The position numbers were made by a program, and so were the translations under genes. From contig AP024486.1 in assembly GCA_021654395.1 (NCBI GenBank), positions 782,440 through 814,439 on the forward strand: 32,000 nucleotides of DNA. Direction: 5' to 3'. This document shows positions 1 to 32,000 of the stretch, in pieces. The notes beneath the pieces were generated by a model that made no database searches, was not told the DNA's origin, and was given only the letters and a program-made list of their open reading frames with translations. Numbering within the stretch: the first letter of the stretch is position 1; each line of letters begins with the position of its first letter. Source of the DNA: Candidatus Saccharimonadota bacterium. Lineage in GTDB: Archaea; Micrarchaeota; Micrarchaeia; Micrarchaeales; Micrarchaeaceae.

Positions 1-2
1 TA

Positions 3-1049
3 AAAGAGTTAAGAGATAACTTACCTAAAGAGTTCTCTAAGTTCGCTGAGCTTATAAAAGAGGATGTATACAATAAGATAAAGGAGTATACATCTTTAAG
101 TAATGTAAAGGAGCATTATAGAAAGATGCTTAATGAGTATGTTGATAGAAAAGGGCAGTATAGAAGACCTTCTTATCTAATACTTTGGACTATGCTGTAT
201 AATGGTAATGCTGAAGATGCGCTGCTGCCTGCTGCTGCACAGCAGCTATCTGAGGATTGGCTATTGATGATAGATGATTGGATGGATAATAATCTACTAA
301 GAAGAGGAGGCAAGGCTGCTTACCTAATATATGGAGATAAGTTAACCATAAATGCTGCAAGCGATCTACAAGCGCTAAACTGGAAGATTGCTATTGATGC
401 ATATAAGCAATTAGGAGAGCCAAGAGGCAGTAGATATATAAGAAAGTTCTTTGATATGCTTCATGTAACTCATATTGGTCAGTATCTGGATCTAACATTA
501 ACTAGCTCTAAAGATATAACAAGCTTTACCATAGAAGACTATTATGAGTCTATTCATGCGAAGTCTGCCTACTACTCTGTTTATGGGCCGATGCAACAAG
601 GCGCTATAATCGCTAATGCTGATGAATCTAAAGTAGAAGCAATTGAGAGCTATGGAGTACCTGCCGGTAGAGCATTTCAGATAATAGATGATGTACTAGA
701 CTGTGCAAGTGACGATAAGACTTTGGGCAAGACTGTTGGAACTGATGTAAGAGATGGAGTAAAGACAATAATACTATGGCATGCTGTACATAATGCATCG
801 CAGCAGCAGCTAGATATGCTAAAAGAGATATATGCAAAGAATCCTGAGATGAAGACAGATGAAGAGATACATAAGGTTATAGAGCTATTTAAGGAGCTTG
901 GCTCTATAGATTTCGCGAAGAATGAGGCTAAGAGGCTTATAGATGAGGCATTGAGCAACTTTAATAAAGTTGAAAGAGACCTTGCAGAAAATCAGATAAA
1001 AGATCTTGCAAGAGACTCATTAACATATATAGTAAATAGAATTAAGTAA
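3..1049 (+). CDS. trans-polyprenyl diphosphate synthase (GGPP synthase-like), 5'-partial at window edge
   Basis: The frame stays open from nt 3 through the ATG at 126, so the true start probably lies upstream of the window. Both Asp-rich prenyltransferase motifs are present: IDDWMDNNLLRRG and FQIIDDVLD. Confidence 0.85.
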   Translation, partial: KELRDNLPKEFSKFAELIKEDVYNKIKEYTSLSNVKEHYRKMLNEYVDRKGQYRRPSYLILWTMLYNGNAEDALLPAAAQQLSEDWLLMIDDWMDNNLLRRGGKAAYLIYGDKLTINAASDLQALNWKIAIDAYKQLGEPRGSRYIRKFFDMLHVTHIGQYLDLTLTSSKDITSFTIEDYYESIHAKSAYYSVYGPMQQGAIIANADESKVEAIESYGVPAGRAFQIIDDVLDCASDDKTLGKTVGTDVRDGVKTIILWHAVHNASQQQLDMLKEIYAKNPEMKTDEEIHKVIELFKELGSIDFAKNEAKRLIDEALSNFNKVERDLAENQIKDLARDSLTYIVNRIK

Positions 1050-1174
1050 TACTTTAACCTTTTTATTTATATTATAATTAGAACAGATTAAACTTATTTT
1101 TAGTTATTTGTTATCTAAATATTAGTAAAGATTGCGGTGTTATCTTGATCATAGATAGTAGCAGATCAAGAGTT

Positions 1175-1717
1175 ATGCTTAGAAGTCTAGATAATAAAGA
1201 TGCATTAAGAATATCTGAGCTCGGTAATGATAAAGAGATATATAGAAATGAGGGCCTAAGATTTCCGCATCCTTATGATATTAATACAGCTATCGATTTT
1301 ATATTCTTCTCAGAGATCTCTGAGAGTGAGAACAGATCTTATAATCTAGCGATTATAAAGAAGGATGAAAACTTACTTATAGGCATAGCAAGCATCTATA
1401 ATATAGATAATGTAAATAGAAAGGCAGAGATTGGCTACTGGATAGGTAGAAGCTACTGGGGTAAGGGCTATGGAAGCGAAGCTGCTGAGCTTTGTGTAGC
1501 TTATGCATTTTACTATATGAAGATGCATAAGATATACGCAGAGATCTTAGAGTATAATGATAGATCAAAAAGACTCTTAGAAAGGCTAAACTTTAAGAAT
1601 ACTGGAAGATTCAGATCTGATATAAAGAAGGGCTTTAGATATTATGATGTGCTATACTATGAGCTTCTCCGTAATGAGTATAATAATAAGATAGGAAGAT
1701 TAAAGGTTTATAGATAG
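1175..1717 (+). CDS. GNAT family N-acetyltransferase (RimJ/RimL-like)
   Basis: IGYWIGRSYWGKGYGSEAAEL is the typical acetyl-CoA binding segment of RimJ/L-type GNATs. The ORF-track start 1145 is TTG; the first ATG is at 1175 (MLRSLDNK). Confidence 0.8.
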   Translation: MLRSLDNKDALRISELGNDKEIYRNEGLRFPHPYDINTAIDFIFFSEISESENRSYNLAIIKKDENLLIGIASIYNIDNVNRKAEIGYWIGRSYWGKGYGSEAAELCVAYAFYYMKMHKIYAEILEYNDRSKRLLERLNFKNTGRFRSDIKKGFRYYDVLYYELLRNEYNNKIGRLKVYR

Positions 1718-1749
1718 TAGATGCTGTCTTGAGAATTAGATGTTCTCTA

Positions 1750-2874
1750 TCATTCATTCGTTATAAGAGGTATATAAAGCTCCTCCTCTGATAGACCGCC
1801 ATGATGACCAAAAAGATCTGGAAAGTTATGATTTCTGCCAGGCTCTAGAAAGTCAAAGATAGTGCTGCCTTTAGCTATTAATGTATAATCGCCGAACTTG
1901 TATATTATATCTTTATTGATATTACTACCGAAGAGCCCTGCATCTAATAGCTCCTTAGATCTAAATAGAAGAAATCTCTCCTTTAAGCTCTTATCATAGT
2001 AATCAATGAACTCTCTCTCAACATTATCCTTAAGATTCAAGAATACTATCCTCTCTGTTCCCCAGCTTCTCATATAAAGATAGTTCAATAAGCTATTATC
2101 TTTATCTACTGTATAGACATCATCCTTCCTTATTGCTATATGCCCGTGATCAGTAGTTATAAAGATAGCAAATCCTTTATCTAATGCATCTTTTAATACA
2201 TACTTATCTAATAGATATAGAAAGCTATCTAGATCTGCCTTTATAGAGTCTGACTGCTTTGAGTAATTATGCTCCATTAGATCTGGAAACTCAGAATAGG
2301 CATATATAAATCTCTTATCATCAACTAAAGAGATCTCGTTTCTTATGCTTGTTACAAGATCTGCCTCGTTAAGCGTCTTATAGGTCTTAAAGCTATTCAT
2401 AAGCATGTTATTATAAGGGTTATCTGTTATCTCCTCAGGAACTATCATTGTTAAGCCATATCTGCTATCTATGCTCTTAAGATTTGTTACCTCTGGAAAT
2501 ACATTACTTGCGACATTAGAGTCTATCTTAGATAATGGCCTTATAACATAGCCGAATCTATTATCTATTATGTAGTTGCCTACTATACCATGCTCAGATA
2601 CTGTCTTACCACTAAATAACGAATTTATTATAGATAGAGTAAATGTAGGCGCTATGCTACTTATCCTCTCTAGATGCATACCGCTCTTTATAAAGCTATA
2701 GCTGCTTTTTTCTAATATCTCAGCTATTGTATCATATGATAAGCCATCAAGCAGTATAAATAGGACTCTATCTTTATAGCCGCTTGCGAGCTTGTTAAAT
2801 AATGAAAGATTAGAGTTACTGTAGTTAGGAAAGCCTAGCCCATTATCATAAAGGATCGATCTTACATCAGACAT
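1750..2874 (-). CDS. alkaline-phosphatase-superfamily phosphodiesterase / nucleotide pyrophosphatase-like protein
   Basis: LLDGLSYD (metal Asp), APTFTLSIINSLFSGKTVSEHGI (nucleophile-Thr region), TTDHGH and GHHGGLSEEELYIPL are AlkP/NPP (COG1524-type) hallmarks. I cannot separate this family from PglZ-like relatives by eye. Confidence 0.7.
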   Translation of the reverse strand: MSDVRSILYDNGLGFPNYSNSNLSLFNKLASGYKDRVLFILLDGLSYDTIAEILEKSSYSFIKSGMHLERISSIAPTFTLSIINSLFSGKTVSEHGIVGNYIIDNRFGYVIRPLSKIDSNVASNVFPEVTNLKSIDSRYGLTMIVPEEITDNPYNNMLMNSFKTYKTLNEADLVTSIRNEISLVDDKRFIYAYSEFPDLMEHNYSKQSDSIKADLDSFLYLLDKYVLKDALDKGFAIFITTDHGHIAIRKDDVYTVDKDNSLLNYLYMRSWGTERIVFLNLKDNVEREFIDYYDKSLKERFLLFRSKELLDAGLFGSNINKDIIYKFGDYTLIAKGSTIFDFLEPGRNHNFPDLFGHHGGLSEEELYIPLITNE

Positions 2875-2981
2875 AAATTATCTATTTATAATAATAAGCT
2901 TTAAATCTTTAACTATAGGCATCTAATAGATGAGAGCTTAATAATATTTAAATATATAATCTTAATCTAAAGCTGATACAT

Positions 2982-4361
2982 ATGGCTAAGCTTTTTGGAA
3001 CTAATGGAATAAGAGGATTAACTAATGAAGTAATAACTCCAGAGCTAGCATTAGAGGTAGGTAAAGCCATAGGTACATTCTTCGGAAAGGGTAAGAAAGC
3101 TCTATTAGGAAAGGATGTAAGATATGGTGGAGATATGCTTATAAACGCTGTAAGCTCTGGCTTAATGTCAACAGGCATAAGGGTTTACATAACTGATCCT
3201 GCACCAACTCCTGCTATAGAGTATGCAGTAAGAAGCTTAGACTATGATTTTGGTGTTATAATAACAGCAAGCCATAATCCAAAGGAGTATAATGGAATAA
3301 AGATAGTTAAAAAGGATGGTGGGGAGCAGTCAAGAGACGATGAGAAGGTTATAGAAGAGATTATTGAGAGAAAGAGCTACTATAATGCAAAATATAATGA
3401 GATATATAATGCAAGCAGAGAGAATAGAGTTATAGATACATATATAAGCAGCATTATATCTATAGTTGATGCTGAAAAGATAAGATCGAAAGCCTATAAG
3501 GTTATTGTTGATGGAGCTAACAGCGTTGGCAGCTTAACATCGCCATTGATAGCTGCTGCTTTGGGCTGTAAGGTTATAAGCATTAACACCCATCTAGATC
3601 CAAATTTCCCAGGAAGAGAGCCAGAGCCCAACGATAAAACCTTAGTTAATACTGCAAAGGCATTAGAGATAAATAATGCTGATATAGCTGTAGCGCATGA
3701 TGGAGATGCAGATAGAGCAGTATTTATAGATAATAAGGGAGTTATACATAGCGGCGATGAGAGTGGAGCCTTGCTTGCCTATCATCTTAAGAAGAAGTTA
3801 AAAGACAATAGGGCAGTAATAACAACTGTTGCATCCTCTCTAGCAGTTCTAAGATTTCTTAAGAGTAATGGAATAGAGTATCAGATGACAAGAGTTGGAG
3901 GAATAGATATGGAAGATATCGTAAGAGGTAATAAGAACAAGTTCTATGCTTACTTTGAGGAGAGCAGCGGATTCGCTTATGTAGACTCGCATCTGACAAA
4001 GGATGGCGGTAGAGCGCTTGCATTAATGCTTGAGCTTATGGCATCTGAGGGCTTGAGCTCTTCAGAGCTTTTCAGCAAGATTGAAAAGACATATAAGTAC
4101 AAGTATAAGATACCTCTAGATAAGATAGGAAGCATAGAAGATAATATCATAAAGATTGAGAAGAGCTTCAGTTCATATAGTATAACAAAGATTGATGGAG
4201 TAAGAGTCGATTCAGATAGCTTTATGATACTATTTAGAAAGAGCGGAACAGAGCCTATCGCAAGATTATTCATAGAATCAAGAGATAAGGATGAGCTAGA
4301 GAAGCTTAAAGAAAGAATAGAAGAGATAATAGATGTAGATCTTGATAGCTTAGCTAAATGA
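2982..4361 (+). CDS. phosphohexomutase (phosphoglucosamine / phosphomannomutase family)
   Basis: TASHNP phosphoserine loop, AHDGDADR Mg loop and RKSGTEP phosphate-binding loop. An AT-rich TTTAAATATATAA box lies ~25-30 nt upstream of the ATG. Confidence 0.9.
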   Translation: MAKLFGTNGIRGLTNEVITPELALEVGKAIGTFFGKGKKALLGKDVRYGGDMLINAVSSGLMSTGIRVYITDPAPTPAIEYAVRSLDYDFGVIITASHNPKEYNGIKIVKKDGGEQSRDDEKVIEEIIERKSYYNAKYNEIYNASRENRVIDTYISSIISIVDAEKIRSKAYKVIVDGANSVGSLTSPLIAAALGCKVISINTHLDPNFPGREPEPNDKTLVNTAKALEINNADIAVAHDGDADRAVFIDNKGVIHSGDESGALLAYHLKKKLKDNRAVITTVASSLAVLRFLKSNGIEYQMTRVGGIDMEDIVRGNKNKFYAYFEESSGFAYVDSHLTKDGGRALALMLELMASEGLSSSELFSKIEKTYKYKYKIPLDKIGSIEDNIIKIEKSFSSYSITKIDGVRVDSDSFMILFRKSGTEPIARLFIESRDKDELEKLKERIEEIIDVDLDSLAK

Positions 4362-4365
4362 TTAT

Positions 4366-5679
4366 ATGGAGCTTAAGAGACAGATTAACTTAAGAGATGC
4401 TGTTATAATAAATCTAGGAGCGATAATAGGAGCAGGCATATTTGTAATAATAGGCTTAGCTGCAGGTCTTACAGGCTCAAGCATAACATTATCTATAGTT
4501 ATAGCTGCTCTGATATCTATACTTACAGGATTAAGCTTTGGATATCTTGCATTATTTATCTCAAAAGAGGGAGGCTCTTATGAGTATGCCAAAGAGGCGC
4601 TTAGCCCTTATGCAGGCTTTATAGCAGGTATTGCATGGGCCTTAGGTAACTCTATAGCACTAGCGGCAGTATCTTTAAGCACTGGAAGCTATATAGATGC
4701 ATTACTCGGCTTACATATAAGCGATCTTTATATAGCTATAGCAGATATCATTGCTTTTACTATAATAAATCTTTTAGGGCTTAAGAATTCTACTAAAAGC
4801 CTAACTATACTTGTAAGCTTAAATATACTTGTATTGATCATATTTGTATTAGCTGGATTGACGCATATCTCGCTTTCAAATCTAAGCAGCTTTGTTGTAA
4901 ATGGAGTAAATGGTATCTTTGCTGCAACAGCAGTTATATTCTTTGCATTTACCGGATTCTCAAGAGTAACAACATTAAGTGAGGAGGTTATAGATCCAGA
5001 GAATACAATACCCAAAGCTATAATCTACTCTATAATAATATCTTCTCTTATATACTTCGCTGTTACCTTTGTTGCTGTTGGACTAGCTCCTTACTATAAG
5101 CTTGCAAGCTCTAAGTCTCCATTATCTTTAGCTATATCAGTTACTGGCTTAAAGATACTTTATCTTATAATAAGCTTAGGTGGAGTAACTGCTACAGCGG
5201 GTGTTACATTAACTGGAATACTTGGGGTATCTAGAGTCTTATTCGCAATGTCAAGGGATAGAATACTCCCAAAGAAGCTCTCATATATAAACGATAGAGG
5301 CATACCGCCTTATGCAATATTAGCTACATCTGCTGTAGCATTAATCTTTCTAATCTTTCTAAAGTTTAGCTCAATAGTTGATGCAGCTAATCTTGGGGTT
5401 TTAACAAGCTATCTTATAGTTAACATAGCTGCATTATATGCTTCTATAAAAGAAAGAAGAGCAGCAAAGGGCATATATGGCAGTAAGAGATTCTATATTA
5501 TACCTCTTATAGGAGCAGCTTCCATAGTATTTATAGCAGCGTATCTTGAGAAGAGTGCAATAACCATTATAGTATCTCTACTTATACTTGCAACATTCTA
5601 CTATATCTTCTTAATAGAAGAGAGAAAGATAAAGAAGATTCCGAGATTCATAGAGATTAGAGATTTAAAGACAAGCTAG
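4366..5679 (+). CDS. APC-superfamily amino acid/polyamine permease
   Basis: 437 aa and almost entirely hydrophobic helices. N-terminal GAIIGAGIFV motif. The start is 4 nt after the upstream stop. Confidence 0.8.
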   Translation: MELKRQINLRDAVIINLGAIIGAGIFVIIGLAAGLTGSSITLSIVIAALISILTGLSFGYLALFISKEGGSYEYAKEALSPYAGFIAGIAWALGNSIALAAVSLSTGSYIDALLGLHISDLYIAIADIIAFTIINLLGLKNSTKSLTILVSLNILVLIIFVLAGLTHISLSNLSSFVVNGVNGIFAATAVIFFAFTGFSRVTTLSEEVIDPENTIPKAIIYSIIISSLIYFAVTFVAVGLAPYYKLASSKSPLSLAISVTGLKILYLIISLGGVTATAGVTLTGILGVSRVLFAMSRDRILPKKLSYINDRGIPPYAILATSAVALIFLIFLKFSSIVDAANLGVLTSYLIVNIAALYASIKERRAAKGIYGSKRFYIIPLIGAASIVFIAAYLEKSAITIIVSLLILATFYYIFLIEERKIKKIPRFIEIRDLKTS

Positions 5680-6338
5680 CTCCCATTAATAAGATTCTTA
5701 TGCTTATATAAGCAGATATCATTTAAGACGCATCTATAGCACTCTGGCTTCCTTTTCTTACATGTATCTCTACCTAATGCTATAAATAGATTTGATATAT
5801 TATTCCATTCCTCTTTTGGAGTAATCGAGGTTAGCTCCTTCTCTATCTTTAATGGATTGCTTGTTCTTACAAGCCCAAGTCTATTAGAGACAGTTATGCA
5901 GTGTGTATCTATAGCCATACCCTCATTTATACCAAATCCTTCTGAAAGAATAACATTAGCTACCTTTCTACCAACTCCTGGAAGCTCCATAAGCTCGTTA
6001 AGAGTTGATGGTATCTTTGATCCATACTTACTTACTATTATCTTAGAGCTCTCAACTAGATTCTTAGCCTTTGTTTTATATAGCCCAATCTTATTTATGT
6101 ATGGATATAGATCTTCGTATCTAGCCTTCGCCATATCCTCTGGAGACTTAAATCTCTTAAATAGCTCCGGAGTTACCTTATTAACTGTTGCATCCTGAGA
6201 TTGAACAGAGAGTATAGTTGCGACGAATAGCTCCCATAAGCTCTTATGCTCTAATGACGTCTTCATCTGATCCTTATACTTACTCTTCAGTCTTTTAAGT
6301 ATATTCATTATATAGGCTCTCTTTTTAGACTCTTTCAC
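5676..6338 (-). CDS. nth: endonuclease III (HhH-GPD DNA glycosylase/AP lyase)
   Basis: HhH motif LPGVGRKVANVIL. C-terminal Fe-S ligands CKKRKPECYRCVLNDIC (C-x6-C-x2-C-x5-C). 6338 is a GTG; an alternative ATG start lies at 6308 (MNILKRL). Confidence 0.9.
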   Translation of the reverse strand: MKESKKRAYIMNILKRLKSKYKDQMKTSLEHKSLWELFVATILSVQSQDATVNKVTPELFKRFKSPEDMAKARYEDLYPYINKIGLYKTKAKNLVESSKIIVSKYGSKIPSTLNELMELPGVGRKVANVILSEGFGINEGMAIDTHCITVSNRLGLVRTSNPLKIEKELTSITPKEEWNNISNLFIALGRDTCKKRKPECYRCVLNDICLYKHKNLINGS

Positions 6339-7408
6339 TCATTAGCACCAGTTATTATCGCAACAGTATATCCATCTAATCTATCTCTTATCCTATTATA
6401 TGCTGCTATAACAGATGCTGATGCTGTCTCTATTATCAAGTTATACTTCCCTGCAAAGTAGTCTCTAGCCTCTACAAGCTCTTTATCTGAAACAGATAAT
6501 GCATAGCCGTTATTCTCTTTAAGCCATTCTAATGCAGAGTCTCCGAAGGTTGGATAGCCAACCGCTATAGCATCCGCTATCGTAGATGGCTTAACATACT
6601 CTATAGATCTATCCTTCTCATATGCCTTAACAAATGGATCGCACTGCGCAGACTGAACTGCTATAACTGTTGGTTTATCTCTTATAAGCTTAAATCTGTA
6701 TAGCTCATCTATAGCCTTCTCAGTAGCGCTTAAGAGCGTTGCATTACCTACTGGAAGTATTATATTATCTACGCTCTTCTTTAAGGCTCGCATCTGCTTA
6801 AAGATCTCTAGTGTAACTACTCTCTGACCTTCCATCCTATAGCAGTAATCTCCTGTTAAGAAAGCATTATTTGATATAGAGTACTTTAACGCTTCCTCTT
6901 GAGCCTTTGTAAAATCACCATCTATATTTACTATCTCTGCATTATTACTTCTTATAAGATCTATCTTTGATTCTACTGCATCCTTACTGATATAAACTCT
7001 TGCCTTTATCTTATTGATTCTCGAGTAGTAAGATAACGAGTATGCCATATTTCCTGTAGATGCGCAGACTATCTCTTTGTAATTATAATCTATGGCCTTT
7101 GAGATCTCTACGATGCTACCCCTATCTTTAAAAGATCTTGTTGGATTCTCTGTCTCAAGCTTAAGATATAGAGCTTTATCTTTTATATCCCTTAAAAGCT
7201 TTGTATCTCCTAATATGTAATATCCATAGTTAGACTTTGGCAGTACTCTTGTTAATGATCTATAGCTTCTTAATTGAAGGTCTTTATCTGTAATATCATT
7301 ATAGTAATACTCAACTCTTAGTATACCATTACATCTGCTGCATATCTGCGACTTATAGCTCATATCGTACTCTGAGTTACAGCTGCTACAAACTAACTTA
7401 TAGCGCAT
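6335..7408 (-). CDS. thrC: threonine synthase (PLP-dependent) with N-terminal Cys4 zinc ribbon
   Basis: TRSFKDRGS PLP-lysine motif. N-terminal CSSC...CSRC. The ORF-track start 7468 would overlap the upstream gene by 56 nt; the ATG at 7408 (MRYKLVCSSC) removes the overlap. Confidence 0.85.
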   Translation of the reverse strand: MRYKLVCSSCNSEYDMSYKSQICSRCNGILRVEYYYNDITDKDLQLRSYRSLTRVLPKSNYGYYILGDTKLLRDIKDKALYLKLETENPTRSFKDRGSIVEISKAIDYNYKEIVCASTGNMAYSLSYYSRINKIKARVYISKDAVESKIDLIRSNNAEIVNIDGDFTKAQEEALKYSISNNAFLTGDYCYRMEGQRVVTLEIFKQMRALKKSVDNIILPVGNATLLSATEKAIDELYRFKLIRDKPTVIAVQSAQCDPFVKAYEKDRSIEYVKPSTIADAIAVGYPTFGDSALEWLKENNGYALSVSDKELVEARDYFAGKYNLIIETASASVIAAYNRIRDRLDGYTVAIITGANE

Positions 7409-7412
7409 GGTC

Positions 7413-7742
7413 TCAGCTCTTAGTACCATAACGCCTTCTATTCTCTTCCATCTTACTATTAAAGGCATCGGATAGCTTTATGTTATATATATCTGCTAGA
7501 ATTGATAGATAGTAAAGTATATCTGCAAACTCCTCACTAAGATCTTTTGCATTTATATCTGAGTGTGCCTCTGTATAGTACTTAGATCTAAATAGCTTCT
7601 TAACCTTATTTAGCAGCTCTCCAACCTCACCAGATAGTGCGGTTGCTACATATAAGGCTTCTATATCCTTATCTGCATATCTGCTCTTTGGCTCTATATG
7701 CCATGTCTCCTTAGCAATATTCTTTATGCTATCTATATCCAT
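7413..7742 (-). CDS. MazG-like nucleotide pyrophosphohydrolase
   Basis: Small all-helical protein with SGEVGELLNKVKK and EEFADILYYL (paired acidic EXXE-type motifs of the MazG fold). Confidence 0.7.
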   Translation of the reverse strand: MDIDSIKNIAKETWHIEPKSRYADKDIEALYVATALSGEVGELLNKVKKLFRSKYYTEAHSDINAKDLSEEFADILYYLSILADIYNIKLSDAFNSKMEENRRRYGTKS

Positions 7743-7789
7743 AATCCCACTCTAATATAAAGATATATAATATACTTAATAAAGCTTCA

Positions 7790-8533
7790 TCATAGCTTAC
7801 TATAGAATAGCTTTCTATAGAGTGTTATATTTCCTATATCGTACCATTCTCCATTAAATACATGCCCTTTAATCTTCTCTTGCTTTATAAGCCATTCTAT
7901 AAACTTACCTATAGCATCTACGTCTGTATTACTGTTTAGATAATTATTAAACATAGATAGCTGCTCCTTAGGAAAGATATATATTCCTGTGCTAACGAGC
8001 GTTGACTCTGGATTCTCTGGCTTTTCAACAAACTTATATATCTCCTTATTATCATTTATACTTACAACTCCAAATGCCTTCGCATCCTCTAAGCTCTTTA
8101 TATCATATAAAGCGATATAAACAGCTCTTGCTCTATTAAACTCCTGTATCATCGTGTCTAAGTTAAAGTCGAAGTAGTTATCTCCAGCAACTATTAGCAG
8201 ATCATCATCTATACCTGCCTTTCTTATTGCATACTCTATTCCCTTTACTGCACCAAGCTTCTCAGCATTATCAATAACAGGCTCTATAACTAGCTCTATA
8301 TCTCTATTATAGAGTCTCTTACTTACCTCTTTATAGTACTCGAAGTTCTTTTTGAATCTCATATTTGATGATATAATTACTCTTTCAAATTTAGCCTCTT
8401 TGCTTTCCATTATATTATCTATTATATGATCTAGTAACGGCTTACCTGCTACAGGCAACAAAGGCTTTGGTATAAACTCTGTTATAGGCTCTAATCTCTT
8501 TGCAAATCCTCCGCATAGTAATAACAGCTTCAT
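7790..8533 (-). CDS. sugar-1-phosphate nucleotidylyltransferase
   Basis: N-terminal LLCGGFAKRLEPIT...PKPLLPVAGKPLLDH signature. Track start 8542 is GTG; the ATG at 8533 gives MKLLLLCGG. Confidence 0.8.
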   Translation of the reverse strand: MKLLLLCGGFAKRLEPITEFIPKPLLPVAGKPLLDHIIDNIMESKEAKFERVIISSNMRFKKNFEYYKEVSKRLYNRDIELVIEPVIDNAEKLGAVKGIEYAIRKAGIDDDLLIVAGDNYFDFNLDTMIQEFNRARAVYIALYDIKSLEDAKAFGVVSINDNKEIYKFVEKPENPESTLVSTGIYIFPKEQLSMFNNYLNSNTDVDAIGKFIEWLIKQEKIKGHVFNGEWYDIGNITLYRKLFYSKL

Positions 8534-8652
8534 ACTATTCACTTGTATTAGAGTATAAATAAGTATTAAATAAATCTTAAAATATTTAGAATGCTAACTT
8601 CATATAATAGATATACTTAATAATGATTTAATAACCAACTATATAGGTATCA

Positions 8653-8668
8653 ATTTAAATATTTAAAT
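8653..8668 (+). promoter_or_regulatory. tandem palindromic ATTTAAAT ATTTAAAT, candidate TATA element upstream of tRNA-Pro
   Basis: Two adjacent copies of ATTTAAAT lie ~44 nt upstream of the tRNA 5' end. There is no transcript data, and AT-rich boxes are common in this genome. Confidence 0.25.
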
Positions 8669-8711
8669 ATAATTGCTACTAATTATCATTACAGCCAATA
8701 ATTTCGTTAAT

Positions 8712-8784
8712 GGGGAGTTACGCTAACCTGGTAGACTGCCAGCCTTGGGCGCTGGTAGTAAGGGTTCAAATCCCTTACTCCCCG
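8712..8784 (+). tRNA. tRNA-Pro (anticodon UGG)
   Basis: Acceptor GGGGAGT/ACTCCCC plus discriminator G. Anticodon arm CCAGC-CTTGGGC-GCTGG (U33, TGG, G37). T arm AAGGG-TTCAAAT-CCCTT. U8, A14, G18G19 and A21 are in place. No encoded CCA. The D stem is weak (see findings). Confidence 0.8.
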
Positions 8785-9013
8785 CTTCTTTAATTATATT
8801 GTCTTTTAATACACAGATCTAAGAGCTTTTATTTATAAGATAATATTTAGATATAAAGTTATACAATTAGTAGCTATTAAGTATAACTAAATGCTTTATG
8901 CTCTATCTATCTTAACTTTTAGATATTAGCTTCTATCTAATCTCTCTAGACATTTATATAAAATAAATTTTATAATCTATAGCTTTTAATATGCTAATGG
9001 AGAGCTTTTAGTC

Positions 9014-9790
9014 TTGATATTAAAGGTGTCTAACATAACAGATATAACAAGAGATAGCAGTTCAATTAGATATATTAATACAGATATAGAAGGCTTAAGA
9101 TCAGCTATAATTAGAGTCATACCAGAAGGCCTTGATGAAAATCTAAGAGCTGAGATTAGAAGATATTATGAAGAGACAGAACCAGATGGAATTATTACAA
9201 GAGTTTCAAGCATAAAGATCCAAGATCCAATAGAAGAGTATATAGATATAACTACATTTATTATGCCTTTTGGACTAGCAATCTATGGAAATAGAGATGG
9301 TTACTTCACTCCTTTAAAAAATATTAAAAGATTCTTAAATAGAGATTTACTTGTAGAAGCTACGAACGACCTTAACGCTTCAATCGAACCTATAGTTGAG
9401 AATCCAGAGCTAGATACTAATGCTAGATTCTATCTTTTAAATAGAGATAATGATAAGTCCTCTAAGGTAATAGCTTTACCAACGCTTGAGATTAGACCAT
9501 TTATTGATAGAAAGGTTATTAAAGAGACTAGAGATATACAGAAAATTATATTTAGCTTTGATCTATTTTACATAGTAAAGATATATAATATTAGTGATGA
9601 TGAGCTAACAAGGAATCAGATACTTCATAGATATGGCTATGTGCCTATAAAAAATCTGTATCGCTTTTGGATAGATCAAGTTGACTCATTTAGGAGCAAG
9701 GGTAAAAGCTATTTAGATCTCTTTTATGAAGATAAAGACTTAAAAAAAGAAACATTTAAAAGCTTTACAATAAAATTTAAGATTGGTTAA
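9014..9790 (+). CDS. hypothetical protein (no recognisable motif)
   Basis: A 258-codon ORF in a stop-rich AT genome. TTG start with GGAGAG 9 nt upstream; an in-frame GTG alternative lies at 9026. TTTATATAAAA box ~55 nt upstream. Confidence 0.7.
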   Translation: MILKVSNITDITRDSSSIRYINTDIEGLRSAIIRVIPEGLDENLRAEIRRYYEETEPDGIITRVSSIKIQDPIEEYIDITTFIMPFGLAIYGNRDGYFTPLKNIKRFLNRDLLVEATNDLNASIEPIVENPELDTNARFYLLNRDNDKSSKVIALPTLEIRPFIDRKVIKETRDIQKIIFSFDLFYIVKIYNISDDELTRNQILHRYGYVPIKNLYRFWIDQVDSFRSKGKSYLDLFYEDKDLKKETFKSFTIKFKIG

Positions 9791-9804
9791 TTATTGGTGT
9801 CTTA

Positions 9805-10806
9805 TTGAACACTAATAAAAGCCTAAGGAACTCTAATTTTAAGGACCCATCACCCTTCGAAAAGACTGTTGCTGAACTATTTAAAAATCATTACGTAAAA
9901 GATAGTATAACACTAAAGAGAACAAACGATTATATAGAGACATCTGTAGATCTTAAAGATAAGTTACTAGAGAGGTTAATGCAAGATCATATAATAAAAG
10001 GCGTTCTCTACATCATGATTGCCTACGAAGCTTATAAGCATCTCTTCCATATCTATTCTAGTAAGAAGAAAGACTCTAGAGCGGAATTTAAGGGATTCTT
10101 AAGGGATCTTGAATGGACTGTATCGCAAGGTTATATTGAAGATAAAGAAGCTAAAAAGAGTAAAGGAAATAAGAAGAGGAATAAAGGGAATAATAAAAGA
10201 AGGGCTAACTTAAATATAGATGAGCTGCTTAAGTTTTACGGGTTCGATAATAAAGCAATACCTTTAATATTAGAATCAGAGCTTAATTATTTTGGAAGAG
10301 TTTTATCTAGAAAGAGTGAGGAGGAACTTAGGAAGGTAGCAAATTCTCTATTTAAGACTTTAAATAAGTACAATCCAGATTTCTTAGTATTTGATCCTAA
10401 AGAGATTAGTGACCCCTCATTAATAAGAATAGATGAAGACCTCTTAAAGCATCTAAAGCCATATACGATATTAGAAGCCAAGGGCGAACCATACTTTATT
10501 GTTATGCTACTTAAGCTTGGTATGATTAAGAATACAGATATAAAGACGATCTATATATTTTTAGAGAGAGAGCCACCAGATGATCCTATAATAAAGGCTA
10601 TGCAGGAGAGCATCAATAGATTCCTAAAAGATAATAATGTCGATGAGGAGATGGTTATTAATAGACTTATAGATATAATAAGAGAGAACGGCATTGGTAT
10701 AAATATATACCTAGTAAAGAAAAGAGAGCATTTAGAGATGTATAATACTGATGGCTCTAATAAGATAGATCTAGATAATAGGTTTAAGTATAGCACTAGG
10801 CCCTAA
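9805..10806 (+). CDS. hypothetical protein with internal Lys/Arg/Asn-rich basic patch
   Basis: 333-codon ORF. TTG start 14 nt after the upstream stop, with GGTG 5 nt upstream. Basic stretch KKSKGNKKRNKGNNKRR. No catalytic motif recognised. Confidence 0.7.
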   Translation: MNTNKSLRNSNFKDPSPFEKTVAELFKNHYVKDSITLKRTNDYIETSVDLKDKLLERLMQDHIIKGVLYIMIAYEAYKHLFHIYSSKKKDSRAEFKGFLRDLEWTVSQGYIEDKEAKKSKGNKKRNKGNNKRRANLNIDELLKFYGFDNKAIPLILESELNYFGRVLSRKSEEELRKVANSLFKTLNKYNPDFLVFDPKEISDPSLIRIDEDLLKHLKPYTILEAKGEPYFIVMLLKLGMIKNTDIKTIYIFLEREPPDDPIIKAMQESINRFLKDNNVDEEMVINRLIDIIRENGIGINIYLVKKREHLEMYNTDGSNKIDLDNRFKYSTRP

Positions 10807-11678
10807 TGCGTCTTGTAGTTAATTATTCCTACTTCTACTACAATGCATCTGCTATTTATGTAATAGATATTACTTGGATTAAATATAGTCACTGGAGTCA
10901 CTGGGCTCCTTTCTATAACCACCGGGTTGAATGAGACGTCTTTCGAAGCCACTTGATTAGAGACTGCTCCAGAGTAGTATACTGCATCTGTCTTATTTAA
11001 TGATGCAGGATTACTTGTATTTCTTATCTGAGAATTAATCGCAAGACCACCTAAAGTATTCCTTTCTACTACTCCATATGTAATTAAATATAAAGGATGA
11101 TAATAAGGGACTGCGCAAGATGTTGTAGCATTTAAGGAATAAGCAATCCATAGATATCCATGAAACTGTGTTCCTTGTGGTGGAAAGTATGTATCATTTG
11201 CTGATACATTATATTGAAACAGGCCAAGATTACCGAATATTGTAAGATTTGCAGAGTAGATATTACCACCGACCATATCAGGCATATATGTATAGTATGG
11301 ATAGTAAGGATCAAATGTTGAAGGTGTATAATATAGATTTACATTAGATCCGTTCAGACTCTGATTAGTTGTTATAAAAACTATTGGATTATACCATGTA
11401 TTTGTAGTTAGCTGACCAAGATGTAGTATCTCTAACTCTCCATTGGATGTATTCACTTTAAAATAATAGAGATAATGCGTTGTTATATGCCTAGTAAAAG
11501 CTATCCCATTACAGATAAATTGTGAGGATGTAATACAGACATCTCCAGCATTTGTATTGAATACTCCTAATAGCACTAATGCTATTAGAACTACTGCTAT
11601 TATCAAGAATGCCCAACCGTATGTTATTAGGTACTCCATTGATGATTGTAGCTTTATCATTATGATCAGTTTATACAT
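10803..11678 (-). CDS. archaeal class III signal peptide (type IV pilin-like) surface protein
   Basis: N-terminus MIKLQSSMEYLITYGWAFLIIAVVLIALVLLGVF matches the QxxMEYLxTYGWA prepilin-like motif. It is followed by CITSSQFICN and many N-x-S/T sequons. An alternative start lies at 11660. Confidence 0.8.
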   Translation of the reverse strand: MYKLIIMIKLQSSMEYLITYGWAFLIIAVVLIALVLLGVFNTNAGDVCITSSQFICNGIAFTRHITTHYLYYFKVNTSNGELEILHLGQLTTNTWYNPIVFITTNQSLNGSNVNLYYTPSTFDPYYPYYTYMPDMVGGNIYSANLTIFGNLGLFQYNVSANDTYFPPQGTQFHGYLWIAYSLNATTSCAVPYYHPLYLITYGVVERNTLGGLAINSQIRNTSNPASLNKTDAVYYSGAVSNQVASKDVSFNPVVIERSPVTPVTIFNPSNIYYINSRCIVVEVGIINYKTH

Positions 11679-11685
11679 TCTTAAT

Positions 11686-11694
11686 AAAAAAAAA
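11686..11694 (-). terminator. oligo-T (T9 on minus strand) between the 112-aa ORF and the pilin-like gene
   Basis: A9 on the plus strand equals T9 on the coding strand, inside the 32-nt gap. It is compatible with an archaeal oligo-T terminator, or alternatively with part of an AT-rich promoter for the pilin-like gene. Confidence 0.3.
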
Positions 11695-11710
11695 TAAAAT
11701 ACTTCTCTTA

Positions 11711-12049
11711 TTATTTATATATTACCCTACTAGTATCTATGAAGCCACCAGCGCATAGAGCCATAGATATATTAGAGATATATCGATTTAGAGCTTCATA
11801 ATTTAATCTATTTAGCTTCTCTATGCTTATATATATCTTCTCTGCTAACTTCCTATCTCTCTCTAAGATTAATCTTGCATCTTCTTTAATATCTATGCCT
11901 TTCTCTGGGTTAAGATCTACTATAATATTATGTAGCTCTTCTACTCTTTTGTGTATTGGTATGCCACTCTCTTCAAGCTCTAAGTAGGTATATATATCGC
12001 TTATTATCCTATTTAGGCATTCCTCTTTGCCGTTAGTTATACTTACCAT
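11711..12049 (-). CDS. hypothetical small helical protein
   Basis: 112-codon ORF directly upstream of, and co-directional with, the pilin-like gene. No motif recognised. Confidence 0.55.
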   Translation of the reverse strand: MVSITNGKEECLNRIISDIYTYLELEESGIPIHKRVEELHNIIVDLNPEKGIDIKEDARLILERDRKLAEKIYISIEKLNRLNYEALNRYISNISMALCAGGFIDTSRVIYK

Positions 12050-12155
12050 CTTATCACCCTAGTAATAGTAAGATTATACTAATTGTAATATAAAAGCTCT
12101 ACTATAGAAAGATTTAAATATTTATTTATATTATTTAAAAAATATACCACACCCA

Positions 12156-12623
12156 TCAATCTATTTTTACTATCTTTATAGTTTCATTCTTTTCTATCTC
12201 TATATTCAAATTCTTATATATCTCTAATACCGCATTGCCATAATGACATACTACTCTTAAGCTATAAGGGGTTGCATTGTATATAAAGATAGATCTATTA
12301 TCAGCAATCCATATCTGATAGAGAGGCTCTGGAGTGTTCTTCATCCAGAAGCACAGCTCTGAATAATTATTGAAGCTGAAGTACTCTCCAACTATACCAT
12401 CTAAGCTAAAGTTAGTATAGTTCATTAAACCTATCTCTCTAGAGCTATTATTATCTGCATAGAAAACATTATAATCTATATTACCTATCTCAACCACTGC
12501 TCTGATTCTATTTATATTAGAGCTATTATTACTATGCAATATGCTCATCAGAATATAAGCATATATAATAAGCGCTAATATAAAGATCGAGAAGCCCAGT
12601 ATGAAAGCTACGCTTGGCTTCAT
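12156..12623 (-). CDS. DUF192 (COG1430) family protein with N-terminal membrane anchor
   Basis: CFWMKNTPEPLYQIW resembles the FWMKNT...PLDI core of DUF192, with a C-terminal AVLE segment. The start ATG overlaps the upstream stop (ATGA). Confidence 0.65.
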   Translation of the reverse strand: MKPSVAFILGFSIFILALIIYAYILMSILHSNNSSNINRIRAVVEIGNIDYNVFYADNNSSREIGLMNYTNFSLDGIVGEYFSFNNYSELCFWMKNTPEPLYQIWIADNRSIFIYNATPYSLRVVCHYGNAVLEIYKNLNIEIEKNETIKIVKID

Positions 12624-13231
12624 ATGTACACCTTTTTAATGAACTCTGTAACCTTTTTATTAAACAGCTCTGGGTCATCTAAATAGCAGGCATGTCTTTC
12701 TCCTATATAAGCTAGATCTGCAGCTTTATTTACATCCATTATAAGCTTAGCGTTATCAATAGGAGAGGTCTGATCATTCTTACCCCATATCAGCAGAGTC
12801 GGAATGCCATTAATAGAGTTTAAGCTATCCCCATATCTATCTACATAAACAGGAGCTACTAAGATTAATCCTTTTACATACTCTTTATTCTCTATAGCAA
12901 AGTCTAATGCAGCAACAGCGCCCATAGATGCGCCTAGATATATAGCATCTTTAATATGCAGCTCATCACACGCTGCTTTGATAAACTCAGACAGAGCTTT
13001 TACTCCATGTCTATTAAAGCTCTTGAACTTACCTAAAGAAGATCTTCCGAACCCAGGAAAGTCAAAGGCAACTGCTCTATATCCATTATCTGCTATGGCT
13101 TCTAGAGTTCTTGTTTCCTTCCATACATCTGCATTAAAGCTACGACCATGAAGTAGAATAACAGCTCTTCCTGTTCCATTCTCTATATAACGGATATCTG
13201 CATCATTTATTCTTATATATCTCTCTTCCAT
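12620..13231 (-). CDS. alpha/beta-fold hydrolase
   Basis: HGRSFNADVW oxyanion region, nucleophile elbow GASMGA, C-terminal His context ERHACYLDDPE. Confidence 0.8.
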   Translation of the reverse strand: MEERYIRINDADIRYIENGTGRAVILLHGRSFNADVWKETRTLEAIADNGYRAVAFDFPGFGRSSLGKFKSFNRHGVKALSEFIKAACDELHIKDAIYLGASMGAVAALDFAIENKEYVKGLILVAPVYVDRYGDSLNSINGIPTLLIWGKNDQTSPIDNAKLIMDVNKAADLAYIGERHACYLDDPELFNKKVTEFIKKVYI

Positions 13232-13290
13232 AATATAAATTCAGAAAGAACTAATTAAAGCTTTATTCTTAATTAACTAATCTTGATAGC

Positions 13291-13911
13291 ATGAGTAAAG
13301 CAGATCTATACGACAAGAATGATGAAAAGTTCAATGCATTAACCTCACATATGTATGGATTAGTTTATAAGCTTAAAGAAGGAAAGGAGTTTGAGAGATA
13401 CGTTACAGATAGCATTATAAGTATAGCAAAGCAGATGAATAAAAAGCTCTCTATACTTGATGTTGGATTTGGACCATTTATACTAGATGAGTATCTTTAT
13501 AAAAGGCTTAAGGAAAGCAATATAAGCTTTGATCTATATGGAGTAGAGCCTTCTGAGAGCATGTACAAGATAGCTATAAAAAGAGCAAAAAAGCTTAATG
13601 CTGATAATATATGGCTTTATATTGGCTCTTGCAGGACATTTAATAAAGAGATAGACAGTATGAGATTTGATATAATATTTATGACTCTAGTATTTCATCA
13701 TATAGAGAAGAAGAAAGATTGCATAGAGAATCTGATAAACCATCTTAATGAGAATGGCTTGATTCTTATATATGAGTTTAATAGGAGTCCTATGAATATA
13801 CATACAATGAGCTATGAGAAGCTAAGTAATATATTAAAAGATATACCTGGAATAATGTATGATATAAAAGAAGAAGGAGTATATACATTCTCTAGAATAT
13901 CTAAAGCTTAA
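13291..13911 (+). CDS. class I SAM-dependent methyltransferase
   Basis: Motif I ILDVGFGPF, post-I LYGVEPSE, and a later FHHI segment. Confidence 0.75.
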   Translation: MSKADLYDKNDEKFNALTSHMYGLVYKLKEGKEFERYVTDSIISIAKQMNKKLSILDVGFGPFILDEYLYKRLKESNISFDLYGVEPSESMYKIAIKRAKKLNADNIWLYIGSCRTFNKEIDSMRFDIIFMTLVFHHIEKKKDCIENLINHLNENGLILIYEFNRSPMNIHTMSYEKLSNILKDIPGIMYDIKEEGVYTFSRISKA

Positions 13912-14605
13912 GCCTTGCTCCAGCATCTACAGGTATTACTGCACCATCTATAGCGTAGCTTTCCTCTGATAGTAGAAAAGAGATTACATCTGCAATAAGC
14001 TCTGGCTTTAGAGTCTCTGAAGCTAGCTTAATATCTGCTCTGTAATCTCTTTCTGGCTTAAAGTCAAAAGAGATTGATAGAGGAGCAACACAGTTTACTC
14101 TTACGTTCTTTTCTATGAATATAGCTGCAAGATTCTCAGTTAACTTAGCTACTGCTGCCTTTATTGAGGAGTATAAGAATGCATCCTCAGCGAATCTATA
14201 TGTACCTGCTATAGAGGAGACTAAGACTATAGAAGATCCGCTCTTTATTCTATCCTTCAAAGCCTTTATTGTATTTATTGGTGCTTTAAGATTCGGATCT
14301 ATAAGAAAGCTAAAATCGCTATCTTCTATACTATCTAGACTTGTCTCTTTATAGTTGCCTACTGTAAGAACTAAAGCATCAATCTCTTTTATATCTGATA
14401 GAGCTTCGCTTAACTCTTTGTGATTAGATGCGTCTGCTTTAATATAATCTATACTTCCATACTTACTTAGACTCTCTTTTATCTCCTTAAGCTTATTCTC
14501 GCTTCTTGCAAGTATATAGACCTTATAACCTTCCTTAAGGAGCTTGTATGCTACTGCTGAGCCTAATCCAGGCCCAACACCAACCACTAATGCTATCTTC
14601 TGCAT
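13901..14605 (-). CDS. short-chain dehydrogenase/reductase (SDR)
   Basis: N-terminal VVGVGPGLGSAVA dinucleotide-binding loop, VLVSSIAG, catalytic YSSIKAA (YxxxK). Confidence 0.85.
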   Translation of the reverse strand: MQKIALVVGVGPGLGSAVAYKLLKEGYKVYILARSENKLKEIKESLSKYGSIDYIKADASNHKELSEALSDIKEIDALVLTVGNYKETSLDSIEDSDFSFLIDPNLKAPINTIKALKDRIKSGSSIVLVSSIAGTYRFAEDAFLYSSIKAAVAKLTENLAAIFIEKNVRVNCVAPLSISFDFKPERDYRADIKLASETLKPELIADVISFLLSEESYAIDGAVIPVDAGARLKL

Positions 14606-14647
14606 AGATGAAGCTTAATTTTAATAGTATAAAAATACTTTATCTAA

Positions 14648-14685
14648 TTTGTATTTACTATACTACTTTGTATTTACTATACTAC
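14648..14685. repeat. perfect 19-bp tandem duplication TTTGTATTTACTATACTAC x2
   Basis: Read directly: unit 1 is 14648-14666 and unit 2 is 14667-14685. They lie in the 121-nt gap upstream of the SDR start and downstream of the 391-aa ORF stop. Confidence 0.95.
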
Positions 14686-14726
14686 ATAGTCTGATTCCAT
14701 ATACTTTACAGATTTCTAAAAGTATT

Positions 14727-15902
14727 TCATTGAGAGCCTTCATCTTCGATTTTATCTAGAAGCTTCTTGAAATTCTTCAGATATAAATCAAGTGTATCTT
14801 TTTCCATTTTACCTTCAATTACATTATTTATACACTTTCCATATATAGCAACAAGTATCTCCTTAAAACGATCTATATCCTCTCGCTCGGCTTCTTTAGA
14901 TAAGGCTCTAAGGCTCTTGAGTAATAAGCTCAAAGTACTCATTGTTATAGTTTTAGTATTAAAGGCTGCTTCTATATCCTCATTTAGTTCTATTTTACCA
15001 TGTGTCGTAATAGAGCCTAAAACAGGTATTTTGTATGTTGTCTCTTCATCAGGTTGAGATTTATTTACTACTGATTCGTATACCTTAGCTATTACTGATT
15101 TAGCTCCATTATTATCAATTTCTCCTAGTATAAATATACGATCTACACAAGCTGATAAGGGAGTTATCATATTAATAAAATCTTTAAAGCTTACCTGATC
15201 AGATCTTATTAGCAATGAATCTGCTATATCTACGACTTTACCCAAATACTCCTCAAGCTTCTCTCTCTTTATGTTAAGTGCACTGTTTTTATAGAATGTA
15301 TAAAGCAATGAAAATAACTTTATTGTATCGAGTAAAGAATCCTTATCTATATCTCCAACTTTAAATTTCAATGGTAATACATCATTATTATCATCTGACC
15401 TTATCTCTTGTTTTACTTTTTGTTCAGTAGGATTGAGATAGCCGTATACCTTGTCAAAAAACTCGTATGTCGTATCTTTGTCAAAAGCTGCAATAAGATT
15501 CTCTAAGTTACTATACCCTTTTGGATTACTAGCTATTCTAACTGCATATCTTGCATATACAAATGGAGGTAAGATATAAGATCTATATAAAGCTTCTATT
15601 ATCTTTGATAATAAATCTAAATTGTCTATATTATTAACATTCTTATTTATTATATCTAATACTATATTAAGCTTGTTTGGATCTCTTGAGAGATCCATCC
15701 TTGTCTCATCTCCTATTATATACTGGAAACGAGGCCCGACACACTCAATTATTCCCGATATATTAGGATTCGATTTTGCTGCTGACCAAGAAGAGTCATC
15801 AAATCCGCACAATAATTGTTTTATATTCAGATATCTGTAGAGCTCCTCAAGTGATAGCTCACTATTAATACCTTCTTTATTAGCTTCTTTGTTAACGGAC
15901 AA
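14727..15902 (-). CDS. hypothetical protein (391 aa, no recognisable motif)
   Basis: Long uninterrupted ORF flanked by 100-120 nt gaps on both sides. Soluble and probably helical. No catalytic or binding motif recognised. Confidence 0.7.
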   Translation of the reverse strand: MSVNKEANKEGINSELSLEELYRYLNIKQLLCGFDDSSWSAAKSNPNISGIIECVGPRFQYIIGDETRMDLSRDPNKLNIVLDIINKNVNNIDNLDLLSKIIEALYRSYILPPFVYARYAVRIASNPKGYSNLENLIAAFDKDTTYEFFDKVYGYLNPTEQKVKQEIRSDDNNDVLPLKFKVGDIDKDSLLDTIKLFSLLYTFYKNSALNIKREKLEEYLGKVVDIADSLLIRSDQVSFKDFINMITPLSACVDRIFILGEIDNNGAKSVIAKVYESVVNKSQPDEETTYKIPVLGSITTHGKIELNEDIEAAFNTKTITMSTLSLLLKSLRALSKEAEREDIDRFKEILVAIYGKCINNVIEGKMEKDTLDLYLKNFKKLLDKIEDEGSQ

Positions 15903-16003
15903 TGATTAGATTAGTGATCAATATGATATAAAAGCTTTACTATTTTACTAATAGACAATTAGAGTAATTTTAATAAAAGATCAATAAAAATAAAAGCTGC
16001 CTA

Positions 16004-18379
16004 TCATTCGCACTTTGTATATCCACAGGTCTTGCATATATAACAGCCATTCTCTCTAACTAATGTCTTATTATGACATTCAGGGCATACTGCTAATCCT
16101 GGTAAGTCATCCTCGTTGCTTTTTTGGTTATCTGCCACTTCTATCTCTAATGTTCTATTAGGGCTTTTAAGTTCTACATCTGTATTAATCTTATTTGCTG
16201 CTCTTATGCTTATTATCTCTTCTAATGCCTTAGCAACTGCATCTGGTATGCTGTATATCTTGTTGCCCTCATTCCACATTACGTAGTTGCTTCTTATTCC
16301 TTTTAAGCTCCTTATAATCTCTTTTATATCTCCTCCTTCCTGCAAGTATTTGCTTATTACTCTGCCTAATGCCTCTGCATATGACTTCTCTTCTGAGCCT
16401 GCTTTACCTATATCTATAAATACCTCTACTATGTTACCATCTCTATCAAAGTTCGCTGTTACATATAAAGTTCCTTGTTGAACTTTCTCCTTTACTGTTA
16501 TTCCTATCAGCATCTTTGGTCTCTCCCAGTTAAAGCTCTTCTTTTGAATCTTTGCTGGCTCTTGCTCTTTCTTGTTTTCTTGCTCTTTCTTCTTTGCTTG
16601 CTCCTCTGTTATCAATACTCCTTCTCTTGATCCTTCTCTATAGACTGTTATTCCTTTACATCCATACTTCCATGCAAGCATATATATCTTTGCAACGTCT
16701 TCAACTGTTGCTGTCTCTGGCAGATTTACTGTTGATGATATAGCTGCATCTATGTGCTTCTGTATTGTTGCTTGCATCAAAACTCTAAACTCTGGATTTA
16801 TCTTATGCGCCTCTATGAAGTAATCTGGAAGCTTTGACTCATCATCAATTCCAAACTTCTCCATATACTGCTTTACTAAAGGATGATAAACCTTAAAGAA
16901 CTCTTTACTTAAGCTCTCGCTTCTTCTTGTATAGCTGAATGCAAATATAGGCTCTATACCAGAGCTTGTTCCTGATAAGACTGCTCCTGATCCTACAGGA
17001 GGTATTGTTAATACAGCAACATTCCTTAATCCATATCTTCTAATACCTTCTTTTACTTCATCATTTAGTCTCTCTTTTACGAATGGCATACTTAAATGCT
17101 TCTCTGCATCAAATAGCTCAAATGAGCCCTTCTCTTTTGCTAGCTCTATACTTGCAAGATATGCCCTTGTCTTTATTCTATCAAATAATTTATCAACAAA
17201 TGCTATTGCTTCTTGAGTATCATACTTTATTCTTAGCTTTGCAAGCATATCTGCTAATCCTGTAACTCCTAATCCTATCCTTCTTGCCTTCCTTGCTGCC
17301 TCTGTCTGCTCCTTTAATGGATGTTTGTCCATGTTATATTCTAATACATCATCTAAGAATCTCACTCCATATTCTACAACTTTGTCTAAAAGATCCCAAT
17401 CAAACTCTGCATTATCTTCAAATGGATTCTTTACAAAGTAAGATAGGTTTATGTTTCCTAAGTCGCAAGCTCCATAAGGCTGCAACGGCTGCTCAGAGCA
17501 AGGATTTGTTGTTATTATATTCATTCCATTATACTCGCTTGGACTGTATCTCTTCATTGTATCCCAGAAGATTAAGCCTGGCTCCGCCCAATCTCTTGCG
17601 CTCTTAACAAGCTCATTCCATAGCTCTCTTGCTCTTATCTTTCTTTCAATTCTTCCAACAATTTCATTTTCAAATCTTAATGTAAACTCTTTATCTTCTT
17701 CTACTGCTTTCATGAATTCATCTGTTACCTTAACGCTTATGTTTGCATATCTTACTTGATTAAGATTTCTTTTAACAGTTATAAAGTCAAAGATATCTGG
17801 ATGGCTTACATCTATTGTTATCATTAATGCACCTCTTCTGCCTTGCTGTCCTATAACTCCTGTTGTCTCGCTGAATAGATTCATAAATGATACTGCTCCT
17901 GTTGATGTTAATGCTGCGTTATGCACAGGAGAGCCTTTTGGTCTTAGTATGCTTATATCTACGCCGCATCCTCCTCCATAGCTGTATGTTCTTGCTGCCT
18001 CTTTGCACCAGTCAAAGATACCTTCTATGCTGTCTTCTTTTATAGGTATTACATAGCAGTTTAGCAGCGTAACTTTTCTATCTTCTAAGCCAGCTCCGAA
18101 CATTATTCTACCTCCTGGAACGAACTTAAAGTCTTCTAATAGCCAATAAAACTTCTGCTCCCATTCTGCTCTTCTCTGAGCATCTGGCTCTGCAGAGGCT
18201 ATAGCCTTTGCAATTCTATGCCACATCTCTATAGGAGTTTTCTCAAGAATATTATTGTTTCTATCTCTCTTTGCATACTTTTCGTAGAAAACTCTTGCTC
18301 TTATCTCATCACCGTTAAAGAAGGATAGAGTTTCTTCAGGTAGATCCTTAGATTTAGAAATTGCTTCTTCCATAACCAC
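16004..18379 (-). CDS. nrdJ: class II (adenosylcobalamin-dependent) ribonucleotide reductase
   Basis: Active-site TNPCSEQPL. N-terminal FYEKYAKRD...WHRIAKAIA region typical of NrdJ. C-terminal Cys4 ribbon CPECHNKT...CYICKTCGYTKCE. No ATP-cone. Confidence 0.9.
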   Translation of the reverse strand: MVMEEAISKSKDLPEETLSFFNGDEIRARVFYEKYAKRDRNNNILEKTPIEMWHRIAKAIASAEPDAQRRAEWEQKFYWLLEDFKFVPGGRIMFGAGLEDRKVTLLNCYVIPIKEDSIEGIFDWCKEAARTYSYGGGCGVDISILRPKGSPVHNAALTSTGAVSFMNLFSETTGVIGQQGRRGALMITIDVSHPDIFDFITVKRNLNQVRYANISVKVTDEFMKAVEEDKEFTLRFENEIVGRIERKIRARELWNELVKSARDWAEPGLIFWDTMKRYSPSEYNGMNIITTNPCSEQPLQPYGACDLGNINLSYFVKNPFEDNAEFDWDLLDKVVEYGVRFLDDVLEYNMDKHPLKEQTEAARKARRIGLGVTGLADMLAKLRIKYDTQEAIAFVDKLFDRIKTRAYLASIELAKEKGSFELFDAEKHLSMPFVKERLNDEVKEGIRRYGLRNVAVLTIPPVGSGAVLSGTSSGIEPIFAFSYTRRSESLSKEFFKVYHPLVKQYMEKFGIDDESKLPDYFIEAHKINPEFRVLMQATIQKHIDAAISSTVNLPETATVEDVAKIYMLAWKYGCKGITVYREGSREGVLITEEQAKKKEQENKKEQEPAKIQKKSFNWERPKMLIGITVKEKVQQGTLYVTANFDRDGNIVEVFIDIGKAGSEEKSYAEALGRVISKYLQEGGDIKEIIRSLKGIRSNYVMWNEGNKIYSIPDAVAKALEEIISIRAANKINTDVELKSPNRTLEIEVADNQKSNEDDLPGLAVCPECHNKTLVRENGCYICKTCGYTKCE

Positions 18380-18502
18380 ACCTAAAAGATTTTAGCTAAT
18401 AAACAAATAAAAATACTTTTGGTAATAAAATTACTATCTATATCTATCAAGGCTTCAAATACAAAGCCTTTTAAAAAGATTTATAATACCTACTCTAAAG
18501 AG

Positions 18503-19558
18503 CTAGTAAACTATATGCAGCATCTTTAATGTAAATCCTAGAATTACAAATAGTATCTCAACTATCCAAAAGTATGCAGACACCTCCCATTCTTTACATC
18601 TCTTAAGATTCATTATCAGATGTGTCCAGCTGTATATCTTTTTACCATAAGGTGGTCTAAAGGTTCCATCATCATTAAGCTTGCCGAGATCAGTAACATC
18701 GAATCTCTTCAGCAGATGCCATATAAACTCTATAATCCATGGTATAAATATTACTAATGCAAAAGACTCCATATTTGATATTATTGCAATCTCTGCAAAT
18801 GCACCTCCAAAAGCTAAAGTAAAGCTATCACCGGGTATGATCTTAGATCTATATAGATTAAAGATAAAGAATGGTATTAGAGATCCAGTCATTACTGCAC
18901 TTAGTAGTAAACCAGTGTAATTATGCTCTAATGCGGCATATATTAGAAATGCACTACTTAATATTAATGCTGAACCTGTTGCTAATCCGTCAAATCCTCC
19001 TAAAAGATTAAACGCATTTGATGCAAATATAACTGCAAGAGGCACTATAACTAATGGAAATATATAGCCAAGATTAACGAAGCCTATAAATGGTATAAAG
19101 ATAGTCTCTACTCTTATACTATTTATGAAGACTACAAATGGAATAGATGCTATAAATACCAGTAATGGCTTGTACTTCTGCCTAACTCCTTTCCTTTTAT
19201 CAAGCATACCTGTAGATTTTACAAAGGTCTTTCTTACATTGAGATCATCTATAAAGCCAACTAAGGAGAGTAACGTTATTGATAATGTAACTGCAAATAT
19301 ATAGTTTATCTTTATTAATGGTGTATATAAACCAGAGGTAACACCAAATATATAGGAGGATAAAGCAAGTATTATTGCTATAGGTAATACTATACCTAAG
19401 CCAGAAGGAAGCTCTGGCTTATCCTCTTTATTGTGATCAACAGCTATAACTCCAGCATCGCGCATATACTCCATTACGGCTTTTATTCCAACATATGATG
19501 CTATAAATGCTATTATGAATGGAACTACTAGAGTTAGATGTAATCCAAAGTGAGCCAT
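18503..19558 (-). CDS. glycosyltransferase family 4 polyprenyl-phosphate HexNAc-1-phosphate transferase (AglH/WecA/MraY-like)
   Basis: About 10 hydrophobic helices, GFIDDLN motif and NAFNLLGGFDGLATG motif. Confidence 0.85.
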   Translation of the reverse strand: MAHFGLHLTLVVPFIIAFIASYVGIKAVMEYMRDAGVIAVDHNKEDKPELPSGLGIVLPIAIILALSSYIFGVTSGLYTPLIKINYIFAVTLSITLLSLVGFIDDLNVRKTFVKSTGMLDKRKGVRQKYKPLLVFIASIPFVVFINSIRVETIFIPFIGFVNLGYIFPLVIVPLAVIFASNAFNLLGGFDGLATGSALILSSAFLIYAALEHNYTGLLLSAVMTGSLIPFFIFNLYRSKIIPGDSFTLAFGGAFAEIAIISNMESFALVIFIPWIIEFIWHLLKRFDVTDLGKLNDDGTFRPPYGKKIYSWTHLIMNLKRCKEWEVSAYFWIVEILFVILGFTLKMLHIVY

Positions 19559-19613
19559 AAGTATCTTAAAAGATTTTATTATTCCTATTAATAGTAAAAG
19601 CTTATATTAATCT

Positions 19614-20306
19614 ATGATATTTATGAAGGAGTTTCTTATTGTTGCACATAGAGGTGCAAGCGCTTATGCAAAAGAGAATACTTTAGAGGCTTATAGACTT
19701 GCTATAGAGCAGCATGCAAATGCTATAGAGATAGATGTAAGACTTACAAAGGATAACAAAGCAATATGCTTCCATGATGAAACATTAAGATCGTTTGGCA
19801 TTAATATGAAGCCAGAGGAGATAATGCTTGATTCTATAAAAGATCTTATAGAAAATGATGAGATTGCTTTATTAGATGACGCTTTAGATCTGATAAGAGA
19901 TAAGACATATGTACTATTTGATGTTAGAGATGATAAGGTAGCTGGGTATATCTTAGATAGTATAAGCAAGAATGAGCTTAAGAGAGTATATATAATAAGT
20001 GGAAGAGACTATATTCTTAAAGAAGTAAGAGAGCTAGATGATAAAGTAAAGCTCGGCTTTTGGTATTTCAGATATAGCAACTTAATTAATCTTATAGAAG
20101 AGCTTAATATAGAGCTTATAAAGCCAAATTATAGAGTATGCCATAAGAACGATATAGAAAGGTTTCATAAGCTAAATAGAAAGGTATTAACATGGGTTAT
20201 AAATAACAAAGAAGACATGCAGAGATTTATTGAATATGGAATAGATGGAATAGTTACTGACGATCCAAAGCTACTATACAATACATTAAGACAAACTCTA
20301 TTGTAA
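19614..20306 (+). CDS. glycerophosphodiester phosphodiesterase (GDPD family)
   Basis: VAHRGAS...ENTLEAY...AIEIDVRLTKDNKAICFHDETL catalytic region. Confidence 0.85.
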   Translation: MIFMKEFLIVAHRGASAYAKENTLEAYRLAIEQHANAIEIDVRLTKDNKAICFHDETLRSFGINMKPEEIMLDSIKDLIENDEIALLDDALDLIRDKTYVLFDVRDDKVAGYILDSISKNELKRVYIISGRDYILKEVRELDDKVKLGFWYFRYSNLINLIEELNIELIKPNYRVCHKNDIERFHKLNRKVLTWVINNKEDMQRFIEYGIDGIVTDDPKLLYNTLRQTLL

Positions 20307-20918
20307 CTGCTTTATAACTGTCTCAGTGACATTATATAATATGCTGCTTGCTTGTGTAGCAGATGAGTTATATCTATTAGATGATACTGTTGCAGTAATT
20401 AGATATCTATTTATCAAAGAAGTTACGGAGTAATATTCAGAACCCGCGATTAATAATTTAAATCCAGTTGTTCTTTGTGCTAATGGTATTGTTATATTAA
20501 AAGGCATTATTGTAGAGTTATATGTAACATTCGATATATTTTCAAATGCTTTTAATGATTCATTGTTATTATTATATTTTATTACTCTTAAAATTAAAGA
20601 ATAATTAGATGCATTGTATATATCTAATTCTCCATATAATGATCCATTATTTAAACCACTTGGTATCATTGATTGACTTAAAACATTAAATTGAGTTCTA
20701 TTTAATAAACCAAACGCCTTTGGAGGATCATATATATAATTGCTAGTATTAGTTATGTTGCTTGATATAGTAGTTGTTGTAATTTTTGTAGATGTAGTAT
20801 AAATTGTTGTTGAAATTTTGTTTTGATTTATACTTTTAAATGCATATAAAGCCGCTAGCAATATTATTACTATTATTAAGACTATAATTATTATTGATTT
20901 ATTATTCATATTCATCAT
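20298..20918 (-). CDS. N-terminally membrane-anchored, sequon-rich surface protein
   Basis: MMNMNNKSIIIIVLIIVIILLAALYAF anchor, followed by ~13 N-x-S/T sequons (hand count). The ATG at 20918 overlaps the TGA of the -1-frame ORF upstream (ATGA). The ORF-track start 20945 would give a 31-nt overlap. Confidence 0.7.
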   Translation of the reverse strand: MMNMNNKSIIIIVLIIVIILLAALYAFKSINQNKISTTIYTTSTKITTTTISSNITNTSNYIYDPPKAFGLLNRTQFNVLSQSMIPSGLNNGSLYGELDIYNASNYSLILRVIKYNNNNESLKAFENISNVTYNSTIMPFNITIPLAQRTTGFKLLIAGSEYYSVTSLINRYLITATVSSNRYNSSATQASSILYNVTETVIKQLQ

Positions 20919-21091
20919 CCTACTTGACAGCCAGATGGTTGGCATGTGTTACTATATGTAAGTGAACAACTGCCTTGGCTTGTACCGCTAACACAAGAGT
21001 AGAGGGTATAACAGTATACACCTGCACGTACACAGCTACCTTTGACACAAAAATCAAAAACTGTATAGCTTCCAGACGTACAGTAAGTACT
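20915..21091 (-). other. -1-frame continuation of the upstream pilin-like CDS encoding a second 8-Cys module
   Basis: The frame of ORF 20915..21226 reads STYCTSGSYTVFDFCVKGSCVRAGVYCYTLYSCVSGTSQGSCSLTYSNTCQPSGCQVG*. It has 8 Cys, as does the in-frame module upstream, and is preceded by the same kind of S/T linker. Confidence 0.6.
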
Positions 21092-22308
21092 GTTGTTGAT
21101 GAAGTTGATGTAGTCGATGTTGTAGATATAGAGGTTGTAGTAGAATAGCATACATAACCTGCTGTGATTCCACCAGGGCAGTGGTTTTGTGCTTGATAAG
21201 GGCAGCTTGAAGGGCAGCCAGAACATATAAATCTATGCTGTGCACAGCTGTATGAAGTCTCACCACAGCTACACACTGGCAGTGTTGAGAGTGATGAAGT
21301 TGACGAACTAGATGAAGTTGACGACGTTGAAGTTGTTGAAGAAGTCGATGTTGTAGAAGATGTAGAGGTTGTCGATGTAGTAGTTGTTGTAGTTGTAGAA
21401 GTTGTCGTAAAGGTAATTACCGTTGGACCCAGAGTTGACGTAGTCGTAGTAGTTGTAGAGGTTGTAGATATAGTAGGAATTGTTGTAGATGTAGAAGAGG
21501 TAGATGTAGAGGTTGTTGGAGATGTTGTAGATGTAGATGATGTAGAAGTTGATGTTGTTGGAGATGTTGTAGAAGTTGATGTTGTTGGAGATGTTGTAGA
21601 TGTAGATGATGTGGATGTAGATAATGAAGACGTTGTTGATGTAGTAGATGTAGTTGTCTGTATAGAGGTTGTTGAGATACTTGTAGATAAAGATGTTGTT
21701 GCTGATGTAGATATAGATGTAGTTGGTATAGATGTAGTAGAGCTTGTTGTAGTTATGCTAACAGCTGCTGTATGCAGTGTAAGAGATATAGCTGCGCTAT
21801 TAGGAAATCCGTTATTAAGATCATAATACTTTATAACAACATATCCTGAGTATAATGAGCCTGTTGGCTGAGCATATAGCTTATTATTATAATAGCAGTT
21901 AACCTCTAGATCTACTGACTGACCTGGTGCTAATGTAACCTGTGGGGTTACATTCTGAAATACTAGATTGTTTTGACTATTTGAGCATGCTATAGCTGTT
22001 ATATTTATTGGATACTGCTCATTAGATGTTATCCTTACTAATGCTCTGCCCGAAGTATTCAGCAATGCTTCGTTGCATTGAAAGCTGCTCTGAGCTATAC
22101 ATGAATTTGATACAAATGATGTAGAGTTAAATACATGCAGATAGAGCAGGATAACAAGTATAGCTGCTATTATTATTAATGCCCATCCATAAGTTATTAA
22201 GAAATCTAGTGCTGCTTGCTGCCTTTTATTCTTATTGCTAACTCTTGCTTTAATGCTATATGCTTTATTCTTATTATTTATGCTTCTTGCTTTACTGCTT
22301 CTTCTCAT
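20920..22308 (-). CDS. class III signal peptide (pilin-like) protein with long Ser/Thr tract and Cys-rich module; 3' end probably frame-disrupted
   Basis: RQQAALDFLITYGWALIIIAAILVILLYLHVF prepilin-like N-terminus, then NSCIAQSSFQCN. S/T tract spans residues ~184-343. The 8-Cys module is CSCGETSYSCAQHRFICSGCPSSCPYQAQNHCPGGITAGYVC. The last 56 residues in this frame are Cys-free and atypical. Confidence 0.75.
   Translation of the reverse strand: MRRSSKARSINNKNKAYSIKARVSNKNKRQQAALDFLITYGWALIIIAAILVILLYLHVFNSTSFVSNSCIAQSSFQCNEALLNTSGRALVRITSNEQYPINITAIACSNSQNNLVFQNVTPQVTLAPGQSVDLEVNCYYNNKLYAQPTGSLYSGYVVIKYYDLNNGFPNSAAISLTLHTAAVSITTTSSTTSIPTTSISTSATTSLSTSISTTSIQTTTSTTSTTSSLSTSTSSTSTTSPTTSTSTTSPTTSTSTSSTSTTSPTTSTSTSSTSTTIPTISTTSTTTTTTSTLGPTVITFTTTSTTTTTTTSTTSTSSTTSTSSTTSTSSTSSSSSTSSLSTLPVCSCGETSYSCAQHRFICSGCPSSCPYQAQNHCPGGITAGYVCYSTTTSISTTSTTSTSSTTVLTVRLEAIQFLIFVSKVAVYVQVYTVIPSTLVLAVQAKAVVHLHIVTHANHLAVK
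21280..21759 (-). repeat. Ser/Thr(/Pro)-coding imperfect tandem repeat tract
   Basis: The 19-nt core GTTGTTGGAGATGTTGTAG recurs at 21512, 21554 and 21581 (spacings of 42 and 27 nt) within a GT-rich plus strand. It encodes TSPTTSTSTSSTSTT-type units. Confidence 0.9.
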
Positions 22309-22357
22309 CGATTATCATTTATAAGTAAATATTAATAAATTTTTATATTTTTTAGTA

Positions 22358-22429
22358 TGGGCCTGCGGAGAGTCGAACTCCGATCTCTACCGTGTGAGGG
22401 TAGCGTCTTAACCGTTGGACTACAGGCCC
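22358..22429 (-). tRNA. tRNA-Val (anticodon CAC)
   Basis: The reverse complement reads GGGCCTG-TA-GTCC-AACGGTTA-AGAC-G-CTACC-CTCACAC-GGTAG-AGAT-CGGAG-TTCGACT-CTCCG-CAGGCCC-A, a clean cloverleaf. No encoded CCA. Confidence 0.9.
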
Positions 22430-22524
22430 AATCTAATATCTGATTATTAAAAGATTACTTGTAGAAAGATATATTAATAGGAATAAACAAATTATTATTA
22501 ACTTTCGGTATTAATCAGATATAG

Positions 22525-22761
22525 GTGTTAGATTTGAGAGGAAGAGAGACCATAGTAATATGCGATGCTTGTGGTAGAAAGATTCCTAGAAATAAAGCAG
22601 TTGCTGTAGAGAAACCTATAAACTTAGGAGTTAGTGGGGATCTAGGAAATGTAAGATTATTCGAAAAGAGGAAGGTTTATTACTGTATAAGCTGTGCTAA
22701 GCATAGAGGTATATTCGAGATGAAGAAGAGGATGAATAGAAAGGAAGAGAGATATGAATAA
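22525..22761 (+). CDS. rps26e: 30S ribosomal protein eS26
   Basis: VICDACGRKIPRNKAV and YYCISCAKHRG match the two Cys pairs and flanks of eS26 (C..CG..vPkDKA / hYCvSCAiH). 22525 is GTG; an in-frame TTG at 22534 lies 7 nt after AGGTG. Confidence 0.7.
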   Translation: MLDLRGRETIVICDACGRKIPRNKAVAVEKPINLGVSGDLGNVRLFEKRKVYYCISCAKHRGIFEMKKRMNRKEERYE

Positions 22762-23563
22762 TGACTCGAATGAGTCAGAGTTAGCCATAATAAAAAATAG
22801 AAGAAATCCAGAAGAAGATGCTAATAGATATCTTAATATCATAAACTCTTATTTTGTAAATCAGAGGGCATCTTCTCAGAAAAAAGCGGTTAAGAGCCAA
22901 GTAGCTAAGCAATCTGTAAGCAAAGAGCAGAAGAAGAAGCTCACAGCAAACCAGAAGAAAAGGAGAATAGATGCTGCGAATAAGGTCTGTGTGTGGCATC
23001 CTTGGCGCAGAGCATATGCTATATGTGCTTATTGCAATAGAGCATTCTGCTATGAAGATCTAGAAGAGCTTAATGGAGATTATTACTGTCTAGAGGATGT
23101 AAATAAGGTAGCCTTTGAAAGCCAGCAGAATTTAGACTTTAATAAGCTATACCTGCTTGGAAGTATACTGCTTGTATCATTAATATTTGTATACTCGTTT
23201 ATACTACCAAGCTCATTAAATAGCATAATAGATATTATAACATCGTCTAATCTTAATGTTATAGTACAAAAGATATTATCTTTTAATCTACCAATAATAA
23301 TACTAATATTAACTTATCTACTATTATCTATAAGCTTTATTAGCGGATTAATAACATTAGTAATACCCGAGAAAGGATATGCTATCTCTATAGCTATAGC
23401 GCTTCTAGAGTTTGGATTATTTTTATATAACTATGTAAATACCCTAACGTTAGGTTATCTTATAGCTGCTATTATATCTATTATAGCATTAGTAAGCATG
23501 GCTGCTTCAAAGAAAGGATCATCTATAGCTGCAGAGACAGCAGGCAGCAGTGCAGTATACTAA
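22754..23563 (+). CDS. B-box/zinc-ribbon-like membrane protein
   Basis: Cys/His cluster CVWHPWRRAYAICAYCNRAFCYEDLEELNGDYYC, followed by ~4 hydrophobic helices. The ATG overlaps the eS26 3' end by 8 nt. Confidence 0.6.
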   Translation: MNNDSNESELAIIKNRRNPEEDANRYLNIINSYFVNQRASSQKKAVKSQVAKQSVSKEQKKKLTANQKKRRIDAANKVCVWHPWRRAYAICAYCNRAFCYEDLEELNGDYYCLEDVNKVAFESQQNLDFNKLYLLGSILLVSLIFVYSFILPSSLNSIIDIITSSNLNVIVQKILSFNLPIIILILTYLLLSISFISGLITLVIPEKGYAISIAIALLEFGLFLYNYVNTLTLGYLIAAIISIIALVSMAASKKGSSIAAETAGSSAVY

Positions 23564-23641
23564 ATACCTTAAATAAAATAAAAGTATTAAAAAGCTTTAT
23601 AATACTTAAATCTATAAGGTATTAATTATAGGTGCTTGATA

Positions 23642-23983
23642 ATGCTTGGATCAGAGCTTATATCTCAAGAGCCAGTATCAGTTGTTGAAGTATTAGAGAT
23701 CTTAGAGAAGATAGAAAGCAGATATGGATTGAGCTATGAGCAGAAGCTATTAAAGGACTATATAAAAGCTATAGATATAGATTTTAGATACTCAAAGAGG
23801 CTGTTAGAGACTGCTATAAATGAGAATATTAATAAAGATATCGCTACAAAGCTATCGGAGCTTGGAGAGCTCGCATTCAATGAAGCAGTGATAAAGCAAG
23901 CAGCTATCCCTATAAAAGATCTCTCTGAAAAGGATATATCAAAGATAGTATCTATAAAAAGCAAAGTGGAGGTTAATGAGTAA
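23642..23983 (+). CDS. rpoF: DNA-directed RNA polymerase subunit Rpo4 (RpoF)
   Basis: ~113-aa acidic helical protein (VSVVEVLEILEKIE...) immediately upstream of a DUF655 gene, which is the conserved archaeal rpoF-COG1491 pairing. GGTG lies 8 nt upstream of the ATG at 23642; track start 23636 is TTG. Confidence 0.65.
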   Translation: MLGSELISQEPVSVVEVLEILEKIESRYGLSYEQKLLKDYIKAIDIDFRYSKRLLETAINENINKDIATKLSELGELAFNEAVIKQAAIPIKDLSEKDISKIVSIKSKVEVNE

Positions 23984-23990
23984 GATTAAA

Positions 23991-23998
23991 GAGGTGAT
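23991..23998 (+). promoter_or_regulatory. Shine-Dalgarno-like GAGGTGAT upstream of the DUF655 gene
   Basis: An 8-nt match to the complement of the archaeal 16S rRNA 3' end consensus, 3 nt before the ATG at 24002. Confidence 0.5.
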
Positions 23999-24001
23999 AC
24001 C

Positions 24002-24583
24002 ATGCATAAGGAAGAAGACAGAAGAGAGCAGAGTAGAAAAGAGGATTATGCTAGAGTACTCGATTACTTGCCTACTGGCAAGTCTTTTTCTAGAAATCCA
24101 GAGCCATTAGTACAGCTTATTGGAGAGTCTTACTTTACGCTTCTTGAAGCAATGCCAAAGATTGGCATCTCTTTAAATCTTAATGAAAGAGTCTATATAG
24201 GAAATACTGAGAATAGAGAGAAGATAAGCATAATAAAGAGAAGGATATCTTACGATGAGCTTACACAGACTGCATTGACTCAGCTTTATACATCAATAAG
24301 AGATATTGTAGCATCAAATGAGGCAAGATTTGTTAACTTCTATAATACTGCACCAGCTATAAATATGAGAGAGCATTCTTTAGAGCTATTACCAGGTATT
24401 GGAAGGAAGCTGGCTAATAAGATTATAGAAGAAAGAGAGAAGAAGCCTTTTGAAAGCTTTAAGGAGCTAGAGAATAGAACAGGTATACCAGACCCTATAA
24501 AGCCTGTTGTTGAAAGAGTAGTACAAGAGCTAAAGGGTAATGAGAAGCTCTATCTATTTGTAAATCCTTTTATAAAAAGATAA
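24002..24583 (+). CDS. DUF655 (COG1491) predicted RNA-binding protein
   Basis: N-terminal EDYARVLDYLPTGK, central LLEAMPK...ERVYIG, C-terminal HSLELLPGIGRKLANKIIEERE helix-hairpin-helix. Confidence 0.85.
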   Translation: MHKEEDRREQSRKEDYARVLDYLPTGKSFSRNPEPLVQLIGESYFTLLEAMPKIGISLNLNERVYIGNTENREKISIIKRRISYDELTQTALTQLYTSIRDIVASNEARFVNFYNTAPAINMREHSLELLPGIGRKLANKIIEEREKKPFESFKELENRTGIPDPIKPVVERVVQELKGNEKLYLFVNPFIKR

Positions 24584-24596
24584 GAAGTCAGTAGTA

Positions 24597-24881
24597 TTAC
24601 TCTAAGCGTTTTAGATCTACTGGATGAAGCATCAGATACTTGCTAACAGATCCTTCTTTGATCTCTACTACGTATGCTCTACCTCTCTTTTCTACTATCC
24701 TTCCAACTTTTCCTTTGAATCTTGCATGTATCTTTATATCTGGAGATCTTGGAAAGATTATTGCTTTGTCTCCTATATTAAAGCTCTTTATATACTCGTA
24801 TATGCTTACCTGAGATGGCTTTACATTACTAAATATATTTCTAGATCTACCTGCTATTATACCCTTTGATCCCTTTCCCAT
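24597..24881 (-). CDS. rpl21e: 50S ribosomal protein L21e
   Basis: MGKGSKGIIAGRSRNIF...FNIGDKAII...ARFKGKVGRIVEKRGRAYVVEI...HPVDLKRL follows the L21e pattern. Confidence 0.9.
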   Translation of the reverse strand: MGKGSKGIIAGRSRNIFSNVKPSQVSIYEYIKSFNIGDKAIIFPRSPDIKIHARFKGKVGRIVEKRGRAYVVEIKEGSVSKYLMLHPVDLKRLE

Positions 24882-24928
24882 CTATATCACTATAAGAGAT
24901 CTTTTAATACAAGATATATTTAAAAGCT

Positions 24929-25762
24929 TTAATCTAGCTGCTCAAATGTGCTAAGATTTACGGCTACATGATAGTTAGATATGCTGCTTGGTAATCTATT
25001 ATAAGGGTTACTTATACCTTGCTTTAAGAATGCAATCTCTAATGTTAGATTCTGATTCTGCTTTAATGGCTCGTTTAAGAGTACATAAAAACTTGCAGAG
25101 CTTGATGTATTTGAGCAGCCAGATACACAAGTGCTTAGTAATGGTGTATAGTTATTTAAGAATACTATATTGCTTAAGCTGCTGCTCTCTATATCTGTAT
25201 AGTTCTTAGGATCTATAGTAAATGATACTGCCGCATCTGCTGGTATAATTGGATAATCTGTATCTTTTATGCTTATAAGCTGCAATGCTATGGCGCTTGT
25301 ATAGTTATCTTCTATATGAAGCTGCTTTATGAATAGATTGTCTGTTTGGTTTATATAAAGCATAGCATTATATATTACAGAGATCTTATAGAAGCGATTC
25401 TGATATATAGCAATTGATTGATTTATAATAGAGATATTATAGTCTAGCTGCTTACTAAGATTTTCTGTATACCTATGCATGCTCTGATTTATAGAGTTTG
25501 CTATAAGATACTGCGTAGTGCTATTTATCGGATAGTAGAAGTTATCTGCTACTGCTGAGTATATCGCGCTGGTAAGCATAGATCTTATATCGCTATATAT
25601 TAGATAGTAGCTACTACTAGAGTCTCTTAGCTGATATAATGCCTGCAGTGATTGACTTAGCAGTATATTCTGTAATGCGTATGTAATTATTAAGCTAAAT
25701 ATAATAATGAATATTATAAATATCGTTAAAGTAAAGACAAATCCTCTCTTCTTATAGATCAT
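24929..25762 (-). CDS. pilin-like protein (minor pilin candidate), sequon-rich
   Basis: N-terminus MIYKKRGFVFTLTIFIIFIIIFSLIITYAL: basic residues, Gly, then a hydrophobic helix, resembling G/FTL-type prepilin leaders. About 12 N-x-S/T sequons. It is the last gene of a 4-gene head-to-tail operon. Confidence 0.6.
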   Translation of the reverse strand: MIYKKRGFVFTLTIFIIFIIIFSLIITYALQNILLSQSLQALYQLRDSSSSYYLIYSDIRSMLTSAIYSAVADNFYYPINSTTQYLIANSINQSMHRYTENLSKQLDYNISIINQSIAIYQNRFYKISVIYNAMLYINQTDNLFIKQLHIEDNYTSAIALQLISIKDTDYPIIPADAAVSFTIDPKNYTDIESSSLSNIVFLNNYTPLLSTCVSGCSNTSSSASFYVLLNEPLKQNQNLTLEIAFLKQGISNPYNRLPSSISNYHVAVNLSTFEQLD

Positions 25763-25764
25763 AC

Positions 25765-26271
25765 CTATCCAACTCTATATATAAGAACCTTATAGGCATT
25801 ATTATTATAATAGACGTAGATCTCTGAGCCAGCTATAGTCTGATTTGCATATATAGATGATATACTCTGCTCCTCTAGGCTATTAAATCTAAGATTATAG
25901 TAGTAGCATGTACTATCTACGCATATTCCGTAGTATCTTGTATCTATTATATGCGTCTCTATATAAGCTATAGCTAGAGGATTATTATGCTGATTTAGAT
26001 ATACTAGAGCATATGCTATGCTGTAATATCCAGGAACATAAGTACCATTTATTATATATCCATCTTGATTATAAGAGTAGTTACAAGGCGCTATATAATT
26101 ACAAAAGTAGTATATCTGCTCATTTAGCTGACTTACATCTTGCTTTATATTTGAATAAGGAGTATTGTACTGCTGCTCTGCAAATGCTATAGCTACAGAT
26201 AATGCAGCCACTATAAGTGCTGTTACTATTAGGCTAAACAATGCATCTATACTGAATATTATTAGTTTCAT
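25765..26271 (-). CDS. pilin-like protein (minor pilin candidate)
   Basis: N-terminus MKLIIFSIDALFSLIVTALIVAALSVAIAFA parallels MKLQIYSLDIMVAL of the upstream gene. 1-2 nt gaps to its neighbours. Confidence 0.6.
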   Translation of the reverse strand: MKLIIFSIDALFSLIVTALIVAALSVAIAFAEQQYNTPYSNIKQDVSQLNEQIYYFCNYIAPCNYSYNQDGYIINGTYVPGYYSIAYALVYLNQHNNPLAIAYIETHIIDTRYYGICVDSTCYYYNLRFNSLEEQSISSIYANQTIAGSEIYVYYNNNAYKVLIYRVG

Positions 26272-26272
26272 A

Positions 26273-26806
26273 CTAATCCCACAGCTCTATATAAACCTCT
26301 ACAGGGTAGCTTCCAATATATGTAAGCCTTCTTTCTACATATACATCATTTGCATTCTTCGGCTTCTTTCCTATTGATATATTTATAGAGCTATTCTCCA
26401 TGCCTATTATATTGATATAGTAGTTATATTGAGAGCCAAGTGCCACTTGCGTCATAGAGTAATTAAGATTACTCATAGCTATAAGAGTATATAGCTTCTC
26501 TGGCATTATCGTATTATTGCTACCAAGTATCCCTGGAGTTATAAGAGGCCATTGCTGAGGATCACTTAGATTTACATAATCATACCAGTTGCTTGGATAT
26601 CCTTCAGAGAGTATATTGCTATATACAGATAACACAGAGTATGGAATCTCTGCCTGATTGTTATAGCTGTTGAATGAAAGATCTGTAGCTATAGAGTTAT
26701 AATAGAACATAATAAAAGTTAAGCTTATTGCAAATACGGCTAATGCAACCATTATATCCAAGCTATATATCTGTAGCTTCATGTACATCTTAATCAACAT
26801 CTCCAT
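26273..26806 (-). CDS. pilin-like protein (minor pilin candidate)
   Basis: MKLQIYSLDIMVALAVFAISLTFIMF leader and helix. Several candidate ATGs (26806, 26800, 26788, 26782); 26782 gives the short MKLQ leader and avoids overlap with the upstream stop at 26790. Confidence 0.6.
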   Translation of the reverse strand: MEMLIKMYMKLQIYSLDIMVALAVFAISLTFIMFYYNSIATDLSFNSYNNQAEIPYSVLSVYSNILSEGYPSNWYDYVNLSDPQQWPLITPGILGSNNTIMPEKLYTLIAMSNLNYSMTQVALGSQYNYYINIIGMENSSINISIGKKPKNANDVYVERRLTYIGSYPVEVYIELWD

Positions 26807-29453
26807 TATAATAGTAAACTTGTGGAATAGGATCTGATGCTATCTGTGATACTGCACTCTGATTCAATGCTGCATAGTATAGCTGAAGGTTTGATATGCT
26901 TCCATTAAATCCTCTGCCAACAATAATATTATTTATTAGGCCGCTTGATGAGCAGCTAGTCTGATTCTGGAGTAAGCCATTTATATATATTAAGCATACG
27001 CTACCACTATTTACAACTATTATATTATATAGATCTCTTGTATTCATCTTTAAACCATTATAGTATATGTTTAACGCCTTACCATTTATATTTAGAGCTA
27101 TGCTACCGTTATTCCAGTATGCTGTAAACATGCCTGGTAGATCTATAATCTGACACTCTGAGCTACATCCAAATGGATATATATCGAATGAAACGGTATA
27201 AGCGTTATGTATATCTGTAAGCATCCCCTCTGCTGGTATAGTTATATAATTGTTACTATTAAATACTGGAGCTAATACATCTGTATATCTGCTAGGAGAT
27301 TGTATATAAGAGAAGTTAACATTAGATGTAACTACTGTTCTTGGGTTAAAATAATCCGAAGCATTACCATCAAGTAGATACCATGCAACTGCGCCATAAC
27401 TGAGAGGGGCGTCTAATGGATTATTGTACAGATTATTCACCTGCAATGAATTTAATGATACGTTATATATCTGCAAGTTAGTTATATATCCCTTCATATA
27501 TTCTCCATTAAGCTGATCCGCACCTACAACTATATCTCCTGCGATATGCGTACCTACAAGACTACTTACATCCCTGCCTATTGAGTTACATATATTAGTT
27601 ATATTAGATAAGCTTCCATCTACATATAGAGACTGAAATGACTTATTTATATAATATGTAATCATATACCATCTATTATATGAGTAGATCTGTGGTGTAG
27701 ATGCAAGTATATATCTATTACCGTTATTAGGAACATAACCGTATATTATGCCATAAGTGTTATTTGCCAATGATGTAGAGTAAGCATAAATAACAAACTG
27801 ATTTGTGCTACCTGCTGAAAGTATTGGCTCTGAGTAGACATTACATATATACTTGTTAGATAAAGCGCCTTTCGGTATATTAATCCAAAGATTAATAGTA
27901 AAGTAGTTAGAGTTAAACTTATTGTTAAAAAGGTTTATTATATTATATCCAGTATCTATATAGTTAGAGCCCTTAAAGTCTGCAGCCAGTATAGGAGAGG
28001 TGTCTGTAGGTAGATTACTCCATATAGGATCAGTAAAGCTTCCATTAACATAGCCTGCTCTTAGATCATATACTATGCTTCCATAGCCCTCATCTAAAGG
28101 ATACCAACCTGCAAGATAGTCGTATAGAGATTCATATGGAAAAGCATTAAGCACAAGCCTCTCATAAGATAGATTACCTCCAGTTATAGAAAGATTGTAC
28201 TGATTTACTCCAGCTATAACAGATAGATTCTTAGAGCTACTATAGTTGAATGTACCATTTCCTATTACTCCATAATCTGTAAATAATGAGTTGTTGCTGC
28301 TATATCTAATTACTTCGATCTTCGCAAATGTTATATAGCTTAGTGAGCTCCCTGTGCCAGCAGATCCACTAATATAGTTTAAGAGGTTACCATCTAGATT
28401 AAACCAGTCTACAAGATTGCTACTAAACTGCTCATAAAATGGATTAAATGAAGGCCCATTATTATATAATAGACTTATACTATTACCTGGTAGAGGTATA
28501 TTGTATATCTGAATATCTGCTATATTACCATTATAGTTAGATGATGCATTGTATGTAAGTAGGTATAGCTGATTTCCTTTTGGTAATCTAAAGCCAGCTA
28601 CTATACGTTGAGCTATTAGCTTTCCATTAAAGTAGAGATCTAATATACCGTTATTATAAACTATCCCTATATTAGATAAGCTGCCGTATGGCTCATTAAT
28701 AGTATATTGATAGCTTAGATCTCCGAATGTTAGATATAAGTTGTTGCCTTTTAGTATAACTAATGTCTGGCACTGCTGCGGATCATTAGCTACGCAGCTA
28801 CTGCTATTAGATATAGTAATTAAAGGACCGTTATTATCTGGGCTTTGCAGTACCCAGAATGTTATTGAGAACTCTGTTGTTTGGTTAGTTATAGAGCTTA
28901 GTGGCTCTTCTATATATCCATTGTTAGATATATTTGCTAACCTTATTGCATAATTTATATAAGGTACTGCTGACGAGCTTGAATAGCTATTATACTGTAG
29001 CTGTAGATTATTTATATATAAAACCCCAAAGTGCTTCTCTATCCTTATAAAGCCAGATGATGCATTTATGATATATAAGCCGTTGCTAAGCTCTTCAGTT
29101 GAGTTTATTATTATGCCTCTAACAGGCGCATCAGAGTAAGCAGTAATCTGATTGTTACCTATATTTATAATACCCTCTATAAATCCATTCTTAGTTAAAG
29201 CTATTATTGGCTTATGACCATCTATCACATATAAAGGCATTTGTATATTTATATTTGAGTTAGATACTGCAGCAATATCTATATATGATGCTATAATATT
29301 AACATAAGACTGAAGAAGCTTAAGATCTCTATTTGCAACTATGCTGCTATCCTGTGCAGATATAAGTAAGAATATTATGGCGAATAGAGTTAGAGCTACC
29401 ATAGATATTATAAAAAACTCCAAAGCTATCTGAAGTCTGAATGCCTTAAGCAT
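26790..29453 (-). CDS. large prepilin-like surface protein with three LamG-like (concanavalin-A-like lectin) modules; putative filament-associated adhesin
   Basis: Leader MLKAFRLQIALEFFIISMVALTLFAIIFLLI. Three modules each open with a W(Y/F)xLD(G/E) segment and end with GxIxxxQ(I/L)Y...L...(LYNN). Track start 29471 is TTG; the ATG is at 29453. Confidence 0.75.
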   Translation of the reverse strand: MLKAFRLQIALEFFIISMVALTLFAIIFLLISAQDSSIVANRDLKLLQSYVNIIASYIDIAAVSNSNINIQMPLYVIDGHKPIIALTKNGFIEGIINIGNNQITAYSDAPVRGIIINSTEELSNGLYIINASSGFIRIEKHFGVLYINNLQLQYNSYSSSSAVPYINYAIRLANISNNGYIEEPLSSITNQTTEFSITFWVLQSPDNNGPLITISNSSSCVANDPQQCQTLVILKGNNLYLTFGDLSYQYTINEPYGSLSNIGIVYNNGILDLYFNGKLIAQRIVAGFRLPKGNQLYLLTYNASSNYNGNIADIQIYNIPLPGNSISLLYNNGPSFNPFYEQFSSNLVDWFNLDGNLLNYISGSAGTGSSLSYITFAKIEVIRYSSNNSLFTDYGVIGNGTFNYSSSKNLSVIAGVNQYNLSITGGNLSYERLVLNAFPYESLYDYLAGWYPLDEGYGSIVYDLRAGYVNGSFTDPIWSNLPTDTSPILAADFKGSNYIDTGYNIINLFNNKFNSNYFTINLWINIPKGALSNKYICNVYSEPILSAGSTNQFVIYAYSTSLANNTYGIIYGYVPNNGNRYILASTPQIYSYNRWYMITYYINKSFQSLYVDGSLSNITNICNSIGRDVSSLVGTHIAGDIVVGADQLNGEYMKGYITNLQIYNVSLNSLQVNNLYNNPLDAPLSYGAVAWYLLDGNASDYFNPRTVVTSNVNFSYIQSPSRYTDVLAPVFNSNNYITIPAEGMLTDIHNAYTVSFDIYPFGCSSECQIIDLPGMFTAYWNNGSIALNINGKALNIYYNGLKMNTRDLYNIIVVNSGSVCLIYINGLLQNQTSCSSSGLINNIIVGRGFNGSISNLQLYYAALNQSAVSQIASDPIPQVYYYNGDVD

Positions 29454-29478
29454 AAGATCATCAAGCAACAATTAATTA

Positions 29479-29486
29479 TTTATAAA
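29479..29486. promoter_or_regulatory. palindromic TATA-like box TTTATAAA in a short divergent intergenic region
   Basis: It lies ~30 nt from the minus-strand ATG (29453) and ~36 nt from the plus-strand ATG (29519). The sequence is its own reverse complement. Confidence 0.3.
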
Positions 29487-29518
29487 TTGTTAAACAAAGT
29501 TTAAAATAAGATAGTATT

Positions 29519-29857
29519 ATGAAAAGGAGCACTTTACTGAGAATGCTAAAGAGAGAAGGATTATCTAGATTTGAGATAGCAGTACTCCTTTATGTTTATG
29601 ATAATAAGGATAAAGATCTAATTACATATAAGGAGATTGCAGAGGCTATAGGCCATAGTAGAGCTTATAGAGCCGTAGGCAATGCGTTGCACAGGAATCC
29701 CTTTCCAGAGGTAATACCGTGCTATAAGGTAATAAGGTCTGATATGCATATAGGCTCATACGTTAATGGTAGAGATTCTAAAAGGATCTTACTACAAAGA
29801 TCTCTTAATGGTAAAGGTTATAAGATAATAAACGATAGAGTTATAAAGATAAGCTGA
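29519..29857 (+). CDS. MGMT-family (O6-alkylguanine-DNA alkyltransferase C-terminal domain-like) small protein with variant active-site motif
   Basis: ITYKEIAEAIGHSRAYRAVGNALHRNPFPEVIPCYKVIRSDMHIGSY aligns to the MGMT wHTH/active-site region. The canonical IPCHRV is IPCYKV here, and there is no N-terminal domain. Confidence 0.7.
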   Translation: MKRSTLLRMLKREGLSRFEIAVLLYVYDNKDKDLITYKEIAEAIGHSRAYRAVGNALHRNPFPEVIPCYKVIRSDMHIGSYVNGRDSKRILLQRSLNGKGYKIINDRVIKIS

Positions 29858-29930
29858 GATATAGCTATAGGTAAGAGATATAAATACTTGCTTAAAATTA
29901 AGATTAGATATAAAACATAGACTGATATAG

Positions 29931-31253
29931 ATGGATCTTCCTGATAATCTACTTGATATAGAAGATAGAATACTAGATGCAATAAAAGGCAGATTAACTG
30001 GGCTTAAGCCAGAAGAGAGAAGCGAGCTGATAAGAAACTTGTGCTATTCAATAGATCCGAATCTCTCTAAGGACGAGATCAAGCTTATAGAAGAGGATAT
30101 AATAGACTTTGGCTTTGTTAGGCCTCTTCTCAACGATGAGCATATAGAGGATATAATGATAAACAATACACAGAATATATTTGTATATGACAACAGAACT
30201 GGAAATAAGAAGATAGGGCAGAGATTTAAGGATCAGAAGGAGCTTATTAGATTTATAAAGAAGATGGAAGCCTATAATACAAGTGAGTATAATAATGGCC
30301 AGATCTTAGATATACATCTTCCAAATGGTAGTAGAGCCAATGTTGTAGCATCTCCATTAGGCTATAATGTTACAATAAGAAACTCAAAGCCAAAACCTTT
30401 TAGTATACTAGATCTAGTTAACTATGGAGAGCTAGACTATGGATTAGCAGCTAAGCTATGGATGTATACTGATGGATTTAATGTAAGACCTGCCAATATA
30501 CTAATAGGAGGTATGCCTGCATCTGGAAAGACAACACTACTAAATGCAATGTTCTCATTCTTTAGGCCGGAAGAGAGAATAATAACCATAGAAGAGACTT
30601 ATGAGCTAAATACAGAGACGCATGAGAACTGTGTCAGACTAGAGACAAATAATGAGCTAAGGCTCGTAGACCTTGTAAAGGCATCATTAAGAATGAGGCC
30701 GGATATGCTAATAATAGGAGAGGTTCGAGGAGAAGAGGCTATAGATATGATGACTGCTATGAATATAGGTAAGAACTGTATGGCGACTATACATGCATCC
30801 TCAGCAAGAGATGTTATAAAGAGATTACAGCATGCTCCTATGAATGTGCCTTATGATATACTACCTGCAATAGATGCTATAGTTATAGTTGCACCAACTT
30901 ATGATAAAGGAAAGATGCATAGAAGGATCGTACAAGTAGCTGAGATAGCAGGACTAGAGATGAATCAAGTACTGCTTTCAGATATATATACATTTGACTA
31001 TAAAACAAAGAAGGCTAGCCTTATAATGCCAGGTGTTACTTATAGAGATCTCTTATCAGAGGTATTAGGAATAACGCCACAGGAGTTCTTAGAGGAGGAG
31101 CAGGTAAGAGCAGCTATACTAGCAAGATGCAATGAGCTACATAAGACAGATATGAAAAGCATTAGCGACGTAGTAAAGGCTTATTATATAGATCCATATG
31201 CTACAATAAAAGAGCTAGGAATGCAAGGTGTAGAGCCAGTAATTGTTAGATAA
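29931..31253 (+). CDS. type II/IV secretion system family ATPase (archaeal PilB/FlaI/VirB11-like)
   Basis: LLNDEHIEDIMINNTQNIFV N-domain motif, Walker A GGMPASGKTT, Walker B/Asp box RMRPDMLIIGEVRGEEA, His box MATIHASSARD. Confidence 0.9.
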   Translation: MDLPDNLLDIEDRILDAIKGRLTGLKPEERSELIRNLCYSIDPNLSKDEIKLIEEDIIDFGFVRPLLNDEHIEDIMINNTQNIFVYDNRTGNKKIGQRFKDQKELIRFIKKMEAYNTSEYNNGQILDIHLPNGSRANVVASPLGYNVTIRNSKPKPFSILDLVNYGELDYGLAAKLWMYTDGFNVRPANILIGGMPASGKTTLLNAMFSFFRPEERIITIEETYELNTETHENCVRLETNNELRLVDLVKASLRMRPDMLIIGEVRGEEAIDMMTAMNIGKNCMATIHASSARDVIKRLQHAPMNVPYDILPAIDAIVIVAPTYDKGKMHRRIVQVAEIAGLEMNQVLLSDIYTFDYKTKKASLIMPGVTYRDLLSEVLGITPQEFLEEEQVRAAILARCNELHKTDMKSISDVVKAYYIDPYATIKELGMQGVEPVIVR

Positions 31254-31257
31254 TATA

Positions 31258-32000
31258 TCATGGCATAAGATCGTTGTTCTTTATCTTATCTCTTATATAA
31301 TCTCCTATAAATGTTAATCTAGGTCCTTGAAGGCTATCCTGCTCTAACTTAAGCTTTGTTTTTAGTACCTTCTTTAGCTCTATCTCCCATTCCTTATGCT
31401 TACTTATCCATTCATAGCTTAGAAGCTCTTGAGCTCTCTTAAGATCTAGCTCTGTAGCTTTTAGTGTTAGATTCTTTAGGAAGCTATATCTCTCTATATC
31501 AGATATAGTAACTCCTAAGAATCTTGCTTTTGGTGTAGCTAGTTCATGATTTATATATGCTAGATTCATACTGCCTGCCTTTATAGTCCAGTAGATATAC
31601 CAGCCCCATGCATCGCAGTCGTTAAATACATACACTGGTAAGCCCATATCTGAGAGCTTCCTTATTAGTCTTCTTGCACCTCTAGAAGCTTGACCTTGTG
31701 GCGTTATCAGTATTACATCCTCTTTCTTCCAGAATCCATCCTCATTCAATCTCTGCCATATAGCATCCTTCTCAACAACTAGAACATACTTTGCCTTTAT
31801 ATCAACAAAGTCTATATTATTATCTACATCGCTTGGAATTGCCCATCCGCTTCTTCCTAGCTTGCTTATATCTATCTCCTCTTCTTCACCGCCGTATCTA
31901 TCAATAACCTTCATCTTGCCTATTACTACGCCTTTTCTGTTTGCTGTTAGATGCATATCCTCTCTTTTCAGATTTAGTGCAACTTCTAGATCTTCAACTA
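31258..32000 (-). CDS. top6A: DNA topoisomerase VI subunit A (Spo11-like), 5'-partial at window edge
   Basis: VVEKDAIWQRL, QGQASRGARRLIRKL and Toprim VYVFNDCDAWGWYIY motifs. The frame remains open from the listed ATG (31956) to nt 32000 (…VEDLEVALNLKRED-MHLT). Confidence 0.9.
   Translation of the reverse strand, partial: VEDLEVALNLKREDMHLTANRKGVVIGKMKVIDRYGGEEEEIDISKLGRSGWAIPSDVDNNIDFVDIKAKYVLVVEKDAIWQRLNEDGFWKKEDVILITPQGQASRGARRLIRKLSDMGLPVYVFNDCDAWGWYIYWTIKAGSMNLAYINHELATPKARFLGVTISDIERYSFLKNLTLKATELDLKRAQELLSYEWISKHKEWEIELKKVLKTKLKLEQDSLQGPRLTFIGDYIRDKIKNNDLMP

Follow-up and report, generated by a model that had tools for sequence, protein, structure and literature searches.

A probable one-nucleotide deletion in a pilin-like gene of Micrarchaeota strain ARM-1 places its conserved C-terminal cysteine domain out of frame

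Introduction

A pilin-like gene of the Micrarchaeota strain ARM-1 raises the question of why its C-terminal 8-Cys module can be read only in the -1 frame (frame B), while in its own frame (frame A) the gene ends in a tail with no Cys, and whether the break between the two frames is a mutation, an error in the sequence, or a site at which the cell itself changes frame. The gene lies on a 32,000-nucleotide stretch of ARM-1 DNA that was analyzed as a whole and that we call the window. ARM-1 is among the very few cultured Micrarchaeota, and the paper on its co-culture describes fibrous structures that join it to its host.

Results

Gene architecture and location of the frame break

The features of the locus are listed in Table 1. 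Reading the sequence directly, we recovered the organization given in a preliminary description of this DNA, namely module 1 with 8 Cys (C346-C387), a linker that ends at 21091, and a Cys-free tail of 56 residues in frame A, as well as a second module, with 8 Cys from 21091 onward, that is accessible in the -1 frame only. The frame break can be bounded from both sides. Upstream, the S/T reading of linker 2 exists only in frame A, in which codon 406 (ACA, 21093-21091) closes it; downstream, the YCTSG motif aligns with homologous proteins only in frame B. Frame B is free of stops from 21232 to its TGA, and both frames are open across 20920-21232. With one base added at the break (e.g., ACA ACA AGT), linker 2 continues into module 2, and the repaired protein has 464 aa. 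Cys makes up 0.8% of the residues among the window proteins, and a six-frame scan for stop-free 58-aa stretches with at least 7 Cys returned only module 1, module 2, and one off-frame spot near 4800.

Table 1. Features of the pilin-like gene and its surroundings (window coordinates)
Feature	Position	Strand	Remarks
ORF of the pilin-like surface protein	22308-20920	minus	frame A; 462 aa; stop TAG 20922-20920
N-terminal region, aa 1-184	21757..22308	minus	basic leader, class-III-signal-like hydrophobic segment QQAALDFLITYGWALIII, globular domain
S/T-rich linker 1	21283..21756	minus	DNA made of tandem repeats of 6-69 nt
Module 1, 8-Cys motif C346-C387	21148..21273	minus	frame A; CSCGETSYSCAQHRFICSGCPSSCPYQAQNHCPGGITAGYVC
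S/T linker 2	21091..21147	minus	frame A; YSTTTSISTTSTTSTSSTT; 9-nt repeat at 21095-21119
Inferred frame-break site	21086..21097	minus	ACA ACA/GT ACT TAC; bounded by linker 2 and the YCTSG motif
Cys-free out-of-frame tail, 56 aa	20923..21090	minus	frame A; VLTVRLEAIQ...HLAVK
Module 2, C-terminal 8-Cys domain, 58 aa	20915..21091	minus	frame B (-1) only; reads STYCTSGSYTVFDFCVKGSCVRAGVYCYTLYSCVSGTSQGSCSLTYSNTCQPSGCQVG from 21091; TGA 20917-20915
Downstream single-pass membrane protein	20298..20918	minus	N-terminal TM helix, S/T linker, sequon-rich domain of ~110 aa
Antisense ORF ARM1_0836 (BCS91379.1), 57 aa	20975..21148	plus	opposite linker 2 and module 2
Predicted frame-A tail peptides			LEAIQFLIFVSK, VAVYVQVYTVIPSTLVLAVQAK, AVVHLHIVTHANHLAVK
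Predicted frame-B peptide			AGVYCYTLYSCVSGTSQGSCSLTYSNTCQPSGCQVG; junction ...SSTT-x-TYCTSGSY...

The N-terminus resembles other Micrarchaeota pilin-like proteins. By tblastn, it matched 19304-19738 of locus L015, within a 165-aa ORF at 19283-19780 (E=4e-27), and by BLASTP it matched P0002, one of the relatives described below, over residues 12-101 (E=1e-12), module 1 being alignable too. Position -1 of the putative cleavage site, KRQ/QAALDFL, is Q, in contrast to G or A in the homologues. Pfam gave no match for the whole 462-aa ORF or for the N-terminal region, and none of the NCBIfam models matched the protein either. A FlaI-family ATPase gene is located at 29931-31253 (E=1.2e-66, under the model cut-off). 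The gene product is a pilin-like, probably glycosylated cell-surface protein of ARM-1.

Module 2 is conserved in frame in the relatives

A phmmer search of 1.84 billion representative proteins with the repaired C-terminus returned three proteins only (E=6.7e-5, 9.6e-5, and 7.3e-4), and in each of them the match to module 2 forms the extreme C-terminus. These are P0001 (ENA ERZ27237400), P0002 (JGI 3300005861), and P0003 (MEM3572508.1, from a Candidatus Micrarchaeaceae archaeon); a fourth sequence, P0007, is a repeat-length variant of P0001, from which it differs by two whole 10-aa linker repeats with the frame kept. All 8 Cys of module 2 align with those of the homologues, at 34-42% identity. 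A profile built from P0001, P0002, and P0003, with the window sequence left out, gave E=5.5e-14 for the frame-B ORF, against E=0.53 for the runner-up among the 348 six-frame ORFs.

The terminal domain shared by ARM-1 and its relatives follows the pattern YC(T/K)(S/G)G...C...C..G..C....C..G....C.....C.P.GC and is preceded by an S/T-rich linker in all five sequences. P0001, P0007, and P0002 also have the pilin-like N-terminus of the ARM-1 protein and a CxC...CPSxCP module upstream of the terminal domain, and module 1 aligns with the CxC...C.CPSxCP...CP motifs of P0001 and P0002. The middle parts differ: P0001 and P0002 have a Big_1 domain there, P0003 has repeats similar to those found in the L009 protein, and ARM-1 has neither. 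In the alignment with orthologues, which the preliminary description had proposed as a means to choose between the frames, the terminal 8-Cys domain is encoded in a single frame in P0001, P0007, P0002, and P0003, whereas in ARM-1 a -1 shift is required to reach it; the Cys-free tail had no match in the related loci. In ARM-1, module 2 is uninterrupted by stops and retains its 8 Cys and the 5 invariant Gly/Pro positions. These comparisons support module 2 as a real conserved domain, and frame B, not the Cys-free tail, as the biologically meaningful reading of 20918-21091.

An alternative is that the shifted frame is now functional, the 56-aa tail having been adopted by overprinting as a new C-terminus, e.g., a membrane anchor or a hydrophobic anchor. 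Within the tail, the Kyte-Doolittle value reaches 1.85 in the most hydrophobic 19-aa window, and frame A stays open to the end, for which synonymous resampling gave a chance of 0.045; that all 56 codons are open, up to a point 5 nt short of the native stop, is somewhat improbable and may be a trace of selection for the shifted frame. However, a Val/Leu/Ala-rich reading is an expected by-product of a one-base shift in a Cys/Ser/Thr/Gly-rich frame, the homologues also have few stops (1-2 each) in the frame equivalent to A, the tail has no homologue in the loci examined, and the undecayed state of module 2 in frame B indicates a shift too young for adaptation. We therefore consider a functional tail highly implausible. 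By codon-usage score, the two frames could not be told apart (8.2 bits for A versus 6.2 bits for B). As for module 2 being made as a separate protein, the sole frame-B ATGs, at 21226 and 21151, give out-of-frame module-1 leaders in which no signal-peptide-like segment was seen by eye, and this candidate was rejected.

Word-index homology searches with the repaired C-terminus, the N-terminal domain, and the module-2 alignment produced no match, nor did a profile search of the PDB, and a metagenome scan with the module-2 alignment found the P0002 contig again and nothing else. Scanning genome contigs for the neighboring GT4 gene gave 16 Micrarchaeota loci at ~50% identity, with synteny unconserved and modules 1 and 2 in none. 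The AlphaFold2 models of module 2 (pLDDT 55.6, from the 4-sequence alignment) and of the downstream protein (pLDDT 38.4, from a single sequence) were useless for fold searches because their pLDDT was too low.

The frame break is present in an Illumina-only assembly

According to the ARM-1 paper, PacBio and MiSeq reads went into a Unicycler assembly of the genome, DRR248898 being the Illumina run. The Logan assembly of this MiSeq run is 100% identical to the window over 11703-21531, the shift site included, and is Illumina-only, yet both assemblies share the same MiSeq reads. The Logan contig breaks ~440 nt upstream of the site, within the same gene, and passes the shift site itself without interruption.

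The preliminary description had offered an assembly or sequencing error as one explanation, by which the genome would have one more base at the boundary and an intact gene of 464 aa. The shift site does border a low-complexity S/T-coding repeat, the nearby end of the Logan contig shows that the region is hard to assemble, and the deposited annotation is fragmentary at the locus. However, the two assemblers agree exactly through the site on the MiSeq data, Illumina indel errors are not expected at a site with no homopolymer, and the local short repeats are far below the assembly k-mer length. We also scanned 26 further ORFs of the window and found no second broken gene; where Pfam matches were obtained, as for the overlapping MazG and PALP ORFs, the ORFs belong to separate, near-full-length families. 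An error in the consensus is thus unlikely. Homologues that carry the domain in a single frame, together with agreement across the break at the assembly level, are the features of a frameshifted allele or an incipient pseudogene.

Signals for slippage or recoding

We failed to find any in-frame X XXY YYZ heptamer in 21240-20915, which takes in the zone where both frames are open, consistent with the earlier statement that no canonical slippery heptamer is seen. No homopolymer of at least 5 nt is present at the site or upstream of 21085, the only ones being two T5 tracts inside module 2, and there is no run of A or T where linker 2 meets module 2. The predicted fold of the downstream RNA was not significant (MFE -28.6 kcal/mol, z=-1.48), with 15/200 shuffles folding at least as well. 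The tandem repeats detected by TRF in the gene have periods of 3, 6, 9, 12, 15, 18, 27, 42, 66, and 69 only.

These results bear on two further explanations. The first is programmed recoding, in which ribosomes shifting by -1, or slippage during transcription, at the end of linker 2 would supply some full-length protein with module 2 and hence two C-terminal isoforms from one gene. The overlap of open frames over 20920-21232, the low chance of frame A being open to its end, and the intact module 2 are in its favor, but the missing in-frame heptamer and A/T run, the insignificant RNA structure, and the single-frame homologues, by which frameshifting is no trait of the family, make it exceedingly improbable. 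For the same reasons, the ranking of a real indel or an error above programmed frameshifting in the preliminary description remains appropriate.

The second is population heterogeneity or on-off switching, in which intact and shifted alleles coexist, the assembly represents the majority, and the C-terminal domain is variably present. Surface adhesins are often the targets of such variation, module 2 is undecayed, and the linker differs in length between the near-identical P0001 and P0007. Nevertheless, with no non-triplet repeat or homopolymer there is no mechanism for reversible shifting at high frequency, and the Logan contig is unbroken through the site, so that we regard coexisting alleles as quite unlikely. 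Repeat-mediated phase variation in particular, which had been proposed earlier, is unsupported because every tandem-repeat period is divisible by 3.

The downstream partner gene and the local annotation

At 4/4 loci (ARM-1 and the three relatives), a homologous gene for a single-pass membrane protein lies directly downstream on the same strand. The ARM-1 protein is 28-39% identical to those encoded after module 2 in L019, L022, and L020, with 23 invariant columns in the alignment. Together with P0001, P0002, and P0003, the ARM-1 gene forms a small, undescribed Micrarchaeota family of pilin-like surface proteins that share the terminal 8-Cys domain and the partner membrane protein.

The ARM-1 partner gene has three in-frame candidate ATGs, at 20918, 20915, and 20909, and the deposited gene, ARM1_0834 (BCS91377.1, 203 aa), starts at the last of these, in agreement with the Logan gene call. 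The ATG at 20918-20916 overlaps the frame-B TGA as ATGA, and both this overlap and the one reported at 12620-12623 exist. The use of this geometry as evidence of coupling against frame A is weak, however, and does not discriminate between the frames, since a single nucleotide separates the frame-A stop from ATG 20918, which lies downstream of it, so that this spacing is equally tight, the start is ambiguous, and the homologous cassettes have stop-to-start gaps (4 nt in L019, 15 nt in L022, and 3 or 17 nt in L020) and no overlaps.

The deposited annotation of the pilin-like gene is fragmentary and includes the antisense ORF ARM1_0836, which is probably a gene-calling artifact that arose because the gene is broken. 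The protein collection contains neither the exact 462-aa protein nor the 103-aa frame-B ORF, the repaired 464-aa protein, or the versions with alternative starts.

Discussion

Taken together, the frame break is probably a genuine, and likely recent, 1-nt deletion at ~21091-21094 that frameshifts the pilin-like gene, most likely an ordinary mutation and not a new decoding mechanism. The ancestral gene would have encoded, in order, the pilin-like N-terminus, an S/T linker, module 1, a second S/T linker, and module 2, followed by the gene for the partner membrane protein. One nucleotide would then have been lost at the boundary of linker 2 and module 2 in the sequenced culture, where the mutation may be fixed or in the majority. 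With this base missing, translation would leave module 2, add 56 unrelated, hydrophobic, Cys-free residues, and end at the TAG 5 nt ahead of the original stop. The mutation appears to be recent because module 2 is still stop-free and has kept its 8 Cys and 5 invariant Gly/Pro positions. The shifted protein would not have the function of the terminal Cys domain; plausibly, this domain is stabilised by disulfides and serves in adhesion or anchoring together with the downstream membrane protein. Since frame A is open nearly to the native stop, ribosomes would still terminate beside the downstream start, and expression of the partner need not suffer.

The undecayed module 2 fits a recent mutation and equally fits its continued expression by some means. 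One such scenario would be two C-terminal isoforms, a default form with the hydrophobic tail and a minority form with the disulfide-rich domain, the latter arising through non-canonical -1 recoding or encoded by a coexisting intact allele, with both frames kept open to a common end so that termination remains coupled to the start of the partner gene. We consider this scenario very doubtful; if true, a DPANN symbiont would have a novel means of varying its host-contact fibre. A deletion that arose during cultivation, on the other hand, would mean that a surface function kept by its natural relatives may be missing from the strain in culture, which bears on the attachment, cryo-ET, and proteomic data obtained from the co-culture. 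Proteomic searches against the deposited annotation may also have missed the protein, since the annotation is fragmentary here and the protein collection does not contain the 462-aa ORF. Apart from these implications for the culture and its annotation, the frameshift is an ordinary one.

Archaeal type IV pilin-like proteins have a class III signal peptide with a basic leader, a [KR][GA] cleavage motif, and a hydrophobic helix. In the ARM-1 protein, too, a basic leader precedes a hydrophobic helix of the pattern Q-x-A-[IL]-[DE]-[YF]-L, and a FlaI/PilB-family ATPase gene and further proteins with hydrophobic N-termini are encoded nearby. The ARM-1 protein differs from these pilins in its non-canonical position -1 and its missing Pfam or NCBIfam match, and the long S/T linker and Cys modules set it apart from ordinary pilins, which have neither.

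The frame break itself can be compared with two known systems. The alpha-fucosidase gene fucA1 of Saccharolobus solfataricus is a case of archaeal programmed -1 frameshifting at a canonical A AAA AAT heptamer. As in fucA1, overlapping 0 and -1 ORFs in ARM-1 would jointly encode a protein homologous to single-ORF relatives, but the ARM-1 gene has neither a slippery heptamer nor a significant downstream structure. Phase-variable adhesin and pilus genes of bacteria, such as pilC of Neisseria, are switched by slippage at homopolymers or short repeats. While the ARM-1 shift site has no homopolymer or non-triplet repeat, the two cases are alike in that a frameshift in a gene associated with surface fibres alters the presence of a functional C-terminal part.

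Conserved Cys-rich domain in the -1 frame

The window comes from the complete genome of ARM-1 (Candidatus Microcaldus variisymbioticus), a thermoacidophilic Micrarchaeota symbiont, and has a G+C content of about 33%. A direct sequence check found every detail of the preliminary description correct for both the annotated frame of the pilin-like gene (frame A) and its -1 frame (frame B), including exactly eight Cys in the 58-amino-acid frame-B peptide read from 21091 and an ATGA overlap between that frame's TGA and the ATG at 20918. Because linker 2 has its S/T reading in frame A only, and the YCTSG motif is found in frame B only, the break lies within approximately 21086 to 21097 (ACA ACA|GT ACT TAC TGT). 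Adding one base, e.g., ACA ACA AGT, gives a 464-amino-acid protein (...TSSTT-S-TYCTSGSY...).

Features of the pilin-like gene and its neighborhood
Feature	Position	Strand or frame	Remark
Frame-A ORF	22308-20920	minus	462 aa, stop TAG 20922-20920
Putative class III signal cleavage site	22210-22230		aa 27-34 of the 462-aa ORF
Module 1	C346-C387	frame A	8 Cys
Linker 2	last codon (406) at 21093-21091	frame A	
Cys-free tail	after linker 2, up to TAG 20922-20920	frame A	56 residues
Frame B (-1)	open from 21232 to TGA 20917-20915	frame B	
Module 2	20918-21091	frame B	second 8-Cys domain
ARM1_0836 (BCS91379.1)	20975-21148	plus	57 aa, hypothetical
tRNA-Val	22357-22430		upstream of the 462-aa gene
ARM1_0838 (BCS91381.1)	22534-22761	plus	75 aa, hypothetical
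ORF cluster with hydrophobic N-termini	24929-29471		with the ATPase gene, ~3-10 kb from the 462-aa gene
FlaI/PilB-family ATPase gene	29931-31253		~3-10 kb from the 462-aa gene

Cys accounts for only 0.8% of residues in the window proteins, and stop-free windows as Cys-rich as modules 1 and 2 were found at one other place in the window, an off-frame spot near 4800. Word-index homology searches with the repaired C-terminus, the N-terminal domain, and the module-2 alignment gave no match. The repaired C-terminus, run by phmmer exhaustively against 1.84 billion representatives, retrieved exactly three proteins (E=6.7e-5, 9.6e-5, and 7.3e-4, scaled to the whole library), all of which carry the module-2 match as their final 55 to 60 residues: P0001 (ENA ERZ27237400, 636 amino acids), P0002 (JGI 3300005861, 634 amino acids), and P0003 (MEM3572508.1), a C-terminal fragment from a Candidatus Micrarchaeaceae MAG. 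P0001 and P0002 have pilin-like N-termini beginning QPAIEYLLTYSWA and QSAIEYLITYGWA, and each contains a Big_1 domain, S/T linkers, one or two module-1-like CxC...C.CPSxCP modules, a linker, and the terminal domain. The window protein shares homology with P0002 in its N-terminal region (E=1e-12) and also aligns with it in module 1. Across the four aligned module-2 sequences, all eight Cys and G7, G24, G36, P52, and G54 are conserved, and identity is 34 to 42%. With the window sequence left out, a profile of the three homologues matched the frame-B ORF at E=5.5e-14, the runner-up among 348 six-frame window ORFs being 0.53. Judged by this conservation, frame B is real coding sequence, and the homology of module 2 to in-frame C-termini of relatives supports the main interpretation of the preliminary description, namely that the frame-B module is meaningful.

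In the relatives, the pilin-like N-terminus is joined to varied passenger domains: Kelch-like SxYYA...GxWxxTTxYP repeats in another Micrarchaeota locus (L009, 3194-4900) and in P0003, Big_1 in P0001 and P0002, and none in a 165-amino-acid protein (L015). The terminal 8-Cys domain accompanies only some of these passengers, indicating a modular family. At the putative signal cleavage site, the window protein has Q at -1 (KRQ|QAALDFL), where homologues have G or A (KG|QSAIEYL, KA|QSAVEYL, RA|QSAIEF), making its processing by prepilin peptidase uncertain.

Conserved partner gene

At all three homologous loci, the window's downstream gene has a homologue as the next gene on the same strand (28 to 39% identity, 23 invariant columns), and the proteins share an N-terminal TM helix, an S/T linker, and a sequon-rich domain of about 110 amino acids. 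The shared gene pair indicates that the window locus is the counterpart of these cassettes and that the ancestral gene terminated in module 2. The ATGA overlap had also been taken as coupling that favors frame B; the overlap stands, but it favors neither frame. The frame-A TAG lies 1 nt ahead of the same ATG; the downstream gene has three in-frame ATGs (20918, 20915, and 20909), the last chosen by both the deposited annotation and the gene call of Logan, an Illumina-only assembly; and the homologous cassettes have stop-to-start gaps of 4, 15, and 3 or 17 nt, with no overlaps. On the ENA contig carrying P0001, the partner homologue (L020, 2798-3385) is split by an in-frame stop into ORFs 2798-2998 and 3011-3385 in one frame; thus, the other member of the cassette is broken in another lineage.

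Origin of the frameshift

The ARM-1 genome is a Unicycler assembly of PacBio RS II (DRR248897) and MiSeq (DRR248898) reads (Sakai et al. 2022, PMC8784108). An assembly or sequencing error at the break is unlikely, given that a 9,829-bp Logan contig passing through it is 100% identical to 11703-21531; Logan used another assembler and no long reads, with both assemblies drawing on the same MiSeq reads. The break site has no homopolymer, and a Pfam scan of 26 other window ORFs revealed no second break, the matching ORFs being near-full-length; the overlapping MazG and PALP ORFs are distinct families, each near-full-length. Logan contigs end at 21531 and resume at 22403 inside tRNA-Val, skipping S/T linker 1 and the N-terminal domain (21532-22402), so the length of linker 1 comes from the hybrid assembly only.

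Programmed frameshifting is not supported: the zone with both frames open has no X XXY YYZ heptamer, the RNA fold downstream of the break is unremarkable (z=-1.48), and no homologue needs a shift. Nor is slipped-strand phase variation, since all tandem repeat periods in the gene are divisible by 3 and the natural linker polymorphism is in frame, P0007 being nearly identical to P0001 with two additional 10-amino-acid linker repeats.

Frame A is open through all 56 tail codons, to within 5 nt of the native stop. The chance of this was 0.045 under synonymous resampling of module 2 with window codon usage and 0.069 with residue order shuffled as well; in other window genes, the same relative frame is open in only 0.25% of 57-codon windows. 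The homologues have just one or two stops in the corresponding frame, so module-2 composition favors openness, and we see the openness of the tail as a mild coincidence. A survivorship effect may be involved, in that a frameshift would be tolerated more readily if translation still stopped beside the start of the downstream gene. The hydrophobicity of the tail (maximum 19-residue Kyte-Doolittle value, 1.85) is as expected from a one-base shift of a Cys/Ser/Thr/Gly-rich frame.

A genuine 1-nt deletion would be the explanation remaining after error, programmed frameshifting, and phase variation, and it was probably recent because module 2 is free of stops and every residue invariant in the family is still in place. 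The case is thus not a new mechanism but most likely an ordinary, genuine, recent frameshift in a member of a small undescribed surface-protein family, of modest interest, chiefly to workers on the ARM-1 co-culture.

Annotation, neighborhood, and possible role

ARM1_0836 in the deposited annotation is antisense to linker 2 and module 2, and the exact 462-amino-acid protein was absent from the protein collection searched; the public annotation therefore seems to have split or miscalled the gene. The adjoining proteins match BCS91377.1 (ARM1_0834) and BCS91382.1 (ARM1_0839) exactly. ARM1_0838 matches Pfam Ribosomal_S26e (E=3.6e-7, 31 bits; gathering score, 27). Downstream of the 462-amino-acid gene lie genes for the membrane protein, a GDPD (opposite strand), a GT4, and a ribonucleotide reductase. 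Elsewhere, four hydrophobic-N-terminus ORFs (277, 168, 177, and 893 amino acids, the last with a Laminin_G_3 match in the Logan annotation) adjoin an MGMT-like gene and the ATPase gene, probably forming a type IV pilus-like locus.

Pfam, NCBIfam, and PDB sequence searches gave no match for the Cys domain, and AlphaFold2 models were too weak for use. ARM-1 grows at pH 1.5 to 4.5 and 50 to 75°C, fibrous structures between ARM-1 and its host are visible by TEM, and a proteomic dataset exists (PXD045678; PMC11329633). The growth conditions and the protein's architecture, a pilin-like N-terminus with long, probably glycosylated S/T linkers and Cys-rich modules, suggest that the domain may be a disulfide-stabilized distal module of a surface fiber or adhesin, acting with the membrane-anchored partner.

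Follow-up and report, generated by a model that had tools for sequence, protein, structure and literature searches.

A four-gene operon of prepilin-like proteins, one of them LamG-bearing, in the symbiotic micrarchaeon ARM-1 is probably a reduced adhesin module of an archaeal type IV pilus

Clade 1 (System 1) archaeal type IV pili (T4P), known in Methanococcus maripaludis as the Epd type (Makarova, Koonin & Albers 2016; Sivabalasarma & Albers 2026 preprint), are encoded by loci in which two TadC genes accompany several minor pilins and large predicted tip adhesins that are LamG-like (DUF2341; PMC4858521). System 1 has been reported in DPANN. Archaea commonly encode pilins in trans to the ATPase/TadC module (PMC4858521). 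Orphan PilB/FlaI-like ATPases with no adjacent PilC gene occur in M. maripaludis, Sulfolobales and H. volcanii (PMC4371748). The micrarchaeon 'Ca. Mancarchaeum acidiphilum' Mia14 encodes one FlaK-like peptidase and two T4P systems, of which one belongs to the Methanococci/Thermococci type (PMC5498576). Its LamG proteins are expanded, 'some linked to type IV pili loci' (Golyshina et al. 2017, PMC5498576), and the linkage of LamG genes to T4P loci in Micrarchaeota was thus already noted in 2017. ARM-1 cells have been described as bearing thin filaments and as being connected to the host by fibrous links (PMC8784108, PMC11329633).

The DNA analysed here, a stretch of 32,000 nt (the window), comes from the cultured symbiotic micrarchaeon ARM-1, in which the large protein of the locus is ARM1_0846. 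Four minus-strand open reading frames (24929-29453) lie head to tail, with gaps of 1, 1 and 2 nt when ATG starts are used; a 17-nt overlap appears if the longer alternative starts are taken for gene 2 (26806, giving 177 aa) and for gene 1, the giant (TTG at 29471, giving 893 aa, instead of the called ATG at 29453). Each protein opens with a short basic leader followed by a hydrophobic helix: MLKAFR-LQIALEFFIISMVAL in the giant, MYMKLQIYSLDIMVALAVF in gene 2, MKLIIFSIDALFSLIV in gene 3 (KLIIFSIDALFSLIV when set against the family motif) and MIYKKRG-FVFTLTIFII in gene 4. All four have an extracellular-type composition: charged residues make up 10-12%, and N-glycosylation sequons number 1.8-4.3 per 100 aa, compared to 27-34% and 0-0.5 in the cytoplasmic proteins of the window. 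These data, together with homologs that carry class III motifs and adjoin a linked machine, bear out the packed layout and the type IV pilin-like reading proposed in an initial annotation of this DNA, and the four genes probably form one operon for prepilin-like (class III signal peptide) proteins. The TATA-like element TTTATAAA, 26-33 nt upstream of the giant's ATG, is a possible shared promoter element for the divergent units, albeit a weak one in this A+T-rich genome.

Table 1. Features of the ARM-1 locus and of the surrounding window
Feature	Coordinates	Strand	Basis and remarks
Gene 1, giant, ARM1_0846, 887 aa	26790..29453	-	ORF; Pfam Laminin_G_3; prepilin-like, three LamG modules
Predicted pilin-type alpha1, giant residues 4-64	29262..29444	-	AF2: single long helix, hydrophobic first half; LQIALEFFIISMVALTLFAIIFLLI
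LamG module 1, residues about 177-379	28317..28925	-	LamG-containing family profiles; one of three Laminin_G_3 stretches
LamG module 2, residues about 510-721	27291..27926	-	Best Pfam stretch 508-678; profile matches on 510-721
LamG module 3, residues about 734-877	26823..27254	-	Profile matches 734-877; beta-sandwich in AF2 model
Gene 2, 171 aa	26273..26788	-	Small and pilin-like; orthologous over its full length to the conserved gene 2 family
Gene 3, 168 aa	25765..26271	-	Pilin-like; putative counterpart of the 580-770-aa LamG gene 3 family by position and N-terminal motif
Gene 4, 277 aa	24929..25762	-	Pilin-like; canonical class III site, KRG then F
Palindromic TATA-like element	29479..29486	.	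Read from sequence; within the 65-nt divergent intergenic region
MGMT C-terminal-domain-only protein	29519..29857	+	Pfam PF01035 (DNA_binding_1) E 4.8e-20; neighbour, judged outside the module
Stand-alone T2SSE/FlaI-like ATPase, 440 aa	29931..31253	+	Pfam T2SSE E 2.4e-34, NCBIfam; neighbour, judged not the cognate motor
Class-III-like protein, 291 aa	10803..11678	-	N-terminus IKL-QSSMEYLITYGWAF
Class-III-like protein, 462 aa	20920..22308	-	Sequence; KRQ-QAALDFLITYGWAL, Ser/Thr-rich; paralog of 10803-11678

The giant is matched by Pfam Laminin_G_3 over three stretches (E 2.7e-29), and the best Foldseek matches of its AF2 model (36-sequence alignment, mean pLDDT 68) are neurexin LNS, laminin LG and BoNT receptor-binding domains. 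Pfam and Foldseek together confirm the predicted LamG fold and, with it, the triple-lectin protein that had been proposed from the sequence; its suggested role as an adhesin is supported to the level of a candidate. In the model the N-terminal helix spans 61 residues (block pLDDT 62-88, with 88 over residues 11-30) and is followed by a β-rich domain, with strands from residue 70, and then by jelly rolls. The giant's 152 representative homologs (E ≤ 1e-10), mostly full length, align from residue ~6 through to the C-terminal end, and [KR][GAS/L]-QIALEF is the conserved N-terminal motif of the family.

The remaining genes resemble their families to different extents. An HMM of the gene 2 family (N-terminus [KR][AG/L]-QFWSFD), run against the window ORFs, finds gene 2 over its full length (E 9.8e-40, 128.6 bits); the single-sequence AF2 model of this protein is unreliable (pLDDT 44) and confident for helix 2-43 only. 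The N-terminal HMM of the gene 3 family, which has the motif K-G-F[VI]FT[LI]DA[VIL]F[AS]L, matches gene 3 over residues 1-40 (E 1.1e-3) and detects no homology to the family beyond them, and the putative assignment of gene 3 draws on these 40 residues and on position. Gene 4 is a homolog of the N-terminal ~250 aa of a 640-1500-aa LamG family with the motif [KR]G-[VILF].[LF]TL (E 9.9e-13, HMM positions 10-253 against protein residues 4-222). ARM-1 genes 3 and 4 have lost the LamG parts kept in relatives, which could be a sign of a decaying module. The description of genes 2-4 as three small pilin-like genes holds in ARM-1 only, as genes 3 and 4 of the relatives encode LamG proteins of 580-1500 aa.

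The putative class III site is well conserved across the families. Among 123 giant representatives, 92% have K/R at position -2; at -1, 67% have A/S/G and 26% have L; and +1 is Q with E/D at +5 in 100%. The site reads K-G followed by F in 15 of 16 gene 3 loci and K-G in 14 of 15 gene 4 loci, and gene 4 has no acidic residue near +5. In ARM-1, Leu rather than Gly/Ala/Ser occupies -1 of the putative cleavage site in three of the four proteins. The two further class-III-like proteins of the window are paralogs (BLASTP E 2.5e-11), and an HMM of the small pilin family found upstream of some related operons gives a weak N-terminal match to the 291-aa protein (E 1.8e-3), making it a speculative candidate for a filament subunit encoded in trans.

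The order giant-gene 2-gene 3-gene 4, with tight spacing and family-specific N-terminal motifs, recurs in 32 metagenomic loci and in locus L118; the related operons lie on metagenomic contigs, one of which has been shown to be micrarchaeal. The ARM-1 operon matches this order, genes 2 and 4 as significant homologs and gene 3 by N-terminal motif and position. All 10 related loci that reach past gene 4 have a T2SSF platform gene after it, and in 7 of those 10 a second T2SSF gene, an accessory gene and a T2SSE ATPase gene are in view. The complete type IV pilus machine of these relatives is made up of a ~505-aa ATPase, an accessory protein of ~210 aa and a pair of half-size T2SSF platform proteins. 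The linkage of the four genes to a secretion ATPase, which the initial annotation had proposed to look for in other genomes, is therefore present, with platform genes adjoining as well. Three of the relatives' four subunits are very large (580-1500 aa). Operons of the ~900-aa giant type include no small major pilin gene, and where the giant is of the ~1100-aa subtype, a further pilin gene of ~157 aa lies immediately upstream. In ARM-1 the machine is missing from its place beside gene 4. Pfam scans of unannotated ORFs and of candidate membrane proteins in the window gave no T2SSF or prepilin-peptidase match, and neither did unannotated ORFs of the ~10 kb past the ATPase (L001), whose called genes have no such annotation on record. 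No ARM-1 platform protein, cognate ATPase or prepilin peptidase was located in the window and the ~10 kb past the ATPase, and the earlier statement that no platform protein or peptidase is in view holds over this range. The ARM-1 operon is probably a reduced version of the relatives' module that has become detached from its machine.

The initial annotation had instead taken the adjacent ATPase for the assembly motor of a split or reduced module. Pfam matches confirm the divergent MGMT-like gene and secretion ATPase and the convergent top6A. A self-contained reduced filament, in which the 440-aa ATPase drives assembly of the four pilin-like proteins and the platform has split off or been lost, would fit the physical adjacency and divergent arrangement of these genes, the Walker A/B and His-box residues, which are intact and invariant across the ATPase family, and the absence of the canonical machine beside gene 4, unlike in relatives. 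However, this ATPase, whose nearest solved structures are afGspE, FlaI and CpaF and which lacks the first ~60-130 residues of FlaI, is conserved across Micrarchaeota (orthologs of ~438 aa, 53-59% identity) in a synteny of its own, prefoldin-FtsY-ATPase-top6A-LonB. None of the 7 retrieved ortholog loci (6 independent contigs) has pilin, LamG or T2SSF genes within 10 kb, and on contig Ga0307374_10000001 the ortholog lies ~370 kb from a pilin operon with its own T2SSF pair. Because the right-hand synteny, top6A (minus strand, from 31258) and LonB, is retained in ARM-1, it is apparently the pilin operon that has relocated to a site beside the ATPase. We therefore rejected the ATPase as the cognate motor, along with the view of the locus as a split or reduced assembly module, and consider the self-contained filament highly improbable; judged by sequence, the ATPase belongs to a different, platform-less family of conserved stand-alone genes. 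The MGMT-like protein, in which PCYKV replaces PCHRV, has no counterpart at the other giant or orphan-ATPase loci examined. Both neighbours would have been placed there by genome rearrangement, with no functional tie.

Two further readings were considered. Class III proteins could form a short envelope-spanning stalk that presents LamG domains with no long filament, a bindosome-like or pseudopilus display with precedents in proposals for Sulfolobus sugar-binding proteins and 'functionalised' TFF machineries. Class III binding proteins occur widely among archaea (bioRxiv 10.64898/2026.04.22.720090), subunits as large as three of the relatives' four would be hard to pack in a filament shaft, and the ~900-aa-type operons have no small major pilin; yet the pilin gene upstream of the ~1100-aa giants and the thin filaments visible on ARM-1 cells (PMC11329633) argue for a filament. 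We regard this display as unlikely, noting that it differs from the preferred pilus module in filament length only, which sequence cannot separate. Alternatively, with the machine lost in ARM-1, the proteins could now be plain uncleaved signal-anchored surface proteins or relics on their way to loss, as the Leu at -1, the shortening of gene 3 to 168 aa (~730 aa in relatives) and of gene 4 to 277 aa (640-1500 aa) and the detachment from the machine might suggest. But the four reading frames are intact and tightly coupled, gene 2 is conserved over its full length, Leu at -1 is shared by giant-family members whose loci have an adjacent machine (L104, L106), and the further class-III-like proteins of the window have the same site, which leaves a relic very doubtful.

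The operon is thus likely the minor-pilin/adhesin module of a Clade-1/System-1-like archaeal T4P. The N-terminal helix would insert the four proteins into the membrane, a FlaK/PibD/EppA-type peptidase would trim them after [KR]-[G/A/S/L], and their extraction would fall to an ATPase/platform machine whose genes lie elsewhere in that genome. By analogy with the bacterial minor-pilin/PilY1 or GspH-K sets and the predicted archaeal Clade 1 tip adhesins, the four proteins may assemble into a small complex that initiates a thin pilus or short pseudopilus and remains at its tip. The giant's three exposed LamG modules might then bind a ligand on a surface, for which glycans of the host (Metallosphaera) envelope are the most plausible candidates, leading to attachment of the symbiont; this binding, like the tip role, is proposed by analogy.

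Among known systems, the bacterial PilV/W/X/FimU plus PilY1 and GspH/I/J/K sets likewise bring together about four pilin-like proteins from co-transcribed genes, including a large one, and have been proposed to initiate assembly and to occupy the tip with an adhesin, a role that may apply here; gene 4, like GspK, has no acidic residue near +5. No sequence homology of the operon to these tip complexes was detected and, unlike PilY1, which is not a pilin, the adhesin domains here are part of the pilin-like chains. The 440-aa ATPase resembles the archaeal orphan ATPases in being a T2SSE family member with no adjacent platform gene, but its family is N-terminally shorter than FlaI and keeps fixed housekeeping neighbours (FtsY, top6A, LonB) across Micrarchaeota. 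Mia14 belongs to the same phylum as ARM-1 and has LamG genes tied to T4P loci; this comparison is by description, as the paper does not give a four-gene pilin-like operon gene by gene or discuss class III signals of the LamG proteins. The architecture, which the initial annotation did not recognise as a named system, fits the pilin/adhesin module of the Clade-1/System-1 (Epd-like) T4P (PMC4858521, PMC5498576). As in that system, the relatives have a ~505-aa ATPase, putatively of the Clade 1 type, and two separate TadC/T2SSF genes; beside these lie several class III proteins, which have Gln at +1 and Glu at +5, together with large predicted tip adhesins of the ConA/LamG type. The ARM-1 locus departs from it in having no adjacent machine, no EppA-type peptidase in view and shortened genes 3 and 4; the leader here often ends in Leu, and as many as three of the four subunits have LamG domains fused directly behind their pilin N-terminus.

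The window belongs to the cultured micrarchaeon ARM-1 ('Ca. Microcaldus variisymbioticus'), whose annotation names the large protein ARM1_0846. The initial annotation described four tightly packed minus-strand ORFs, here called the giant, g2, g3 and g4, and their positions proved exact (see table). With ATG starts, which are also those of the public gene call, the gaps between successive genes measure 1, 1 and 2 nt. The giant and the divergent MGMT-like gene are 65 nt apart, and this A+T-rich spacer contains a palindromic TTTATAAA 26-33 nt 5' of the giant ATG. The window itself is A+T-rich (about 33% GC), and a foreign origin of the operon finds no sign in base composition, as its GC of 0.32-0.34 is similar to that of the rest of the window. 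Pfam assigned the 112-aa divergent protein to the MGMT DNA-binding domain and the 440-aa protein to T2SSE, with top6A following, in agreement with the first description of these neighbours. The candidate membrane proteins and unannotated ORFs scanned in the window gave no T2SSF or prepilin-peptidase match, and neither did the unannotated ORFs of the ~10 kb inspected past the ATPase, which fits the earlier remark that neither a platform protein nor a peptidase was in view. Because the ORFs, the Pfam domains and the missing machine in the scanned ORFs all agree, that initial observation is confirmed. Two polytopic proteins beyond LonB were considered as a platform and rejected (no T2SSF match; 6-7 TM segments plus a large outer domain). 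These two, adjacent proteins of 492 and 612 aa encoded to the right of the window (L001), carry their TM segments at the N-terminus, have sequon-rich outer domains and no Pfam assignment, and may be envelope proteins, glycosyltransferase-C-like or of another kind.

Features of the operon, its neighbours and other loci discussed. A slash marks the putative cleavage site at Leu(-1) sites; E values are for family profiles built from the related loci and run against all window ORFs
Feature	Locus	Coordinates	Strand	Description	Leu(-1) site	Profile match	Gene in relatives
Giant, ARM1_0846	window	26790-29453	-	ORF, annotated locus tag, 887 aa	29432-29453, FRL/Q		gene 1, giant
g2	window	26273-26788	-	ORF	26771-26788, MKL/Q	E 9.8e-40, full length	gene 2, ~180-190 aa, N-terminus [KR][AG]-QFWSFD
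g3	window	25765-26271	-	168-aa ORF	26260-26271, MKL/I	E 1.1e-3, first 40 residues only	gene 3, 580-770 aa, LamG, N-terminus K-G-F[VI]FT[LI]DA[VIL]F[AS]L
g4	window	24929-25762	-	277-aa ORF		E 9.9e-13, N-terminal ~220 residues	gene 4, 640-1500 aa, LamG, N-terminus K-G-[VIL]LLTL
MGMT-like gene	window	29519-29857	+	112 aa
440-aa ATPase	window	29931-31253	+	T2SSE
Class-III-like ORF	window	10803-11678	-	paralog of 20920-22308	11650-11678, IKL/Q
Class-III-like ORF	window	20920-22308	-	paralog of 10803-11678
Overlapping ORF	window	20915-21226		overlaps C-terminal part of 20920-22308
Sequon-rich protein	window	20298-20945		215 aa
Polytopic protein	L001	12026-13504	-	492 aa
Polytopic protein	L001	13497-15335	-	612 aa
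Exosortase/archaeosortase-like	L086	101-1624	-	9 TM
Exosortase/archaeosortase-like	L111	5114-6634	-	9 TM
Exosortase/archaeosortase-like	L103	5942-7471	-	9 TM
Small tandem pilin-like genes	L015	19945-20863	-	another uncultured archaeon
LonB ortholog	L119	9661-12741	-	1026 aa, intein

The giant was originally credited with three lectin-type modules, and Pfam indeed finds Laminin_G_3 in three stretches (E 2.7e-29). Its AlphaFold2 model drew on an alignment of 36 family sequences (mean pLDDT 68) and comprises a 61-residue N-terminal helix (residues 4-64; pLDDT 62-88), a small beta domain and jelly-roll modules, the last of which Foldseek relates to neurexin LNS, laminin LG and botulinum-toxin receptor-binding domains (E 1e-15 to 1e-9 and probability 1.00 for the LNS and LG matches). 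Profile match and jelly-roll fold both identify the giant as a LamG/Concanavalin A-like protein. From the model helix and the Foldseek matches, the giant is predicted to be a pilin-type N-terminus joined to receptor-binding-type (LamG) domains; a search against PDB sequences gave no meaningful match. A word-indexed search with the giant alone returned just the giant, and the family profile added one true relative (P0271); the family was opened up by a full HMMER search and a metagenome scan. The full HMMER scan (1.84 billion representatives) yielded 152 relatives at E<=1e-10, most of 880-1140 aa and aligned from residue ~6 to the C-terminus. The family N-terminus, [KR]-[A/S/G or L]-Q-I-A-L-E-F-[LMI]-[IV]-V-Y-S-F-V-L, is strikingly conserved.

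The metagenome scan with the giant-family profile identified 32 loci, and protein look-up added one more. ORF maps revealed an identical four-gene order in every locus where the contig permits. Loci with the ~1100-aa giant subtype have an extra ~157-aa pilin gene (QSSFELLITLSFGLAIL) immediately upstream. Directly 5' of this small gene is a CBS-domain protein with an S30AE-like C-terminus, and a 9-TM exosortase/archaeosortase-like protein is encoded near operons of the same subtype (PF09721, E 2e-8 to 3e-10). The ARM-1 proteins agree position for position with the family motifs at their N-termini (g2, KL-QIYSLD; g3, KL-IIFSIDALFSLIV; g4, RG-FVFTLTIF), and the family profiles recovered all three from the window, although the assignment of g3 to the gene 3 family is thin. 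The g2, g3 and g4 proteins are blank in Pfam and NCBIfam, the g2-family profile has no meaningful match among PDB sequences, and the supplements to the two papers on ARM-1 contain nothing on the four operon genes. A single-sequence AF2 model of g2 has a confident helix (residues 2-43) and an unreliable remainder. ARM-1 g3 and g4 have only 168 and 277 aa, compared with about 730 and 640-1500 aa in relatives, their LamG parts having been lost. Given its match to the conserved operon and its short g3 and g4, the ARM-1 operon is therefore reduced.

In the relatives, the operon is followed by its machine, a ~505-aa T2SSE ATPase with an accessory gene and two T2SSF platform genes. A convergent T2SSF gene follows gene 4 in all ten related loci long enough to run past it, and in seven of these the second T2SSF gene, the ~210-240-aa accessory gene and the ~505-aa ATPase, which has a full FlaI-like N-terminus, are all in view. 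Loci L104 and L106, for example, each encode two separate ~330-370-aa PF00482 (TadC/T2SSF) proteins (E 1e-14 to 1e-16), a Clade 1 trait, beside a PF00437 ATPase of 504/505 aa. Linkage of the family to T2SSE and T2SSF genes is thus a property of the relatives and is lacking in the ARM-1 window, and the expectation that homologues elsewhere would be linked to a secretion ATPase is borne out. The contigs that conserve the operon are related and apparently micrarchaeal, and on them it normally stands beside a type IV pilus machine. A contig of another uncultured archaeon (L015) also has small pilin-like genes in tandem, with the N-termini KGQ-IFSTD and KGQ-LSLD; a T2SSE ATPase of 515 aa is encoded ~9 kb away. 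Because this archaeal contig carries such N-termini, the gene-2-type motif Q-x-[FW]-S-x-D may reach beyond Micrarchaeota.

All four ARM-1 proteins have ~20 hydrophobic residues right after the putative cleavage site at the extreme N-terminus, and each family member has a single N-terminal hydrophobic segment. Numbering from this site, K/R occupies -2 in 92% of 123 giant representatives, whereas +1 is Gln and +5 is Glu/Asp in all 123; the small upstream pilin follows the Gln +1/Glu +5 pattern in 8/8. Genes 2 and 3 have Asp at +6 and gene 4 is without an acidic residue there. Archaeal prepilin cleavage sites known so far carry G/A/S at -1. The g4 site (KRG/F) fits a [KR] -2 and G/A/S -1 leader, while the giant, g2 and g3 combine K/R at -2 with Leu at -1. 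In the orthologous families of these three proteins -1 is mostly G/A/S (67-94%) and Leu is a recurrent variant; among the giant representatives A/S/G accounts for 67% and Leu for 26%. Members of the giant family with Leu(-1) often have a leader of three residues, M-[KR]-L, and the variant also occurs at loci with an adjacent machine. No archaeal prepilin peptidase is known to accept Leu at -1. Judged from these sequences, Leu(-1) may reflect an altered peptidase specificity or uncleaved subunits, and its recurrence is a testable oddity of signal-peptide processing.

Two further window ORFs, 10803-11678 and 20920-22308, encode paralogous proteins (BLASTP E 2.5e-11) that share Q-x-[SA]-x-[ED]-[YF]-LITYGWA N-termini and so are further class-III-like surface proteins. 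The longer one contains a ~250-aa Ser/Thr-rich stretch, and its C-terminal part looks out of frame. A sequon-rich protein with an N-terminal anchor comes after it. In the four operon proteins, charged residues make up 10-12% of each compared with 27-34% in the window's cytoplasmic proteins, and N-x-S/T sequons number 1.8-4.3 per 100 residues compared with 0-0.5. This is the compositional pattern expected of acid-exposed, glycosylated thermoacidophile surface proteins. The core idea of the initial annotation, pilin-like lectin adhesins, is supported. Homology, gene order, class III features, the LamG fold and extracellular character are shown for the operon, as is the linkage of its family to an ATPase and two platform genes.

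The 440-aa ATPase has the Walker A, Asp box, Walker B and His box of its class (T2SSE E 2.4e-34), and G199, K200, E221-E225, D258, G263-E269 and H288 show no variation among 23 orthologs. Orthologs (53-59% identity, ~438 aa) occur across Micrarchaeota including ARMAN-2, and a genome-collection scan with the ATPase profile returned at least three close orthologs among the matches listed. Prefoldin-FtsY precedes the ortholog genes, and convergent top6A-LonB usually comes next. Seven ortholog loci are free of pilin, LamG and T2SSF genes within 10 kb, and no platform gene (FlaJ/TadC/PilC) lies within 10 kb of the ATPase in ARM-1. The 440-aa ATPase belongs to a different family from the pilin-linked ~505-aa ATPase. 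The pilin operon and a 440-type ATPase are both present on the 586,870-bp contig Ga0307374_10000001, where the pilin operon and T2SSF pair lie at 81-104 kb and the 440-type ATPase stands in its usual neighbourhood at 461-474 kb. In ARM-1 the right-hand top6A-LonB synteny is kept and prefoldin-FtsY on the left is replaced by the pilin operon and MGMT-like gene. The ortholog synteny and the separate units on Ga0307374_10000001 thus indicate that the ARM-1 adjacency is a lineage-specific rearrangement. The housekeeping neighbourhood of the 440-aa family is fixed across loci L002-L008 and L119, with an adjacent platform gene never seen. The LonB ortholog on Ga0307374_10000001 (L119) contains an intein (Intein_splicing, LAGLIDADG_3), whereas LonB of ARM-1 and other relatives has 660-670 aa. 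Distant homologs of the ATPase (~40% identical) are found on contigs labelled Omnitrophota/Planctomycetales (L009-L011).

The initial annotation counted the neighbouring ATPase as part of the operon's assembly module, a view that its own synteny and the lack of pilins within 10 kb in orthologs do not sustain. One could still imagine that ARM-1 lost the dedicated ATPase/two-TadC machine and that the N-terminally short, platform-less 440-aa ATPase now helps to assemble the relocated, slimmed pilin module after processing at non-canonical Leu(-1) sites. We regard this scenario as very improbable; if true, a cultured DPANN archaeon would have a minimal filament for host attachment, departing from the rule of an ATPase, a platform and a G/A(-1) peptidase site. 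Orphan PilB-like ATPases without PilC are known in archaea (PMC4371748). In a weaker form of the scenario, Leu(-1) would mark a new prepilin-peptidase specificity in Micrarchaeota. The MGMT-like gene was likewise weighed as a dedicated regulator. Its product is the C-terminal DNA_binding_1 domain alone, lacks the N-terminal domain and has PCYKV in place of the PCHRV active site (Cys kept, His and Arg changed), and so is without the hallmarks of an O6-alkylguanine-DNA alkyltransferase. Candidate roles are an inactive alkyltransferase, a DNA-damage sensor or a DNA-binding regulator. A counterpart is absent at every other related locus compared, and co-occurrence gives no support to a dedicated regulator.

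In the reading we favor, a prepilin peptidase would process the four operon proteins and an ATPase/platform machine encoded in trans would pull them out of the membrane; pilins encoded in trans are common in archaea (PMC4858521). Together, the four proteins would build a small complex that both primes a thin pilus or short pseudopilus and caps its tip, where the LamG modules would be displayed for attachment. We infer a tip complex because the fixed four-gene set recurs across genomes and its subunits exceed the size that a filament shaft could accommodate. Bacterial minor-pilin/PilY1 and GspH-K complexes and the DUF2341 tip adhesins predicted for archaeal Clade 1 pili (PMC4858521) offer parallels, and under the microscope ARM-1 has fibrous connections to its host as well as thin filaments "that could represent archaeal pili" (PMC8784108, PMC11329633).

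ARM-1 is one of few cultured DPANN archaea, and the filaments and links between it and its Metallosphaera host have so far been tied to no genes. ARM1_0846 and the three genes after it are concrete candidates for a lectin-bearing attachment structure, testable in a tractable DPANN co-culture. The number of LamG modules per subunit varies between genomes, a plausible handle on host range. New here are a definition, gene by gene, of the conserved pilin-like LamG operon with its four subunits, the finding that a cultured organism has it in reduced form and apart from the machine, and the separation of the orphan 440-aa ATPase from the pilin operon, which removes a misleading association.

The architecture was at first not recognised as that of a named system, but its kind is already known, as the relatives' loci fit Clade 1/"System 1" archaeal T4P. 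The Gln+1/Glu+5 class III signal is the EppA substrate type in Methanococcus (PMC4371748); no EppA-type (9-TM) peptidase was seen in the related loci. According to Golyshina et al. (PMC5498576), the micrarchaeon Mia14 has two T4P systems, one of them of Clade 1/"System 1" type, and a single FlaK-like peptidase; LamG genes were described there as "linked to" T4P loci. The Clade 1 assignment is a provisional one, drawn from locus architecture and the Mia14 statement (PMC5498576). System 1 carriers include DPANN (bioRxiv 10.64898/2026.04.22.720090), and like Clade 1/"System 1" (Epd-like) T4P (PMC4858521), the relatives' loci combine large ConA/LamG-type adhesins and Gln+1/Glu+5 pilins with an ATPase and a pair of TadC-like genes.
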